DNA of 64,000 nt from Thermoanaerobaculia bacterium. GTDB lineage: Bacteria > Acidobacteriota > Thermoanaerobaculia > Multivoradales > UBA5704. The position numbers were made by a program, and so were the translations under genes. The stretch covers positions 1 to 64,000 of the forward strand of contig JBGAGQ010000024.1 in assembly GCA_044226625.1 (NCBI GenBank), in the 5' to 3' direction. This document shows positions 1 through 64,000 of the stretch, piece after piece. Position 1 is the first letter of the stretch. The number at the start of each line of letters is the position of its first letter. A model generated the notes under the pieces. The model was not told the DNA's origin. It worked only from the letters and a program-made list of their open reading frames with translations, and ran no database searches.

Positions 1-99
1 AGCGAAGTTATCGTTCGCAGTTAAAAATCGATTTTACGAGTCGACCTCGACACGCAACCCCCGCACCGCTTTGTTCCCCGTCGAAACCGGTACGCCCCC
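1..99 (-). ncRNA. ssrA: tmRNA, 5' part (runs off window start)
   Basis: Reverse strand begins GGGGGCGTACCGGTTTCGACGGGG, the canonical tmRNA 5' end. Positions 18..1 read GCG AAC GAT AAC TTC GCT (tag ANDNFA...) after a TAACT resume context. Confidence 0.93.
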
Positions 100-235
100 A
101 GTTTCACGGCTTGCTGCTTGCTTCCCTTGGCAAAGAACGTCGTCCGCTCGAAGTCAGCGGGCGAGGAGGATAACAGAACCGGATGCGCCGGGATTCCCGA
201 CGCGATGATGCTCGCGCCCCACCGTTGCCCTGCCG

Positions 236-697
236 CTACCGCGAAGCGGTTCCGGGCGACTGTGCAAGCAGCTCGATGGTGCGCAAGAAGTCGGAAGGTC
301 GGGAAGTCTTGAGGCGCGAGATCACCAAAAACCATCCCGAGAGGGCGAGGATCGCGCCGAACGGCGCCAGGGGAATGAGCGACGGGAAAAAGGGCCACGC
401 GGCCGCCACGATGCCGCCGGCCGCCGAGGCGAGCAGGACGATGACCGCGGGGATCTGAAGCCGGTACGTCGACGCTCCTTCCCGGAGGCGAAGACGGGTC
501 TCCTCGCCCTGCTCTTCCGCCATGATCTCCACCTCGGCCCACCCCTGGCGCAGACCGGCGCGCACGGGGAGGACGAGGCGGGAGCGGTCGGATTCTTCGC
601 TCCTCTCGGCGCCCCATTCCGCGGCCGCGCGGTCGACGAGGCTCCAGGCCTCTTCGACCGGCCGATCGACCGTCGCCGAGCTTTCGTCGGGAGTCAT
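236..697 (-). CDS. Hypothetical membrane protein (two C-terminal TM helices)
   Basis: ATG at 697 immediately follows the dusB stop; hydrophobic segments IPAVIVLLASAAGGIVAAAW and FGAILALSGWFLVI. Confidence 0.65.
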   Translation of the reverse strand: MTPDESSATVDRPVEEAWSLVDRAAAEWGAERSEESDRSRLVLPVRAGLRQGWAEVEIMAEEQGEETRLRLREGASTYRLQIPAVIVLLASAAGGIVAAAWPFFPSLIPLAPFGAILALSGWFLVISRLKTSRPSDFLRTIELLAQSPGTASR

Positions 698-698
698 C

Positions 699-1688
699 TC
701 AGGCCGCCTCCTCGAACATGTCGGCAAAGAAGTCCTCGACCGCGGCGAGAAAGCTCGGGACGTCCGGCAGCTGGTTGATCTCCTGCCGCAGCTTGCGGCC
801 GTTCGGCAGACCGTGGGTGTACCAACCGGTGAACTTGCGCAGCTTGTGGAGCGCCCAGCTACCCCCTTCGCGCTCGGCCACCATGCGGAAATGGCCGAGG
901 ATCAGGTCGCGGCGGTCGGCAAGCGACGGCTCGCTGAAACGGCTACCGCTCATCCGCGCGGCGATCTGGCGAAACAGCCAAGGGTTGCGGGTTGCGCCGC
1001 GGCCGACCATCACCCCGTCGCAGCCCGTCTCCGCCATCATGCGCAAAGCATCTTCCGGCTCGGTGACATCGCCGTTGCCGATCACTGGAATCGACAGCGC
1101 CCGCTTGAGTTTCGCCAGGTGCGACCAGTCGGCCTCACCGGTGAACATCTGCCGCGCGGTGCGCGCGTGCATGGCAACCGCCGCGACGCCGTTGTCTTCG
1201 CACAGCCGGCCGAGGTCGAGGTAGTTGCGTCGCGCGTCGTCGAGGCCGAGCCGGAACTTGACCGTCAACGGGATCGAGATCGCCTTGCGCACCGAGGAGA
1301 CGATCTCCTCGGCCAGATGGAGATCGCCCATCAGCGCCGCGCCGGCGCAGCCCTTCAGAACCTTGTTGGCGGGGCACCCCATGTTGATGTCGCAGACATC
1401 GGCGCCCAGCTCCTCGACCACCAGGGCCGCTTCGCGCATCGTGGCGGCGTCGGAGCCGTAGATCTGGATCGCGAGCGGGCGCTCCTCTTCGCAGAAATAC
1501 ATCAGCTCGCGGGTTCGGGGGTTGCCGTTGACGATCGCCTTCGACGAGACGAACTCCATCGAAACGATCCCGACTCCGCCGATCCGACGGACGATCAGGC
1601 GGAAATCGCGGTCGGTCACGCCGGCCATGGGCGCGAGCCAAAGAGGAGGGTCGACCCGAACGTTCTGAAGGAAAACCGGCGCCGTCAT
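699..1688 (-). CDS. dusB: tRNA-dihydrouridine synthase
   Basis: Motifs LAPMAGVTD, DINMGCP, VKFRLG, HARTA, IGNGDV, GVMVGRG. Confidence 0.93.
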   Translation of the reverse strand: MTAPVFLQNVRVDPPLWLAPMAGVTDRDFRLIVRRIGGVGIVSMEFVSSKAIVNGNPRTRELMYFCEEERPLAIQIYGSDAATMREAALVVEELGADVCDINMGCPANKVLKGCAGAALMGDLHLAEEIVSSVRKAISIPLTVKFRLGLDDARRNYLDLGRLCEDNGVAAVAMHARTARQMFTGEADWSHLAKLKRALSIPVIGNGDVTEPEDALRMMAETGCDGVMVGRGATRNPWLFRQIAARMSGSRFSEPSLADRRDLILGHFRMVAEREGGSWALHKLRKFTGWYTHGLPNGRKLRQEINQLPDVPSFLAAVEDFFADMFEEAA

Positions 1689-1749
1689 GGCGCCGATTTT
1701 ACCCGGGCGACTTGCGATCGCCTAACCGCGCGGGGCTCCGACCCGGCGA

Positions 1750-2190
1750 CTATTTCTTCTGCAGCGTCTCGAGATACGCGACGAGGTCCCCGATCTTCCT
1801 CTGGACCTCGAGGTCCTGGGCCGCATCGCTACCCGAAACCTGGAACGACAAACCCCAGACCGGCATGTCGGTCGGTCCGTGGGCGCCGACGGAAAGCCGT
1901 CCGTCGATCTTGCCCGCGACCGTGTCGCGAGGGAACGAACCGTCTTTGGCGACCAGGTGGGTGAGGTCGGCGGGCTTGCTCTTGAGCTCTTGGGCGAGCG
2001 GTCCGTCCCCGCGCGCCTCGGCGCCATGGCAGCTGCGGCAGTAGATCCGGAACGCCACCTTGCCGCGCGCGACGCGAACCGATGCCGGCTCTTGCGAGTC
2101 GCTCGGAAGAACGGTCGCGGCCGCGAGCAGGACGGGCACGGCGATGATCGAGAGGAGCGAGGCGATCAAAGCAACGGGAGAACGGGTCAT
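1750..2190 (-). CDS. Monoheme class I cytochrome c
   Basis: Signal peptide, single CRSCH heme motif, distal MPVWG methionine. Confidence 0.88.
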   Translation of the reverse strand: MTRSPVALIASLLSIIAVPVLLAAATVLPSDSQEPASVRVARGKVAFRIYCRSCHGAEARGDGPLAQELKSKPADLTHLVAKDGSFPRDTVAGKIDGRLSVGAHGPTDMPVWGLSFQVSGSDAAQDLEVQRKIGDLVAYLETLQKK

Positions 2191-2402
2191 GGCGCGGTCC
2201 TCTTGGAGTCCGATCAGAGACTAGGAGAGGAGGAGATCCCGTTTCACCCTCCGAAGGGGTGGAGAAATTCACCTCGTGGGGTGGGGCAGCCCGCGGCGCC
2301 GTCTCGCGCTGGATCTTCTCCAGGGGCTCGGCGCGAGACGGAGATGGAGATAGGGACGATCCGCCTTTCCAGCGAGCGCCGTTTGCGCGCAGAATCGCCG
2401 GA

Positions 2403-3470
2403 ATGACGCTCGAAGAGCTCGGCTGGAACCCTGCGATCGCGGCCGCATTCGCCGAACACGAGGCCAAAGGGAGCCTGCCCGGACGGGTGATCGCCCAACG
2501 CGGAATGCTGGTGGTGGCCACCGAACAAGGCGAGGTCCTCGCGACCAGCTCCGGACGGATGCGCCACGACGCCGAAAGCGCCGGCGCACTGCCGGCGGTC
2601 GGCGACTGGGTCGCGATCGAGGTGCCCTCGGGGGGAACGCAGGGACGCATCCGGGCGGTCCTGCCGCGCAAGAGCGTCTTCGTGCGCAAGGCGGCCGGCC
2701 GGCGCACGGAAGATCAGGTCGTGGCGGCGAACGTCGACGTCGTCTTCTTGCTGGTGGGGCTCGACAACGACTACAACCCGCGGCGGATCGAGCGCTATCT
2801 CGCCGCGGCGTGGGAGAGCGGCGCGAGCCCCGTGGTGCTGCTCAACAAGGCCGACCTCTGCGACGAGCCGGAAGCCCGACTCGCCGAGGTCGAGGCGATC
2901 GCGTTCGGCGCGCCCGTGCACCTGCTCTCCGCGAAGATGGGGGACGGCCTTGCGACCATCGTCCCCTACCTGCATCCAGGGGTGACCATCGCCCTCCTCG
3001 GCTCGTCCGGGGTCGGCAAGTCGACGTTGATCAACCGCCTGTTGGGCCGCAAGACGCAGCGCACGCTGGAGGTCCGCGAGGGAGACGATCGAGGCCGCCA
3101 TTCGACGACCCACCGCGAGATCTTCGTCGCGCCCGGGGGCGCGCTGGTGATCGACACGCCGGGCATGCGCGAGATCCAACTGTGGGATGCCGAAGAGGGA
3201 ACCGGCGCCGCCTTTGCCGACATCGAGGAGCTCGCGGCCTCCTGCGCCTTCGGCGACTGCGCTCATGAAAGCGAGCCGGGCTGCGCCGTCCGCGCGGCCG
3301 CCGAGACGGGCGACCTATCCCTAGAGAGGCTCGAAAACTGGCGGAAGCTCCAGAAAGAAGCCGAAAGCCTGCGCAACCGTACCGACGCCCTCGCCCGCAA
3401 GAAGGACAAGGGGAAGTTCAAGGCGATCGAAAAATCGCTGCGCGAGCACTACAAGCTGCGCGGGCGATAG
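2403..3470 (+). CDS. rsgA: Ribosome small subunit-dependent GTPase A
   Basis: AVGDWV, NKAD, GSSGVGKST, GRHSTT, DTPG, and zinc site CAFGDCAHESEPGC. Start placed at ATG 2403. Confidence 0.95.
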   Translation: MTLEELGWNPAIAAAFAEHEAKGSLPGRVIAQRGMLVVATEQGEVLATSSGRMRHDAESAGALPAVGDWVAIEVPSGGTQGRIRAVLPRKSVFVRKAAGRRTEDQVVAANVDVVFLLVGLDNDYNPRRIERYLAAAWESGASPVVLLNKADLCDEPEARLAEVEAIAFGAPVHLLSAKMGDGLATIVPYLHPGVTIALLGSSGVGKSTLINRLLGRKTQRTLEVREGDDRGRHSTTHREIFVAPGGALVIDTPGMREIQLWDAEEGTGAAFADIEELAASCAFGDCAHESEPGCAVRAAAETGDLSLERLENWRKLQKEAESLRNRTDALARKKDKGKFKAIEKSLREHYKLRGR

Positions 3471-3500
3471 CTCCGTGGAGCCGACCGAAAGAGCCGCCCC

Positions 3501-5300
3501 TCAATCCATTCGCAGCACCGCCAGGAAAGCCTCCTGCGGGATGTCCACGCGGCCGACCCGCTTCATGCGCTTCTTTCCTTCCTTTTGTTTCTCGATCAGC
3601 TTGCGCTTGCGGGTGATGTCGCCACCGTAGCACTTGGCGATGACGTTCTTCGAGATCGGCCGCACGGTCTCGCGCGCGATGACACGCGAGCCGATCGCGG
3701 CCTGCAGGACGACCTCGAACATCTGGCGCGGGATCAAGTCCTTCATCTTCTCGATCAACATCCGGCCGCGGGGATAGGCCTTGTCGCGATGGATGATCAG
3801 GGACAGCGCGTCGACCGCATCGCCGTTGACCAGAACGTCGAGCTTCACCAGATCGCTCCGTCGATAGCCGATGAGCTGGTAATCAAAGCTCGCGTAGCCG
3901 CGGGAGCACGACTTCAGCCGGTCGTAGAAATCGAGGATCACCTCGGCGAGCGGGAAGTCGTACTGGATCAGCACTCGATCGGTCGAAAGGTACTGGAGGC
4001 TCTTCTGCTCGCCACGCCGGTCCTCGGCGAGCTGGAGAATCGCCCCGACGTATTCGGAGCGCGAGACGATGGTCGAAGTGATGTACGGCTCCTCGAGAGA
4101 GTCGAGCTTGCTCGGATCGGGGAGCTTGGCGGGGCTGTCGACCTCGTGCATCTTGCCGTCGGTGGTGCGCGCGCGATAGCGGACCCCCGGCGCGGTGGTG
4201 ATCAGGTCGAGATCGAACTCCCGCTCCAGCCGCGCCTGGATGATCTCCATGTGGAGCAAGCCGAGGAAGCCGCACCGAAATCCGAACCCGAGCGCGCCCG
4301 AGCTCTCCGGCTCGAAGCTGAACGAGGCGTCGTTCAAGCGCAGCTTGTCGACCGCGTCGCGCAGCCCTTCGTAATCGTCCGCCGAGACCGGATAGAGACC
4401 GGCGAAGACCATCGGTTTGACTTCCTGGAAACCGGGGAAGGCCTCCGCCGCGGGACGCTCGACGTGGGTCACCGTGTCGCCGATCTGCGCCTGGATCAGG
4501 TCTTTGATTCCAGCGTAGAAGAAGCCGACCTCGCCCACCGAAAGGGAGGTGACACCGGCCGGCTTGGGATTGAAGATCCCCATCTCGTCGACCGAATAGA
4601 TTCGGCCGCTCGCCATCAGCTGGATCTTCTCTCCCTTTTTGATCGAACCGTCGATCACTCGGATCATGCAGGCGACGCCGCGGTAGGGGTCGTACCAGGA
4701 ATCGAACAACAACGCCTTCAAGGGGGCGTCGGGGCTTCCCGTGGGAGGCGGGATGTCGCGCACGACCCGCTCGAGCACGTCTTCGATGCCGAGCCCCGCC
4801 TTGGCCGAGGCGAGCACCGCGTCGTGGGCGTCGATGCCGATCACGTTTTCGATCTGCTCCTTGATCCGCTCGGGGTCGGCCGCGGGAAGGTCGATCTTGT
4901 TGATCACCGGCACGATCGCGAGATCTGCGTCGACCGCGAGGTAGGCGTTGGCGAGCGTCTGCGCCTCGACTCCCTGCACGGCGTCGACGACCAACAGGGC
5001 GCCCTCGCAGGCCGCGAGGCTGCGCGACACCTCGTAAGCGAAATCGACGTGGCCGGGAGTGTCGATCAGGTTGAACTGGTAGGTCTCGCCGTCGGCGGCG
5101 CGAAAGAACAGCCGGACCGCGCGCGCCTTGATCGTGATCCCCCGCTCGCGCTCGAGCTCCATGTCGTCGAGCAGCTGAGCGACCATCTCCCGCGACGAGA
5201 CCGAGCCGGTCTTCTCGAGGATGCGGTCGGCGAGAGTCGACTTGCCGTGGTCGATGTGGGCGACGATCGAAAAGTTACGGATGCGTTCGTGGGGAAACAT
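3501..5300 (-). CDS. lepA: Elongation factor 4
   Basis: [40 protein letters not shown]; 599 aa. Confidence 0.98.
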
Positions 5301-5439
5301 GGCGTTCCGATTCCAGGGTCCCGGCGACCGTTCGGCGCGGGGCGGGGAGCATAGCAGCCGCTGAGGGACACCTTTCGGGGGCCGAGGGTGCCGGGACGCG
5401 CCCCTTGCATCTCACCGAGCCTTTCGGCAGGCTCCTCGA

Positions 5440-7865
5440 ATGACTCTCGCGACCCGCTCCGCCGCCCGCACGCTCGCCTCGGCCCTGGTCTTCCTCGCGT
5501 CCGCCGCCGCCGTTCCTGCCGCGTTCGCCGGGGAAGCGCGCCTGCCTACCGGTTTACGGCTCGATCCGGCGGGAACCCTGGCCGACCTGGGGAACTTTCC
5601 GGTCAACGCGATCGTCGACTCGAGCGGCGAGCGCCTGTTCGTCCTTCTGAGCGGCTGGCGAGAACAGGGTGTGCAGGTGGTCGATCGCCGCACGGGCGCC
5701 GTGCTCCAGACCCTCCCCCAGAAAGCGGCGTTTCTCGGCTTGGCGCTCGCGGCGGACGGCAAGACCCTCTACGCCTCGGGAGGAGACGAGGACCACGTCG
5801 CCCGCTACGCCCTGGACGGCGGGGAGGCCCGGCCGCTTCCGCCGTTCGTCCTGGCGGAAAAGCCTGAGGGTAAGGAGGCGACCCGTTACCCGGCGGGGCT
5901 CGCCCTGTCCCACGACGGCAAGAGGCTCTACGTAGCGGAGAATCTCTCCGACACGGTGGCGGTGCTCGATGCGAGCACCGGAGCGGTCCTGGAGCGGGTT
6001 GCCGCCGGGCTCTATCCCTACGCGATCGCGGTGGCGCCGGACGGCGCGCTCTACGTCTCCAACTGGGGAGGAGACGGGGTCTCGGTCTACCGCCCGGGCA
6101 AGGGGGCAAGCTCCGGAGCGTCGGGGCGATCGTGGTCGGCCGGCATCCCTCGGCGCTTCTCTTGAACCGAAGCGCGGACCGACTTTTCGTCGCCTCGGCG
6201 AGCACCGACCGGGTTGCGGTGGTCGACACGGCGCGCCGGAAGGTGATCGCGACGCTTCTCGATCCGCCCCCGGCCGGTCCGCACGAGGGCTCGACCCCGA
6301 ACGCCCTCGCGCTGTCCGCGGACGGCCGGCGGCTGTTCGTCGCCGAGGCCGACGCGAACGCCGTCGCGGTCTTCGATCTCTCGCCGCGGACGGCGGGCGC
6401 TCCTGGGAGCGCGAAAGGAAGGAAGGCCAAGAGGTCCGTCGACCGGCTGGCCGGTCGCATCCCGGTCGGCTGGTATCCGACCGCGGTGCTCGCCGACCGC
6501 GGCGAGCTCCTGGTGATCGACGGCAAGGGGCGGGGTACCGGGCCGAACCCCGGCATGCCTCAACCTTTGGGCAAGCTGGCGAAGGACTCCCACGACTACT
6601 CGCTCGGCCAACTCCACGGCGCACTTTCCACCCTCTCCGAGGCGGCGCTTTCCGATCTGCCTGCGCTCTCCGGGCGGGTGGCGCGCGCAAATGGCTGGGA
6701 CCTGCCGCGGACCCCGGGGTCCTATCCGCCGTTTCGCCATGTGATCTACGTCGTCAAGGAGAACCGGACCTACGACCAGGTGTTCGGTGATCTGCCCCAA
6801 GGAGACGGCGACCCGTCGCTCCTCTTCTTCCCGCGCGAGGTGTCGCCCAACCACCATGCGCTCGCCGAGCGGTTCGGCCTGTTCGACCGCTTCTTCGTCA
6901 ACGCCGAGGTGAGCGCGCAGGGGCACCCCTGGTCGACCGCCGCCTACGTCACCGATTTCACCGAAAAGACGGTCTCCTCTTTCTATTCCGATCGACGGCC
7001 TGGCCGGCAAGAAGACGGAGATGAGGAGGATTCCGCGAGCGGCTACCTCTGGACCTTGGCGCTCGCCAAGGGCCTGAGCCTGCGGGTCTTCGGCGAGTAC
7101 GCCGAACCGGTCGCGGGGTCGAACCCGGTCGTCTACCGCTCGTCCAAGGCGGCCCTGCGGCCGTACACCAGCCCCGACTACCCGGCGTTCGACATGAAGA
7201 TCCCGGACCAGAAGCGGCTGGAGGTCTGGTTGAAGGAATTCAACGGATTCGTCGCGGCGGGAAAGATGCCCGCGCTCCAGATCCTCCACCTGCCGAGCGA
7301 CCACACCTCCGGCGCCCGGCCGGGCCAGATGACGCCGCGAGCCCACATGGCGGACAACGACCTCGCCCTCGGGCGGATCGTCGAAGCGTTGTCGAGCAGC
7401 CCGTTCTGGCGCGACACGGTGATCTTCGCGCTCGAAGACGACGCCCAGGCGGGGCCCGACCACGTCGATTCGCACCGGAGCGTGATGCTCGCGATCTCGG
7501 CTTACAACCGAGGGGGCGTCGATCACCGGTTCGTCAACACGACCGACGTTCTCGCGACCATCGAAGAGATCCTCCACCTCGGCAACCTCTCTCAGTTCGA
7601 TCATTTCGGCCGGCCCCTGCGGGAGATCTTCGGAACCCAGGCGGATCTTTCCCCGTACCGACCGCTCGTGCCTCCGGTGCCGCTCGACGAGCTGAACCCC
7701 GATTCGGGATCCGCGGCGCAGGCCTCGGCGCGGCTCCGGCTGGACGTCCCGGACGCCTCGAACGACGACCTGTTCAACCGCATCCTTTGGGCCGCAATCC
7801 GCGGCGACGAGCCCTACCCCGAGCCGAAGCGGGTTTCGACGAAGGAACTGACGCTGGCCAATTGA
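5440..7865 (+). pseudogene. Secreted YVTN/YncE beta-propeller plus phosphoesterase (alkaline-phosphatase fold) protein, split by a single-base frameshift (real or sequencing error)
   Basis: ORF 5440..6165 has a signal peptide and propeller blades. ORF 6132..7865 continues the blades, then HVIYVVKENRTYDQVFGD and EDDAQAGPDHVDSHRS. One extra G in the G5 run at 6102-6106 joins the two frames. Confidence 0.8.
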
Positions 7866-7917
7866 GGAGCCTGCGCCCGGGTGGCGAGGAGGCGGGGCAG
7901 GAAATCCGGCTCGTGCT

Positions 7918-9774
7918 CTACGGCTCGCGTGGGCTCCGAGCGGCGCGGCCCGCCGTTCCGCCCCGCTCGCGCAGGTTCTCCTCTTCGTGAAGGCGCGTGC
8001 GGGCGGAGAGGATTCCGGCACGGCCCAGATAGCCCACCAGTGCCCGCGGCGCTCCGCGCTCAACGATCGGCAGCCGGCCGATGTCGTTCGCGAGCATCCG
8101 ATCGACCGCGCTTCGCAAGAGCTCGTCGGGAAAGGCGACGACGAGATCGCGACTCCCCGCCTCCAGAACGCTCGCCGCCCTTTTCTCGGAGCTCTCGAGC
8201 GCCCGCATGAGGTCGCCGCGCGTGATGATTCCCGCGAGCGCCCCTTCCGCATCGACGATCGGAATGCCCTGGCGGCCGACCAGGGCGGGGTCGCCGTCGG
8301 CGATCCTCGCCGCGAGCTCCGCGACGGTCATCGAGTCCGGAATCGTGACCACCTCGCGGTCCATGACTTCGCCGATGCGGTGGATCTCGAACGGATCGAC
8401 GCTGTATTCCCGCACCAGATGGAGCCCTCGGCGGGCGATCTTCTCGGTCAGGATCGAGCGGCGGAGGAGCAGCACGGTCGCGCCGTGCGCGACCACCGAG
8501 CCCACCAGCAGGGCGGGCAAGACGTTCCAGTCGTGGGTCAGCTCGGCGGCGAACAGAATCGCCGTAAGCGGCGAGCGCATCGTTCCGCCCATCATCGCGG
8601 ACATGCTCACCATCGCCCAGAGACCGGCGTCGCCGACCGGGATCAGCGACGACTCGAGAGCGCCCAGTCCGCCGCCCATGATCAGCAGCGGCGCGAGCAC
8701 GCCTCCCGAGGTGCCCGAGCCCAGGGCCACGGACCAGACCGCCGCCTTGAGCAACAGGAGGCTCGCCGCCGAGGAGCCCGCGAGGTGGCCCGCCAGGAGG
8801 TTCTGGATCGTGTCGTACCCGACGCCCAAAACGCGCGGGTCGAGCAGGCCGCCGGCCCCGACCGCGAGCCCGCCGAGGATCGGCCACCACATCCAGTGCA
8901 GCGGGAGCTTGGCGAATAGGTCTTCGAAGGCGTAAACGAGAGCCGTGAGCAGGCCAGAGGCCAAGCCCGCCGCGAGGCCGACCGGAACGGCGAATCCGAT
9001 CGCCTCGGTTCCGAGCGCGGCGTGCGCGGGAACGGGAAAGATCGGTCCCGCGCCGAGGAGCGGCACCCGGAGGAGCGCCGCGACGACCGAGGCCACCGCC
9101 ACCGGGATGAAGCTCCGCGGCTTCCACTCGAAGAGCAGCAGCTCGACCGCGAGCAACACAGCCGCCATCGGAGTCGCGAAGATGGCGGCCATCCCGGCGG
9201 CCGCTCCCGCGACCAGCAGGGTCTTTCGTTCCGCGGAGGACAGATGGAACAGCTGGGCCACCAGGGAGCCGACAGCTCCGCCGGTCATGATGATCGGTCC
9301 TTCCGCGCCGAAGGGTCCGCCGGTGCCGATCGAGATCGCGGAGGAAACCGGCTTCAAGAGGGCGACCTTCGGCTCGACCCGGCTGCGCCCGATGAGGATC
9401 GCTTCCAGGGCCTCGGGAATTCCGTGGCCGCGAATCTTCTCCGAGCCGTAGCGCGCCATGAGGCCGATCACCAGACCGCCGATGGCGGGAACGAGCAAGG
9501 CCCAGGCTCCCAGCGAATTCGCGGCAGGCGACGCGAAGTGCGACGAAAAGCGGTGGTAGTAGGCGAGGTTGGTGATGACGGCGATCAACCAGACCAGAGC
9601 GGCGGCCACGAGGGCCGCGAGCAGACCGATCGCCGCCGCCAATCCGGCCAGCACAAGAACTCGGCGATCGGTGCTGAAATCTGCCAGCCGATCCTGCGGC
9701 GCGCCGGCCCGCTGGCGAGCGGATTTGGCGTCTCCGGGCGGAGATTGGCGGTTCGATGTGGCTTCGGGGCTCAT
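7918..9774 (-). CDS. ClC-family anion channel/transporter with C-terminal CBS pair
   Basis: GHGIPE, GAEGP, GTSGGVLAP, multiple TM helices, two CBS domains. Confidence 0.92.
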   Translation of the reverse strand: MSPEATSNRQSPPGDAKSARQRAGAPQDRLADFSTDRRVLVLAGLAAAIGLLAALVAAALVWLIAVITNLAYYHRFSSHFASPAANSLGAWALLVPAIGGLVIGLMARYGSEKIRGHGIPEALEAILIGRSRVEPKVALLKPVSSAISIGTGGPFGAEGPIIMTGGAVGSLVAQLFHLSSAERKTLLVAGAAAGMAAIFATPMAAVLLAVELLLFEWKPRSFIPVAVASVVAALLRVPLLGAGPIFPVPAHAALGTEAIGFAVPVGLAAGLASGLLTALVYAFEDLFAKLPLHWMWWPILGGLAVGAGGLLDPRVLGVGYDTIQNLLAGHLAGSSAASLLLLKAAVWSVALGSGTSGGVLAPLLIMGGGLGALESSLIPVGDAGLWAMVSMSAMMGGTMRSPLTAILFAAELTHDWNVLPALLVGSVVAHGATVLLLRRSILTEKIARRGLHLVREYSVDPFEIHRIGEVMDREVVTIPDSMTVAELAARIADGDPALVGRQGIPIVDAEGALAGIITRGDLMRALESSEKRAASVLEAGSRDLVVAFPDELLRSAVDRMLANDIGRLPIVERGAPRALVGYLGRAGILSARTRLHEEENLRERGGTAGRAARSPREP

Positions 9775-9887
9775 CGCTTGGAGGACTCTCCGGAAGGAAA
9801 GAGGGCGTGAGGCTCGGACCCTGCAGCTGGATCCGACGCACGGACTATATATCGCGATGCGATATGAACGAGAAGTAGAATGGCTCG

Positions 9888-10376
9888 GTGCCAGAACCGG
9901 TGAGCGACGATCAGTTCCGCATGCTGGCGCGGTTCCGCGCCTCGCTGCGGCGGTTCCTCCATTTCAGCGAAGAGGCCGCCCGCGGCGCTGGGCTTACCCC
10001 CCAGCAGCACCAGGCTCTCCTCGCGCTCCGGGGAGGATCGGGCGAGGCGATGACGATCGGCGAGATCGCCTCGGAGCTTGCGGTGCGCCACCACAGCGCC
10101 GTGGGCCTGGTCGACCGCCTGGAATCCAAAGACCTGGTCGAGCGCCTGCGCTCCGAGGCGGACCGCCGCCAAGTCCGGGTGCGCCTCACGGCCGAGGGGC
10201 GAAGCGCACTGGCGGGCCTCGCCGCGGCGCACCGCGCAGAGCTGCGGCGGGTCGGACCGGAGCTGGCCGAGCTTTTGGCGGCACTGGGGCGGGATTCGGA
10301 GGCGAAGCCTTCTCCGAGACCTTTACGGTGGGACCCGGAGGTAGGCGTTCGGAGACCCCGCGAAGGGCGGGGGTGA
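9888..10376 (+). CDS. MarR-family transcriptional regulator, divergent from the ClC gene
   Basis: GLTPQQHQALL, TIGEIA, VGLVDRLE, DRRQVRVRLT. Confidence 0.9.
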   Translation: MPEPVSDDQFRMLARFRASLRRFLHFSEEAARGAGLTPQQHQALLALRGGSGEAMTIGEIASELAVRHHSAVGLVDRLESKDLVERLRSEADRRQVRVRLTAEGRSALAGLAAAHRAELRRVGPELAELLAALGRDSEAKPSPRPLRWDPEVGVRRPREGRG

Positions 10377-10507
10377 AATTCAAAAACATGGATTCGAAAA
10401 AACTATCGTTTTCTCGGACCCCCCTGCTGTAGGGTCCTCTTCGCGGGAAAAAGCAGTCCGCCACCCCTTCCCCGACCAGCGTTTCCAGGCTCCTCGGCTC
10501 CTCCGTT

Positions 10508-10768
10508 TCAAATCCAGTCCATTTCCTGGCCTCCGAATTCGAATTCGGGAGCCGCGAAATTCATTTCGGGGCCGGCGATTTCCATCCTCCGGTTCGCGAA
10601 ATCCATTTCGGCCGCTCCGAATCTCATTTCGGGACCGGCGTAGTCCATCTCTTGAGTCGCGAATTCGAATTCGGGAGTCCCGAACTCCACTTCCTCCCTC
10701 CCGAATTGCCTTTCGGGATTGCCGAATTCGAATTCGCGGGGCGTTCGCAGCTCATCCGTCGGATTCAT
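10508..10768 (-). CDS. Possible 86-aa heptad-repeat peptide (E-[MF]-x-F-[GA]-x-P); may be a by-product of the DNA array
   Basis: Open frame across the array with F/Y/W/I at one heptad position; no clear RBS. Confidence 0.3.
   Translation of the reverse strand: MNPTDELRTPREFEFGNPERQFGREEVEFGTPEFEFATQEMDYAGPEMRFGAAEMDFANRRMEIAGPEMNFAAPEFEFGGQEMDWI
10514..10744. repeat. Degenerate tandem array, 11 x 21 bp, quasi-palindromic core CGAAWTnnATTTCG
   Basis: Units start at 10514, 10535, 10556, 10577, 10598, 10619, 10640, 10661, 10682, 10703 and 10724, e.g. gaattcgaattcgggagccgc, gaaattcatttcggggccggc, gaaatccatttcggccgctcc. Confidence 0.9.
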
Positions 10769-10809
10769 CGGGCCGCATTTCGCGGCCCGTTTTTCAAAAG
10801 GAGAAGGAC

Positions 10810-11175
10810 GTGTCCAGAGACGCCAGCTTCGCCAGCCGTATCAGCCAGTGTGACGTCGCGGTGCAGAATCTTCAGGAGCTCGCCCCGAACATCCCGGGCG
10901 GCGAGACGCATCTCGCCGAGATCCGGCAACAGGTCGACGCCCTCCGAGCTTCTCAGGAGAGCATCCAAATGCTGCGCGCCAAGCTCACCGACCTGGTGAT
11001 CCTGCGCCAGCAGCAGAACAAGAAAGCGGGGGCGGCTTTCCGCCTGCTCGCGGCGGCCGCCGGCGCGCACTTCGGATTCGCCAACCCGATCCTCGAAAGC
11101 TTCAACGTCCGCTCCGAGCATCGGGCCAAGCGTGGCCGCAAGAAGAAGGAGGTAAAGCCGCTGCCCGAGAACTGA
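10810..11175 (+). CDS. Small helical protein of unknown function with basic tail; paralog of 54659..55063
   Basis: AAGGAG RBS before GTG; amphipathic helices; LAAA..HFG...P.L..F.V motif; RAKRGRKKK tail. Confidence 0.85.
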   Translation: MSRDASFASRISQCDVAVQNLQELAPNIPGGETHLAEIRQQVDALRASQESIQMLRAKLTDLVILRQQQNKKAGAAFRLLAAAAGAHFGFANPILESFNVRSEHRAKRGRKKKEVKPLPEN

Positions 11176-11297
11176 TCAACTGATCTCGAAGGGTGTGTCG
11201 TGCGCACCGTCCAAAGGGAGCTCCCGCGGCCTGCTTGCAGGACACACCCGACGAATCCGGCCGAGATCGAAAATCGTCGTCGTCGTTTCTAGCTTCG

Positions 11298-11324
11298 AGG
11301 GTGAGGCTTCGCGGGCCTCACCCT
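11298..11324 (+). terminator. Hairpin, possible terminator
   Basis: agggtgaggc / gcctcaccct 10-bp stem with only a weak T tail. Confidence 0.4.
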
Positions 11325-11458
11325 TGTTCACCAGCACTGTAGCGGATTTCCGCTCTTCGAGAGGGTCACGCCTGCGACACCCCGGCCTTGGCCCTGGACG
11401 TCTGATACGATGTCGCCCGCGACGTCAGGGAGCCGTCGTCAACCGTAGGAGGCAAGCG

Positions 11459-11857
11459 ATGTCCCGGTACTCTCTCAGTCTCCCGAACGATCTCAAGCAA
11501 GACGCCGAGCGGCTCGCGGACGAGCAGGGCGTTTCCTTGAATCAGTTCATCCTTTGGGCCGTGGCCGAGAAAGTGGGTGGCCTATCCCAAGGGTTGAACG
11601 ACCCGGGCTTTCCGCAGATTACATACCGGAAGGGAGCTTCGGGATCACCGATCGCCACCCTTCGCGGGTCGGGGGTGCGGGTTCGCACGATTTGGGCCGC
11701 GAGCACTGCCTGGAGCTGGTCACCCGAACAAATCGCCCGCGAGTACGGTCTGCGGATCGATCAGGTGGAGGAGGCGCTTTCGTTCGCGGCCGCCCACCAG
11801 GCGGAGATCGAGGCGGACCTGGAGCGGGAGGAGAAGCTCGCGAGGGCGAGTGCCTAA
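11459..11857 (+). CDS. Putative antitoxin: ribbon-helix-helix-like N-terminus plus DUF433 domain
   Basis: AGGAGG RBS; SLSLPNDLK..GVSLNQFI; P..LRGSGVRV..SPEQIAREYGL..DQVEEALSF. Confidence 0.8.
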   Translation: MSRYSLSLPNDLKQDAERLADEQGVSLNQFILWAVAEKVGGLSQGLNDPGFPQITYRKGASGSPIATLRGSGVRVRTIWAASTAWSWSPEQIAREYGLRIDQVEEALSFAAAHQAEIEADLEREEKLARASA

Positions 11858-12194
11858 ACTGCGCCTGCACCTCGACGCCGACACCTCCAACCGAGCGATC
11901 GAAAAGGCGTTGGCCGAGAAGGGCCACGACGTAACCCGAACCCCGGCCCCGTGGATACCCTTCGATGCGGACGACGAAACGCAGCTTCTTCGAGCGACGG
12001 CTCGCGGCCGGTGCATCTTCACCTTCAACGTCCGAGACTTCGTCGTCCTTTCCGAGCGCCATCCGCAGCACGCGGGCATAGTCCTCGCCGCTCAGCGTAG
12101 CTGGACGTTGTCGGAGCTGATCGCAGCCCTCGATCTCCTGCTGACCGAATCCCCGGAGATGCGAGGAAGGGTGGAATGGCTGAGACGAGGGTAG
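11850..12194 (+). CDS. DUF5615 PIN-like putative toxin
   Basis: LRLHLDAD, GHDV, DDETQL..A...GRCIFTFNVRDF, HAGIVL; overlaps the DUF433 gene. Confidence 0.82.
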   Translation: MPKLRLHLDADTSNRAIEKALAEKGHDVTRTPAPWIPFDADDETQLLRATARGRCIFTFNVRDFVVLSERHPQHAGIVLAAQRSWTLSELIAALDLLLTESPEMRGRVEWLRRG

Positions 12195-12313
12195 GCGGGG
12201 GCGAGGCCACCCTTTCCCGTGGCTATCGCTCGCAGTGACGGAAGAGGGCGGCTTCGATTTTCGGGCTCAGCGAGGAGAAGGGGACGTGGGCTCGTCCTTG
12301 AGCACCCGCCTTC

Positions 12314-13279
12314 TCAAGCCGTAGCCGGCTTCTCGCACGCCCCCGCCGCCGGAATCTCCGTCCCGGCCTTCTCGCGTTCCTTCTCTCTCCGGGCCGCGAA
12401 CGTAACCATCGCCACGCCGGCCACGATGACCCCGGCGGCGAGGAGGATGCGGGAGGAGATCGCCTCGCCGCCGAGCGCCCAGCCGAGAAAGACCGCGACC
12501 AGGGGGTTCACGTAGGAATAGGTCGAGGCGATCGCGGGCGGCGCGTTCTGCACCAGCCAGACGAAAGCGGTGTAGGCGACGATCGCGCCGAAGACGATCA
12601 GATAGCCCAAGGCGAGCAGCGAATGGACGCTGACCTTACCCGGATCGAAGCGCGAGGGTTCCCCGGTGGCCATCGCGACCAACGAGAGAACCGCGCCGCC
12701 GGTAAGCATCTGAAGCGAGGTCGAGAGGATCGGGGTCGTCGGCAGCGGCACCCGCCGGGAAAGCACCGACCCTGCTGCCCAGGAGACCGCCGAAAGAGTG
12801 ACCGCGATCAACCCGAGCGGATCGACGTGCATCGATCCGCCGGAGCCCGGCGCGACGAGTAGGCAGACCCCGGCGAAACCGAGCCCGAGTCCTCCGAGCG
12901 TCTTGGCCGAAGGCGCCTTGCCTCCCGGCATCATCCAGCCGATCAGCACCATCCAGAACGGCATCGTGGTGACGAGCAGCGCGGCCAGCCCCGAGTCGAT
13001 CCGGGTTTCGGCCCACACCACCCCGCCGTTGCCTCCGACGAGGAGAAGCGTGCCGACCAGGGCGGACGATGCCCAGTGGCGAGGCTCCGGCCTCCCTTCG
13101 CCCCGCGCCTTGGCGATCGCGAACAGGATCGCACCGGCGATCATGAAACGGATGCCCGCCATGGTGAACGGGGGAATCGTCTCGATGGCGAACCGAATGG
13201 CGAGATAGGTCGAGCCCCAGATCAGGTAGAGGGCCGAAAGGGAAAGGATGAGCAGCAAGCGGTGCCGGCGATCAGCCAC
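12314..13279 (-). CDS. EamA/DMT-family transporter (YedA-like)
   Basis: YLIWGSTYLAIR, about 10 TM helices, YSYVNPLVAVFLG; GTG start overlaps the Lrp gene stop. Confidence 0.92.
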   Translation of the reverse strand: MADRRHRLLLILSLSALYLIWGSTYLAIRFAIETIPPFTMAGIRFMIAGAILFAIAKARGEGRPEPRHWASSALVGTLLLVGGNGGVVWAETRIDSGLAALLVTTMPFWMVLIGWMMPGGKAPSAKTLGGLGLGFAGVCLLVAPGSGGSMHVDPLGLIAVTLSAVSWAAGSVLSRRVPLPTTPILSTSLQMLTGGAVLSLVAMATGEPSRFDPGKVSVHSLLALGYLIVFGAIVAYTAFVWLVQNAPPAIASTYSYVNPLVAVFLGWALGGEAISSRILLAAGVIVAGVAMVTFAARREKEREKAGTEIPAAGACEKPATA

Positions 13280-13790
13280 GGGAAGACTCCTCGACGGAAA
13301 GCTCTTGAGCGACCGAGGCGTCGGCTGGCAGCTCCAGCGAAGACGCCTCGAAAAGAGTGTGCAGGACGATCGTGGTGCGTGTGCTGGTGACGCTCGGCAC
13401 GGCGCTGAAGCCCTCGTTGAGCAGTCGGCCGAGGGCGCGCGTGTCCTTGGCGCGAACCTTGACCAGGTAGCAGTCCTCGCCGGCGATGTGGTGGACCTCT
13501 TGGACGCCGGGGATGTGCGCCAGGACCTCTCCGGCCCGCGCTTCTCCGGGACGCTCTTCGACCCGGACGAAGATGAACGCGAGTAGACCCAGATCGATCG
13601 CTTCGGGATCCAGCCGGGTCTCGTAGCCGCGAATGACCCCCCGCGACTCCATCTTCTTGATCCGTTCGAATACGGCGGAGGGAGCGAGGCCCACTTCCCG
13701 GGCGATCTCCGCGTTCGGCACGCGGGCATTCGCCTGGAGCGCTCGGAGGATGGCGCGGTCGAGCTCGTCGAGAGTCTGATCCTTAGACAT
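13272..13790 (-). CDS. Lrp/AsnC-family regulator
   Basis: LDELDRAILRALQANAR HTH, GVIRGY, HHIAGEDCYLVKV. Confidence 0.93.
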   Translation of the reverse strand: MSKDQTLDELDRAILRALQANARVPNAEIAREVGLAPSAVFERIKKMESRGVIRGYETRLDPEAIDLGLLAFIFVRVEERPGEARAGEVLAHIPGVQEVHHIAGEDCYLVKVRAKDTRALGRLLNEGFSAVPSVTSTRTTIVLHTLFEASSLELPADASVAQELSVEESSRG

Positions 13791-13882
13791 GAGGCATCCA
13801 ACAACCGAAGGATCAGCGGTATTCCAGCCGATCAATTGAAGATCGTTCGGCGATTTGTGCTCGCTGGCAGGCGATTCGCCGG

Positions 13883-14944
13883 CTAGATCGCGATCCGGCT
13901 TTCCGCCTCGGCGGTAAACGGATCGTCCGCCTCGCCACGCCGCAGCCGAAGGAGTGCCGCGTGGGCGATCATCGCGGCGTTGTCGCCGGAGAAAACCAAC
14001 GGGACGAGCCGGAGGGCCACGTCGTTTTCGCTGGCCCACGTGGTGAGCTCTCGCCGCAGGAGCCGGTTGGCTGCGGCCCCCCCCGAAACGGCGAGCAGGG
14101 GGATCGTTTCCTGCCGGTGGAGCCGGTTGACTCGGTCGAGGACCTGTCCGACGGCGGCGGCCCGGAAACCGGCGAGGAGGTCGAGCACTTCCTCCGGCGC
14201 GTCGAGCGTTCCGCCATTCGCGCCGAGGTCGATCGGACCGCTCTCTCTCTCCAGTTTTTCGATCTCCAGAAGCGCCTGACTCTTGAGTCCGGAGAAAGAG
14301 ACGTCGAGCGAGCCGCCGCAGTCGGGGATCGCGAACCGGCGCGTCGTGGGGTTTCCCCGCTCGGCGAGCTCGTCCACCCGCGGACCCTGGGGATAGGGCA
14401 AGCCGAGTCGCTTTCCCACCTTGTCGAACACCTCACCCATCGCGTCGTCCCGCGCCTCGCCGAGCGTGGTCGCCCGGTTGGCCTCGACGGCGAACAGATT
14501 GCTGTGACCGCCGGAAACGACCAGGCCGACGAAGCGATCAGGGGGCGGCTCCGCGGGCTCGGCGGCGCGGAGGAGCGGTGAAAAGAGATGCCCTTCGAGG
14601 TGATGGACCGCGAAGAAGGGGCGACCGAGCGCGAAGGCGAGTGCCTTGCCGAGCGAAAGGCCGACGAGCAGCGAGCCGACCAGGCCAGGGCCGCGGGTCG
14701 CGGCGACCGCCGAAATCCGGTCCAGGCCGATCCCCGAGCGTTCGAGGGCCTCTTCGGCGACCGCCGGCCAGTTTTCCAGGTGCGCTCGCGACGCGATTTC
14801 AGGAACCACCCCACCGTACGGCCGGTGGGCGGCCAATTGGCTGGAAACGACCGATGCGAGGACGCGGGCCTCCCCGTCGAGCACGGCGCAAGCCGTATCG
14901 TCGCAGGAGGTTTCGATGCCTAAGAGAAAGGGGGCCGGGTGCAT
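13883..14944 (-). CDS. tsaD: tRNA threonylcarbamoyltransferase
   Basis: LGIETSCDDT, GGVVPEIASRAH, HHLEGH, VSGGH, DNAAMIA. Confidence 0.96.
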   Translation of the reverse strand: MHPAPFLLGIETSCDDTACAVLDGEARVLASVVSSQLAAHRPYGGVVPEIASRAHLENWPAVAEEALERSGIGLDRISAVAATRGPGLVGSLLVGLSLGKALAFALGRPFFAVHHLEGHLFSPLLRAAEPAEPPPDRFVGLVVSGGHSNLFAVEANRATTLGEARDDAMGEVFDKVGKRLGLPYPQGPRVDELAERGNPTTRRFAIPDCGGSLDVSFSGLKSQALLEIEKLERESGPIDLGANGGTLDAPEEVLDLLAGFRAAAVGQVLDRVNRLHRQETIPLLAVSGGAAANRLLRRELTTWASENDVALRLVPLVFSGDNAAMIAHAALLRLRRGEADDPFTAEAESRIAI

Positions 14945-15036
14945 CGGCCGACTCTAGACCGAATTTCGGGGACAGCGGGCGGTGCAGGCCCCCCGGTCGG
15001 GTCACCGGGAGGCGGGCAACCGGAACCTCGGCCCGT

Positions 15037-15396
15037 TCAGGACGCGGCGGGCGCGGCGTCCGCCGCGGGCTCGGCCTGCGGGATCACGATCGGTTCGTAG
15101 ACCGGGATCTCGAAGCGGAGCGGCTCGGGCAGGTTGTGCAAGAACGACTTCCACTCGTCCGTGACGTTGTCGAACAAGAGGTTCTCGTTCTTGTAGATGT
15201 CGTGGGTCACGATGTAGCTGTCATGCACGTAGACGATCGACTCGTCGTCCAGGGTAAGCTGGACCTCGACCTCTTTGCCGTCCACGTCCTTCTTCTCCTT
15301 CCGGGCGTTTTCGGGCTTCTCGCTCCAACCCGGATAGGCGCGCAAGTCCTTCAAAAGATAGGCCTTGCAATAGTCGCTCATCTCTTTCTCAGCCAT
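15037..15396 (-). CDS. Acidic conserved hypothetical protein
   Basis: AGGAGG RBS, strong GC3 codon bias, YCKAYLLKDLRAYPGW N-terminal motif. Confidence 0.75.
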   Translation of the reverse strand: MAEKEMSDYCKAYLLKDLRAYPGWSEKPENARKEKKDVDGKEVEVQLTLDDESIVYVHDSYIVTHDIYKNENLLFDNVTDEWKSFLHNLPEPLRFEIPVYEPIVIPQAEPAADAAPAAS

Positions 15397-15642
15397 TTCA
15401 CCATCCTCCTTTAGGGGCGCTCGAATTCACCTGCTCGATTCGCGGCCGGAGCGCTCCCCAAGGTCGCGCCTGATGGGGGACACCAATCCACGCCGGGCCT
15501 CAGTCCGACCGCATCCTATTCGGTGTCGTCGAGCGGGTAGGGCGGGACAGCGCTGATAGACTTCGGGTCGACCCGCTCGGAGGCTCCGCCTCCGAATCGC
15601 GTCGGAATCCCGGGGACAACCGGCCGGACCTCGATCCCAGCT

Positions 15643-16656
15643 ATGACGATCCGATACGCCATCAACGGCCTCGGCCGCGTCGGCCGCGCCCTGATCCGTG
15701 CGACGCGTGGGCGGCCCCACCTGGAGCTGGTCGCCGCGAACGACCTCGTGCCGGCCTCGCAGCTTGCGCGCCTGATCTCCCGCGATACGGTACATGGGCC
15801 CTATCCCGGAACGGTGGAACCCACGGCGGAAGGTTTGCTCCTCGATGGACGAGAGGTGCCGGTGTATGCCTCGACGCGGCCGGATGAGATTCCGTGGGAA
15901 CGCCATGGCGTCGAGGTCGTCGTCGAGGCGACCGGTCGTTTCTTGGGCCGCGGTGAAGCGGCAGGCCATCTCAAAGACGGGGTTCGTCACGTCGTCCTGT
16001 CGGCCAACTCCGACCCGGCCGACCCTTCGGACGTGACGATCTGCCTCGGGGTGAACGACCGGACGCTCGATCCGTCCCGCCACGGAATCATCAGCAACGC
16101 CTCGTGTACGACCAACGGCCTCGCCCTCGTCCTCGACGTGCTCGATCAGGAAGTCGGCGTTCGCAGCGCGTTGATGAGCACGGTCCATGCCTATACGGAA
16201 AACCAACGGCTTCTCGACGGATCGCATGCCGATCCTCGACGCGCCCGCGCCGCGGCCCTCAATGTGATTCCGACCCCGACTTCCGCTCCGGGGGCGCTCG
16301 CCAAGGTTCTACCGAGCCTCGCCGGGCGCGTCGAGGGGCTCGCGATTCGCGTCCCGACAGGCGCGGTCGCAATGCTCGACCTGGCCATCGAGCTCGCTGG
16401 CGACCGTTCGCGAGAGGAACTCGCACGGACTTTTCGCCGGGCGGCCGAAGGTCCGCTCGCCGGGCTGCTCGGCGTCACCGACGAGGAGCTGGTCTCCTCC
16501 GATTTCATCGGCGATCGGCGATCGGTGGTGGTCGACCTGCCGCTGCTGCAGACTGTGGGCGGCCGGCTCGCGCGGGTCGTCGCCTGGTACGACAACGAAT
16601 GGGGATATGCCCACCGGCTCGCCGACCTGCTCGGCCGTCTGGCTCTATCCGGTTGA
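15643..16656 (+). CDS. gap: Glyceraldehyde-3-phosphate dehydrogenase
   Basis: INGLGRVGR, SNASCTTN, WYDNEWGY; first gene of gap-pgk-tpi. Confidence 0.92.
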   Translation: MTIRYAINGLGRVGRALIRATRGRPHLELVAANDLVPASQLARLISRDTVHGPYPGTVEPTAEGLLLDGREVPVYASTRPDEIPWERHGVEVVVEATGRFLGRGEAAGHLKDGVRHVVLSANSDPADPSDVTICLGVNDRTLDPSRHGIISNASCTTNGLALVLDVLDQEVGVRSALMSTVHAYTENQRLLDGSHADPRRARAAALNVIPTPTSAPGALAKVLPSLAGRVEGLAIRVPTGAVAMLDLAIELAGDRSREELARTFRRAAEGPLAGLLGVTDEELVSSDFIGDRRSVVVDLPLLQTVGGRLARVVAWYDNEWGYAHRLADLLGRLALSG

Positions 16657-16748
16657 TCGACCTGATCGCGAGGCGCCGAGGTCGCGCCGGTTCGCGCCGA
16701 CTCGAGCTGGTTTGAGAAGAACGATCGATTCACGGGAGGGATGCTCCG

Positions 16749-17978
16749 ATGGTGCCTGGCAACATGAAACGGCTCGCGACCCTGGAAGATCTCGATCTCT
16801 CCGATCTTCGGGGGCGGCGAGTCTTCGTCCGCGTGGACTTCAACGTACCCATGACGAAAGCCGGCGAGGTCGCCGACACGACCCGGCTCGAAGAGGCTCT
16901 GCCGACGATCCGCGAGCTTCGTAGCGCGGGAGCGAAGGTGATCCTGGCCTCTCATCATGGCCGGCCCAAAGGTGGGCCGGATCCGAAATACAGCCTCAAA
17001 CCGGTCGCTGCCAAGCTCGGAGAGCTGCTCGGGGCCGAGGTCCGCTTCGTCGACGATTGCATCGGAGCGAGCGCCGAGGCTGGGATCGCCGGGCTCGCCG
17101 CAGGCGGCGTCCTGGTGCTCGAAAACCTTCGATTCCACGCCGGAGAGACGGCGAACGATCCCGACTTCGGGGCGGCGCTCGCGGCTCTCGCCGAGGCCTA
17201 CGTGGACGACGCGTTCGGCTCCGCGCATCGCGCCCATGCCTCGGTCGTGGGCATCGCGGAGCGTTTGTCGCGCCGCGCGGCGGGACGGTTGATGGTTCGG
17301 GAGGTCGAGTCCCTGGGCCGGCTGCTCGGAGAGCCCGAGCGGCCGTTCGCGGCGGTCCTCGGAGGCGCGAAGATCGAGGGGAAGATCGAAACGCTCGAGA
17401 ACCTTTTGCCCCGGCTCGACCTCCTCCTGCTGGGCGGAGGGATGGCGAACACTTTCCTCGCGGCGCAGGGATTCGACCTCGGCGCCTCGCTGTTCGAGCC
17501 CGACCGCCTGGACCTCGCCAAGGAGATTCTCGCGAGGGCCGCGGCGCAGGGCACGGAAGTCCTCCTTCCCGTCGACCTGGTCACGACGGACGACCTCGAC
17601 GCGCCGCAGCGTGTGGAAACCGTCGCGGTGGGCGAAGTGCCGGCGGGTGCCAAGGCGGTCGACGTCGGCCCCGCGACGCGCGCGGCGTACGGAGAGGCGA
17701 TCGCCCGGGCGCGGACGTTGTTTTGGAACGGGCCGCTCGGGGTGTTCGAAAAACCGCCGTTCGACGATGGGACGCGATCGCTCGCGAGGACCCTCGGCGA
17801 TCTGCCCTGTTTCTCGGTGGTCGGCGGCGGCGAGACCGTGGCCGCGGTGCGCCAGGCGGGGGTCGCCGACCGGATCGGCCACGTCTCGACCGGAGGGGGC
17901 GCCTCGCTGGAGTTCTTGGCGGGAAAGATCCTGCCGGGCGTCGCGGTTCTCGAACGGCTGCCGGAAGGGGAAGGCTGA
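16749..17978 (+). CDS. pgk: Phosphoglycerate kinase
   Basis: [41 protein letters not shown]. Confidence 0.97.
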
Positions 17979-17982
17979 GCCG

Positions 17983-18831
17983 ATGGCCGTCGCCGAGCCG
18001 GGACTCGAAGCCGCGAGCTGGACCGCCTGGCAGGAAGTTGCGGTGGAACCGATGGGGCGACAGCTGGTCGCCGCGAATTGGAAGATGCACTTGCTGCGCG
18101 ACGAGGCGACCGAATTCTGCTCCGGTCTGCTCGATCGACTGCCCGCCGCCGGGCCGCAAATCGCGATCTTTCCGAGTTTCCCGCTCATTCCGATCGTGGT
18201 CGACCAACTCGCCGGCAGCGACGTCGTGGTCGGCGGTCAGGACCTCCACCCCGAGGCCAAGGGGGCGCACACCGGCGACGTCTCCGGTGTTCAGCTGGCC
18301 GACGCCGGGGCGAGTTGGGTGCTTTGCGGGCATAGCGAGCGTCGCCGCGACCATGCCGAAGGGGACGATTTGGTCGGCCGCAAAGTCCGTGCGGCGTTCC
18401 GAGCCGGTCTCACTCCCCTCGTCTGCCTCGGCGAGACACGGGAGGAGCGTCAATCCGGGCAGACCTTCGAGGTGCTCGCGCGCCAGTTGACGGGCGCGCT
18501 CGGTCCCCCGATAGGACCGGTCGGCACGGACGGCCCCGCGATGCCCCGCTTCGCCCTTGCCTATGAGCCGGTTTGGGCCATCGGGACGGGCGAAGTGGCG
18601 ACACCGGAGACCGCATCCGAAGCGCACCGATTCCTTCGCAGGGAGCTCGCGCGTCGGCTCGGCGAGGATGCGGCCGAGGCGATCTCGATCGTTTACGGCG
18701 GCTCGGTGACGCCCGAAAACGCCCCCGATCTCGCCGCCGCCGAGGGGATCGACGGCTTTTTGGTCGGCGGCGCGAGCCTTGACCTGGAAAAATTCTTGAG
18801 TATCATCTCCCCCTTCGGTCGGACGACCTGA
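17983..18831 (+). CDS. tpiA: Triosephosphate isomerase (start at 17983 or 18052)
   Basis: ANWKM, GHSERR, AYEPVWAIGTG, YGGSV, LVGGASL. Confidence 0.96.
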   Translation: MAVAEPGLEAASWTAWQEVAVEPMGRQLVAANWKMHLLRDEATEFCSGLLDRLPAAGPQIAIFPSFPLIPIVVDQLAGSDVVVGGQDLHPEAKGAHTGDVSGVQLADAGASWVLCGHSERRRDHAEGDDLVGRKVRAAFRAGLTPLVCLGETREERQSGQTFEVLARQLTGALGPPIGPVGTDGPAMPRFALAYEPVWAIGTGEVATPETASEAHRFLRRELARRLGEDAAEAISIVYGGSVTPENAPDLAAAEGIDGFLVGGASLDLEKFLSIISPFGRTT

Positions 18832-18850
18832 AGGCTTGGAGGCTTTCCGC

Positions 18851-19189
18851 GTGATCTATCTCTTCTACACCGTGCACATCATCGTCTGTGTGTTCCTGAT
18901 CCTGGTGGTCCTTCTCCAGCAGGGCAAGGGCGCGGACCTTTCGGTGTTCGGCGGCGGTGCCACCCAGACGGTGTTCGGGGCGCGCGGTGCGACCACCCTG
19001 CTGCACAAGCTGACGGTCAGCTCGTTCGTCATCTTCATCTTGACGACCCTCGCGATCGCCGTGGTCCAGCGGCGTGAAGAAGGAACGTCCGTCATGAAGG
19101 GCCTCGCCGGAAAGTCCAGTGCTTCGAAGCCGGCGCCGGCCGCTCCGAAGGCCCCGGCTCCCGCGCCGGCCCCGGCGCAGAAGCCGTAG
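18851..19189 (+). CDS. secG: Preprotein translocase subunit SecG
   Basis: LILVVLLQQGKGADL..FGGG, two TM helices, located after tpiA. Confidence 0.95.
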   Translation: MIYLFYTVHIIVCVFLILVVLLQQGKGADLSVFGGGATQTVFGARGATTLLHKLTVSSFVIFILTTLAIAVVQRREEGTSVMKGLAGKSSASKPAPAAPKAPAPAPAPAQKP

Positions 19190-19262
19190 TTAGCCGTTTT
19201 TTGCGAGCCGTTCCTCGCGGCCCGTTTGAAGGACCCGCCCCCGGGCGGAACGAGTTCTTTGT

Positions 19263-19347
<85 letters not shown>

Positions 19348-19378
19348 TCTCCTTCCCCTCAGCTCCCCCGATCCGGTC

Positions 19379-20197
19379 TCAGTGAACCCAGGGTCCCTTG
19401 CGAACCTGGCCTCCCGGCCCTTCGCTTCGAGGGACGGCGCGCAAATTCCGCTTCTTCTGCAGACGAGAGAGCTTCCATTCGAGATAGCGCTTGCGGAGGC
19501 GTAGGCGGAGCTCTTTGAGTCCTCCGCCCCGTCCGCCGCGGTTACCCCGGTAGCCCCAACCCGCCGGGCGCCACCAGGCGAACGCGGTCGCCGTCCCGAT
19601 ACCGACGAGGCCCCCGATGTCGTGCGTCTGAAGGAAGCCAAGGAAGGCCACCAGCAGGGTGATCGCCGGAAACCAAGCCGCCCGGACCGGGAGGACGAAG
19701 AACAGATAGATGGTGGCCTCCCGGTGCAGCACGGCGAACGAGGCGATCAAGAGCGCCAGAAGGATCCGCTGGCCCTGCATCATGGAGAGATCGGCCGCGC
19801 CGGCCGCGCCCCACGTCACGACGAGGAGCTCGACGGCGAGGGCCGCGGCGCCTGCGATCAGCGCGCCCGGCAGGATCAACCGCCAGAAGCGTCGCCGCCC
19901 GATGTCGAGGAAGACGTCGCGCGAGAACCAGAAGAGGACGAGGAACTCGAAGACGATGCCGAGGCCGGGTTGACCGATGCCGGCAAAAGGATAGGTGGCG
20001 AGTTGCCAAACGAAGCCGCGCTGCCAGACGGCGGGGGATAGCCAGAGGAGCCAGGGGACGATCGCCGTGGACGCGAAGAACTGGCAAGAAAACGTGACGA
20101 AAAGAACCGCGAGGATCGCGATCACGTCCCGCGGCGGCGTTCCCGAGGGACCGCCGAAACCGGGGAGGGAAAAACGGCCGGGCTGGCTGGAATACAT
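19379..20197 (-). CDS. Rhomboid-like membrane protein, catalytic motif not evident
   Basis: WQLATYPF loop motif, about 6 TM helices, basic C-terminal tail; no GxSG. Confidence 0.65.
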
Positions 20198-20263
20198 CGG
20201 CTAGAGCCTCCACCGCCGATTCTATCCGCCCGACGGAAGGTACGTTCGGAGAGTCCCTTCCAT

Positions 20264-20293
20264 CTCAGGGCCGCTCAGGGCCGCTCAGGCCCG
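20264..20293. repeat. 3 x 10-bp tandem repeat over the permease stop codon
   Basis: ctcagggccg ctcagggccg ctcaggcccg. Confidence 0.7.
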
Positions 20294-21580
20294 GCGCAGC
20301 CAGCGCGCGAGCTCACCGAACGTCGGCTTCTTGCCGTACATCAAGATCCCCACGCGGTAGATCCGCGCCGTCGTCCAGACCATCAGGAAGACGAAGCCGG
20401 CCGTGAGCACTTCGGCGAGCAGCACCTGCCAGAGCGGGGGCATGCGGATCGCCAGCCGGAGCGTCATCAGGAGCGGAGTGAAGATAGGGACGAGCGAAAG
20501 GACCACCGCGAGCGTCGAATCCGGATCGTTGATCACCTTCGGGGCGAGGAACATGGGCACCGCGAGCAGGAGGATCAGGGGTGCCGCCGTTTGCTGGGCC
20601 TCCTGCAGATTGTTGAAGGCGGCGCCGAGGGCCGCATAGAAGCTCGAGAACAGGAAGAAGCCGAGCACGAAGAACGCGATCAGATGGATCGCGGTTCCAA
20701 CCCCGATCGAGGGGAGCGTGACGTCTTTCGGAAGGTAGGCAAGGGCCATCGCGACGCCGGGTGAGGTGACCACCGCGGCGGTGACCACCCAGATCGCGAA
20801 CTGGGTCAAGCCCACGGAACCGATGCCGAGCAGCTTACCGAGCATCAAATCGAACGGCTTCACCGCCGAAAGCAGGACCTCGACGACACGGTTCCCCTTC
20901 TCGTCGAGGATGCCGGTCATCACCTGCTGTCCCCAGACCTGGATCGCGATGAACAGCATCATGAAGACGACGTAAGCGAGCGCGGCGCCGGCGAGCCCGA
21001 TCTCGCGCTTGGAGCCCTCCTCCGACACGCGGACGGTGTCGAGCTCTACGCCGCGCATCAGATCCTCCGCTCGCGCCGGATCGAGCCCCGCCTCGGCCAG
21101 GCGAAGGCGTTGAAAGGCGCGGGAGAGCCGTCGCTCCACCCGCGATTGAGTGACGAACCCGGAGGTGCTGCGCGCCCGGTAGGTCACCTTCCCGGTACGG
21201 AGGGACGCGTCGTCGATCAGGATCCAGGCGGCGATCTCATGATCGAGGACCCGCCGGTCGAGCTGCTTTTCCTGCTCGGCCCGGTCCGATCGCGGCGCCT
21301 CGAGGACGAGCTCTATCTCGGACTTTCGCTCGGTGCCTTCGGCCGGATCGGCCGCCGTCTCGTCGGACGCTTTGCGTTGGAGCTCCGGCCGAATCTTGGC
21401 CGTACGGTCGAGGACGACCATTCGCTCTTTGTCGGAAGACATCGAGAGGAGGAGCGAAGGAAGGACCGTCGCGGCGAGGACGAAAAGCGGCAGACCGAGG
21501 GTCGAAAACCAGAAAGCCTTGCCCTTGACCCGCAGGAGATACTCCCGCTTGGCGACCGAAAGGGTGTGGTCAAGCCTCAT
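20285..21580 (-). CDS. ABC-2 type transporter permease (NatB/YhaP-like)
   Basis: VAKREYL, EKGNRVVEVLLS, GKLLG, IYRVGILMYG. Confidence 0.9.
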   Translation of the reverse strand: MRLDHTLSVAKREYLLRVKGKAFWFSTLGLPLFVLAATVLPSLLLSMSSDKERMVVLDRTAKIRPELQRKASDETAADPAEGTERKSEIELVLEAPRSDRAEQEKQLDRRVLDHEIAAWILIDDASLRTGKVTYRARSTSGFVTQSRVERRLSRAFQRLRLAEAGLDPARAEDLMRGVELDTVRVSEEGSKREIGLAGAALAYVVFMMLFIAIQVWGQQVMTGILDEKGNRVVEVLLSAVKPFDLMLGKLLGIGSVGLTQFAIWVVTAAVVTSPGVAMALAYLPKDVTLPSIGVGTAIHLIAFFVLGFFLFSSFYAALGAAFNNLQEAQQTAAPLILLLAVPMFLAPKVINDPDSTLAVVLSLVPIFTPLLMTLRLAIRMPPLWQVLLAEVLTAGFVFLMVWTTARIYRVGILMYGKKPTFGELARWLRRA

Positions 21581-22472
21581 CGCGAACCACCTCGAGAAAG
21601 ATCTGCTCGAGCGCAGGCTCTTCGGAACGGAAGTCCGAGACGCGCAGGAATTCAACGGCACGGGCGAGCACTTGGGAACCCTCTACGCCCGAAGCGAGAC
21701 CGAAGCGTGCGGTGCTGGCCGTGATGGCCACGTCCTCGACCCCGGCGATTTCCCGGAGGCGCGAGAGATCGCCCTCGGCGGTGAGCCGGAAGGAGCGGCC
21801 CGCGTGCCGCGCCTTCACCTCCGCGAGCTCGCCGGCCAAGACGACCCTCCCCTTGGAGATCAGGCAGATCCGGTCGCACATCCGCTCCGCGAGCTCCATC
21901 CCGTGGGTGGAAAGTACGACGGTCCGCCCGCCGTCCCGAAGCTCGGTCAGAAGCTCGCGGAAGAGCTCCTGATTGAGCGGGTCGAGCCCGGAAAACGGCT
22001 CGTCGAGGATCAGGAGATCCGGCCGATGGAGGACCGTGCCGATGAGCTGGACCTTCTGCTGCATTCCCTTGGAAAGCTCCTCGATCCGTCGCTTGGCCCA
22101 GGCCCCGAGGCCCGCGCGCTCTAGCCACGGCTCGATCTCTTCGAGCGCCGCGCGCCGTTTGAGCCCGCGGATCTCCGCGAGGAAGAGGAGCTGGTCCAGC
22201 ACGGTCATCTTCCGATAGAGACCCCGCTCCTCCGGCAGGTAGCCGACCCGGTCGAGGTCCCCTTCCCGGCGAGATCGGCCGAACATTCGTATCTCGCCGG
22301 AATCGGGCGCCAAGATGTCGAGGATCATCCGGATCGTCGTCGTCTTCCCGGCGCCGTTCGGACCGAGCAAGCCGAAGATCGACCCCGCCGGGACTTCGAA
22401 GCTCACGCCCGCGACGGCCTGATGTCCTTCATAGCTCTTGCGGACGTCGAGCAACTCGAGAATTTCGGTCAT
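21570..22472 (-). CDS. ABC transporter ATP-binding protein
   Basis: GPNGAGKTT, LSKGMQQ, ILDEPFSGLDP. Confidence 0.95.
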   Translation of the reverse strand: MTEILELLDVRKSYEGHQAVAGVSFEVPAGSIFGLLGPNGAGKTTTIRMILDILAPDSGEIRMFGRSRREGDLDRVGYLPEERGLYRKMTVLDQLLFLAEIRGLKRRAALEEIEPWLERAGLGAWAKRRIEELSKGMQQKVQLIGTVLHRPDLLILDEPFSGLDPLNQELFRELLTELRDGGRTVVLSTHGMELAERMCDRICLISKGRVVLAGELAEVKARHAGRSFRLTAEGDLSRLREIAGVEDVAITASTARFGLASGVEGSQVLARAVEFLRVSDFRSEEPALEQIFLEVVRDEA

Positions 22473-22484
22473 GTTGCCTCAAGG

Positions 22485-22564
22485 TACGAAACTTTTCAGC
22501 CGGAGTTCAGCGACGGAGCCACATCATAGTCCCGCGCTGAAACAACCGGCCGACTGGTGGCGTA
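22485..22564. promoter_or_regulatory. Candidate divergent ECF-sigma promoters
   Basis: Plus strand TGAAAC-N17-CGTA (22538-22564); minus strand TGAACT-N15-CGTA (22509-22485). Confidence 0.4.
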
Positions 22565-22593
22565 GAGGCGGATTGATGCTGGAGGAGAATGCC

Positions 22594-23265
22594 ATGAACG
22601 ACAGCCTGTCCTTTCGCGAGACGCCTCTCGGCCTATTCCTCACCGCGCCGTTTCGCGCTCGGTCGTACTCCAACCTGCTCTATCTCGCCCTCGCCTTCCC
22701 GCTCGGGCTCGTCTACTTCGTCTTTCTGGCCATCGGCCTGTCGGTCGGTTTGGGCCTGACGATCATCTGGATCGGCCTGCCGATCCTCGCCGCGGTGATG
22801 TTGGGCAGCTTCGGTCTGAGCCTCTTCGAGCGCCAGCTCGCGATCCATCTGCTGGGTGCGAAAGTCCCGCCGATGAGCTCCGCGGCGCCGCCTCCGGCCG
22901 GCTTTTGGGCTCGGGTGCGGGAGTTCCTTGCGAACCCGGCGACCTGGAAGGGGATGACCTACCTCGCGATCAAGTTCCCGCTCGGGCTCGCCACGTTCGT
23001 GGCCTTCGTGACCCTGGGGTCGATCACGCTCGCGTTCCTGCTCGCTCCGCTCTATTACGGCTGGCTGCCCGGACCCATGTTCGACCTGGGAGCCTACTCT
23101 TGGAGCGTCGAGACCTTTGGAGACGCCCTTCTCTGCTCGGCGGTCGGAGCGCTACTCGGTCTGGTGTCTCTCAACGTGTTCAACGGCGTCGCCTTCGCTT
23201 GGCGCGAGCTTTCCGCCGCGATGCTCGGCAGCTCGAGGTTCTCTGGCGCGGCCGCCGGCGCCTGA
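22594..23265 (+). CDS. Stand-alone membrane 'putative sensor' domain protein (PF13796-like)
   Basis: GGAGGAG RBS; YLALAFPLG, IWIGLPIL, ERQLA, ATWKGMTYLAIKFPLG. Confidence 0.78.
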   Translation: MNDSLSFRETPLGLFLTAPFRARSYSNLLYLALAFPLGLVYFVFLAIGLSVGLGLTIIWIGLPILAAVMLGSFGLSLFERQLAIHLLGAKVPPMSSAAPPPAGFWARVREFLANPATWKGMTYLAIKFPLGLATFVAFVTLGSITLAFLLAPLYYGWLPGPMFDLGAYSWSVETFGDALLCSAVGALLGLVSLNVFNGVAFAWRELSAAMLGSSRFSGAAAGA

Positions 23266-23471
23266 TCGTTGAATGGGCCGTCCGGCGCGGACGGCCCCTT
23301 GCCTTCTTCTCATCCTCTCGACAGTTCGAGACGAACGTCCGACCGGATCGCGCCGATCCCTCCCGGGATCGACCCGCCTTAATCGCGAAAAACCTTTTGC
23401 TGGAAGGGCTTTACAGACCGCTTGATCTGTGTGTGATACCCTTCGACGGGTTCTGCTCCAAGTGAAAATCC

Positions 23472-23497
23472 CTCCGTTTGCCAATGAGCAAACGGAG
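23472..23497. promoter_or_regulatory. Perfect 10-bp inverted repeat upstream of the giant surface protein
   Basis: ctccgtttgc-caatga-gcaaacggag. Confidence 0.5.
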
Positions 23498-23565
23498 ATA
23501 GCTGTGCTGGCGGGAGTGAGGATCTTCAAACGGCAGCTCCTCCGACCGTCCGCGAGGGCCCTTCG

Positions 23566-26500
23566 ATGACCGCCAAGAGATTTCCCCAGCTCCTCGCGTT
23601 CGCGGTGGCGAGCCTGTTTGCTCTCCGACCGGCGGCGGCAGTGACGTCCACGTTCAAGATCTATATCGACGCGGGCAACGACAACGCGGCGACCAGCTGT
23701 ACCGATCCCTCCGTACCTTTCCGTTTCGACGAGGTGCTGACCACGACGGTCGACACGAGCGGAGCGGCATCGGCCTCCGTCACCGCGGTCGCCCACCAGT
23801 CGTGTCTCTCCGGCACGCTCGATCCCACGCCGCACGCGGTGCCCGGGCCGCCCACGCCGCCCTGGAACGTCGGCATCGGCAACGGCGACAACGCGACCAA
23901 CGTCATCGAAACGTTCTTCAAGTTCACCGGCGCCGCCCCCACCTCCGTACGGTTCGCGCTGGTCGCGACCGGCGCGAGCGGCGGGCTGGACATCGTCACG
24001 ACCACCGCTTCGGGAAGCCCGACGCCGATCGTGCTGGTGCTCGGTCCGGTCATCGACATCCCCACCCTGGGCGGCTGGGGCCTCGCCCTCCTCGGATTGC
24101 TCCTCGCGCTCGCGGCCGGAAAGACGCTGCGTCGGCGCGGCGCGCGGGTCGCGCTCGCGATCCTGTTCCTCTCGTCTGCGGGCGCGCTTTGGGCGGTTTG
24201 TCTTTTCGACGGCCTGACCAACGACTGGTCGGTCGGCCAGCGGGTCGCGCAGGACAACGCCGGAGATTCAGCGGGTGGTCCCGACGTGCGCTCGTTCTAC
24301 GCCAAGTTCGAGAACGGAAGCCTCTGCTTCCGAATCGACAGCTCGCTCATCTTCAACGATCCGCCGACCGCCGATGACCAGGCCCCCTCGACCGCCGAGG
24401 ACACGGCCCTGCCGTTGACCTTGACGGGAAGCGATCCGAACGGCGACCCGCTCACCTTCTCGATCGTCTCCGGCCCCGCCCATGGCACTCTCGGCCCGTT
24501 GTCCGGCGCGACCGCGACGAGCGTGAACGTCTCTTACACACCGGCCGCCGATTTCAACGGTTCCGACAGCTTCGTGTTCCAGGTCGCCGATGGTCTGGGA
24601 GGGACCGACCAGGGAACGGTGTCGATCACGGTCACCCCGGTCGACGACACTCCGATCGCGGTCAACGACGCGGCGACGGTCGCCGAGGACTCGGGCGCCA
24701 CGGCGGTCCCTGTCCTGGCCAACGACACGGACGTCGACGCCGGACCGATCGGCATCGCGTCGGTGACGCAGCCGGCGAACGGCACCGTGGTCATAACGGG
24801 CGGCGGCACGGGTCTGACCTACGCGCCGAACGCGAACTACTGCAATCAGCCTCCCGGCACGACGCTCGACACCTTTACCTACACCTTGACGCCGGGTAGC
24901 TCGTCAGCGACGGTGACGATGACGGTGACCTGCGTCGACGACGCGCCGGTCGCGGTGGCCGACGCGGCGACCGTCGCCGAGGACTCCGGCGCAAGCGCGG
25001 TCGACGTGCTCACGAACGACACAGACATCGACGCGGGTCCGAAGACCGTCGCCTCGGTGACGCAGCCTACGAACGGCTCGGTGGTGATCACCGGCGGCGG
25101 TACGGGTCTTACCTACGCCCCGAACGCGAACTACTGCAACCAGCCGCCGGGTACGACGCTCGACACCTTTACTTACACCTTGGCGCCTGGCGGGTCCTCC
25201 GCAACAGTCACGATGACGGTGACCTGCGTGGACGACGCACCGGTCGCGGTGGCCGACGCGGCGACCGTCGCCGAGGACTCGGGCGCCACCGCGGTCTCCG
25301 TCCTCGCCAACGACACGGACGTCGACGCGGGTCCCATCAGCATTGCGTCGGTAACGCAGCCTGCGAACGGCGCGGTGGTGATCACGGGCGGCGGAACGGG
25401 GCTGACTTACGCGCCGAACGCGAACTACTGCAACCAGCCGCCGGGCACGACGCTCGACACCTTCACCTACACCCTGACGCCCGGCAGCTCTTCGACGACG
25501 GTGACGATGACCGTGACCTGCGTCGACGACAACCCCGTCGCGGTTGCGGACGCAGCGACGGTGCTCGAGGATTCGGGCGCGAACGCGATCGCCGTGTTGG
25601 CGAACGACACCGACATCGACGCGGGCCCGAAGAGCGTCGCCTCGGTGACTCAGCCGGTCAACGGCGCGGTGGTGATCACGGGCGGCGGCACGGGCCTCAC
25701 TTACGCGCCGAGCGCGAACTACTGCAACAACCCGCCCGGGACGACGCTCGACACCTTCACCTATACCCTGGCACCGGGCGGTAGCTCGACGACGGTGACG
25801 ATGACCGTGACGTGCGTGGACGACGCTCCCGTCGCCGTAGCGGACGCCGCGACGGTGAACGAAGACTCCGGCGCCAATGCGATCAACGTCCTGGCCAACG
25901 ATCCGGACCTCGACGGCGGACCCAAGGTGGTGGGCTCGGTCACGCAGCCGGCCAACGGTGCGGTCGTGATCACGGGCGGCGGCACGGGCCTCACCTATGC
26001 GCCGAACGCCGACTACTGCAACCAGCCGCCGGGCACGACGCTGGACACCTTCACTTACACCTTGAGCCCCGGGGGATCGTCGGCCACCGTCACGGTGACC
26101 GTGAGCTGTCTGAACGACGCTCCGGCCGTGGACCTGGACGCGAACGACGACCAGGGGACCACGGGCTCCGATTTTGCGGCCACCTACACCGAAGGCACCG
26201 CCGCGACGCTCATCGAGGATCCGACCGACGCGACGGTGACCGACATCGACAACACCACGTTGGCTTCGATGACGGTGACCCTCACGAACCTTCTCGACAC
26301 CGGTTTCGAGACGCTCTCGACGGATACGACGGGGACCTCGATCGTCGCCGTCTATACGCTCGCTCCCGGCACCGGAACTCTCACGCTGACGGGGCCCGAC
26401 ACGATCGCCAACTTCCGAACCGTGCTCCGCAAGGTGCGGTATCTAAACACCGACATCGACCCTGATGCCTCGGCCCCGCGGGTCGTCAACTTCGTCGCGA

Positions 26501-29500
26501 ACGACGGCGCCGTCAACAGCAACACGGCGGTCTCGACGGTCACTGTGGTCGCGGTGGACTCGCCGCCCACGGCGGTGGCCGACGCCGCGACGGTAACCGA
26601 AGATTCGGGCGCGAACGCGGTGAACGTGTTGGCGAACGACACGGATCCCGACAATGGGCCGAAGAGCGTCGCCTCGGTGACGCAGCCGGCGAACGGCACG
26701 GTGGTCATCACGGGCGGCGGAACGGGGCTGACTTACGCGCCGAACGCGAACTATTGCAACCAGCCGCCGGGCACGACGCTCGACACCTTCACCTACACCC
26801 TGACGCCTGGCAGCTCTTCGACTACGGTGACCATGACGGTGACCTGCGCCGACGACAATCCGGTCGCGGTGGCCGACGCGGCGACCGTGAACGAGGACTC
26901 GGGCGCGAACGCGGTGAACGTTCTTGCGAACGACACCGACCCTGACGGCGGTCCGAAGAGCGTCGCGTCGGTGACGCAGCCGGCGAACGGCGCGGTGGTG
27001 ATCACGGGCGGCGGCACGGGACTGACCTACGCCCCGAACGCGAACTACTGCAACCAACCGCCGGGCACGACGCTCGACACCTTCACCTATACGCTTTCGC
27101 CGGGCGGCAGCTCGACGACGGTGACGATGACGGTCACTTGCGTCGACGACAACCCGGTGGCGGTGGCCGACGCGGCGACCGTGGTCGAGGACTCGGGCGC
27201 GAACGCGGTCAACGTGTTGGCCAACGACACGGACGTCGACGGCGGTCCGAAGAGCCTGGCGTCGGTGACGCAGCCAGCGAACGGTACGGTGGTGATCACG
27301 GGCGGCGGCACGGGCCTCACCTACGCTCCGAACGCGAACTACTGCAACCAGCCGCCGGGCACGACGCTCGACACCTTCACCTATACGCTCACGCCGGGTG
27401 GCAGCACGACGACGGTGACGATGACGGTCACCTGCGTCGACGACGATCCGGTGGCGGTGGCCGATGCGGCAACCGTGAACGAAGACTCGGGCGCCAACGC
27501 GGTCAACGTGCTGGCGAACGACACCGACATCGACGGCGGTCCGAAGAGCGTCGCGTCGGTGACGCAGCCGGCGAACGGCACCGTGGTGATCACGGGCGGC
27601 GGTACGGGTCTGACCTACGCCCCGAACGCGAACTACTGCAACCAACCGCCGGGCACGACGCTCGACACCTTCACCTACACGCTCACGCCGGGCGGCAGCT
27701 CGACGACGGTGACGATGACGGTCACCTGCGTCGACGACAACCCCGTCGCGGTGGCCGACGCGGCGACTGTGGTCGAGGACTCGGGCGCCAACGCGGTGAA
27801 CGTTCTGGCGAACGACACGGACGTCGACGGCGGCCCGAAGAGCGTCGCGTCGGTGACGCAGCCGGCGAACGGCACGGTGGTGATCACGGGCGGCGGCACG
27901 GGGCTGACCTATTCCCCGAACGCGAACTATTGCAACCAACCGCCGGGCACGACGCTCGACACCTTCACCTATACCCTCACGCCGGGCAGCAGCTCGACGA
28001 CGGTGACGATGACGGTCACCTGCGTCGATGACGATCCGGTGGCGGTGGCCGACGCGGCGACCGTGGTCGAGGACTCGGGCGCCAACGCGGTGAACGTATT
28101 GGCGAACGACACGGACGTCGACGCCGGCCCGAAGAGCGTCACCTCGGTAACGCAGCCGGCGAACGGCACCGTGGTGATCACGGGCGGCGGCACGGGTCTG
28201 ACCTACGCGCCGAATCCGAACTACTGCAACAACCCGCCAGGCACGACGCTCGACACCTTTACCTACGCGCTCACGCCGGGTGGCTCGTCCACCACGGTGA
28301 CGATGACCGTTACCTGTGTCGACGATCCTCCGGTCGCGGTCGCCGACTCCGCCACCGTGATCGAGGACTCGGGGGCCAATGCGATCAACGTGCTGGCGAA
28401 CGACACCGACATCGACGGAGGCCCGAAGAGCGTCGCCTCGGTGACGCAGCCCGCCAACGGTGTGGTGGTGATCACGGGCGGCGGAACGGGCCTGACCTAC
28501 GCGCCGAACGCGAACTACTGCAACAACCCGCCGGGTACGACGCTCAGCACCTTCACGTACACCCTGACGCCGGGAGGCTCGTCGACCACGGTGACGATCA
28601 CCGTAACCTGCGTCAACGATCCTCCCGTCGCCGGGGCCGATGCGGCCGACTTCATCGGCAACACGGAGCTTCGGGTGGATACCGGTGCGGTCGCGACCCC
28701 GCACGTGCTCAAGACCACGTCGAGCACGTTCGGCGTCCTCGACAACGACAGCGACCCGGTCGAGGGCGACGCGGTGGCGGTTTCCTCGATCACGGTCGGG
28801 GCCTGCACCGACAATTCCTCGCCGTTCGATTGCACCGACGCGGCCGTGGGCACGGTCCACATGCAGACGAACGGCCGCTTCAGCTTCGAGCCGGCGCCGG
28901 GCGACACCGGCGCAACGGAGTCCTTCACCTATGTGGTGACCGACAACGGCTCGCCCGCTCCGGCGAGCGCGACCGGCACGGTGACCCTGACTCGCTTCAA
29001 TCGCGTCTGGTACGTGAAGAACGATCAGGCTGCCGGTGGTCTCGGCCGGTCGGCCGATCCGTTCGACACCTTGCTCGAGGCACAGACCAACTCGGTCGCG
29101 GGCGACACGATCTACGTCTACAACGGCGACGGTACGACCACCGGCCAGGCGAACGGCATCGTCCTCAAGGCGACCCAGCGCTTGATCGGTGAGGGTGTGC
29201 AGCTCGCCGTGCCGGTCACCGTCAATGGAGGACCGAATCCGACCGTGCTGCGTGCCGCGGGCACAGCTCCGATGGTCGACGATGTCGACGCGGGCGGGAA
29301 CGCGGTCGGAGCGACCGACGTGATCCCCACCGAGATCGCCGGGTTGAACCTGGCGGGCAACACGAACGGAATCGACATCACTCACACTGGGGCTTTCGCC
29401 GGTTCGGGATCGCTGGAGATTCGCAACAACGTGATCCGCTCCGCCGGTGTCGAGGGAATCGATCTCAACAAGGGCGGCACCGGGGCGCTCACCCTCTCCC

Positions 29501-31758
29501 TGCATGACAACACGGTGACCGCGACGAGCAACGGCATCGACGTCCTCCGTAGCAACGGGGGCCTCACCATCACCGCGTTCGCCAACAACGTCGTGACGGG
29601 AAACACCGGAGGCTCGGGAATCGTCGTCACCGGTCCGATGTCGTTCGACTCGAATACCGCGAACGCCGTCAACGACCTGGTCTCGGGTGGCACGACCGTC
29701 ATCGGCGCTTCGGGCAACGGCGTCGGGGCGAGCGGGATGGTTCTAACCAACGTCGACGGCAACTTGGAATTCACCGACCTGGACGTCTTCAACGACGCCG
29801 GTACCGGCCTCTCCGTCACCGGATCCGGCGCGTTGACCGCCTCGACCGGCACGCGGATCGCCGTTTCCGCCGGGGTTTCTACCCTCGACTCCAGCGGTGG
29901 CCCCGCGGTCTCCATCAACAACGCCACGACGAGCCTGCCGATCAACTTCTACCGGTCGCAGAACTCCCCGACGACCGGCCTGAGCTTGGTCAATGCCTTC
30001 GGCGGCGTGGGTTCCACCGCGTTCTCCGCGAGCACCGGACAGATTTCGGATCCGGTCGGTGCGTCGGGAACCGCGGTCAACGTCAGCGGCGGCAACGGCA
30101 ACGTCACGATCGGGATCCCGGTGACGAACACCTCCGGCAACTCGGTCGTCGTGACCAACCGCTCGAGCGACACGGTCAGCTTCACCGGAACGGTGAGCGA
30201 CAACGGCGGCTCCGGTATCTCGCTGACCACCAATACCGGGGCGACGATCGGCTTCTCCGGCGCGATCACGGCGAGCACCGGCGCCAACCCGGCGTTCACC
30301 GCGACCGGGGGCGGAACGGTAACGGCCACGGACACGACCAGCACGCTCACGACCACGACCGCGACCGCGCTGAACGTCGCCAACACGATGATCGGCGCCG
30401 GCGGTCTCAGGTTCCGGTCGATCACGGCCGGAACCGCGGGGAGCGGCCCGGCGAACGGCATCGTGCTCAATACGACGGGAGCGAGCGGCGGGCTCACGGT
30501 CTCCGGAACCGGCGGCGCCGGAACCGGCGGCACGATCCAGAAGACGACCGGACCGGGCGTGCTGTTGATGTCCACCCAGAACGTCAGCCTGAGCTCTCTC
30601 AACGTGATCAACGGTACCGACGACGGAATTCACGGCGAATCGGTAACCAACCTCGACCTGATCGGCTGCAGCATCACCGGCAACGGAAACTCCACCACCG
30701 ACGACGGCATCCAGTTGGGTCTCGAGAGCGGAGCGACCACCGGTGTCTCCGGTACCTTGAACCTGACGAACACCACCGTCAGCTCCTCGGCCCACAACAA
30801 CGTGCATATCCGCAACACGCTCGGTACGTTGACGATGAACGTGACGGGGGGAGCTTTCAACAACATCAGCGACACGACCGGCGCCAACTCGTTCCTCTAC
30901 GAGGCCTCCGGCACGTCGACCACCACGGCGGCGACGATCAGCGGCGCGACCTTCAGCACGAACTCGCCGCAGCGAGGTCTCGAGGTCCAGGCGCACGACA
31001 CGGCGACGATCACCGACTTCACGGTGTCGGGTAACACCTTCACCGATAACGGCATCCACGCGAGCTTCACGCAGGACACGAGCGCCAACCTCACGTTCAA
31101 GATGCTCAACAACTTGAACATGTTGACGGCGACGCCGCTCCACGCGATCAACGTCTTCTCCTCTTCGACGTCGACCGGCGGAACGATCCGCGGCCGGATC
31201 CAGGGCAACACCATCGGGAACGGCGCGGTTTCCGGGTCCGGTTCGTCGTCGGGCAACGGAGTCCGCGTCCTGATCCAAGGTCGCACCGCCGCCACGCTGC
31301 TGATCGACGGCAACGTGATTCGACAGACGCCGGGCGGCCGGGCCGTGGACATGCAGTTCCTCGGCTCGACGACCACGGGTCTGGGTATCGTCTCGACGAA
31401 CGACGTGACGATCACCAACAACGACGTTCAGAACAACGCGCCGGCGGCCTCTTTCCCGCTCGCGGCGATCTTCCTCGCTTCCGACAACCAGGGAAGCCCG
31501 GCCCGTGTCCGTGCCGACATCCGCACGAACACCGTGCCGGCAACGGTCGGACCCAACGGCTCGTTCGACTATCCGACCTTCGACGGCAACGCGGCCTGGT
31601 TCGTCTACGAGGAGCTCGGAGGGGCGACGTCCGAGCTCGTGGACAACGCGCCCGCCAGCGGAACCGCCACAGCCGAGATGCAAAGCCACAACACCGGAAC
31701 CATGTATGCCAACTCGGGGGTGGCCCTGATCGCAGGACCGATCACCACGCCGCCGTAG
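23566..31758 (+). CDS. 2730-aa secreted surface protein: signal peptide, internal IPTL-CTERM-like motif, Ig/cadherin-like tandem repeats, C-terminal beta-helix-like region
   Basis: Uninterrupted ORF; ND.PVA..D..T..ED Ig repeats; G/T/N/S-rich parallel beta-helix-type C-terminal ~900 aa. Confidence 0.9.
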   Translation: MTAKRFPQLLAFAVASLFALRPAAAVTSTFKIYIDAGNDNAATSCTDPSVPFRFDEVLTTTVDTSGAASASVTAVAHQSCLSGTLDPTPHAVPGPPTPPWNVGIGNGDNATNVIETFFKFTGAAPTSVRFALVATGASGGLDIVTTTASGSPTPIVLVLGPVIDIPTLGGWGLALLGLLLALAAGKTLRRRGARVALAILFLSSAGALWAVCLFDGLTNDWSVGQRVAQDNAGDSAGGPDVRSFYAKFENGSLCFRIDSSLIFNDPPTADDQAPSTAEDTALPLTLTGSDPNGDPLTFSIVSGPAHGTLGPLSGATATSVNVSYTPAADFNGSDSFVFQVADGLGGTDQGTVSITVTPVDDTPIAVNDAATVAEDSGATAVPVLANDTDVDAGPIGIASVTQPANGTVVITGGGTGLTYAPNANYCNQPPGTTLDTFTYTLTPGSSSATVTMTVTCVDDAPVAVADAATVAEDSGASAVDVLTNDTDIDAGPKTVASVTQPTNGSVVITGGGTGLTYAPNANYCNQPPGTTLDTFTYTLAPGGSSATVTMTVTCVDDAPVAVADAATVAEDSGATAVSVLANDTDVDAGPISIASVTQPANGAVVITGGGTGLTYAPNANYCNQPPGTTLDTFTYTLTPGSSSTTVTMTVTCVDDNPVAVADAATVLEDSGANAIAVLANDTDIDAGPKSVASVTQPVNGAVVITGGGTGLTYAPSANYCNNPPGTTLDTFTYTLAPGGSSTTVTMTVTCVDDAPVAVADAATVNEDSGANAINVLANDPDLDGGPKVVGSVTQPANGAVVITGGGTGLTYAPNADYCNQPPGTTLDTFTYTLSPGGSSATVTVTVSCLNDAPAVDLDANDDQGTTGSDFAATYTEGTAATLIEDPTDATVTDIDNTTLASMTVTLTNLLDTGFETLSTDTTGTSIVAVYTLAPGTGTLTLTGPDTIANFRTVLRKVRYLNTDIDPDASAPRVVNFVANDGAVNSNTAVSTVTVVAVDSPPTAVADAATVTEDSGANAVNVLANDTDPDNGPKSVASVTQPANGTVVITGGGTGLTYAPNANYCNQPPGTTLDTFTYTLTPGSSSTTVTMTVTCADDNPVAVADAATVNEDSGANAVNVLANDTDPDGGPKSVASVTQPANGAVVITGGGTGLTYAPNANYCNQPPGTTLDTFTYTLSPGGSSTTVTMTVTCVDDNPVAVADAATVVEDSGANAVNVLANDTDVDGGPKSLASVTQPANGTVVITGGGTGLTYAPNANYCNQPPGTTLDTFTYTLTPGGSTTTVTMTVTCVDDDPVAVADAATVNEDSGANAVNVLANDTDIDGGPKSVASVTQPANGTVVITGGGTGLTYAPNANYCNQPPGTTLDTFTYTLTPGGSSTTVTMTVTCVDDNPVAVADAATVVEDSGANAVNVLANDTDVDGGPKSVASVTQPANGTVVITGGGTGLTYSPNANYCNQPPGTTLDTFTYTLTPGSSSTTVTMTVTCVDDDPVAVADAATVVEDSGANAVNVLANDTDVDAGPKSVTSVTQPANGTVVITGGGTGLTYAPNPNYCNNPPGTTLDTFTYALTPGGSSTTVTMTVTCVDDPPVAVADSATVIEDSGANAINVLANDTDIDGGPKSVASVTQPANGVVVITGGGTGLTYAPNANYCNNPPGTTLSTFTYTLTPGGSSTTVTITVTCVNDPPVAGADAADFIGNTELRVDTGAVATPHVLKTTSSTFGVLDNDSDPVEGDAVAVSSITVGACTDNSSPFDCTDAAVGTVHMQTNGRFSFEPAPGDTGATESFTYVVTDNGSPAPASATGTVTLTRFNRVWYVKNDQAAGGLGRSADPFDTLLEAQTNSVAGDTIYVYNGDGTTTGQANGIVLKATQRLIGEGVQLAVPVTVNGGPNPTVLRAAGTAPMVDDVDAGGNAVGATDVIPTEIAGLNLAGNTNGIDITHTGAFAGSGSLEIRNNVIRSAGVEGIDLNKGGTGALTLSLHDNTVTATSNGIDVLRSNGGLTITAFANNVVTGNTGGSGIVVTGPMSFDSNTANAVNDLVSGGTTVIGASGNGVGASGMVLTNVDGNLEFTDLDVFNDAGTGLSVTGSGALTASTGTRIAVSAGVSTLDSSGGPAVSINNATTSLPINFYRSQNSPTTGLSLVNAFGGVGSTAFSASTGQISDPVGASGTAVNVSGGNGNVTIGIPVTNTSGNSVVVTNRSSDTVSFTGTVSDNGGSGISLTTNTGATIGFSGAITASTGANPAFTATGGGTVTATDTTSTLTTTTATALNVANTMIGAGGLRFRSITAGTAGSGPANGIVLNTTGASGGLTVSGTGGAGTGGTIQKTTGPGVLLMSTQNVSLSSLNVINGTDDGIHGESVTNLDLIGCSITGNGNSTTDDGIQLGLESGATTGVSGTLNLTNTTVSSSAHNNVHIRNTLGTLTMNVTGGAFNNISDTTGANSFLYEASGTSTTTAATISGATFSTNSPQRGLEVQAHDTATITDFTVSGNTFTDNGIHASFTQDTSANLTFKMLNNLNMLTATPLHAINVFSSSTSTGGTIRGRIQGNTIGNGAVSGSGSSSGNGVRVLIQGRTAATLLIDGNVIRQTPGGRAVDMQFLGSTTTGLGIVSTNDVTITNNDVQNNAPAASFPLAAIFLASDNQGSPARVRADIRTNTVPATVGPNGSFDYPTFDGNAAWFVYEELGGATSELVDNAPASGTATAEMQSHNTGTMYANSGVALIAGPITTPP
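24643..28614 (+). repeat. Twelve 294-bp (98-aa) intragenic repeats in blocks of 5 (24643-26112) and 7 (26557-28614)
   Basis: Exact 294-nt period; consensus DD.PVAVADAATV.EDSGANAVNVLANDTD...YCNQPPGTTLDTFTYTLTPG.SSTTVTMTVTCV. Confidence 0.95.
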
Positions 31759-31822
31759 CGATTCGCGTTGTTTCGCGGGACGGGGAGTCCGGGCCCGGAA
31801 GTGCTAACTAGAGGAGGTATTC

Positions 31823-32326
31823 ATGGCAGAACCTTTTTTGAGCGAGATCAGGATCATGAGCTTCGTGTTCGCGCCGAAGGGGTGGGCTCTCTGTAATGGG
31901 CAACTTCTGCCCATCAATCAGAACCAGGCTCTGTTCTCCCTTCTGGGAACGACGTTCGGGGGCGACGGCCGGGTCAACTTCGCCTTGCCCGACCTTCGCG
32001 CACGTACGCCGATCCACGTCGGCAGCGGACACACGCTCGGCGACCGTGGCGGTGAGCAGGCTCACACGTTGAGCATTGCGGAGCTTCCGACCCACACCCA
32101 TGTGATGAATGCCACCTCGAACGACGCCACTCAGCCGATTCCAACGGCGAATCTGCTGAGTCGCGAGGCACCGGCAAACCCCTACATCTCGCCCACCAAC
32201 CTGAGCGCGATGATCGCCGGGACCGTGGCGAACACCGGAGGCTCACAGGCTCACTTGAACATGCAGCCCTTCCTGACCCTGTCCTTTTGCATAGCCCTTC
32301 AGGGCATTTTCCCGAGCGCTACCTAG
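31823..32326 (+). CDS. Phage tail-collar domain protein (microcystin-dependent protein-like) 1
   Basis: EIRIMSFVFAPKGWALCNGQLL..LFSLLGTTFGGDG..FALPDLR; H.NMQPFL. Confidence 0.92.
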   Translation: MAEPFLSEIRIMSFVFAPKGWALCNGQLLPINQNQALFSLLGTTFGGDGRVNFALPDLRARTPIHVGSGHTLGDRGGEQAHTLSIAELPTHTHVMNATSNDATQPIPTANLLSREAPANPYISPTNLSAMIAGTVANTGGSQAHLNMQPFLTLSFCIALQGIFPSAT

Positions 32327-32335
32327 GAGGCTGGA

Positions 32336-32839
32336 ATGGCGCAACCCTACGTCGGAGAGATTCGAATGTTCGCCGGGAATTTCGCCCCGGCGGGTTGGAT
32401 GTTTTGCGAGGGCCAGCTCCTACCGATCTCCGAATACGAGACCCTCTTCAACTTGATCGGGACCACCTATGGTGGCGACGGCCAGAGCACCTTCGCGCTG
32501 CCCGATTCGCGCGGCCGAATTCCCGTTCACCAAGGAGGAGGCTTCGTCCTGGCGGAAACCGGTGGTGCCGAGGAGATCACGCTCACAGTCAACCAGATCG
32601 CCGCTCACAGTCACCCCCTTCTCTGTGCGAACGTCGTGGGAAACGATCCCAACCCGGCCACCCGGGTGCTCGCCGAGTCGTCGGCGGCGACGCTGTACCA
32701 ATCGGGCGCACCCGCCGCCGCGATGGCTCCTCAGTCGATCGGGTCGACCGGCGGAAGTCAGCCCCACACGAATTTCCAGCCCTATCTTTGTGTCAACTTC
32801 ATCATCTCGCTCTTCGGGATCTTCCCGTCTCCCACCTAG
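32336..32839 (+). CDS. Phage tail-collar domain protein 2
   Basis: GEIRMFAGNFAPAGWMFCEGQLL..GTTYGGDGQSTFALPD. Confidence 0.92.
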   Translation: MAQPYVGEIRMFAGNFAPAGWMFCEGQLLPISEYETLFNLIGTTYGGDGQSTFALPDSRGRIPVHQGGGFVLAETGGAEEITLTVNQIAAHSHPLLCANVVGNDPNPATRVLAESSAATLYQSGAPAAAMAPQSIGSTGGSQPHTNFQPYLCVNFIISLFGIFPSPT

Positions 32840-32854
32840 AAAGGGACCAGAACG

Positions 32855-33376
32855 ATGGATCCATTTGTCGCTGAGATTCGGATCTTTCCCTTCAACTTCG
32901 CGCCCCGAGGGTGGGCGTGGTGCGATGGTCAGTTGCTGCCCCTTTCACAGAACACCGCACTGTTCTCCCTGCTGGGCACGACGTACGGCGGAAACGGGAA
33001 AAGCAATTTCGCCCTTCCCGATCTACAGGGTCGCGCGCCGATGCATCCCGGCCAAGGCCCCGGCCTGTCACTACACGATCTGGGTGAAACCGGTGGCTCC
33101 GAGACCGTCTCCCTGCTCGAGAGCGAGATTCCGTCCCATAGCCATGCCCTCATGTCCCTCGGAGCACCGGGGAACCGCACGAGCCCGGTCAACAACTCCA
33201 TCGCGCGTCCGGCCGCCGGAAACGCCTTCGTTCCTCCCGCGGGTGCGCCGTTGGTCGCGATGGCCGATCAAAGTCTCCCGCCCGCCGGCGGCGACCAGCC
33301 GCATAACAACATGCAGCCGTACCTGACGTTCTATTTCAACATCGCCCTTCAGGGCGTGTTCCCACCGCGCACTTGA
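32855..33376 (+). CDS. Phage tail-collar domain protein 3
   Basis: AEIRIFPFNFAPRGWAWCDGQLL..FALPDLQGR; HNNMQPYL. Confidence 0.92.
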   Translation: MDPFVAEIRIFPFNFAPRGWAWCDGQLLPLSQNTALFSLLGTTYGGNGKSNFALPDLQGRAPMHPGQGPGLSLHDLGETGGSETVSLLESEIPSHSHALMSLGAPGNRTSPVNNSIARPAAGNAFVPPAGAPLVAMADQSLPPAGGDQPHNNMQPYLTFYFNIALQGVFPPRT

Positions 33377-33399
33377 AGCCCCTCTAGGCTTCTGCAGTA

Positions 33400-33434
33400 G
33401 GGCGTGCTCCTCCTTCGGGAGGAGCCGTTCGCCC
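33400..33434 (+). terminator. Strong hairpin after the collar genes (UUCG tetraloop, no U tract)
   Basis: gggcg..gctcctcc-ttcg-ggaggagc..cgccc. Confidence 0.55.
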
Positions 33435-33585
33435 GCTCTCTACTTCGCTCGATCCCACATCTGCGGGCGCCCTAAAGTATTGATTCCGTGTGCGTTCCCC
33501 GCCCGGGTGTGCTAGCGTGACCGAGCTGCTGAACCTGTTGCTCTAGCTTGGGTCTCCAATCCGCCCGAATTTAGCGAGGCGCGCC

Positions 33586-34347
33586 ATGCGTTCGATCACT
33601 TCCGTGAAGTCGTCGTCCCCTTCCTGGAGCCGCCGCGAGTTTCTCGGCATTTCGTCGGTCGGCGTGCTCGCCGCCTCCTTTCCCGGGATCGCCCGAGCGC
33701 AGACCGCGCGGCAGGGGAAAGCACAAGCCCTCTCGATGGGCTACATCGAAGGGAGCGAGACGCTGAGGAGCCTCAAGCGCCTTCCTCGGGCGCTTCGGCG
33801 GCCAGGCCTCGAAGCGGACGCCGAGACCGGTCTTCGGATCGTGCGCGCCGACTCTATTTGGGCGGGCGACGGAGAGCTCTACGGTCGACCGTTGCGGGTC
33901 GCCATTCGAGGTCTCTATCCGCCAGGTATGGCGGAAACCAAGCAGCGGGACCAGTTGCCGCGGAGCGTGCACGTCGACGCCGTGTTCCCCTCCTTCGATC
34001 CGATCGACGATCGGCCGAATCGGTTCGCGGCTTGGAGCTTCGAACAAGTGGGCGGGTGGAGCCCGAGCCCGCCGATTCGCTTCGCCTTTACCCACGAAGA
34101 CGAAAATCCCCTGGCGCTGGTTCTCGACGTCGTAGACGCGGCGGGTGTTCCGGCGAGCTATGAGACTCGATTCACCATCGACCGGGAGACAGGACTGCCC
34201 CGCCTACGGCGCGGCCTTTATCTCTTGGGCCTGTCTGCGGAAACGTGGGCTTTCGATGCGAGCCTTCCGGCGCTCGTCGGACCACGAGCCGCGATACGCT
34301 ATGCCTCGATCCTGATGTCGATCGAGCTCGCGCCCGAAGCAGTGTAG
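33586..34347 (+). CDS. Hypothetical protein with twin-arginine (TAT) signal
   Basis: SRREFLG followed by a hydrophobic stretch and an ARA cleavage site. Confidence 0.75.
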   Translation: MRSITSVKSSSPSWSRREFLGISSVGVLAASFPGIARAQTARQGKAQALSMGYIEGSETLRSLKRLPRALRRPGLEADAETGLRIVRADSIWAGDGELYGRPLRVAIRGLYPPGMAETKQRDQLPRSVHVDAVFPSFDPIDDRPNRFAAWSFEQVGGWSPSPPIRFAFTHEDENPLALVLDVVDAAGVPASYETRFTIDRETGLPRLRRGLYLLGLSAETWAFDASLPALVGPRAAIRYASILMSIELAPEAV

Positions 34348-34370
34348 TCCGCGCCGAGCGGAAAGGCCGG

Positions 34371-34865
34371 ATGGTCTCCGATCTCGAATTGCGTCCCGCC
34401 ACCGAGCAGGACCGTGACTTTCTCCTTCGGCTCTACGCGAGCACCCGCGAAGAGGAGCTCTCGGTCGTCGATTGGCCCCCCGAGCAGAAACGGGCCTTTC
34501 TGGCGATGCAGTTCCAAGCCCAGGACGTGCATTACCGGGAGCACTACCCTGGTGCCGAGCTCCTCGTCATCTTGCGCGCGGGGATCGAGGCCGGCCGTTT
34601 CTACGTCTTTCGAACCGCCCAAGAAATCCGCCTCATGGACATCGCTCTGCTACCCGAACACCGGAACTTCGGAATTGCCACCGAGTTGATCGGTCGTCTT
34701 TTTGCCGAGGGCACGGCGACCGGCCGGATCGTGAGCGTCCACGTCGAGCAGTTCAATCCGGCGTTGCGGCTGTACGAGCGCCTCGGATTCGAGCGGAGCG
34801 CCGAGCGCGGTGCCTATTTCCTGATGGTCTGGAGACCCGCGGCCGCCGCCGCGACCGTCAGGTAA
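34371..34865 (+). CDS. GNAT-family N-acetyltransferase
   Basis: LRPATEQD, DIALLPEHRNFGIAT, NPALRLYERLGF. Confidence 0.9.
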   Translation: MVSDLELRPATEQDRDFLLRLYASTREEELSVVDWPPEQKRAFLAMQFQAQDVHYREHYPGAELLVILRAGIEAGRFYVFRTAQEIRLMDIALLPEHRNFGIATELIGRLFAEGTATGRIVSVHVEQFNPALRLYERLGFERSAERGAYFLMVWRPAAAAATVR

Positions 34866-35148
34866 ATATGACCTCGTAGCGGAAGACGCCCCGATCCGGA
34901 CCCAGAGGAACCGCGAACATCTCCAGCGGCCCGATCTCGGGCTGCTCGAAGCGATAAATGCTCTGAGGAAGGACCGGCGCTTCGAGCGGTGCGTGGAAAA
35001 TCAGCGAGAACGCTTGCCGCGAACCCGAGTCGCCGAGCGGAGTCACCGTGTTCAGCCGAGTATCGACTGTCATCCCGTCCGCCACGACGATGCGGAATGG
35101 CGAATCCTTCAGCCGTTCGAACGAGTCGATCCTAAGGTCTTCGAGCAT
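34858..35148 (-). CDS. DUF6916-like small protein
   Basis: RQAFSLIF..P, LPQSIY, MFAVPLG, YEVIF; GGAGGAGG RBS; convergent 8-bp overlap with the GNAT gene. Confidence 0.75.
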   Translation of the reverse strand: MLEDLRIDSFERLKDSPFRIVVADGMTVDTRLNTVTPLGDSGSRQAFSLIFHAPLEAPVLPQSIYRFEQPEIGPLEMFAVPLGPDRGVFRYEVIFT

Positions 35149-35371
35149 TGTGCCTCCTCCGGAACCCGAATCTTATAGGGAACGACGGCCTTCGGATCCC
35201 CCGAGGGGACGGCGTGTCGGGGAAGCGGCTCGCAACGCGCGTTCGCGCACGTTCCGAGCTGCGATAGATTGCCCAGGCGAACATCGACCGCTTCGGGACG
35301 ACTCGATCCCCGGCATTTCTCCCGGCCGGGATCTGTAACCGCCGCTTGGCCCGCGGCATAGGAGGAGTGGA

Positions 35372-35950
35372 TTGGAAGCCGCCGAAAGTTCGGCCGACGA
35401 ACTATCCGCGCTGATGGTCCGCTACCAGGCGGGAGATGGACGGGCGTTCGACGAGATCTACCGTGCTCTCTCACCGATCCTCCGGAGGTATCTCATTTCC
35501 CTGACCCGAAATGCCGTGGTCGCGGACGATCTGCTGCAGGAGACGTTCCTTCAGTTGCACCGCGCCCGCCACACTTATCGGCCCGACCGCCCGGTGCGGC
35601 CTTGGGCGTTTGCGATCGCGCGCCACGCCTTCCTGATGGACCGCCGGACGAAAGCGCGAAAGGGCTTCGACCTGTTTCCGGAGGGTGAGGCACCGGATCT
35701 GCCGGTACCTCCGGAGGTCGAAGGGCTCGCCGACCGGCAAGCGCTCGCCCGAGCCCTGCGGGGCGTGCCCGAAGACCGACGGGAAGCGCTGGTGCTGCAT
35801 CACGTGGTCGGTCTCTCGTTCCAAGAGATCGGGGCGACGCTTGGAATTCGAGGCGGTGCAGCCAAGCTCCGTGCGCATCGCGGCATGGTGAAATTGCGAG
35901 AGTTGCTCCTCGGAGCGGGACGCAAAGACGAGGCAGAGTCATCTGTATGA
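35372..35950 (+). CDS. ECF RNA polymerase sigma factor
   Basis: GDGRAFDEIY, DDLLQETFL, WAFAIARH, region-4 HTH; GTAACC at 35335 is a possible -35 element. Confidence 0.92.
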   Translation: MEAAESSADELSALMVRYQAGDGRAFDEIYRALSPILRRYLISLTRNAVVADDLLQETFLQLHRARHTYRPDRPVRPWAFAIARHAFLMDRRTKARKGFDLFPEGEAPDLPVPPEVEGLADRQALARALRGVPEDRREALVLHHVVGLSFQEIGATLGIRGGAAKLRAHRGMVKLRELLLGAGRKDEAESSV

Positions 35951-36639
35951 GAGAAGCCAAGGAATACGGCGCGGAGCCGCCGGAGAGCTTACGCGCGGCG
36001 ATCTACGCCGACCTGAAGCCCGTCACGCCCGTCGCGCCCTCCTATCGCCGCGCGATCCTGCTCGTTCCGTGGACCCTGATCGCGCTCGCCATTTTCTGGA
36101 GCCGATTCGGTTTTCGTCCCGACATGCCGGTGCTCGGGTTCGTCCTGGCCTGGGGCCTCTCCGCCGCTCAACTGCTCCTGGCGCTCTGGGTTGCCGTAGG
36201 GGCAATCCGAGGGACGATTCCAGGGGATGGATTGCCGAACTCGATTCTTTGGACAGGAGCCTTCGGAGCCTTCGGCCTGCATCTGGCGGGACTGGCGCTT
36301 GCGTTTCGGCAGAGCCCGTTCCCTGCGCCGCCGGCCAAGGTGACCGCCGAGCTGCATGCCTGTTTCTACTATGAGCTCCTGATCGCCACTCCCCTGCTCG
36401 TGATCGGTGTTTGGCTCCTAGCGCGCGGTTTCGCGTTCCGGCCGGCAATCGGCGGCGCCCTTGCCGGACTCGCCGCCGGATTGCTGGCTGACTCGACCTG
36501 GCGGTTGATCTGCCCCTTCTCCTTTCCCAGTCATGTATTGCCGGCACACACGGGACCGATCCTCACCATGTCGATTCTCGGCGCGGGGCTCGGCCTGGCG
36601 GTCGAGCGCCTCCGCCGCGGAGGCAATCGCAGGATCTAA
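35947..36639 (+). CDS. NrsF/DUF1109-like membrane anti-sigma factor
   Basis: ATGA overlap with the sigma gene, about 6 TM helices, conserved Cys and CP....H...H. Confidence 0.78.
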   Translation: MREAKEYGAEPPESLRAAIYADLKPVTPVAPSYRRAILLVPWTLIALAIFWSRFGFRPDMPVLGFVLAWGLSAAQLLLALWVAVGAIRGTIPGDGLPNSILWTGAFGAFGLHLAGLALAFRQSPFPAPPAKVTAELHACFYYELLIATPLLVIGVWLLARGFAFRPAIGGALAGLAAGLLADSTWRLICPFSFPSHVLPAHTGPILTMSILGAGLGLAVERLRRGGNRRI

Positions 36640-36683
36640 ACCCGTTTCCCGACTCCCAAGTCAGCGAGTACAGCGGGTACGAT

Positions 36684-39600
36684 TCACTCGCTTCCTAGAA
36701 GGCCGAGGTCCGTCGTAGGCACCATCGCGCGAAACGCAGGGACGTCCTTCTCGAAGAGCCCTTCCAACTCGGCGAAAATCGGAACGGCCTTCTCTTCTTC
36801 TTCCTCGATCGCGCGCATTTGGGTTGCGTTCGGCGGATCCCAGGAGCTCCCCAGGGTGGAGAGAAGGTCGTCGAGCTCCGAGATCAGGTCGTCGCTCTTG
36901 GGCCGGCCCACCACCTCGTCGGATTTCCAGAGCTTGCGCTCGACCGTTTCGAGCTTTTGCCGGAGCTCCCGGCCCGCCTTCTCCAAGGCCTTCACCTCGG
37001 CCGCCTTTTCGCTGGAACCGTCTTTCCGGCGCCTCTCCTCATCGCGCTTGTTCACCCGGTCGAGAATCAACCGCAGGTCCGCCTTCGTTCTGCTGACCCG
37101 CCAAGCGCCCAGGGAAACTCTCTCCTTGAGCGCACCGGCCCGGCGCAGAGCGGCGAAGTTCGCGGCACGGTTCGCCTCAGAAATCGAGATCCTGGGATCC
37201 GAAAGAACGCGAACGGATCCTTCCGCGGTCTGGTCGCCATACGCCACCGTGACGGTGTAGACGCCCGGAACGACCTGCGGCCCCCCAGCCCGGAACGGCG
37301 AGGGCGGCTTGCGGGTAGGCGGTTCCTTGACCGGATCCACGCGAAGATCCCAAATCACCCGATTCACGCCGAGCGTCACGCTCTGCTCGAACGAGCGGAG
37401 CAGCTGGCCGCCCGCATCCCGCACCTGGATCCTCGCTTTCGTCTTCGGCTCGGCGTCAACCTCGGGCCGAGATCCCTCATCGGTCCGAGCGGGCTGAGCG
37501 CCGTTCGGCGCCGGAACCGCAAGTCGCTTCGTTTCCTTACGCTCCCGTTCGACCGCGGGATCGGGGTGAGGGAGCTGGGGATCGTTCACGACGAAGGTCG
37601 TCGTCGCCCCATAGGAGCGATTCTTTCCCTTGTAGTCGTTGCCGCCGGGAAAGCGGGGGCCGGTCGATCGCGCGGACCAATACTGCTGAGCGTCGCCGAT
37701 CGGAAACAGGTAGAGGGATTTCGCCAGGATCGCCGCGGTCATCTCCCGCAGCGGTTCGAGATCGTCCAACACGAAAACCCCGCGGCCATGGGTGGCGATC
37801 AGCAGATCCCGCTCGCGCGGCTGGATCGCGAGATCCATGACCGACACGGTGGGCAGCCCATGCCGGAAGGGATACCACTTGCCGCCGCCGTCGAGCGAAA
37901 ACCAGAGACCGAACTCGGTCCCGAGGAAGAGGAGGTTCGGTGCCACTGGGTCCTGGGTGATCGCAAGCGCATACCCTCGGAGGTCCGGGGTTGCGAGGCT
38001 CTTCCAGGTCTTGCCGAAATCGTCGGTCCGATAGACGTACGTCGTGTAATTCGCTCGCCGGTGATCGTCGAAAACGACGAACGCGGAAGCCGCGTCGTAG
38101 GTCGAGGCGTGGATGTGGGGAATCCAAGTGTTCGCCGGAACGCCGGGGACGTTGCCCTCGACGCTCGCCCAGTCCTTGCCGCCGTTGCGCGTCACGTGCA
38201 GGCGGCCGTCGTCCGAGCCGACCCAGAGGACACCCTTCTCCTTGGGGCTCGGCTCGATCGCAAGCAGAGTGGTGAAGTTTTCGGCCCCCGTCACGTCCTG
38301 GGTCACGCCGCCGGTCTCCTTCGGCTGCCATTCCTTACGATTGGTCGTGAGATCGGGGCTGATCACCGTCCAGGTTTCGCCGCGGTCGGTCGACCGATGG
38401 ACGAATTGGCTACCGTAATAAATCGTGTCCGGATCGAACGGGTCGAGGCCCAGCGCGGAGTTCCAGTTGAAACGAAGCTCGGGACCCTCCTTCTCCCGGA
38501 CCGGTTGAATCGCCTTCCGCACGCCGGTGCTCAAATCCCAACGGACCAACGCCCCACCCTGGCTCATCGCGTATCCCTTGGACGAATCGCGCGGGTCGGG
38601 GGCGGTGTCGAAACCATCGCCGAAGTCCACCTCCTGCCAGTGGAGATTCCGGATGTCCCCGACCTCCCATACAGAGGAAGGACCGCGCCAGGAGCCGTTG
38701 TCCTGCAGCCCGAAATAGACGTGGTAGGGCACGTCGTTGTCGAAACGGATGTGATAGAGCTGCGAAAGCGGAAGGCCGCCGGCGAACGACCAGCTCTCGC
38801 CATGGTCTCGGCTGGTAAACACGCCGCCGTCGTTGCCGTCGATCAGATGGGTCGGATCGCTCGCGTCGATCCAGAGAGCATGGTGATCGGGATGGGCGGC
38901 CGTCGCGCCGGCCAGCGTCTTCCAGGTCTTGCCCGCGTCGGTCGAGACGTCGAGGGTGACCTCCAGGCGATAGATCCGATTCGGGTCCGCGGGGTCCACC
39001 CGAATGTCGCCGAAATAGAAGGGGCGATCGTTGACGTCGGGATCGGTGTTCACCGAATCCCAGCTGATGCCGCCGTCCTCGGACCGGAGGAGCGCGGGCT
39101 TCTTCGCCTCGACCAGGGCATAGACCACTTTCGGATTCGAGCGCGCGATCGCCAGTCCGATCCGTCCGAGATCTCCCTTCGGCAGGCCGTCGTCTTCGTT
39201 CAGGCGCTTCCAGGATTCGCCGCCGTCGTTGCTCACGAACAGCCCGGAGCCGGGCCCACCGGAGCGAAATTGGTAGGGCCAGCGCCGGTAATCCCACATC
39301 GCCGCGAAGATCTTGTTCGGGTTGCTCGGATCCATCACCAGATCGGCGCACCCGGTCCGCTCGTCGACGTACAGCACGCGCCGCCAGGTGACCCCGCCGT
39401 CGGTCGTCTTGTAGACCCCCCGCTCCGGGTTCTCGCCCCAGATCTTCCCCAATGCCGCCACGTACGCGGTGTTCGGCTTCCGAGGGTCGATCACGACCCG
39501 GTGGATGTGCTCCGTCTTTTCGAGGCCCATCCGCTTCCACGTCTTGCCGCCGTCCAGCGTCTTGAAGAGACCCTCGCCGATCGAGACGCTGTTGCGAGGG

Positions 39601-39938
39601 TTCCCCTCCCCGGTGCCCACCCAAACGACCGCGGAGTTCGTCGGGTCGATCGCCAGGGCTCCGATCGAGGCGACCGGCTGATCGTCGAACACGGGCTCCC
39701 ACGTCAAGCCGCCGCTCTCGGATTTCCAGACCCCGCCCGTCGCGGTGCCGACCCAGATCACCGCGGGGTTTCTCGGATCCGAGTCGATCGCGGCGATCCG
39801 GCCGCTCATCGCGGCCGGCCCGATCGACCTGGCCTTCAGGCCGGCCAGAAGCGCCGGATCGATCCCGGGGACCCCCGCGGCGCCGACGAGTGAGGGGAGG
39901 AGAAGAGCCAGGAGACAGCAAAGGACCGCGCGGCGCAT
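36684..39938 (-). CDS. Secreted VPS10/BNR (Asp-box) beta-propeller glycosyl-hydrolase-like protein
   Basis: RSIGPAAMSGRI, many S.DGG.TW Asp-boxes, DHHALWID, GLQDNGSW. Confidence 0.88.
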   Translation of the reverse strand: MRRAVLCCLLALLLPSLVGAAGVPGIDPALLAGLKARSIGPAAMSGRIAAIDSDPRNPAVIWVGTATGGVWKSESGGLTWEPVFDDQPVASIGALAIDPTNSAVVWVGTGEGNPRNSVSIGEGLFKTLDGGKTWKRMGLEKTEHIHRVVIDPRKPNTAYVAALGKIWGENPERGVYKTTDGGVTWRRVLYVDERTGCADLVMDPSNPNKIFAAMWDYRRWPYQFRSGGPGSGLFVSNDGGESWKRLNEDDGLPKGDLGRIGLAIARSNPKVVYALVEAKKPALLRSEDGGISWDSVNTDPDVNDRPFYFGDIRVDPADPNRIYRLEVTLDVSTDAGKTWKTLAGATAAHPDHHALWIDASDPTHLIDGNDGGVFTSRDHGESWSFAGGLPLSQLYHIRFDNDVPYHVYFGLQDNGSWRGPSSVWEVGDIRNLHWQEVDFGDGFDTAPDPRDSSKGYAMSQGGALVRWDLSTGVRKAIQPVREKEGPELRFNWNSALGLDPFDPDTIYYGSQFVHRSTDRGETWTVISPDLTTNRKEWQPKETGGVTQDVTGAENFTTLLAIEPSPKEKGVLWVGSDDGRLHVTRNGGKDWASVEGNVPGVPANTWIPHIHASTYDAASAFVVFDDHRRANYTTYVYRTDDFGKTWKSLATPDLRGYALAITQDPVAPNLLFLGTEFGLWFSLDGGGKWYPFRHGLPTVSVMDLAIQPRERDLLIATHGRGVFVLDDLEPLREMTAAILAKSLYLFPIGDAQQYWSARSTGPRFPGGNDYKGKNRSYGATTTFVVNDPQLPHPDPAVERERKETKRLAVPAPNGAQPARTDEGSRPEVDAEPKTKARIQVRDAGGQLLRSFEQSVTLGVNRVIWDLRVDPVKEPPTRKPPSPFRAGGPQVVPGVYTVTVAYGDQTAEGSVRVLSDPRISISEANRAANFAALRRAGALKERVSLGAWRVSRTKADLRLILDRVNKRDEERRRKDGSSEKAAEVKALEKAGRELRQKLETVERKLWKSDEVVGRPKSDDLISELDDLLSTLGSSWDPPNATQMRAIEEEEEKAVPIFAELEGLFEKDVPAFRAMVPTTDLGLLGSE

Positions 39939-40116
39939 CGAATTGCCTCCAGAGGGAGAAGGTGGGGCCCAAGCCTAGCCGCCCGACGATTTTCCTCGCA
40001 ACCTTTCCGCTCCTTCGGCGTACCGAAGAAGGAGGCCCGAAGGGGCCCGGTAAGGGTAGCTGTCGTCGGCATTCCGGTAGACTGGCTTCCTACATACCCC
40101 CTCACAGGAGACTCAT

Positions 40117-40884
40117 ATGGTTCGCAAAGTGCTGACCTCCTTCGCCGTCGCGGCGATCTTCGCGACGACGGCCTTCGCTCAAACGGCCGACGAGCTCATC
40201 GAGAAGAATATCCAGGCCCGCGGCGGGCGCGAGAAAATGAACGCCGTCAAGACGCTGCGCATGACCGGCAAGATCGTCGTCGGCCCCGGGATCGAGGCGC
40301 CGTTCGTTCGCGAGGCGAGCCGTCCCAACAAGCTCCGCATGGAATTCACGATCCAGGGAATGACCGCCGTCCAGACCTATGACGGCACCAACGCCTGGGC
40401 GCTGATGCCGTTCCTGGGCAAAAAGGACGCCGAAGCGATGTCGGCCGACGAGCTCAAGGAAGTCGAGGACCAGGCGGACATCGACGGTCCCCTCGTGGAC
40501 TACAAGAGCAAGGGCCACACCGTGGAGCTGATCGGCAAGGAGGACATCGAAGGCACGCCGGCCTACAAGCTCAAGGTCACCAAGAAGAACGGCGGCGTCG
40601 ACTACACCTACCTCGATTCCGAGACCTTCCTGGAAATCAAGGGCGAGTCCAAGCGCACCGTTCGCGGACAGGAAGTGGAGCTCGAGACCTCGATCGGCGA
40701 CTACAAAGAGGTCGACGGCGTCCTCTATCCCTTCTCGGTCCAGCAGAAGCCGAAAGGTGCGCAGGCGGCCGGCAACAACTTTGCGGTGACGATCGAGAAG
40801 ATCGAGACGAACCCCACGCTGGCCGACGACCGGTTCGGCAAGCCGGCGAGCCTGCCGGGTCCCGCGGCACCCCAGCCCAAGTAA
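40117..40884 (+). CDS. Periplasmic LolA-like / lipoprotein-sorting fold protein
   Basis: Signal peptide, QTADELIEK.IQARGG, RPNKLRME, DYKEVDGVLYPF. Confidence 0.7.
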   Translation: MVRKVLTSFAVAAIFATTAFAQTADELIEKNIQARGGREKMNAVKTLRMTGKIVVGPGIEAPFVREASRPNKLRMEFTIQGMTAVQTYDGTNAWALMPFLGKKDAEAMSADELKEVEDQADIDGPLVDYKSKGHTVELIGKEDIEGTPAYKLKVTKKNGGVDYTYLDSETFLEIKGESKRTVRGQEVELETSIGDYKEVDGVLYPFSVQQKPKGAQAAGNNFAVTIEKIETNPTLADDRFGKPASLPGPAAPQPK

Positions 40885-40980
40885 GCGCCCTTCTTCGGAC
40901 TCGCGCCTGGGGGATGCGGCGCGAGTCCATCACGCCGCCACGGACGGGTGGCGAATCGCACCTCGCAGGAAAGGAAAACC

Positions 40981-44109
<3,129 letters not shown>

Positions 44110-44138
44110 GAAAGCCTAAGAAGTGAGAAGAAGGGAAG

Positions 44139-44168
44139 GGGCCGGAGCGAGGAGATGCGCTCCGGCCC
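44139..44168. terminator. Hairpin between convergent genes
   Basis: gggccggagcg / cgctccggccc 11-bp stem. Confidence 0.7.
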
Positions 44169-44175
44169 GTTGCCT

Positions 44176-45555
44176 TTACCGAGCCCGAAGAACCGAGCGG
44201 CTCGCCGCGAGATATTTCGCTAGCTCGGCGACGAGATCGCCGGTGGCGCTCTCCGTTTCGATCGCTCGTCGAAGAATCAGAATCGCGGCCACGGCACCTC
44301 GCTCGAGCTCGCGAACCCGATAGGGGAGGAGGATGGCCTCGCCGAAGAGACGTCTCATGTCCCCTTTGCGTCCTTGCCGCACGTAGAGCTCCGCGAGGTC
44401 GAACAGGACGCCGATGGCGTCCTGACCGAGTCCCGACTCGAGCAGGTGGATCCGCACCGCCTGCAAAGCCGCCTCTCCTTCCGCGGCGCTGCCCACGGCC
44501 AGCGTCGCGCGGGCTTCCATCCAGCGAACCCGAAGAGCTTCCCCGTCCGAGCCCAGCCTTTCGTACAGCGACCGCGCTCGCCAAAGGTGCCCGAGCGCCT
44601 CCCTTCCCCGCCCGGTCTCGACCAGGAGCGTTCCGAGCCTCTGGAGAGCGTCGGCGAGGCGGGCCGGATCGCTTCCCGGTTCGATCGAATCGACGACCTC
44701 GGCGAACGCGTCGACCGCCAGATCGACTCGCTGCGCCCGAACCGCCATGGTTCCGACCTCCCAGAGCGTGGCCGCGAGAAGCCCGCGCTCTCCCAGCTTT
44801 CGATAGAGCGCGACCGCCTCCAGTCCCAGCGCGGTCGCGGATTCGACCCGCCCCAGCATCAGCTCGAACCGGGCTTCGAGACGGGCGAGCTCCGCACCAT
44901 TCCAAGGATCTTGGGTGCCCAGGCTGGAGAGCGAATGCGCCATCCGGAACGCTCTTTGCGCCTCCTCGCGCTCTCCCGCTTCGCGCGCCACGTCTCCGCA
45001 ATGGGCCCAGGCGCGGGCTTCGAGATCGCGGACGATCGAGGATCCCCACGCTTTGGAGTCGAGCCGCTCGGCGACCGCGAGGGCCAGCTCGACGAGCTCT
45101 CGATCGGCGAGGTTTCCTCGCGGACGCGCGGGGGTGCCCTGCCGGCCCGAAGTCGCCGGCCCGCGCTTTGCGAGAAGCGCCTCGCACAGCGCCGGAAGAT
45201 GGAACCGCGGATCGCGCTCGACTTTCGCTCGGCGCTCGACGGGAGGGTCTCTGAGCAGCTCCTGGAGCAGTGCCGGTGTCGCCTCGCGCGCACCCGCCAG
45301 CACGGCTCTGTGCTCCCTGGCGATCCGTACCGCCCGGTCCATGGCCGACTGATAATCGTTAGGCTTCGCATCCTTCCTAGAAGGAGGAGTCGCGCCAACG
45401 GCCCGCGCGAGGGGGCGCCAGAGATCGCCTGCCAACTGGCGACAGGAGAGGCAGCCGCCGATCAGGTGACGTACGACCCTTCGGCTCTCGGTGGCGGAAA
45501 GCTCGCCCCGCAGGAAACGTTCGAGATCTCCGGGATCGGGATGGCTGATGGACAC
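44176..45555 (-). CDS. Anti-sigma-type zinc finger (H-x4-CxxC) plus TPR-like helical repeat protein
   Basis: HPDPGDLERFLRGELS..VRHLIGGCLSC N-terminus, then TPR-like helices; no TM segment. Confidence 0.75.
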   Translation of the reverse strand: MSISHPDPGDLERFLRGELSATESRRVVRHLIGGCLSCRQLAGDLWRPLARAVGATPPSRKDAKPNDYQSAMDRAVRIAREHRAVLAGAREATPALLQELLRDPPVERRAKVERDPRFHLPALCEALLAKRGPATSGRQGTPARPRGNLADRELVELALAVAERLDSKAWGSSIVRDLEARAWAHCGDVAREAGEREEAQRAFRMAHSLSSLGTQDPWNGAELARLEARFELMLGRVESATALGLEAVALYRKLGERGLLAATLWEVGTMAVRAQRVDLAVDAFAEVVDSIEPGSDPARLADALQRLGTLLVETGRGREALGHLWRARSLYERLGSDGEALRVRWMEARATLAVGSAAEGEAALQAVRIHLLESGLGQDAIGVLFDLAELYVRQGRKGDMRRLFGEAILLPYRVRELERGAVAAILILRRAIETESATGDLVAELAKYLAASRSVLRAR

Positions 45556-45825
45556 GGGAAGCCCCTCCGGCGTGATCGATGGCGAACCTGTCGGGCTTCA
45601 GCGGCGCCGCAGGAAGGAAACTCGACGCCCCCGCAGGAGAAAAAGGGGGGGCGGTTGCCCCATATCCGAGAAATTAATTCTCATAGTCGACAACTCTAGG
45701 CCCTGCGTCTTGTCTTTGTCAAGCAACAAGTTGCGGTCGCAAGCTACTCAAGCCCAGGATGTAAGTTATTGAAAGAAAGGAGCTTACGGTTGCCAACGGA
45801 AGCGCCCCGCGCTATCTTTCCCGAT

Positions 45826-46317
45826 ATGCCAATCTTTCATGGTTTGGGGAGATCCTTGCGCTGGCTGCGCGACCGGCAAGGCAAGCGGCAGTACCAAGTG
45901 GCGGATGCCGCCGGCATCACCAAGGCGATGCTGTCCGCCTATGAAACCGGTAAACAAAAGCCGTCCTTGGACACCCTGGAAAAAATCCTCGAAGCGCTGA
46001 ACAGCGACCTTGCTGACCTCCACAGCGCGCTGCAGATCGTCAACGAAAGGCCGGCGACCGGTCGCCGGCCCGAGCCCATGCCGGCGGGTGGTTGGGCCTC
46101 CGCCTGGCGTGCCGGATCGTCCCCGAGCGCGGGCGAATCGGGCCCTCGGGTGGACGTCTACCGGACGCTCGGGATCGATCGGCCTTTGCCCGAGGAAGAG
46201 GAACAAGCCTTGGGCGAGATGCTCGCCGGCTTCCACCGCCTGCTTCGGTTTCTGCACCGAGCGGGCTCGCTCTCGGAAACGGCGGCGGAAGAGAGGGTCG
46301 ACATCCTCTCCGACTGA
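45826..46317 (+). CDS. XRE-family HTH transcriptional regulator
   Basis: LRWLRDRQGKRQYQVADAAGITKAMLSAYETGKQKPSLDTLEKI. Confidence 0.9.
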   Translation: MPIFHGLGRSLRWLRDRQGKRQYQVADAAGITKAMLSAYETGKQKPSLDTLEKILEALNSDLADLHSALQIVNERPATGRRPEPMPAGGWASAWRAGSSPSAGESGPRVDVYRTLGIDRPLPEEEEQALGEMLAGFHRLLRFLHRAGSLSETAAEERVDILSD

Positions 46318-46330
46318 GCTGACCTTAGGT

Positions 46331-47662
46331 TCAGAGAGGCAGCAGGGCGTATCGCAGGACGAGCAAGAGGGCGAGTAGCCAGAGGACGGGATGGACCTGA
46401 CGCGCCTTTCCGGCGGCTGCCTTGACCACCGGATAGACGACGAAACCCGCGGCCAGACCGTGGGCGATGTTGAACGTCAACGGCATCACGATCGCGGTGA
46501 GAAACGCGGGTGCCGCCTCGGTCGGATCGGTCCAATCGATTTCGCGCACGACCCCCATCATCAGGATCCCGACCAGCACCAGGGCGGGTGCCGTGATCGG
46601 GTAGCGCCCATCGATGCCGAGACCCACCACCTGAACGAGCGGCGAGAAGACCAGAGAAGCGAAGAGCAATAGGCTGGTGACGACGCTCGCGAGGCCGGTG
46701 CGCGCTCCCGCCGCCACGCCGGCGCCGCTTTCGATGTACGAGGTGACCGCCGAGGTGCCGACCAGCGCTCCGGCCACCATCCCTCCAGAATCGGCGGCGA
46801 GCGCGCGGTCGAGTCGCGCGAGCTCCCCGCGCGAATCCACCAGCCCCGCCTGATGACCGACGGCCAGCAACGTTCCGAGGGTGTCGAACAGGGTGAAGAA
46901 CAGGGTGGTGAGGATGACCGGCAGATAGCGCCAGCTCAAGGCGCCGCCTAGGTCGATCTGCAACCCGGGAAGCTCGAAACGGGGAATGCGGAAAACCTCC
47001 TTGGGTAGAGGTACCATGCCGGTCGCGAGCGCCGCCACGATCGTGGCCGCGAGTCCCCAGAAGATCGCGGTCCGTACGCCTCGCGCGAACAAAACCAGTG
47101 AAACGAACAGACCGAACAGCGTGAGGAGCGCGGGGCGCGAGGAGAGCGGGGCGAGGCCCACGAGAGTGTTCGGGTCGGCGCGGATCAGCCCGCCCTGCTC
47201 GAGACCGATGAACGCGATGAACAAGCCGATGCCCATCGCCCCCGCGAGCGTGAGCACACGCGGAACCGAGCGGACGAGAAAAGTTCGCGCGCCGACGAGG
47301 GTCAGCAGGACGAACAGCACTCCGGACCAGAAGACGATGCCGAGCGCGGTCTGCCACTTGACTCCCGCGCCCAGGCAGATGCCGTAGGCGAAGAAGGCGT
47401 TCAGCCCCATGCCGGGCGCGAGCGCCACGGGGTAGTTGGCAAACAAGCCCATCATCAGCGTGGCGATCCCGGCGCTGATCGCCGTCGCGGAGATCGCCCC
47501 GGGGAGCGGCATGCCCGTCGCCTGCAAGATCACCGGGTTGACGAACAGGATGTACGCCATCGTGAGGAAGGTCGCGAGGCCGCCAAGCGCCTCGCGTCCG
47601 AGGGTCGACCCGGCGGCGCGGACGCCGAAGAAACGATCGAGAGATCCCTGCGGCTCGCTCAT
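46331..47662 (-). CDS. NCS2-family (AzgA-like) purine permease
   Basis: TFLTMAYILFVNP, APGMGLNAFF, YIESGAGV, GARTGL. Confidence 0.93.
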   Translation of the reverse strand: MSEPQGSLDRFFGVRAAGSTLGREALGGLATFLTMAYILFVNPVILQATGMPLPGAISATAISAGIATLMMGLFANYPVALAPGMGLNAFFAYGICLGAGVKWQTALGIVFWSGVLFVLLTLVGARTFLVRSVPRVLTLAGAMGIGLFIAFIGLEQGGLIRADPNTLVGLAPLSSRPALLTLFGLFVSLVLFARGVRTAIFWGLAATIVAALATGMVPLPKEVFRIPRFELPGLQIDLGGALSWRYLPVILTTLFFTLFDTLGTLLAVGHQAGLVDSRGELARLDRALAADSGGMVAGALVGTSAVTSYIESGAGVAAGARTGLASVVTSLLLFASLVFSPLVQVVGLGIDGRYPITAPALVLVGILMMGVVREIDWTDPTEAAPAFLTAIVMPLTFNIAHGLAAGFVVYPVVKAAAGKARQVHPVLWLLALLLVLRYALLPL

Positions 47663-47675
47663 CTGGCTCCTCCTC

Positions 47676-49379
47676 TCACTCCTCGTCGGGGGACGGCTCT
47701 TCCTCTTCGAACGCTTCGCTCCGCAGACCCGACGCCCCTTTCCTGGGAAGCGAGGGGTCGCGGCGGAACACCGCGACCTCCGGGTTCACGAAGACCAGGC
47801 TCGAGTAGGTCCCGCGCGTATCGAGCACGTCCCAAGACGAGCTCCACTCGAAGCGCTTGGCGAGAAAGTAGCCGACCTCGCCCGATTCCATCCGTTCGTA
47901 CCCCGCGTGCTCGGCGGGTGTTCGGAGATCGATCACGTTGATCGCGACGATCTCCGGAGTGCGGCGCTCGAGAACGCCCGGAAAGCTCGCCCATCCCGCA
48001 TGCGGCAGGCGCGGTGCGTGCTTCGCCCGGCCGAGCGCCAGGGAAACGCCCGGGCCTCCGTTGTCTCTCGCGAACGCCTCGGCTTGATAGCGCGCATCGT
48101 AGATCATCCGCCGATCGATCGACAGGGCGTAGAGCACGCCATATCCAAGGACCGCGACGCCGGCGATCCCGCCAAGCAGCCGGGCCGCCGGCCGATCCGA
48201 GTCCGTGATCGCCGCGAGGAATCGGCCGCCGAAAAGGGCCAGGAGGAGCGCGAGCGGCAGAACGTACCGGTCGCGGCTGAACAGGATCGGCATCAGGAAG
48301 GTGACGTAGTACGAAACCCCGAGCAGAGCGAGCGCACCCAGGAGCCGTCCCTCCCGGCCGCGTACCTTCGCCACGGCGAATCCCGCCCCGAGAATGCTCG
48401 CCACGAACGCCGGCCAGCCGAGGCAGAAGCGCAGGTGCGAGAAGTTCTCGAGCAGGTTGCCGAGGTGCCCCGCGGGGGTGTTGGCGAATGCCTTCGCCTC
48501 CTCCGACTGCGGACCGAGGAGCGTCCGCACGTGCGCCAGAAACCCGCCGAAATTCCATCCCCAGTTGTAGATCGCCGCGGCGAGCCCGAGCCCGAACCCG
48601 AGCACGACGAGGATTCTCCGATCGACGACCGCGGCGAGGAGCCCGCCGCGCGCCCCTTCCTGCCGCCGCGCCCGGGCGAGCGAAGGCAGTACGGCGAGCG
48701 GCGCGAAGAGATACAGGCCGTAGGCCTGGTCTTTACTCGTGATCGCGAAGACGGCGCAGGCGGCAAACGCCAGGTAGTCGCGCATCCGGTGGCCGTCGAG
48801 CAGCCGCACGAAGAAGACCAGCGACAGGGCGAACCAGAAGAGGAACGGCATCTCGACGTTCGCGGTCTTCGCGAAGTAGACGAACGGCGCGCCCGTGGCG
48901 ACGAGCGCCCCGGCGAACAGTCCAGCGCGGGGACCCGAGACGGAGCGCCCGACCGCGGCGATCGCCCCCACGGCCCCGAGCGCCATCGCGACGCTCACCA
49001 GCCGTGAAAGGACGAACAGCCAGCTGTTGAAGTCGATCCCCTTCGCCGGAACGGGACCAACCCCGGCGAGCGCCCGGAGGGGCATCTGAACCAACGCCAG
49101 GACGTAATAGTGGAACGGCGGATATTTCGTGTGCCAGCCGCCGGAAAACGCCCGGCGGAACGCGAACGCCACCTGGTTCGGCCGGATCTCGTCCCCCGCC
49201 CAGCCGCGCCAGCTCGGCAGACCCCAGGTGATGCCGAGCACGAAGAGCACCCCCGCGCAGACCAGCAACGCGGTGAGCGCCAAAGAGTAGCCGGAGAGTC
49301 TTCGCCGGGTTTTCCCGGCGCCTCCGGCCTCCGGCGCTGGCCGGCCGAGCTCCAAGGAATCCGGCGCGCCTTCGCTCAC
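47676..49379 (-). CDS. ArnT/PMT-like (GT-C fold) membrane glycosyltransferase
   Basis: GDE after the first TM helix, KYPPFHYY, many TM helices, RYVLPL; GTG start overlaps the upstream stop. Confidence 0.8.
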   Translation of the reverse strand: MSEGAPDSLELGRPAPEAGGAGKTRRRLSGYSLALTALLVCAGVLFVLGITWGLPSWRGWAGDEIRPNQVAFAFRRAFSGGWHTKYPPFHYYVLALVQMPLRALAGVGPVPAKGIDFNSWLFVLSRLVSVAMALGAVGAIAAVGRSVSGPRAGLFAGALVATGAPFVYFAKTANVEMPFLFWFALSLVFFVRLLDGHRMRDYLAFAACAVFAITSKDQAYGLYLFAPLAVLPSLARARRQEGARGGLLAAVVDRRILVVLGFGLGLAAAIYNWGWNFGGFLAHVRTLLGPQSEEAKAFANTPAGHLGNLLENFSHLRFCLGWPAFVASILGAGFAVAKVRGREGRLLGALALLGVSYYVTFLMPILFSRDRYVLPLALLLALFGGRFLAAITDSDRPAARLLGGIAGVAVLGYGVLYALSIDRRMIYDARYQAEAFARDNGGPGVSLALGRAKHAPRLPHAGWASFPGVLERRTPEIVAINVIDLRTPAEHAGYERMESGEVGYFLAKRFEWSSSWDVLDTRGTYSSLVFVNPEVAVFRRDPSLPRKGASGLRSEAFEEEEPSPDEE

Positions 49380-51040
49380 GCGCACTCCTCTCCCTGAGTC
49401 CTGGCCGGAAACCGCCATGCAGCGGAGAGCCCGGTCGCCGAGCGTTCGACCTCGACGGGAATCGGCGGCAGTAGATCTTCCGGATGAAAGCTCTCAGCGC
49501 TCGCCACGTGGCGCAGGTTTTGGCGCGGGCTCCGCTCCGCTTTGGCGTTTCGGGCAAAGGTCAGCTCATCGCGGAGCGAGATTCCGTCCGGCGACACTTC
49601 GATGACGCGCTCGAACCGGGGCGCCGCCGTCGAATCCGCCTGGGGTTTGAAGATCAACAACCGCCGGAGCGGCTTGAGCAGACGGGCGCCGACCAGCTTC
49701 GAGGCGAGGCGCAGGGCGGCATGCTTCGCGGGTGTGGGCACCAGGAAGCTCGCCTTTCGGCAGGTCCCCGCGATGCGCAGGCGGACCGGCGATTCCGGTG
49801 AGCTTTCGGGAGACCTGTCGATCCGAGCCTCTCCGCCCTGCCACCAGTTGCTGGTCCAGAGCGATCCGTCCGAGCGGACCCGCCAGCCGTGGTCGAGCAG
49901 CGGCGCCGCATCGCGCCGATGAATGCGCACGAGCCCCCCCTTGCGCAGGCCGATCGCCGCGCTCCAGCTTCGGTCCCGGCTCCAGACGATCCGGTACCCG
50001 GCGCCGTCGAAGTCGACCGCGCTCCGCGGATCCGGAGCCTCGCCGGGCAGCATCCGATCGAGGTGGGAAAGGGCGCGGACAACGCTCGCGAAGACGTAAT
50101 GGCTGTGGTAGCGATCGTCGGTCGCCCAGAGGAAGTGCCCGGGTTTATCGCACTCGCCGAAAAGGGTCCGGACCAGCCAAGCCGCCCGTGCGTTGCGAGC
50201 CCCGGTGCGGGCGAGGCCGTACGGAACCACGTAATCGGTGTTCCGGCTGTTGAGCGTCGAGGGGAGCCTTCCGTCCGCTCCGACCATCGCGGCAAGGAAT
50301 TCGACCGCCCGGTCGATCGCGAGCGGCGCCCGCGGATCGCCGGTCGCGTCGTGGTAATCGACAAGGGCGTCGATCGTCACCGCGAGATAGCCGAAATCCG
50401 GTCCTCCGTACTCGGGAAACCAACCCTCCGCGTGCTGGCTCGCGAACAGCCGGTCGGCGTGCTCGGCGAGACGCGCCGGACGAGGCGAGATCTCCGGCAA
50501 CCGCGCGGCGAGCGCCAGCGCGGCGAGCCCGGCCGCCTGCTGGTTCGAGGCCTCCGTCTCCGTTCGTCGGTCGAGGTGCCGGGCCAAGCGAGCGAGACCC
50601 TTCCAGCGGATTCCCTCGAGGAGCGCCGGCCGCTCCGTTCGCCAATCGAGCGCCAGCCGCATCGCCGCCCAGAGTCCGAAGGCCGCGGCAGGGTAGCTCC
50701 GCTCGTAGGGAAAGTACTCGTCCACCCCGCCGTCGCGCCGCACCTGGGCGGAGAGGGCGTTGACCGCGGCGACGCACCACGATTCGAGCTTCTCCCGGTC
50801 GGCCGCGAGGTCGAGATCGCCGCGGCGGACCGCCTCCAGCGTGAACGCCCCCTGCTGCAGGATCGCCGAGGAGAAATCGCGGATCTTGTAGTGCCAATGG
50901 TTGCGGTCGAAGTTGCCGAAGCGGGGGGAGTCCGCATCCCGGTCCATCTGCGTGAGCACGCGCGGCAGCTGCCGGGCGGCGTACTCGCGGAAGGTGTTGG
51001 AGGTTTCGCTCATCGATCTCGTCGATTCCATCGAGCTCAA
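49376..51040 (-). CDS. Alpha/alpha-toroid (heparinase/lyase-like architecture) protein of unknown function
   Basis: [39 protein letters not shown]; translationally coupled to its neighbours. Confidence 0.6.
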
Positions 51041-52464
51041 CGGCCTTCGCCCGCTTCACGCCGGGCGAAGCTCGAAATCTCCGACCAACGCTCCGGGTTC
51101 CGCCGGAACGTGAAATCGACCGAGGCGAGCCCTTTCCGCTTGGTCGGCTTGGAGATCGACTTCCATCCTTTGCGGAGCGCGTTGAACGCCGGGCCGACCA
51201 GCCCGAGCGGCAGCCGCGAGACGAGCCACCGCGCCCACCCCTGGCGGCCGAAGCGGAACGAGCCGCTGATCACCGATTCGACCACGCGCCGCTCGCGTAC
51301 GATCGCCGCGGGCCGGTAACCGTAGTCAGGAACCGGTCGCCCCCGCCGCGCCTGAGCGTCCAGGCGCAGAAACGCTCCGCGCTTCTTGAAATCGATCATG
51401 TGCCCGTGCATCGTCGCCGCCCGCCGCCAATCGATCGGCTGGAGCGCGAGCCGCCCGGCGCCCGCCATCTCGTCCAGGACCTCGGCGGCCGCCGTGCTTC
51501 GCGCGATCACCACCGAGTGGCCGCCTCCCGCGGTTTCGAGCTCGGGGCTCCAGGCGTCGCCGACCGAAAGGTCGGTCGCCTCGTTCGTGAAGTCCGGAAT
51601 GATCTGGCAGTTGCGCGAGATGAAGAAGGGGATCAGGTAGTTGTAATAGAACTTTTGGGCGGAAAATACCCGCCCGTCCGCGGTCTCCACGCGCAGGTGC
51701 CCCGGCCACTCGCCGGCACGCCATTCGAGCCTCGAGATCGGCACGTCGTCCCGTACGCCGTGGCCGCGAAGGAACGCCCGCACCGCGCCCCGATACATGT
51801 TGGTTCCCACGTACGGCCCGGCGACGAAGACGACTTTGAGGGCCGCCGGATCGCCTGCCGCCTGGAGCATTCGAAGCGCCGCCACCTGCTCGGGAAGGCC
51901 GACGAAGGCGAGCTTCCCCTCGAACTTCGCCATCTCGGGAAGCATCGCGAGCATCGGCGTCACCGCATAGACGCTCTGCGCGGCAGCGAGCACCTCGTCG
52001 CGCGACCGCGCGATCACGGGGCTCGCGACCTCGGGAGTGGGCACCCCTTGCCGGCACACGACGGCGCCGTCGATCCGTCCGGTTTCGAGCAGGTGAATCA
52101 GGGTGGCCGAGATCACGCCGCCCGAGGCGCCGCGCCGCCGGATCGATTCGTCTTTCGCGTGGCCGATCCAGATCCGCTCGAACGGTCCGATCAACCAGGA
52201 CTCCGGCGGCCGGCCGAGGTGGTCGAAAAGCTCGGGATATGGAATCCCCCGCCCAGGGCACACCGCCCAGGCGAGGGATAGATCGGTGCCCAGGGAGCTT
52301 TCGGGGTCGACGAGCCGTGGGAGCGGCCCGCGCGGGGTCTCCTCGAAGCGGAGCGCGCCGGGCGCCAGGCCGACGCAGGCCCCGCAGTGCAGGCAGTTGC
52401 CCGGCTCGACCACCTCTCGCTCGAACCGTTTCCAGAGCTGTTCGGAGAGCGGGGGGCCGCTCAA
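51037..52464 (-). CDS. Coenzyme F420 hydrogenase/dehydrogenase beta-subunit (FrhB/FdhB) family protein
   Basis: [11 protein letters not shown] ferredoxin motif, [20 protein letters not shown]; TTG start overlaps the GT2 stop. Confidence 0.82.
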
Positions 52465-53432
52465 CGCCGACAATCCTCGCCCGCCGGAGCCGGTGCGCCG
52501 AGCTCCAGCCGGCGCAGGCGAAGCTGGTTTTCTTCGAGCAGCCGGCGGTTCGCCGCTAGCAGATCGGCGACCAAGCCCAGGATCCAGGTCTGGAATCCGA
52601 TCAGGACCAGGATCGCGGCGAGGATCAGCGACGGAGCCCGCACCCGCGTCGAGCCCTGAAGATAAAAGACCAGCCAGCGCACGAGCAGAAAGAAGCCCGG
52701 CGTGATGAAGCCGGTCCCCACCCAGAAGAACGAGCGGAGCGGCCGATAGAGCAGGAAGATCCGCAGGATCGTGAAGACCGACCGCCGCACGTAGTCGACG
52801 ATTCCCTTCACCAAGCGGGAAGGGCGCAGGTCCGCGTTCGTGCGGATCGGCACCCAGGTGATCGGGATCCCTTTCTGCCCCGCCTGGATGATCGTCTCGA
52901 GCGTGTAGGTGTAGCGCGAGAAGACGTTCAGCTGGAGCGCGGCGTTCCGCGAAAACGCGCGAAAGCCGCTTGGGCTGTCGGGGATCGAGGTGCCCGAGGC
53001 CTTGCGCACGACCCAACTGCCGAGCTTCTGGAGCAGCTTTTTGAACGGCGAGAAGTGCGCGATCTCGTCGATGGGCCGGGCGCCGATCACCATCTCGGCG
53101 CGGCCCGCGAGGATCGGCTCGATCAGCTTCGGGATGTCCGCCGCGTCGTACTGGTTGTCGGCGTCCGTGTTCACGATCACGTCCGCCCCAGCCCGGATCG
53201 CCCCTTCGAGCCCCGCCATGAAGGCCCGGGCGAGACCCTGGTTCGCGCCGAATCGGACCACGTGGTCCACGCCATGCACGCGCGCCACCTCGACCGTCCG
53301 GTCGGTCGAGCCGTCGTCAATGATCAGCCATTCGACGGAGTCGACACCCGGCAGCGACCGCGGCAGAGCCGCGAGCGTGGTCGGCAGAGAAGCCTCCTCG
53401 TTGAGGCACGGGATCTGGATGATCAGCTTCAT
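52461..53432 (-). CDS. GT2 glycosyltransferase (polyprenol-phosphate transferase-like, two C-terminal TM helices)
   Basis: [34 protein letters not shown]. Confidence 0.93.
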
Positions 53433-53598
53433 GGGTGGCACCGCGGACGGCCTAGCCTATCGCGGCGGGGGGAGACCTCGGGCGTCGGTTTCGAGCACGA
53501 ACTGCAGGCGTTCGAAACTCGCCTCACTCCCCGGGCGTACTGCCTGAGCAGACCTTTTCCCGTTCGCCTCGCGCAAGAGGCAGGAAACAGGCGCACCC

Positions 53599-54519
53599 AT
53601 GAAATCGATCGCCATCTACTCGTCCGAGCCCCCGAGGGGCTGGCTTCCCTGGGGAGCTTTCGCGCCGTTCCTTTGTATCTTGCTCGTCGCGGTGCCCACC
53701 CTCTTGGTCTCCCTCGTGCTGGAGCGTTTTCACCTGGAGGACGCGAAGGGTGACCCCCTGGGTCTGTCGGGCCTGTTCGCGGTACTGATCTTTCACTTTG
53801 TCGCGATGGGCCTGGTCCTCTTTGCCTGGGTTTTGCTGGTCGAGCGGCGCCCCCTTGCGACCCTCGGTCTGAGGGGGCCACGCAAGGCCAAGAGGTTTCT
53901 CCTCGGCCAGGGGATCGGAATGGCCACCGTCACTTCGGTTGTCGTCGCGATCTGGGCGGCAGGCGGTCTCGAAGCGAGAGGGTTCGGTCCTGCCTTGAGC
54001 TCACCGGGTGCGCTCTTGAACATTGGCCTCTTGTTGATCTGCTTCGCCGTGCAATCGAGCGTCGAGGAAATCATCTTCCGCGGTTGGCTGCTTTCCGCGG
54101 TAGCCGTCAAGTTCAACGTACCGATCGCCGTCGTGCTCACCTCGTTCGCTTTCGCCTTCTTGCACTACAGCCCCCACCAACCTGTTCTGATCATCATGAG
54201 CTCTCTCCTCTTCTCCGCGTTCACCTGTTGCTGGGCGCTCAAGAGCCGATCCATCTGGGGGGTCATGGGCTGGCATACCGGGTGGAACTGGCTCTTGGCG
54301 ACGGGCTTCGAGCTACCGGTCACCGGCATCGACGCGAAGCAGCCCGCGCTGCTCGTTCGAATGGTCGTCCGAGGCCCGGACCCTCTTACGGGCGGCGCGC
54401 AAGGCCCGGAGGGGAGCTACCTGTGCAGTGTCTTTTTCATCGGAGCGTGCGCGTTCCTCCTCTGGCGCATCTGGCGCGATCGCGAGACGGGCGGGACGCG
54501 AGCGGGGTCGGCTGGGTGA
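53599..54519 (+). CDS. CPBP/Abi (CAAX-like) intramembrane metalloprotease
   Basis: EEIIFRG, FAFLH, HTGWN motifs. Confidence 0.9.
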   Translation: MKSIAIYSSEPPRGWLPWGAFAPFLCILLVAVPTLLVSLVLERFHLEDAKGDPLGLSGLFAVLIFHFVAMGLVLFAWVLLVERRPLATLGLRGPRKAKRFLLGQGIGMATVTSVVVAIWAAGGLEARGFGPALSSPGALLNIGLLLICFAVQSSVEEIIFRGWLLSAVAVKFNVPIAVVLTSFAFAFLHYSPHQPVLIIMSSLLFSAFTCCWALKSRSIWGVMGWHTGWNWLLATGFELPVTGIDAKQPALLVRMVVRGPDPLTGGAQGPEGSYLCSVFFIGACAFLLWRIWRDRETGGTRAGSAG

Positions 54520-54598
54520 TCTCTTCGTCGAGGCACGGAATCTGGAGGATCGGCTTCAGGGGTACGCAGGGCTCGAATCCGACGCCTGGCCTATCGCG
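54497..54598 (-). pseudogene. Decayed duplicate of the GT2 5' end and upstream region
   Basis: 54497-54563 matches 53370-53436 ungapped at 54/67 by hand count. It translates LKPILQIPCLDEE versus [13 protein letters not shown], with ATG changed to CTG. Confidence 0.8.
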
Positions 54599-54658
54599 CA
54601 GCGGTCGGAACAACGCCGGGAGCGTGGAGCGCTCCACCCCCGGCGCGGGCCGATCTGG

Positions 54659-55063
54659 CTAGCTGGTCGAGGCCTTCGCGATCGAGTCGACCTGAGGCGC
54701 CGCCTCGAGCGCCTGCTTCGCCGCTTTCGACGGTCGGGTACGTCGAATCTCTTCGGCCCGAGGTTTCACCCCGAAGCGGATCAGCTCCGGGCTCTCCAGC
54801 CCGAAATGGCTCTGGAGCGCCGCGGCGAGGACGTTGCGCAGCTTCCGACCCCGCTTCACGAGCGCCTGGCGCTGCATCGCTAGGTCTCGAATGCCGGAGC
54901 GTTGCACCTCCACCCGCTCGATCAGGAGTCTCATCTCCTCCACCAACGCTTTGAACTGGGCATGGGCCTCCCCGGCGTGCGCCACGTCGCCGAGGATCGG
55001 CTCCATGTTCATCGCGAGGACGCCCCAGGTCTGCCGCATGTCCGCAAACGAGCTGACTTTCAT
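54659..55063 (-). CDS. Small helical protein of unknown function; paralog of 10810..11175
   Basis: AAGGGAG RBS; SFA.., LAAALQSHFGLESPELIRFGV motif; basic tail. Confidence 0.85.
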   Translation of the reverse strand: MKVSSFADMRQTWGVLAMNMEPILGDVAHAGEAHAQFKALVEEMRLLIERVEVQRSGIRDLAMQRQALVKRGRKLRNVLAAALQSHFGLESPELIRFGVKPRAEEIRRTRPSKAAKQALEAAPQVDSIAKASTS

Positions 55064-55167
55064 GATGACTGCTCCCTTCTGGGCGAAGAATCGCCCGAGA
55101 GTCCACCGGCAGCGTGCCGGAGGACGAATCCACGGTGGACTCACAGGGAGAGGGAAAGCGGGCGCGA

Positions 55168-55368
55168 CGAGACGGTCTCGGGGGCTCGCGAGACGGATCC
55201 ACGGTCTCGTGAGACCGATCCACGATTCGGAATCTCGGTCCGCGGGTTTGCGAGACCGTTCCACGCTTCGTGAGACCGATCTATCGGTTCGCGAGACCGT
55301 CTCACGTTGCCGGAGAGCGACTCACGATCGTTGAGACCGATTCACGGCGGCGGGAGAGCGATTCACGC
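55168..55368. repeat. Degenerate tandem array, about 10 units of 20-21 bp, core GAGACCGATYCACG
   Basis: GAGAC/GAGAG cores at 55169, 55190, 55211, (degenerate ~55231), 55252, 55272, 55293, 55313, 55333 and 55354. Confidence 0.88.
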
Positions 55369-55671
55369 CCCGGGCCGTCGATGAGCTAGAGAAGGTGGGT
55401 TCCGATAGCCGCTATCTGCGAAACACGATAGCGGCTGTCGCGACTCAACTTCGACTCTTCCCGGAGCACCCTAACGGTCGGTGCTCCCTGTGAGCTTCAA
55501 AGAACCGGTGCTGCGATGAGGAGTCTTTCTCATCCATATGTGGCCTGTCAAGGTCATTTAAGTTGCATTTCGACAACATCGGCCGTGTTCTCTCATTCCG
55601 TCCGAGTCGCGGGCGCGTCGCGTAGACTTTCGCCCGGGTCGGCCGAAGTCGACGCCCGAGGAGGAGATACG

Positions 55672-56469
55672 ATGGATTCGACCGACCGAACGTGGGAGCA
55701 CGCCGACGCCTACGAGGCCTTCATGGGGCGCTGGAGTCGGCCTCTCGCTCGAGAGTTCCTGAAGTGGCTCGATCCGGCGCCTACGGCCCATTGGCTGGAA
55801 GTGGGGTGCGGCACCGGCGCTCTCACCACGGCGATCTGCGAGCTGGGCGAACCGGCGTCGGTGGTCGGGTCGGACCCTTCGGGCTCTTTCCTCGAAGCGG
55901 CGCGGCGGGCGCTCCCGGACCCTCGCGCGACGTTCGTCGAGGCTCCCGCCGAGCACCTCCCGACGCGGCCGGAGGGGTTCGACCGCGTGGTCTCCGGCCT
56001 GGTGCTCAATTTCCTCCCCGACCCGGCGCGCGTCGCCTCGGATGTCCGGCAACGGTTACGAGACGGGGGGATCTTCGCCGCCTATGTGTGGGATTACTCC
56101 GGAGGCATGGAGTTTCTCCGCGCCTTCTGGGAGGAAGCGGTCGCCGAGGACCCGGAGGCCGCGGCACGCGCCGAGAACCTCGGCTTCTCGCTCTGCCACC
56201 CTTCCGCCCTGACCGCACTGCTCGAGAACGCCGGATTTTCCGACGCGCAGACCGGCGCGCTGGAGATTCCGACCGTCTTCTCCAGCTTCGACGACTATTG
56301 GCAGCCCTTTCTGCTGGGAACCGGCACGGGTCCCAGCTTCGTCGCCTCCCTCGCCCCGGACCACCGCGAGCGCCTGAGGGCCCGTCTCGAACTTCGTCTT
56401 ACGCCGAGCCCCGGAGAGTCGATCGAGCTCAAGGCGCGCGCCTGGGCGGTGCGGGGCTCGGCGAGCTGA
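55672..56469 (+). CDS. Class I SAM-dependent methyltransferase
   Basis: GAGGAG RBS; YEAFMGRWS, LEVGCGTG, SGLVLNF, AYVWD. Confidence 0.92.
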   Translation: MDSTDRTWEHADAYEAFMGRWSRPLAREFLKWLDPAPTAHWLEVGCGTGALTTAICELGEPASVVGSDPSGSFLEAARRALPDPRATFVEAPAEHLPTRPEGFDRVVSGLVLNFLPDPARVASDVRQRLRDGGIFAAYVWDYSGGMEFLRAFWEEAVAEDPEAAARAENLGFSLCHPSALTALLENAGFSDAQTGALEIPTVFSSFDDYWQPFLLGTGTGPSFVASLAPDHRERLRARLELRLTPSPGESIELKARAWAVRGSAS

Positions 56470-56508
56470 GGCCTGTTTTTCTGCGCTTCAGGAGGGACGG
56501 ATCGAGGC

Positions 56509-57039
56509 CTAGTCGACCGCCAGGATCCTTCGGCCGGCCGCCGGCAGGCCTCGGAGCAGCGAGAATAGAAGCGAAGGGGTCCGAGCCGATCCCCAGTAGA
56601 GGCCCAGGGGAACCAGAAGGGCGAGGAACAGACCGCCAAAGCCGATCGTGACGCCGCGCAACGACCACGACGAGCCGATCGTGCTGGTAATGCTCGCGAC
56701 GGCGAGGCACAGCAATGCGAGCACCGAGACGCTGATCGGAATCTCGACCAGGAACGGAAGCCTGAGGCGGCGGACGAGAACCTCCGCGAACGCGGTCGAC
56801 GGAAGGAGCAGGGTGACGGCGAGAGCCGTGCTTCCAACGAGGACGACCAGGAGCCCGAGGGGATACGAAGCCGGGCTGCCCAACCCGGCGCCCGAAACGA
56901 TCGCCCATAACAGAAGGGCGAAATAGGTGAGGGTCCAAAGCGCCGAAGCCGCGGCAACCGTGGCTCCGAGGGCGAGGAGATGCCGCGCGAAGAAGGTGCC
57001 GATCCGGCCGGCGGTTTCGAGCTTCCTCTTTCTGTCCAT
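56509..57039 (-). CDS. Hypothetical membrane protein (about 4 TM helices)
   Basis: Hydrophobic ORF from ATG 57039. Confidence 0.6.
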   Translation of the reverse strand: MDRKRKLETAGRIGTFFARHLLALGATVAAASALWTLTYFALLLWAIVSGAGLGSPASYPLGLLVVLVGSTALAVTLLLPSTAFAEVLVRRLRLPFLVEIPISVSVLALLCLAVASITSTIGSSWSLRGVTIGFGGLFLALLVPLGLYWGSARTPSLLFSLLRGLPAAGRRILAVD

Positions 57040-57181
57040 GAATCGAGAATAGCAGCGGACGAACCGGGCCGGAGAGAGAAAAGTCCCACGGACCGACGAG
57101 AGGAAGACCGCGGAAGAGCCTCGGCCGGGAACGGTCTGGTACCATCCGCCCCGGGCGTGGTCTTCGCCCGACTCCCTTTCC

Positions 57182-58222
57182 ATGGAAAAGATCCCTCGGC
57201 CTGCACCCGTCGCTCGCGTCCGCGTCACTCCGGCCGAAGGGGTCCAGGCCGCCGTGCGGCGGGCGATGGAGCTCGCCTCGTGGCGGGATCATGTCCGCGG
57301 CCAGCGGATCTTTCTGAAGATCAACACCTTGTCGTTTCCGCTCGTGCCGGGGACCAACACCTCCCCCTGGGTGCTCGAAGGGGTGCTTCAGACGATCCGT
57401 GAGGCGATGCCCGAGGTGCGGCTCCAAATGGGGGACGCCCAGGTCGTCGGGGCCGACAACGTCCGACGGGCCGAGAAGATCTGGGGCTACGATCGGTTGG
57501 CCGCCAAGTACGGCGTCGAGTACGTCGATCTGTCGCGTGATCCGCTCGAAGAGGTTCCGGTCGACGGCATGCACGTCAAGAAATTGGTCTTCCCGCGCAC
57601 GCTGCTCGAGTCGGATTGCCTGGTGACGCTGCCGGTCATGAAGTGCCACCACCTCTCGACGATCACCGCCTCGCTCAAGAACCAGTGGGGGTGCCTGCCC
57701 ACGTTTCGGCACAACTTCCACCCGGTGCTCCATCAGGTGATCGTCGATATCAACCAGGCGCTCGCGCCGCGATTCACCGTGATCGACGGCACGGTCTGCC
57801 AGGAGGGCAAGGGGCCGCGGACCGGCGACGTGCGAATCGCCGATCTGGTGATCGCCTCGCCGGATCTCGTGGCTGCGGACGCCGCCGCGGCGCGCTACAT
57901 GGGGTTCGACCCGCGGTCGATCGGCTTCCTTACCAATGCCGAAGCGCGCGGCCTCGGGTCGATCGAGGGGCGGATGGTCGGGGACGACGTCGGCTCCGAG
58001 CAATTCGCGACGCCCAAGAGCAACCTGCTCGGCGGGCTCCACAAGCGGCTGCGGGCGTCGTTCTTGAAGCCGCTGCTTTTCGACACGCCGCTGGTGCAGG
58101 TGCTCGCCAAAGGCGCGTTGGTCTACAACTCGCTCCTCTGGTATCCGTTCGTCGCCCGGCCGCGGGCGAAGAAGCTGATCCGAGAAAGCTGGTACGGCCC
58201 GCAGTTCCCTTATCGAGGCTAG
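57182..58222 (+). CDS. DUF362-family protein
   Basis: IFLKIN, NTSP, LPVMKCH..ITASLKNQWG, IDG..EGKGP..G, DLVAAD. Confidence 0.82.
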   Translation: MEKIPRPAPVARVRVTPAEGVQAAVRRAMELASWRDHVRGQRIFLKINTLSFPLVPGTNTSPWVLEGVLQTIREAMPEVRLQMGDAQVVGADNVRRAEKIWGYDRLAAKYGVEYVDLSRDPLEEVPVDGMHVKKLVFPRTLLESDCLVTLPVMKCHHLSTITASLKNQWGCLPTFRHNFHPVLHQVIVDINQALAPRFTVIDGTVCQEGKGPRTGDVRIADLVIASPDLVAADAAAARYMGFDPRSIGFLTNAEARGLGSIEGRMVGDDVGSEQFATPKSNLLGGLHKRLRASFLKPLLFDTPLVQVLAKGALVYNSLLWYPFVARPRAKKLIRESWYGPQFPYRG

Positions 58223-58229
58223 CCAGCCG

Positions 58230-59243
58230 GTGACCTCGGCCGCGCCGGCCGAACCGGCCGATCTTTCTTCTCCTCGCCTGCCCGAGCCATCGGCCGCCGG
58301 CCGACGCAAGCGCTGGATCTCGATCGCGGTGAGCGTGGCGCTGCTCGCCCTGATCTACCGGAAGATCGACCTCGCCGCGATCGGCGCAGTCCTCGCCCAA
58401 TCCCATTTCGGATGGATGATCGCCGGCCAGCTCGCTCTGGGCGCGATCAAGCTCGTCCAGGGCTGGCGGCTGCGCCGCCTGATGCCGAGCGGCACCCGCC
58501 TCGGCGGCCTCGAATCGGTGCGCTTGATCCTGGTCGCCGACGTGATGAACATGGTGCTCCCCTCGAAGATGGGAGACATCGCCAAAGCCTTCTTCCTGAA
58601 ATCGCGCGGGCACCTCCCCGGCTCGCTCGCCCTCTCGCTCACCGTGTTCGAGAAGGCCTACGACGTGCTCGCTCTCTTCCTCTGGTGTGACATCGGACTG
58701 TACTTCCTACCGGGCAAAGGGCTCGCCCTCTGGCTCGCCGCGGCGGGGATTTCGGCGGCGACGATCCTCGGGTTCCTGACCCTCAATTCGGAGGCTTTCG
58801 CCCGTTTCGCCTTCGGCGTCGCGCTGTGGATCGCTCCCAAAAAACTCCAATCGAAGCTCGCCAAGCTGCGCGACGCCTGGGCCGAAACCCGAACCACCCT
58901 CCGCCGCGAGCCGGCCCGCCACGCCCAGGTGGTGGCGATCTCGATCGGCCTCTGGCTGCTCCACTTCGTCCAGCTCTGGATCTTCATCCTCGCCCTGCGG
59001 GCTTACGTACCGTTCCTCGCCCACATCGGCCTCGCCTCCCTCGCGATCCTCGCCGGCCTCACCCCCTTCACCTTCGCCGGCCTGGGAACTCGCGACGCGG
59101 CGCTGGTCGCTCTCTACGCCCCCTACCTGAACGCCCAAACCGCCGCGGCGCTCGGCCTGCTGTTCACCTCCCGCTACCTGGTCCCGGCGCTGGTGGGGCT
59201 GCCGTTCTTCCGGAAGGATCTGGAGGAGATGCGGCGGAGGTGA
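58230..59243 (+). CDS. Lysylphosphatidylglycerol-synthase-TM (UPF0104) flippase-like membrane protein
   Basis: NMVLPSKMGD..KA, FEKAYD, PFTFAGLGTRDA. Confidence 0.85.
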   Translation: MTSAAPAEPADLSSPRLPEPSAAGRRKRWISIAVSVALLALIYRKIDLAAIGAVLAQSHFGWMIAGQLALGAIKLVQGWRLRRLMPSGTRLGGLESVRLILVADVMNMVLPSKMGDIAKAFFLKSRGHLPGSLALSLTVFEKAYDVLALFLWCDIGLYFLPGKGLALWLAAAGISAATILGFLTLNSEAFARFAFGVALWIAPKKLQSKLAKLRDAWAETRTTLRREPARHAQVVAISIGLWLLHFVQLWIFILALRAYVPFLAHIGLASLAILAGLTPFTFAGLGTRDAALVALYAPYLNAQTAAALGLLFTSRYLVPALVGLPFFRKDLEEMRRR

Positions 59244-59270
59244 CGGCGGGATCGACCGCGGGATGCGCGG

Positions 59271-59867
59271 TCAGTCCGACGAGTCTTCCTGGAAGTCCCC
59301 GGAGTCGGAGTCGCTCCAGATCAGCGAGAGGTCGAGCTCCACGGCGTCGAAAGGCTCGGCGCGGACTTTCCCTTGCCCACCGTGGACGGCGACGATCAAC
59401 CAGCGTCCTTCGTGGAGACGGAGGACTTCGAGGGTCTGGGCTCCGGGATCGATGACCCAGGCATGATGGACCCCGGCGCGTGCGTAGATCTGAAGCTTGG
59501 TCGAGCGGTCGAAGCGGCGAGTCGAGGGGGAGAGGATTTCGCAGACCCAATCGGGGATCACCGTGTACGGACCCTTGCGGACCGCGGCGAACCGCTCCTT
59601 CTTCCAGCCTGCTAGATCAGGAACCAGGAGCTGAGGACCGAAGAGCACTTTCGGTTCGTCGAGGATGATCCATCCTCCCGGGCCACCGACCCCATGGCGG
59701 AAGGGACCCATGAGCATCCACCCCAGCTCACTCGCGGCTTCGACGTGCGGTCCCTCCGGACGAGGGTGGACGATCAGCTCGCCGTCGACGAGATGGGCCA
59801 CGACTTCCTCCGGAAGGTCGTCCAGATCGCGCAGGGTCGCGGGGGCGGATCGGCGTTCGGCGAGCAT
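59271..59867 (-). CDS. Uma2/DUF820 endonuclease-fold protein
   Basis: LVDGEL, VPDLAGW, PDWVCEILSPST, K..YARAGV..WVIDP. Confidence 0.9.
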   Translation of the reverse strand: MLAERRSAPATLRDLDDLPEEVVAHLVDGELIVHPRPEGPHVEAASELGWMLMGPFRHGVGGPGGWIILDEPKVLFGPQLLVPDLAGWKKERFAAVRKGPYTVIPDWVCEILSPSTRRFDRSTKLQIYARAGVHHAWVIDPGAQTLEVLRLHEGRWLIVAVHGGQGKVRAEPFDAVELDLSLIWSDSDSGDFQEDSSD

Positions 59868-59929
59868 TCGGTCGAATGGTACTCCCGAGCACCTCTCCGT
59901 ACCATAGTGCGCGCGGGGATCTAGGCGCC

Positions 59930-60790
59930 TTACTTTCCTGCCGCCGCGTTCCGATCGGCCTCCTCCTGATCGGCCTCCTTCTTTTCGACCGCGTGGCGCA
60001 GGCCGACCAGGTTGCGCAGGACGTTGAACCAGAACGGCGCTCCGAGGCCGAGGAGGAAGATGGTCAGGATCAGCCCGAGGAAGCTCCTTACGCTGTCGAA
60101 AGCCAAGAGGCGCCAGGGCTGCGGGACCAGTTGCAGTTGGGTCGCCTCGAGCTGGGAGCTCACCTGGTCGGCACGAGCCTTCAGGTCGGCGAGCCCCTGC
60201 TCGGTTGCCGGGGCGGCCTTGGCTTCGAGGACCTTCTTGCTGGTCTCGAGCACCGAGTCGCTCATCGCGACCAGCCGGGAGCGCAGCTCGGCGTTGGTCG
60301 AGATCTGCCGGAACAGGCTGATCGAGTCGAGTTGGAGGGCGAAAGCGACCAAGACAGCGAACACGGTGGTCGCCCAGCGAGTGCTCATCTTGAACCGCTC
60401 TCGGGCGCGGTCCATGACCGGCTCGAACCAGGCGTCGAGCCGCGCGAACAACTCCTCTTCCTTCTGGTCGAGGAGCGCCTTGAGCTTCGGATTCTCCTCG
60501 GCGAGCGATTGGAGGATCAGCTTGAGCTCGCTCGGGCGAAGCGCCGAGGCCAGGCGATGCTTTCCTTCCGCGATCACCGGGTGGGTGAGCACCTGGTCCG
60601 CGAGATCTTTCGCTTGGGACTTGATCTCCGGGTCGACCTCCCGCAGCAGTAGCTCCACGCCGCGGAGGAGGCTCTTGCCCCGGAGCTGGAGCAGGACCCC
60701 GACCATCTGGACCAGCACGGTGATCAGGAGAGAGAACATCAGGATGACGACGATGAAGCCGATCGCCGAATCGAGATAGTTGAGGAGCAA
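59930..60790 (-). CDS. Hypothetical membrane protein
   Basis: AAGGAGG RBS before TTG; LDSAIG TM helix; LGAPFWFNVL motif. Confidence 0.75.
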   Translation of the reverse strand: MLLNYLDSAIGFIVVILMFSLLITVLVQMVGVLLQLRGKSLLRGVELLLREVDPEIKSQAKDLADQVLTHPVIAEGKHRLASALRPSELKLILQSLAEENPKLKALLDQKEEELFARLDAWFEPVMDRARERFKMSTRWATTVFAVLVAFALQLDSISLFRQISTNAELRSRLVAMSDSVLETSKKVLEAKAAPATEQGLADLKARADQVSSQLEATQLQLVPQPWRLLAFDSVRSFLGLILTIFLLGLGAPFWFNVLRNLVGLRHAVEKKEADQEEADRNAAAGK

Positions 60791-60890
60791 GATTCCTCCT
60801 TTCGGCCGAAACCAGGCGGCCCCCTTTTCGATAGACAGACGCGGTGCGCCTATTCTGCTCTTCTTTTGGCCCTTCGCTGAAAAGCGGGGC

Positions 60891-60915
60891 GTAACATTCG
60901 ATCGGGAGGCACGTT
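60891..60915 (+). promoter_or_regulatory. Candidate autoregulatory ECF promoter
   Basis: GTAACA-N15-CGTT just upstream of an ECF sigma gene. Confidence 0.5.
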
Positions 60916-60948
60916 CCAATGAGTGGAGACACCAGGAGGGACGACACC

Positions 60949-61557
60949 GTGCAATCGGCAACCGCTCCAATTTCATCCACCGCCCCCCCCGGGCGATCCG
61001 CGGCCGCGAGGGCCGGCAGCCGGCCGGTCGGCGACGCCCAGGCCGTTCCGGCGACGCTCGAACGACTGTTCGAGCTGCATCACCAGGGGGTCTACCGCGC
61101 CGCGTACCGCATCACCGGCAACGCCTCGGACGCCGAAGACGTCATGCAGACCGTCTTCTTCCGCCTCGCCCGGCGCCAGGATCTCGACCTCACCGAGCAG
61201 GTCGGAAGCTACCTGCACCGGGCGGCGGTCAACGCGGCGCTCGATCTCGCCCGGAGCCGCAAGCGCGCGAAAGCCGTGGCGCTCGACGACGTCGCGGAGC
61301 ATCTCGCCGACGTGCCGAGCGCCGGCCCCGAGCACCGCCGCGGCAACCGGGAGCTCGCCCAGGCGCTTCGCGCCGCCGTGGCGCAACTTTCACCGAAGCA
61401 GGCCGAGATCTTCTCGCTTCGCTATTTCGAGGGGCAGAGCAATCTGGACATCGCCCGGATGTACTCCTGCTCCCAGACCGCTGTAGCCGTCATCCTGCAT
61501 CGTGCCCGCCATCGGCTGCAGAAAGAGCTTTCGGCGCACCAAGGAGCCCAGTCATGA
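60949..61557 (+). CDS. ECF RNA polymerase sigma factor
   Basis: AGGAGG RBS before GTG 60949; DAEDVMQTVF, YLHRAAVNAALD, region-4 HTH. Confidence 0.92.
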   Translation: MQSATAPISSTAPPGRSAAARAGSRPVGDAQAVPATLERLFELHHQGVYRAAYRITGNASDAEDVMQTVFFRLARRQDLDLTEQVGSYLHRAAVNAALDLARSRKRAKAVALDDVAEHLADVPSAGPEHRRGNRELAQALRAAVAQLSPKQAEIFSLRYFEGQSNLDIARMYSCSQTAVAVILHRARHRLQKELSAHQGAQS

Positions 61558-64000
61558 GCCTGTTTTCGAATCGAATCGACGAAGCCCGCCTCGATCAGGC
61601 GATCTCAGAGATCGCGTCCACTCCTGTCGATGAGCACGAGATGGCCGCCGCCGCGGCCCGGGTGCGCCAGAAGCTGGCCCAGTTCGCCGCGAAGGCCGAT
61701 CTCGAATCCGACTTTGCGGAAGGCGCCTCCGAAACCGTGCCGGCCGCTTCGCCCGCGATCCACGCGGTCCACTCCCCGCTTCGCCACTGCGAAGACTTCC
61801 AGGCGGAGATTCCCGCCTATCTCGCCGGCGAGCTCCCGGCCGCCCGCGCTCTGCTGGTCGAGGACCACACCCGCAGCTGCGTCCCCTGCCGCCGCGCCCT
61901 GCGCACCGCCCGCGAGGGCAAGCCGGCCGTCGCCGCCGCGATTCCCGCGCTGGCCTCTCCGGTCCGGCGCGACCGCCGCACTCTCTACGCTCTCGCCGCG
62001 GTGCTGGTCGCCGCGCTCGGCACCGGCCTCTTCCTGATGCAGGACTTCTTCATCTCGGGTGGCCAGATGGCGCGCGTCGAGGCGATCGAGGGGAGCCTCT
62101 ATCGCATCGATGGCGAGCGAACCGCTCAGCTCGGAGCGGGCGCCGCGGTCAATGAAGGGGACGAGATCCGCACCGCCAAAGGATCGCACGCCTTCGTCCG
62201 GATGACCGACGGCTCGGTGATCGAGATGAGCGAGCGCGCCGGGCTTTCGCTCGACGCGGGCCGCAAGGGGAACACGATCGAGCTGGAGCGCGGCAAGATC
62301 ATCGTCCAGGCCGCGAAGCAGCGGCCACGCCACCTGTACGTCGAAACCGACGACTGCCTGGTCGCCGTCACCGGGACGATCTTCTCGGTCAATCACGGCA
62401 CGAAGGGCTCGCGCGTCGCGGTGGTCGAAGGTGAGGTCCACGTCAACCAGTCGGGCCGCGAGGACGTCCTCCATCCGGGCGCCCAGGTGGTGACGGCGGC
62501 GAGCCTCTCGGCCGTGCCGGTCACCCAGGAAATCGCCTGGAGCAAGAACGCCGCGCAGTACGACCAGTTGCTCGCCGAGCTCACCGCGGCGAGCGCCGAC
62601 ATCGACTCGCAGATCGAACGGCCGGGCCTGCGCTACTCGACCCGCCTGCTCGACCTCTCGCCCGTGGGGACCAAGGTGTTCATCGCGCTGCCGAACCTGG
62701 CCAAGAACCTCGGCGAAACCCAGCGCCTGCTCGACCAGAAACTCGAAGAGAGCGAGACCCTGCGGCAATGGTGGCAGGACAACTTCTCCTCCGACGCCGA
62801 GCGCCGGAAGGTCCACGACCTGATCGAGCGGATTTCCGAGCTCGGCGGTCATCTGGGACCGGAAATCGCGATCGCCGTCGGCAAGCAAGTTACGGGCGCC
62901 GAGACCGAGCCGGTGCTCATGGCGGAAGTCGAGAACGCCGCGGCGTTCCAGGCGGCCCTCACGGCCGAGGTGGAGCGGCTCAACGGCGAAGCGGGCCGCG
63001 AGAAGCTCCGCATCGTTACGACCCTGCCGGCCACGTCGTCCGCCGCGGAAGATCGCGAGCTGATTCTCTACGTCGGTTCCGACCTCTTCGTGGCGAGCCC
63101 GAACGCGGCGTTGATCAATCAGGTGGCCGCCAACGGCTCCGGGGCGAATCCGTTCCTGGAGACGCCGTTCCGCAACCGGGTCGCGGCCTCGTACCAGGAC
63201 GGTGCGGGCTGGCTCTTCTCCGCCGATCTGGCGTCCCTGATCGGCGACAGCTCTGCCGAGCAAGGCGGAGCGGAAAGCGAAGACCATCAAGTCGCCGAGA
63301 CGCTGGGCATCCTCGACATGGACCAGTTCATCGTCGAGCGTCGCGATCTCGACGGGCGGGCCGAAACCCGCGCCACCCTGACGTTCAAGCAAGCGCGCCG
63401 CGGCATCGCGGCCTGGCTCGCGGAGCCGGCTCCCATGCGGGCGCTCGACTTCGTGTCGCCCGACGCGAACGCCGCCGCGGCTTTCGTGGTGAAGAATCCG
63501 GCGACGCTGCTCGACGAGCTGCTCGCGGCCAATCCGAAGTTCGCTTCGGAGCTCGCCGAGGCCGAGGCGCGGGAAGGGTTCCGCCTGCGCGACGACGTGG
63601 TGGCCCCCTTGGGCGGAGAATTCGCCCTGGCGCTCGACGGGCCGGTTCTGCCCAAGCCGTCCTGGAAGTTCGTGGCCGAGGTCTACGATCCCGCGACGCT
63701 TCAGCACACCATCGAGCTGACCGTCGAACGGCTGAACCGCGAGCTCGCGAAGAACGGCAAGGGCCGCGTGACCTTGACCTCCGAGACGAGCGGCGGGCGG
63801 ATCTGGCATGCCCTCGCCTCGGAGGATCTGGGAATCTCGGTCCACTACGCCTTCGAAGGCGGTTTCGTGGTCGCCGCTCCCTCGCGGACGCTGCTCGAGA
63901 GGGCGTTTTCGGCCCGCGAGTCGGGCGCGACGCTCGGCCGGTCCGAACGGCTGCGCGACCTGCTCGGCACGGATGGTCAGGTCAACGTCTCCGCGCTGGT
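61554..64000 (+). CDS. Large anti-sigma factor: zf-HC2, TM helix, FecR domain, long periplasmic extension (runs off window end)
   Basis: Absent from the ORF track because no stop lies in the window. ATGA overlap with the sigma gene; N-terminus translates ..HCEDFQAEIPAYLAGEL..HTRSCVPC, then a TM helix and GDEIRT..DGSVIE..VTGTIF FecR motifs. Confidence 0.85.
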   Translation, partial: MSLFSNRIDEARLDQAISEIASTPVDEHEMAAAAARVRQKLAQFAAKADLESDFAEGASETVPAASPAIHAVHSPLRHCEDFQAEIPAYLAGELPAARALLVEDHTRSCVPCRRALRTAREGKPAVAAAIPALASPVRRDRRTLYALAAVLVAALGTGLFLMQDFFISGGQMARVEAIEGSLYRIDGERTAQLGAGAAVNEGDEIRTAKGSHAFVRMTDGSVIEMSERAGLSLDAGRKGNTIELERGKIIVQAAKQRPRHLYVETDDCLVAVTGTIFSVNHGTKGSRVAVVEGEVHVNQSGREDVLHPGAQVVTAASLSAVPVTQEIAWSKNAAQYDQLLAELTAASADIDSQIERPGLRYSTRLLDLSPVGTKVFIALPNLAKNLGETQRLLDQKLEESETLRQWWQDNFSSDAERRKVHDLIERISELGGHLGPEIAIAVGKQVTGAETEPVLMAEVENAAAFQAALTAEVERLNGEAGREKLRIVTTLPATSSAAEDRELILYVGSDLFVASPNAALINQVAANGSGANPFLETPFRNRVAASYQDGAGWLFSADLASLIGDSSAEQGGAESEDHQVAETLGILDMDQFIVERRDLDGRAETRATLTFKQARRGIAAWLAEPAPMRALDFVSPDANAAAAFVVKNPATLLDELLAANPKFASELAEAEAREGFRLRDDVVAPLGGEFALALDGPVLPKPSWKFVAEVYDPATLQHTIELTVERLNRELAKNGKGRVTLTSETSGGRIWHALASEDLGISVHYAFEGGFVVAAPSRTLLERAFSARESGATLGRSERLRDLLGTDGQVNVSAL

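Follow-up and report, generated by a model that had tools for sequence, protein, structure and literature searches.

Clade-matched 20-22-bp tandem arrays upstream of genes for small helical proteins in a lineage of Thermoanaerobaculia

A lineage-wide and undescribed protein-repeat system was identified, in which most genes for a small unannotated protein follow tandem arrays of 20-22-bp units whose sequence changes together with the protein clade, while further arrays are dispersed over the chromosome. Arrays of this class have been described before, though not explained; what is new is the cognate protein family, together with the dispersed arrays that match its clades.

Two modules in the window

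The window, a stretch of 64,000 nucleotides (positions 1 to 64,000 of contig JBGAGQ010000024.1), holds two modules on opposite strands:

10399..10435, forward strand: promoter-like cassette, a 19-nt motif with dyad followed by a TAnnnT hexamer at a fixed distance, directed into the array
10514..10744, forward strand: copy-1 array, 11 units of 21 bp, each with a dyad core GAAWT-NN-AWTTC and a variable linker
10769..10794, forward strand: terminator/attenuator-like hairpin (8-bp stem, 5-nt loop, T5), immediately 5' of the ribosome-binding site
10810..11175, forward strand: 121-aa gene; predicted helix, 58-residue helix, short helix and basic disordered tail; predicted antiparallel coiled-coil dimer
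54659..55063, reverse strand: 134-aa paralogue (copy 2), related to copy 1 by BLASTP, HMM and ungapped identity count
55081..55096, reverse strand: copy-2 hairpin, immediately 5' of the ribosome-binding site (folding z -4.0)
55173..55371, reverse strand: copy-2 array, about 10 units at mixed distances of 20/21 bp (~20.5 on average), with a palindromic core unlike that of copy 1

An earlier note on this DNA had described 11 exact 21-bp units ending about 65 nt before a 121-aa gene at 10810, and this layout was confirmed. The units keep an exact 21-bp phase over approximately 10514-10744, and 65 nt separate the end of the array from the GTG start of the ORF. The self-match of the array was 0.52, 0.55 and 0.60 at lags of 21, 42 and 63, respectively, and 0.14-0.36 at the remaining lags; across the 64-kb window the lag-21 self-match averaged 0.31 (sd 0.046). 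The window has just three peaks at lag 21 that exceed 0.47, namely copy 1, copy 2 and a third one near 30216-30433. In cores of the copy-1 type, the letters G4, A5, A6, T8, A11, T13 and T14 are kept at 90-100% and the mirror positions 7 and 12 vary, which makes the conserved part a symmetric dyad around a 2-bp centre. In a hairpin, the inner pair that is kept best would have to close a loop of 2 nt; this core therefore fits a dyad in DNA and not a hairpin. A heptad-repeat peptide, encoded by an 86-aa ORF on the reverse strand of copy 1 (10508-10768) and without a Pfam match, was considered and rejected because copy 2 and many relatives have periods of 20 or 20.3 bp.

The second module was likewise found on the other strand, with a 134-aa ORF at 55063-54659 and an array at about 55173-55371. 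Self-match peaks of this array were located at lags 20, 21, 41 and 61, and the intervals between its 10 cores are 21, 20, 20, 21, 20, 22, 19, 21 and 21 bp; the resulting mean of ~20.5 bp rules out a coding repeat there. The arrays had been described as alike in period, copy number and dyad symmetry but not in sequence. Their cores do differ, but copy 2, with about 10 units of mixed spacing, is not an exact 21-mer array. The hand count of 26 ungapped identities between the two proteins at an offset of one residue proved exact over the first 100 positions, versus 9 and 10 identities at offsets 0 and 2, and BLASTP gave an E value of 2e-10. The assignment of both modules to accessory islets is too simple for copy 1, where the order clc-marR-array-gene is conserved in 4/7 congeneric genomes. 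Copy 2 was found at its site in one of the four congeners whose site was compared.

Some observations concern the surroundings of the modules. The genes at 11459-12194, one RHH/HicB-like with DUF433 and one DUF5615 (PIN-like), are a likely toxin-antitoxin pair, which is missing from the copy-1 site in some congeners. In assembled contigs of one RNA run, a contig covered the neighbouring toxin-antitoxin gene and none covered the copy-1 module, which speaks neither for nor against the module. The region 53500-56500 around copy 2 is a rearrangement hotspot when compared with congener loci L199-L202, and all four congeners carry a different 21-bp-type array near it.

Distribution of the protein family

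The earlier note had seen two modules. The source genome actually holds 19 paralogues of the 120-145-aa protein, as found by iterated HMM search, and about 100 arrays. The family profile matched 1190 clusters at 50% identity, 419 of them at E <= 1e-10; among the matches listed, almost all family clusters were of 108-192 aa. Within the taxonomic family of the source genome, the protein was present in 36/40 other genomes (4-48 matches per genome) and absent from genus g10 (0/4 genomes); it was also absent from 54 genomes of 11 sister families (0/54). One relative with 61% identity is labelled Thermoanaerobaculia and another one Acidobacteriota, which would place the source genome there. In a phylum-wide sample, 5 of 150 other genomes gave marginal matches (E 3e-5 to 8e-4, 28 candidates scored in each), which were not accepted.

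None of the libraries searched names the protein. Searches of Pfam, PHROGs, NCBIfam and PADLOC returned only scattered weak matches, with at most 3 members per family and nothing near the cut-off in NCBIfam; the 121-aa protein of copy 1 matched nothing in Pfam or PHROGs. DUF6261 (PF19775) reached an Atlas score of 0.76, which is a lead only, and no member matched it among the families listed. Longer fused forms were absent from the 8000 scored, a weak test, and one query of phage and plasmid collections gave no family match.

Linkage of gene and array

Matches were taken from four congeners (27/27, 30/39, 30/42 and 30/35), and a further sample took the best match each from a fifth congener and from 24 genomes outside the genus. 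Only full-length matches were kept in the linkage set, which comprised 150 genes, 140 of them with 600 nt of upstream sequence. A 20-22-bp array was found within these 600 nt at 95/140 family genes, compared with 15/1458 random control genes. This enrichment of ~70-fold holds across genera (own genome 14/19, congeners 71/99, other genera 10/22), and arrays downstream of family genes were rare (3/145). No array was present within 600 nt at 45/140 genes, nor within 1400 nt at 37.

Array similarity was found to follow the protein clade. It exceeded 0.12 in 24/24 gene pairs with 90-100% protein identity, in 59% of the 68 pairs at 80-90% and in 34% of the 29 pairs at 70-80%, and it was 0.00 in every bin below 60%. 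As exceptions, 14 pairs more than 70% identical in protein had an array similarity of 0.04 or less. The period is mostly typical of the clade, and non-integer values (20.3, 21.3) exclude coding repeats. Eight of the 12 largest array families showed a dyad correlation of at least 0.75, and 3/12 were weakly or not palindromic.

The copy-1 site offers a direct comparison. In four congeners it is occupied by a sister-clade gene (~65% identical) with its own array type, the clc-marR order being retained, while copy-1 orthologues (82-91% identical) are located elsewhere in congeners together with an array of the copy-1 type. The presence of sister gene with sister array, or of copy-1 gene with copy-1 array, at the same site indicates that both were replaced together. 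These results bear out the proposal that array and protein are a co-diverging unit. In the three respects in which contrary evidence had been anticipated, arrays proved common upstream of family genes and rare at control genes, and the match between the two proteins was significant. Physical linkage alone also predicts co-divergence, so the data show a unit and not recognition.

Orphan arrays

Most arrays of the source genome lie away from any family gene. A scan of the genome gave 134 calls, from which 23 located within genes and 10 that were short or of low complexity were removed; with gene calls from a purpose-built codon model, the 101 kept (one counted twice and one possibly coding) were divided into 13 gene-linked arrays and 88 orphans. 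Fifteen array families have at least two members in this genome. A gene-linked array is resembled by 55/88 orphans, for 46 of them one in the source genome itself, and at a cut-off of 0.10 the other 33 match none; these include two families of 8 and 7 members, with one array counted twice in the latter. One 5-member orphan family matches a protein clade not found in the source genome, and the copy-2 array has one orphan of the same type elsewhere in it. Intergenic arrays of the source genome had periods of 20 (29), 21 (49), 40 (22) and 42 (45); every other value from 8 to 44 was represented by 3 arrays or fewer. The array period is constrained while the sequence is free.

Orphans favour convergent gaps (38/76 versus 152/870, p 9e-10) and avoid divergent ones (6/76 versus 293/870, p 5e-7). 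Sampling of genus g10, which is devoid of the protein, yielded 2 atypical arrays in 660 kb, compared with 11 from 400 kb of two genomes that have the protein and a density of 17 per Mb in the source genome; since the g10 data come from two genomes of one genus, ~4% sampled, this contrast counts as one evolutionary comparison.

Individual orphan sites are lineage-specific, and array families are common to congeneric species. At one orphan site the gap measures ~430-450 nt here versus 72, 92 and 219 nt in three congeners, in which the site is empty, and the array consists of nearly perfect repeats. A second site is a rearrangement breakpoint, and the matching array is absent in five congeners. 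Orphans of one family have common leader and tail sequences; inspection of orphan family 1 and of one empty site revealed neither terminal inverted repeats nor target duplications, the relatives being only ~80% identical. In genome G027, one orphan is an array fused to the last codons of a family gene by an internal deletion. Such an origin is not general in the source genome, where the 3' flank of the family gene was detected in 7/88 orphans, mostly as short matches, and no convincing gene remnants were found beside orphans. The copy-1 core profile was the same in 29 units of 3 gene-linked arrays and in 141 units of 13 orphan arrays of relatives. As orphan units keep this core as well as gene-linked units do, the orphans are either of recent origin or subject to selection.

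Orphan families 3 and 4 comprise ~14 arrays of period 20 with a non- or weakly palindromic core and long common flanks (for example C20:29218, C58:124700, C58:267891). A cognate gene was not found for either of them, and for family 3 the ORFs listed around 4 matching loci of 3 congeners included none. A mobiliser of the RAYT type was rejected as a candidate, the source genome giving one weak Y1 transposase match only. The source genome also contains a REP-like hairpin with 119 matches counted on both strands, which, the element being palindromic, probably correspond to ~60 sites; 16 are near arrays.

Predicted structure and proposed mechanism

AlphaFold2 (145 sequences) predicted helices at residues 7-22, 31-88 and 93-98 and no strand, with pLDDT 90.6 and pTM 0.63. 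A two-copy model gave a dimer score of 0.67 versus 0.00 for the best control, with runs agreeing in at least 96% of contacts at pLDDT of at least 77; the mark for this score was reached by 20/30 solved pairs and 1/23 single chains, and coiled coils can pass it through likeness to solved structures. The contacts 52-62/63/66, 45-69/70/73 and 38-76/77 define a predicted antiparallel coiled coil centred near residue 57. Conserved Arg/Lys residues at 10, 46, 56, 66, 77, 79, 85, 101, 103 and 107-110 are distributed near this centre, at both heads and in the tail, and the median net charge is +6. Foldseek gave no match in the PDB at E <= 0.001, a wide VIA fold search gave generic helical hairpins only (best Z 6.9), and a PDB profile search gave coiled-coil noise only. 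No DNA-binding fold was thus recognisable in the model by these searches, although fold searches without an informative match do not establish the fold as new. An AT-hook tail was rejected: RGR is enriched (17/145 tails versus 4.2 in shuffled ones), yet too rare to be general.

With moderate confidence, we infer that each paralogue is a sequence-selective, DNA-binding architectural protein that polymerises on its own phased array. The array would serve as a phased landing strip for the cognate paralogue. In the predicted dimer, a helical head and a basic tail would stand at each end of the antiparallel coiled coil. The heads would be ~60-85 A apart, or about two turns of DNA, a rough span calculated by hand from the contact pairs (twice the number of residues to position ~57, at 1.5 A each). 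One dimer could reach from the core of one unit to that of the next (20-22 bp, 68-75 A). Dimers would then align head to head along one face of the DNA helix. Because the head-to-head span brackets 20-22 bp, such an arrangement would explain a period that stays fixed while the sequence drifts by clade; against such a ruler, helix length is constant in the family across periods of 20-22. Also speaking against the reading are the family genes without an array, the orphans that match no gene-linked array, the close proteins with dissimilar arrays and the weakly or not palindromic array families. The gene-adjacent array might mediate autoregulation. Orphans, which are acquired by individual lineages and lie mostly where two genes end, would be extra sites acting as nucleoid anchors, as barriers to transcription or supercoils, or as tolerated sinks. 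The earlier note had offered two mechanisms, and binding of the protein to its own phased sites is the better supported, the binding itself being the step that we infer.

A Pterin_4a (PCD/DCoH)-like gene with an LKSERIQ motif and without the HHP motif is located upstream at 30/135 family loci. All 6 such genes of the source genome (C57, C46, C125, C13, C76, C109; loci L001, L003, L008, L009, L011, L016) are directly upstream of family genes. This non-catalytic-looking, pterin-dehydratase-like neighbour may be a partner of the family protein.

A tentative extension, towards which we remain rather sceptical, is a 'satellite code' in which tens of rod-shaped paralogues, each reading its own repeat family over two helical turns, coat ~100 arrays and organise or insulate the chromosome. 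If true, the proteins would form a class of programmable nucleoid proteins not described before, and bacterial 20-21-nt satellites would have their first identified readers. The main reading, if right, would add a DNA-binding architecture without HTH or RHH, reveal satellite-protein co-evolution in bacteria and supply a set of orthogonal protein-DNA pairs. The many naturally matched protein-array pairs permit direct comparison of cognate and non-cognate combinations.

Alternative explanations

The abundance of orphans, which outnumber gene-linked arrays ~6:1, raises the question of whether the arrays are self-spreading satellites or MITE-like repeats that hitch-hike with the gene, perhaps bound by another factor while the helical protein acts otherwise. 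Preference for convergent and avoidance of divergent gaps is what tolerated insertions would show; the orphan site that is empty in 3 congeners carries a nearly perfect array, and the leader and tail common to an orphan family recall BrickBuilt elements, as far as these are described in the part of the report drawn on here (PMC4596501). The other factor may be the PCD-like neighbour, given its position at 6/6 genes of the source genome, or a general nucleoid protein. We consider hitch-hiking unlikely, because it leaves unexplained the enrichment upstream of family genes across genera, the single array type per clade and the scarcity of arrays in genus g10; in addition, no terminal inverted repeats or target duplications were apparent in the single family and the single empty site inspected, and the PCD-like gene is present at only 30/135 loci. 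Very improbable, in our opinion, is a selfish cassette of gene and array, in which the protein would help its arrays to be copied or retained, for instance through targeted recombination or repair; equally improbable is the corollary that orphans are non-autonomous offspring of the cassette. The variable number of matches per genome (4-48), the patchy presence of clades, the unit swap at the syntenic copy-1 site, the G027 orphan with its gene 3' tail and internal deletion, and the frequent toxin-antitoxin and defence-like genes among the neighbours would agree with a cassette. Against it stand the lack of a catalytic domain and, in the weak test mentioned, of longer fused forms, the lack of matches in phage or plasmid collections, the few orphans with the gene 3' flank and the single weak Y1 transposase match in the source genome.

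The second mechanism of the earlier note, transcription of the array into a repeat RNA that binds, sponges or neutralises the protein in the manner of type III toxin-antitoxin systems, with orphans as extra RNA genes, found no support and is judged quite unlikely. Copy 1 alone shows the series of promoter-like site, array, hairpin with T5 and gene, a layout given as defining for type III loci in the portion of the literature cited here (PMC3401426). Other features point the same way: promoter motifs are directed into 10 arrays, 8 of them orphans, the copy-1 array folds with z -4.4, the arrays have mild strand skews (C>G in 62/93, T>A in 66/93), and the family protein is basic. However, the opposite strand of copy 1 folds just as stably (z -4.5). 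Mismatches of the G-T and A-C kinds were equally frequent in 25 palindromic arrays (208 versus 212), without a G-U bias, and within-unit pairing was 1698 versus 1642 +/- 15 in shuffled units, an excess of 3% with the axis chosen on the data; for copy 1 the values were 52 and 51.2. Real covariation was not observed for unit hairpins, and Rfam gave no match. Among 92 loci examined, the promoter motif was located between array and gene at 12, close orthologues of copy 1 included, upstream at 2 and absent at 78; with the motif mostly in that position, the array need not be part of the transcript. Furthermore, a third of the family genes have no adjacent array, and the all-helical model contains no nuclease fold.

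The highly conserved promoter-like cassette occurs in 31 copies in the source genome (at most 3 mismatches), and for 25 of these an array lies no more than ~310 nt away. It was not detected by a sigma-70 consensus scan, and its promoter function is therefore putative. Copies often form back-to-back divergent pairs, and many face no gene on the same strand. Leader hairpins of paralogues differ in their stems while the loop recurs, and a folding z below -2 was obtained for 40/148 family leaders compared with 11/144 control genes. The hairpin adjoining the ribosome-binding site looks like a real leader structure.

Comparison with known systems

In plasmid centromere and iteron arrays (ParR-parC, omega, iterons), many sites in helical phase are bound cooperatively by the product of an adjoining gene. 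The arrays described here resemble them as helically phased multi-site arrays beside a gene, for which binding would be analogous, but no ribbon-helix-helix or winged-helix fold was found in the family model. No partition NTPase (ParA/ParM) or Rep gene was present among 95 neighbouring proteins scanned, and no plasmid match was obtained for the family.

Constant-length, variable-sequence repeats of 20-21 nt have been described, yet are unexplained, in many bacterial genomes. The sections of the study of Subirana and Messeguer (2021) considered here report non-coding tandem arrays with a constant 20-21-nt unit, variable sequence and several families per genome, in Bacillus and other cultured bacteria (PMC8161180). 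The unit was related there to two helical turns, and a protein polymerising on DNA and needing a constant repeat size was proposed; those sections name no protein (PMC8161180). The arrays of the present family are likewise non-coding, with a constant unit length and several sequence families per genome, a likeness by description only, and differ in that the array type is tied to the clade of one protein family. Repeat families are species-specific in that account, as far as consulted, and common to congeneric species here. The family thus provides candidates for the polymerising protein proposed there without a candidate (PMC8161180).

KfrA of plasmid RA3 is, in the parts of the report used here, an alpha-helical, oligomerising protein of 355 aa with an N-terminal HTH and a long coiled-coil tail, and its operator consists of five 9-bp repeats over its own promoter and nowhere else on the plasmid (PMC7783346). 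Helical oligomerising proteins and repeats upstream of the own gene are common to both systems, with the oligomer predicted and the binding presumed in ours; the layout of array and gene would be compatible with repression of the own promoter. In contrast, the family protein is chromosomal, lacks an HTH in the model and has many paralogues, and its arrays have 10-25 units of 20-22 bp and dispersed copies. Pfam and NCBIfam searches gave no match of the family protein to KfrA or an HTH family.

The BrickBuilt minisatellite-MITE of Porphyromonas gingivalis forms dispersed intergenic 23-nt tandem arrays with leader and tail and with filled and empty sites; bidirectional promoter elements, terminal inverted repeats, target duplications, a single family and no cognate gene are given in the portion of that report cited here (PMC4596501). 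Dispersal between genes, leader and tail, filled and empty sites among relatives and bidirectional promoter-like elements are found in the present arrays too, but these fall into more than 12 families that correspond to gene clades, and terminal inverted repeats or target duplications were not seen in the family and the empty site inspected. Type III toxin-antitoxin systems (ToxIN, CptIN, TenpIN) combine promoter, tandem repeats, terminator and small gene, ToxI being a 36-nt pseudoknot repeat and the toxin an endoribonuclease according to the part of the source relied on (PMC3401426). They share the element order with copy 1 only, and differ from the present system by its 20-22-bp dyad units, its predicted coiled-coil rod protein and a layout not conserved across the family. 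None of 145 members matched a ToxN/CptN/TenpN-type Pfam family (25 of 27 families listed). In the literature searched, chiefly open-access main texts, no description of a pairing of helical protein and array was found.

Other observations

Two recurrent unannotated neighbours were noted downstream of family genes in congeners, namely a small XRE-like protein (14 loci) and a protein with the segment 'WEARFLGAGRWGV' (13 loci). A 41-aa fragment matching Cas6 (L013:4013-4135) lies between the array and the family gene at C1:26847. Elsewhere in the window, one gene at 5440-7865, which we take to be beta-propeller/phosphoesterase-like, is apparently split into two overlapping ORFs of 241 and 577 aa, possibly by a frameshift. 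The region 24640-28646 contains two arrays of 294-bp (98-aa) repeats, with 5 and 7 copies, which probably belong to a large surface protein.

Follow-up and report, generated by a model that had tools for sequence, protein, structure and literature searches.

The window, the 64-kb stretch of DNA that was analysed, contains on its forward strand a gene for a giant exported protein of 2730 aa with Big_9/Cadherin_4 repeats (23566..31758), followed by three collar genes: colA (31823..32326, 167 aa), colB (32336..32839, 167 aa) and colC (32855..33376, 173 aa). These are followed on the same strand by genes for a 253-aa Tat-signal protein, here termed TATfam (33586..34347), and a 164-aa GNAT acetyltransferase (34371..34865; Pfam Acetyltransf_7, _1 and _3), and on the reverse strand by a gene for a 96-aa DUF6916 protein (34858..35148; PF21880, E 8.6e-23). 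The spacers measure 64 nt between the giant gene and colA, 9 nt between colA and colB and 15 nt between colB and colC, and the GNAT and DUF6916 genes are convergent, with 3' ends sharing 8 nt. The GNAT ORF opens at 34245; orthologue starts point to 34371, and the gene was therefore assigned to 34371–34865. This gene order, described in the initial annotation, was confirmed by Pfam annotation and ORF coordinates. Among 37 further ORFs of the window, Pfam detected cellular families only (e.g., Dus, RsgA, LepA, TsaD, GAPDH, PGK and SecG), with no non-collar phage gene among them; the locus is thus not a prophage. The description "phage-free" thus holds for the window but not for the genome, another contig of which, C53, carries contractile-tail genes. 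Metatranscriptome contigs were found to match the 3' end of the giant gene, colA, colB and colC at identities of at least 99%, one of them bridging giant/colA and another colB/colC. These contigs, which are short, come from a single study and may reflect DNA carry-over, hint at expression of the cassette; the co-transcription of the giant and collar genes that had been proposed is weakly suggested by the one short contig across giant/colA.

All three Collar matches (PF07484) exceed the Pfam cut-off (E 1.4e-26, 3.2e-29 and 2.1e-27 for colA, colB and colC, respectively), and colC shows an additional weak Gp10_C match (Pfam, E 0.0027). The chains begin straight at the collar domain (MAEPFLSEIR in colA, MAQPYVGEIR in colB and MDPFVAEIR in colC). 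No export signal was found in them, the N-terminal maximum Kyte–Doolittle value, a measure of our own, being only 0.86–1.35, and a shaft or baseplate-attachment region is absent from all three. At the level of sequence, each protein, colA included, was shown to be a stand-alone counterpart of the collar and head found in phage fibre tips of the T4 gp12/gp37 type. Comparison of 20 order-level loci showed, again as judged from alignments, that the three genes are ancient paralogues in a fixed A-B-C order: collar orthologues are 54–92% identical, versus 42–56% among paralogues, and colA orthologues are 54–88% identical to each other, versus 42–51% to colB and colC orthologues. Each collar was likewise shown in alignments to combine an invariant HxH motif of its own with a strongly conserved scaffold and a central segment that varies. 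The histidine pairs at H91 and H93 of colA, H91 and H93 of colB, and H95 and H97 of colC are each invariant in 58 of 58 sequences, and column conservation is 0.80–0.99 at both ends of the collars versus 0.33–0.59 across approximately residues 100–140.

The giant protein has an N-terminal signal-like segment and 14 tandem Big_9/Cadherin_4 repeats (E 4e-175). Its C-terminal ~1000 aa gave only a Beta_helix match below threshold (23.1 bits versus a Pfam cut-off of 25.9), suggestive of a possible C-terminal beta-helix. An IPTL-CTERM-like motif lies inside the protein (24058..24135, forward strand; aa 165–190; PF18203, E 3.8e-6) and consists of IPTL, a hydrophobic helix and RRR, with a second hydrophobic segment after it. 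PF18203 scored 27.1 bits on the N-terminal 265 aa (cut-off 20.8), and NCBIfam TIGR04174 matched the same motif with 21.5 bits; this internal architecture is also present in-frame in a congener (L113). The giant protein carries a Sec-type signal and the collars carry none, a mismatch that counts against their acting together.

Conservation of the cassette across genomes

Among 41 related genomes, DUF6916 is present in 34 and exactly three Collar matches in 26. The order-level survey covered 20 loci on longer contigs, picked among the DUF6916 matches in related genomes; 18 of these contain three collar genes in A-B-C order, with spacers mostly of 8–15 nt, and 19 contain the GNAT gene. At least 598 relatives were found across phyla, of which the 80 top-ranking loci, representing six phyla, were surveyed. 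The A-B-C order is kept in 73 of these, GNAT is present in 71, DUF6916 in 68 and an adjoining ORF of at least 1000 aa in 54, at collar identities of 57–82%. Relatives of the C-terminal part of the giant protein (approximately aa 1650–2650) lie beside the triplet in 17/20 order-level loci (tblastn or clusters), and phmmer relatives of it in 40/80 cross-phylum loci. The two neighbourhood surveys thus bear out the statement in the initial annotation that a collar triplet with GNAT and DUF6916 recurs beside very large proteins. Collar genes number three in 74 and six in 3 of the best 80 loci; the six-collar loci hold whole A-B-C sets, one of them runs GIANT-ABC-GIANT-ABC and encodes GNAT, DUF6916 and the Tat protein once each. 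The locus is a local copy of a widespread, non-viral bacterial gene cassette, which is apparently unstudied.

The Tat, GNAT and DUF6916 proteins

TATfam carries the signal motif SRREFL followed by a hydrophobic stretch, and the RR pair is invariant in 11/11 orthologues. It matched no Pfam family. Its mature part is predicted to be a beta-sandwich (AF2 pLDDT 77.9), a fold without a clear known equivalent, the best structural matches being weak and C2-like, all with Z < 5. The gene is present in 12/20 order-level and 11/80 cross-phylum loci. In 25/80 loci, DUF6916 occurs in an additional copy that bears a canonical SRRxFLK-type Tat signal, compared with a background of 78/2864 six-frame ORFs. 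This Tat-DUF6916 and the cytoplasmic copy are homologues (hhalign 99.8%), and no homology to the 250-aa TATfam was detected beyond the signal. Within 10 kb, Tat-DUF6916 is encoded in 25 of the 80 cassettes and TATfam in a further 11, the present lineage among them; the two never co-occur, and 44 cassettes lack both. These newly recognized alternative partners, never together in the 80 cassettes, make a Tat-exported protein a recurrent and interchangeable part of the cassette rather than a bystander. TatC is encoded in the same genome.

The DUF6916 gene is single-copy in the genome, and neither a signal sequence in its product nor an export signal in the GNAT was found. The AF2 model of DUF6916 is a six-stranded barrel (pLDDT 93.3), the best fold matches of which are YcgR-N/PilZN-type barrels (Z 8.2–8.9), including MrkH (Z 8.9, rmsd 2.2 over 82 residues) and YcgR-N (Z 8.4, rmsd 2.6 over 86 residues). 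The nearest solved relatives of the GNAT are AAC(3)-I enzymes, at E 5e-5 only.

Collar proteins in phages, virophages and bacteria

T4 gp12 has an HxH metal site, and the HxH motif of the collars resembles it. Further likeness to the T4 proteins gp12, gp37 and gp10 is seen in collar matches to PDB entries 8kec (a long tail fibre; 2.4e-7 with colB), 1ocy (T4 gp12; 1e-4 with colB), 1pdi and 5iv5, in the weak Gp10_C matches and in PF21939 precomputed on relatives. However, the phage module is internal or C-terminal in long chains (PHROG matches at 62–212 of 455 and 551–755 of 1024) and the phage proteins are homotrimeric, whereas the cassette encodes three distinct shaftless modules, each standing alone.

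Signal-less subunits can cross the membrane bound to a Tat-signal partner as hitchhikers, as in the small and large subunits of hydrogenase. The cassette is similar in that signal-less, probably metal-binding oligomeric collars are encoded next to a conserved twin-arginine partner in a genome with TatC, but in over half of the cassettes a nearby Tat partner is missing, and binding between collars and the Tat protein is hypothetical here.

A close parallel in number and size is virophage DSLV2 of the Aquatic Virophage 1 lineage, which has three consecutive PF07484 genes in the same orientation, each encoding a product of ~19 kDa; these reportedly co-purify as a ~55 kDa heterotrimer that binds Synechococcus cells (J Virol 2025, PMC12724248). 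The likeness, a consecutive PF07484 triplet with bacterial-surface binding reported for DSLV2, is one of domain, number and size. The virophage genes adjoin capsid genes, whereas the present triplet lies on a housekeeping chromosome with GNAT, DUF6916, Tat and giant proteins as partners. Among 79 three-collar viral contigs, DUF6916 was found in none and GNAT in only 2. Cellular, non-phage Collar proteins without an assigned function are also known: RhiB, from the Rhizobium rhiABC(D) operon, is described as having a Collar domain (PMC13133039), and COG4675 proteins occur in soil metaproteome tables (PMC5579227). Many collar relatives are named "microcystin-dependent protein" (MdpB, COG4675) in source databases. 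By its description, the rhi operon differs in having one Collar protein, quorum-sensing control and a location on symbiosis plasmids, and not an A-B-C triplet with GNAT and DUF6916.

Longer relatives of colA provide a new view of the triplet. The best 120 of 1227 matches, sister forms only 40–60% identical, contain exactly three collar modules per chain in 79 cases, two in 36 and four in 1. By our own simple heuristics, used in place of a trained predictor, a hydrophobic signal-like segment was recognized at the N-terminus in 64, and a PEP-CTERM-like end in 45, of the 79 three-module chains. Single-chain relatives with exactly three modules, mostly export-signalled and many PEP-CTERM-like, have thus been found; together with the Tat-partner pattern, they favour one three-module knob outside the cytoplasm. 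The Sec-type signals on these chains also indicate that the fold can form after unfolded export, which makes a requirement for Tat less compelling.

A probable mixed three-chain knob and its alternatives

The three collar chains probably form one mixed three-chain binding knob. This proposal of the initial annotation remains the best reading because of the fixed gene order, the ancient paralogy, the copy number of three or six, the invariant HxH motifs, the single-chain three-module relatives and the virophage precedent. Three separate homotrimers of different specificities, a small arsenal of binding knobs, would agree with the deposited structures of the phage relatives T4 gp12 and long tail fibres, which are homotrimers, and with the retention of its own HxH and a variable central segment by each paralogue. 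Such an arsenal is nevertheless unlikely: complete loci have three collars or whole sets and never one, two or five, the order is fixed in 73/80 loci, exactly three modules are held by 79 of the best 120 single-chain relatives, and the virophage triplet is reported to co-purify as a heterotrimer (PMC12724248). No better placed is a cytoplasmic sensor or modifier complex of collars, DUF6916 and GNAT, linked to the giant and Tat proteins by regulation only. The lack of export signals in these proteins, the missing nearby Tat partner in 44/80 cassettes and the resemblance of DUF6916 to barrels of cytoplasmic signalling proteins speak for it, yet export signals and PEP-CTERM-like ends are found on most of the fused three-module relatives, 25/80 loci contain a Tat-exported paralogue of DUF6916, the known relatives of the collar fold are all extracellular receptor binders, and PADLOC defence families gave no match.

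The genome also encodes a contractile injection system: contig C53 yielded two matches to sheath, one to a gp19-type tube (E 2.9e-34) and one to baseplate J. As Collar matches are absent from C53, this system is without a collar-type fibre of its own. That the triplet supplies these fibres is, however, highly improbable. A PF04984 sheath match is missing from 8 of the 30 related genomes that have at least three Collar matches (G009, G015, G026, G027, G032, G034, G035 and G040; completeness 89–100%, three of them in at most five contigs), so that the cassette is independent of the contractile locus, as initially supposed; moreover, the collars lack any region preceding the collar domain by which to attach to a baseplate, and the cassette retains its own conserved partners. 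A decayed prophage or random remnant of phage tail genes is scarcely credible, despite the phage origin of the Collar domain and matches to PHROG tail families with E down to 8.7e-29. The window is free of other phage genes, and the collar genes are intact and conserved in fixed order across the order and across phyla. None of the 621 matching phage records reaches 60% identity (best 41.7%), versus 57–82% for cellular orthologues, and the best match among 2.9 million viral contigs is 59%. The triplet is not phage debris, because its order recurs (18/20 and 73/80 loci) and its cross-phylum identity exceeds that of the nearest phage.

In the mixed knob, colA, colB and colC would assemble, one chain each, as a single 1:1:1 trimer, in which the HxH pairs may bind metal on the trimer axis, by analogy with gp12, and the variable central segments may form a ligand-binding tip, most likely for glycan. 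The knob would have an extracytoplasmic role, shared with the giant protein whose gene lies just upstream. Since the collars have no signal and yet a Tat-exported partner recurs in the cassette, the knob might be built and metal-loaded in the cytoplasm and then exported as a hitchhiker, speculatively with the 253-aa TATfam protein as carrier in the present lineage; given the absence of a Tat partner within 10 kb in 44/80 cassettes, Tat carriage is not a general route. Equally speculatively, the signal-less DUF6916 barrel could be a cytoplasmic adaptor or holder, and the GNAT could acetylate one cassette component. Hypothetical, too, are a capping of the giant protein by the trimer, or its display on that protein, and the maturation or chaperone functions of GNAT and DUF6916 put forward in the initial annotation. 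Overall, there is about an even chance that this conserved cellular cassette uses its ancient A-B-C collars to make an extracellular 1:1:1 knob that would act with the giant protein, with the Tat, DUF6916 and GNAT proteins possibly in accessory roles.

Gene content and expression of the cassette

The giant gene (23566-31758, +) encodes a 2730-aa protein that combines 14 Big_9/Cadherin_4 ('tandem-95') repeats with a signal-like segment at the N-terminus; for the last ~1000 aa, the searches gave only a sub-threshold Pfam match to Beta_helix and no useful match among PDB sequences. After a spacer of 64 nt it is followed by three consecutive collar genes, colA (31823-32326, +; 167 aa), colB (32336-32839, +; 167 aa) and colC (32855-33376, +; 173 aa), which are separated by 9 and 15 nt and match Pfam Collar (PF07484) at 92.6, 101.1 and 95.3 bits, respectively (cut-off 24). 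Further downstream lie the gene of a 253-aa protein with a twin-arginine signal (Tat protein; 33586-34347, +), which belongs to no Pfam family, and a GNAT gene (+), whose start was placed at 34371, not 34245, on the basis of its orthologues. The GNAT protein scores above cut-off with Acetyltransf_7 (34.6 bits; cut-off 27) and Acetyltransf_1 (33.3 bits; cut-off 20.7); no specific subfamily was found, the AAC(3)-I and RimI matches being far below their cut-offs. The last gene, DUF6916 (PF21880; 34858-35148, -; 80.7 bits, cut-off 27), is convergent with the GNAT gene and overlaps its end by 8 nt. Gene calls and Pfam matches thus confirm the gene set listed in the initial annotation. Elsewhere the window consists of housekeeping DNA (Dus, RsgA, LepA, TsaD, GAPDH, PGK, SecG, transporters and glycosyltransferases).

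In three metatranscriptome runs from one biofilm study, short contigs of at least 99% identity were observed on the 3' end of the giant gene, colA, colB, colC and the stretch ahead of the Tat gene, with one contig (31721-32122) spanning the giant/colA junction and another (32792-32958) spanning colB/colC. Some stretches, such as most of 33750-35370, are without a contig, and the contigs are uninformative on absence. They offer a weak hint of expression and read-through: contigs resolve neither the strand nor whether one transcript was read, and the signal may stem from carried-over DNA. A promoter and terminator scan of 22000-36800 returned no more sites than scans of shuffled sequence and thus does not delimit the operon.

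Several features of the surrounding DNA deserve mention. The giant protein carries an IPTL-CTERM-type motif (IPTL, hydrophobic helix, RRR) at residues 165-190 of 2730 (24058-24135), followed by a second hydrophobic segment. This motif is internal, and not at the C-terminus as in IPTL-CTERM sorted proteins; the arrangement has the look of an in-frame fusion between a small sorted protein and the giant one. The same in-frame architecture was seen in a congener (L113:3483-4382, -), and among 184 long six-frame ORFs of the compared loci, in which many giants are end-truncated, an internal IPTL-like motif was found in the window's giant protein only. Upstream of the giant gene (20285-23265) stand an ABC-2 type exporter pair (permease and DrrA-like ATPase, -) and a PF13796 'putative sensor' membrane protein, none of them conserved beside the cassette in the other loci compared. 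On the other side, DUF6916 is adjoined by an ECF sigma factor and an NrsF-type anti-sigma factor (35372-36639) and then by two ~1050-aa Sortilin/BNR proteins (36684-44109). Conservation of this neighbourhood is confined to the genus (loci L028, L030 and L032), and it is therefore probably not part of the cassette; it could act as the cassette's local regulator.

Conservation within the order and across phyla

DUF6916 was found in 34 of 41 related genomes, mostly as a single copy, and 20 loci on longer contigs were chosen from these hits, with their genes grouped by homology clustering. For the wider comparison, a colB pattern scan over one genome per species returned at least 598 relatives, of which the best 80 loci were classified with profiles from the order-level alignments. 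The neighbourhood of collar triplet, GNAT and DUF6916 beside large proteins, which the initial annotation had described as recurrent, was recovered at both levels: the three collar genes stand in the order A-B-C in 18 of the 20 order-level loci and in 73 of these 80. Within the order, the GNAT gene is present at 19 of the 20 loci, a relative of the giant C-terminal region adjoins colA at 17, and the Tat protein is present at 12. Only five families (giant, collars, Tat protein, GNAT and DUF6916) are conserved around the triplet, and no secretion machinery was found there in the 20 loci. Collar orthologues are 54-92% identical, against 42-56% to the other two paralogue families, and the triplication is therefore older than the order.

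Individual loci show variations on this arrangement. Two of them, in which the Tat protein is absent, have a conserved signal-less ORF of ~106-114 aa between colC and GNAT (L017:10768-11112, -; L023:11014-11334, -), possibly another interchangeable accessory gene. Elsewhere, colC is followed by an extra 501-aa signal-bearing protein related to the giant C-terminal region (L014:7058-8563, +) or is separated from the Tat gene by a putative 360-aa transposase-like ORF (L016:6282-7364, +), and a near-identical tandem-repeat block lies between the Tat gene and GNAT in L019 (9047-10218).

Judged by record title, these 80 loci belong to Acidobacteriota, Pseudomonadota, Chloroflexota, Verrucomicrobiota, Bacteroidota and Actinomycetota. 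GNAT is present in 71 of them, DUF6916 in 68, an adjacent ORF of at least 1000 aa in 54 and a relative of the giant C-terminal region in 40. The N-terminal sequences of the collars (MAEPFLSEIR, MAQPYVGEIR and M(A)DPFVAEIR) hardly change between phyla; in 58-row alignments, identity to the window's copies is 57-82% for the collars and just 22-43% for DUF6916. A tree of concatenated A+B+C requires 29 phylum changes, compared with a minimum of 5 and a shuffled mean of 32.9, and contains several well-supported clades of mixed phyla. Such a tree may reflect transfer of the cassette between phyla, or constraint so strong that the phylogenetic signal has been erased; transfer is favoured here, on a weak test. 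The high collar identity over six phyla, together with a tree that ignores taxonomy, points to probable exchange between distant bacteria and to unusually strong constraint, and the scrambled tree suggests that the cassette moves between phyla as a unit. In one locus titled Chiayiivirga (L038), the genes run giant-A-B-C-giant-A-B-C-Tat protein-GNAT-DUF6916: the giant gene and triplet are duplicated as a unit and the accessory genes are single, which hints at a one-to-one pairing of triplets with giant proteins.

Collar chains, a probable mixed trimer and phage tails

The collars resemble tips of the T4 gp12/gp37 type, as seen from PDB sequence matches and from the succession of a collar and an HxH-bearing head domain. 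Unlike those tips, they have no N-terminal shaft, and all of them start at the first collar-domain strand. The HxH motif, which we take to bind metal on the threefold axis in gp12, is invariant in each paralogue (58 sequences each). Column conservation is 0.80-0.99 at both chain ends versus 0.33-0.59 over approximately residues 100-140, and the variable segment lies between HxH and a conserved GG(S/D)Q.H. Judged from these alignments, this is the pattern expected of a fixed scaffold bearing a variable binding tip.

Whether the three chains associate with one another or each with itself can be weighed from their genetics. Exactly three Collar matches occur in 26 of 41 related genomes. Among the best 80 of at least 598 loci, three collar genes are present in 74 and six, as complete A-B-C sets, in 3; the two loci with two collar genes are both interrupted by a contig end. 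The order A-B-C is fixed, with very short spacers. Single-chain relatives were also found: among the best 120 of 1227 longer colA relatives, 79 have exactly three collar modules, 36 have two and one has four. Gene order, copy number and fused relatives, all of them indirect evidence, favour a mixed trimer over homotrimers, and A, B and C probably form one such trimer. In the literature searched, 'tail collar' and 'heterotrimer' occurred together in a single virophage study, which describes three consecutive PF07484 proteins that co-purify as one ~55 kDa heterotrimer (PMC12724248). The window's three consecutive, co-oriented PF07484 genes of similar length and close spacing resemble that tripartite collar.

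Likeness to phage and virophage proteins raises the alternative that the collars serve a virus or a contractile tail. In a genome-wide search, Collar was matched exactly three times and DUF6916 once, always within this stretch. The absence of capsid, sheath, tube and baseplate genes from the window, noted at first reading, was upheld, no viral gene being found among the 50 window ORFs scanned; the capsid neighbour of a virophage-type heterotrimer is thus missing. All 621 matching records of phage proteins are below 60% identity (best 41.7%), the best match among 2.9 million viral contigs is 59%, and 65 of 79 viral loci have a single collar. PHROG matches to the collars, in contrast to the short chains here, sit inside much longer phage chains, and neither DUF6916 nor the Tat protein matched a PHROG family. 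PADLOC defence models gave no match at E <0.01 for the six small proteins. Two loci filed as viral in IMG/VR (L116:7451-9700 and L117:401-2840) contain an A-B-C triplet with a cassette-type GNAT, and three others (L119-L121) have three consecutive collar genes of one type, without GNAT or DUF6916, in a virophage-like arrangement.

The initial annotation had regarded an association of the collars with a contractile system encoded elsewhere as a reason to abandon its reading. A contractile injection system or tailocin-like locus is in fact present on another contig of the same genome (C53, ~17500-36600), with two sheath matches (34449-34940 and 36057-36554), a gp19-type tube (33524-33976; E 2.9e-34) and baseplate J (17552-17980), yet 8 of 30 triplet-bearing relatives have no sheath match. 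No Collar match was found on C53. Across 41 genomes of the same order, 30 have at least three Collar matches, and the 8 of these without a sheath match (G009, G015, G026, G027, G032, G034, G035 and G040) are 89-100% complete; conversely, sheath matches occur in 5 of the 9 genomes without any Collar match. The collars are therefore neither encoded with sheath, tube and baseplate nor bound to co-occur with them, as tailocin fibres are, and the cassette is independent of contractile systems. Overall, the feature is almost certainly this cassette, linked to neither phage nor contractile tails.

Accessory proteins and proposed location and role

DUF6916, of which no mention was found in the literature searched, was modelled as a six-stranded barrel (pLDDT 93.3). 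Its best fold matches are N-terminal barrels of the YcgR-N/PilZN type, namely MrkH (Z 8.9, rmsd 2.2 over 82 residues), YcgR-N (Z 8.4, rmsd 2.6 over 86) and PP4397 (Z 8.2, rmsd 2.6 over 89), all borderline by the calibration of VIA-align and near its typical best score without a true relative. Foldseek returned nothing at E <=0.001 against the PDB and a viral library. The arginine motif by which PilZ proteins bind c-di-GMP is presumably RxxxR; no invariant or near-invariant Arg was found in the conserved columns of DUF6916 (20 and 58 sequences). The Tat protein was modelled as a beta-sandwich (pLDDT 77.9), with C2-like matches alone (Z <5, VIA-align) and nothing at E <=0.001 in Foldseek. It has the sequence features of a Tat substrate, with SRREFL followed by a hydrophobic stretch and RR invariant in 11 of 11 orthologues, and the genome encodes TatC (E 8e-65).

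At 25 of the 80 cross-phylum loci, a second DUF6916 copy carries a canonical twin-arginine signal before the domain (background 78 of 2864 six-frame ORFs); this Tat-DUF6916 is homologous to the cytoplasmic DUF6916 (hhalign 99.8%). The 250-aa Tat protein takes its place at 11 loci, 9 of them Acidobacteriota by record title. The two partners were never found together (0/80), and 44 loci have neither. The idea that the 253-aa Tat protein is itself a diverged DUF6916 was rejected at the sequence level: the hhalign probability against the cytoplasmic DUF6916 profile was 0.8%, just the signal aligned with the Tat-DUF6916 profile (37%), and none of 11 members matched DUF6916 in Pfam, even with E values up to 1 admitted.

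No export signal was found in the collars, DUF6916 or GNAT. Among the 79 three-module single-chain relatives (from the best 120 of 1227), our own heuristic detected an N-terminal hydrophobic signal-like segment in 64 and a PEP-CTERM-like end in 45, and Pfam PF07589 is annotated on several of them. These signal-bearing relatives and the recurrent Tat-signal partner point outside the cytoplasm, and we consider it reasonably likely that the cassette acts there. Folded proteins are the cargo of the Tat route, which can also take along signal-less partners bound to them; a pre-assembled knob, as the trimer may be called, is therefore proposed to exit on the Tat partner. Such hitchhiking is speculative and on balance unlikely; with the partner not nearby in more than half of the loci, it is not a general route. 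A physical link of the knob to the giant protein is possible, if somewhat doubtful.

A full scheme can be outlined on this basis. In the cytoplasm, the three signal-less chains would fold round a metal to give a single asymmetric knob, which a cytoplasmic DUF6916 barrel would hold and pass to a Tat-signal adaptor. In most lineages this adaptor would be a paralogue of DUF6916, and in the present one the unrelated 253-aa protein. The knob would cross the membrane already folded and, once outside, dock on the giant protein at its conserved C-terminal region. The outcome would be a non-viral organelle that resembles a fibre and recognises glycans, either on other cells or on surfaces. That all of these steps hold, and that the cassette is a self-contained cellular device made from a captured phage receptor-binding tip, seems improbable. 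The feature itself is real and widespread, and is a cellular variant of the phage/virophage receptor-binding tip with a putative function.

What does the cassette mean for the family of Collar proteins? The COG4675 'microcystin-dependent' Collar proteins are common in soil and water bacteria and functionally unassigned. COG4675 proteins are present in a soil metaproteome (PMC5579227), Solibacter paralogues are described as a family under positive selection (PMC3174227), and RhiB of Rhizobium carries a Collar domain (PMC13133039). Through the cassette these proteins gain a defined setting: three genes in fixed A-B-C order accompanied by their own acetyltransferase, a giant exported protein and two small barrel proteins, with one predicted on either side of the membrane. 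Should the mixed trimer prove true, it would be a cellular asymmetric receptor binder of phage type, so far reported for a virophage only, and the recurrent, interchangeable Tat partner offers a handle on how a signal-less, phage-derived knob may leave the cell.
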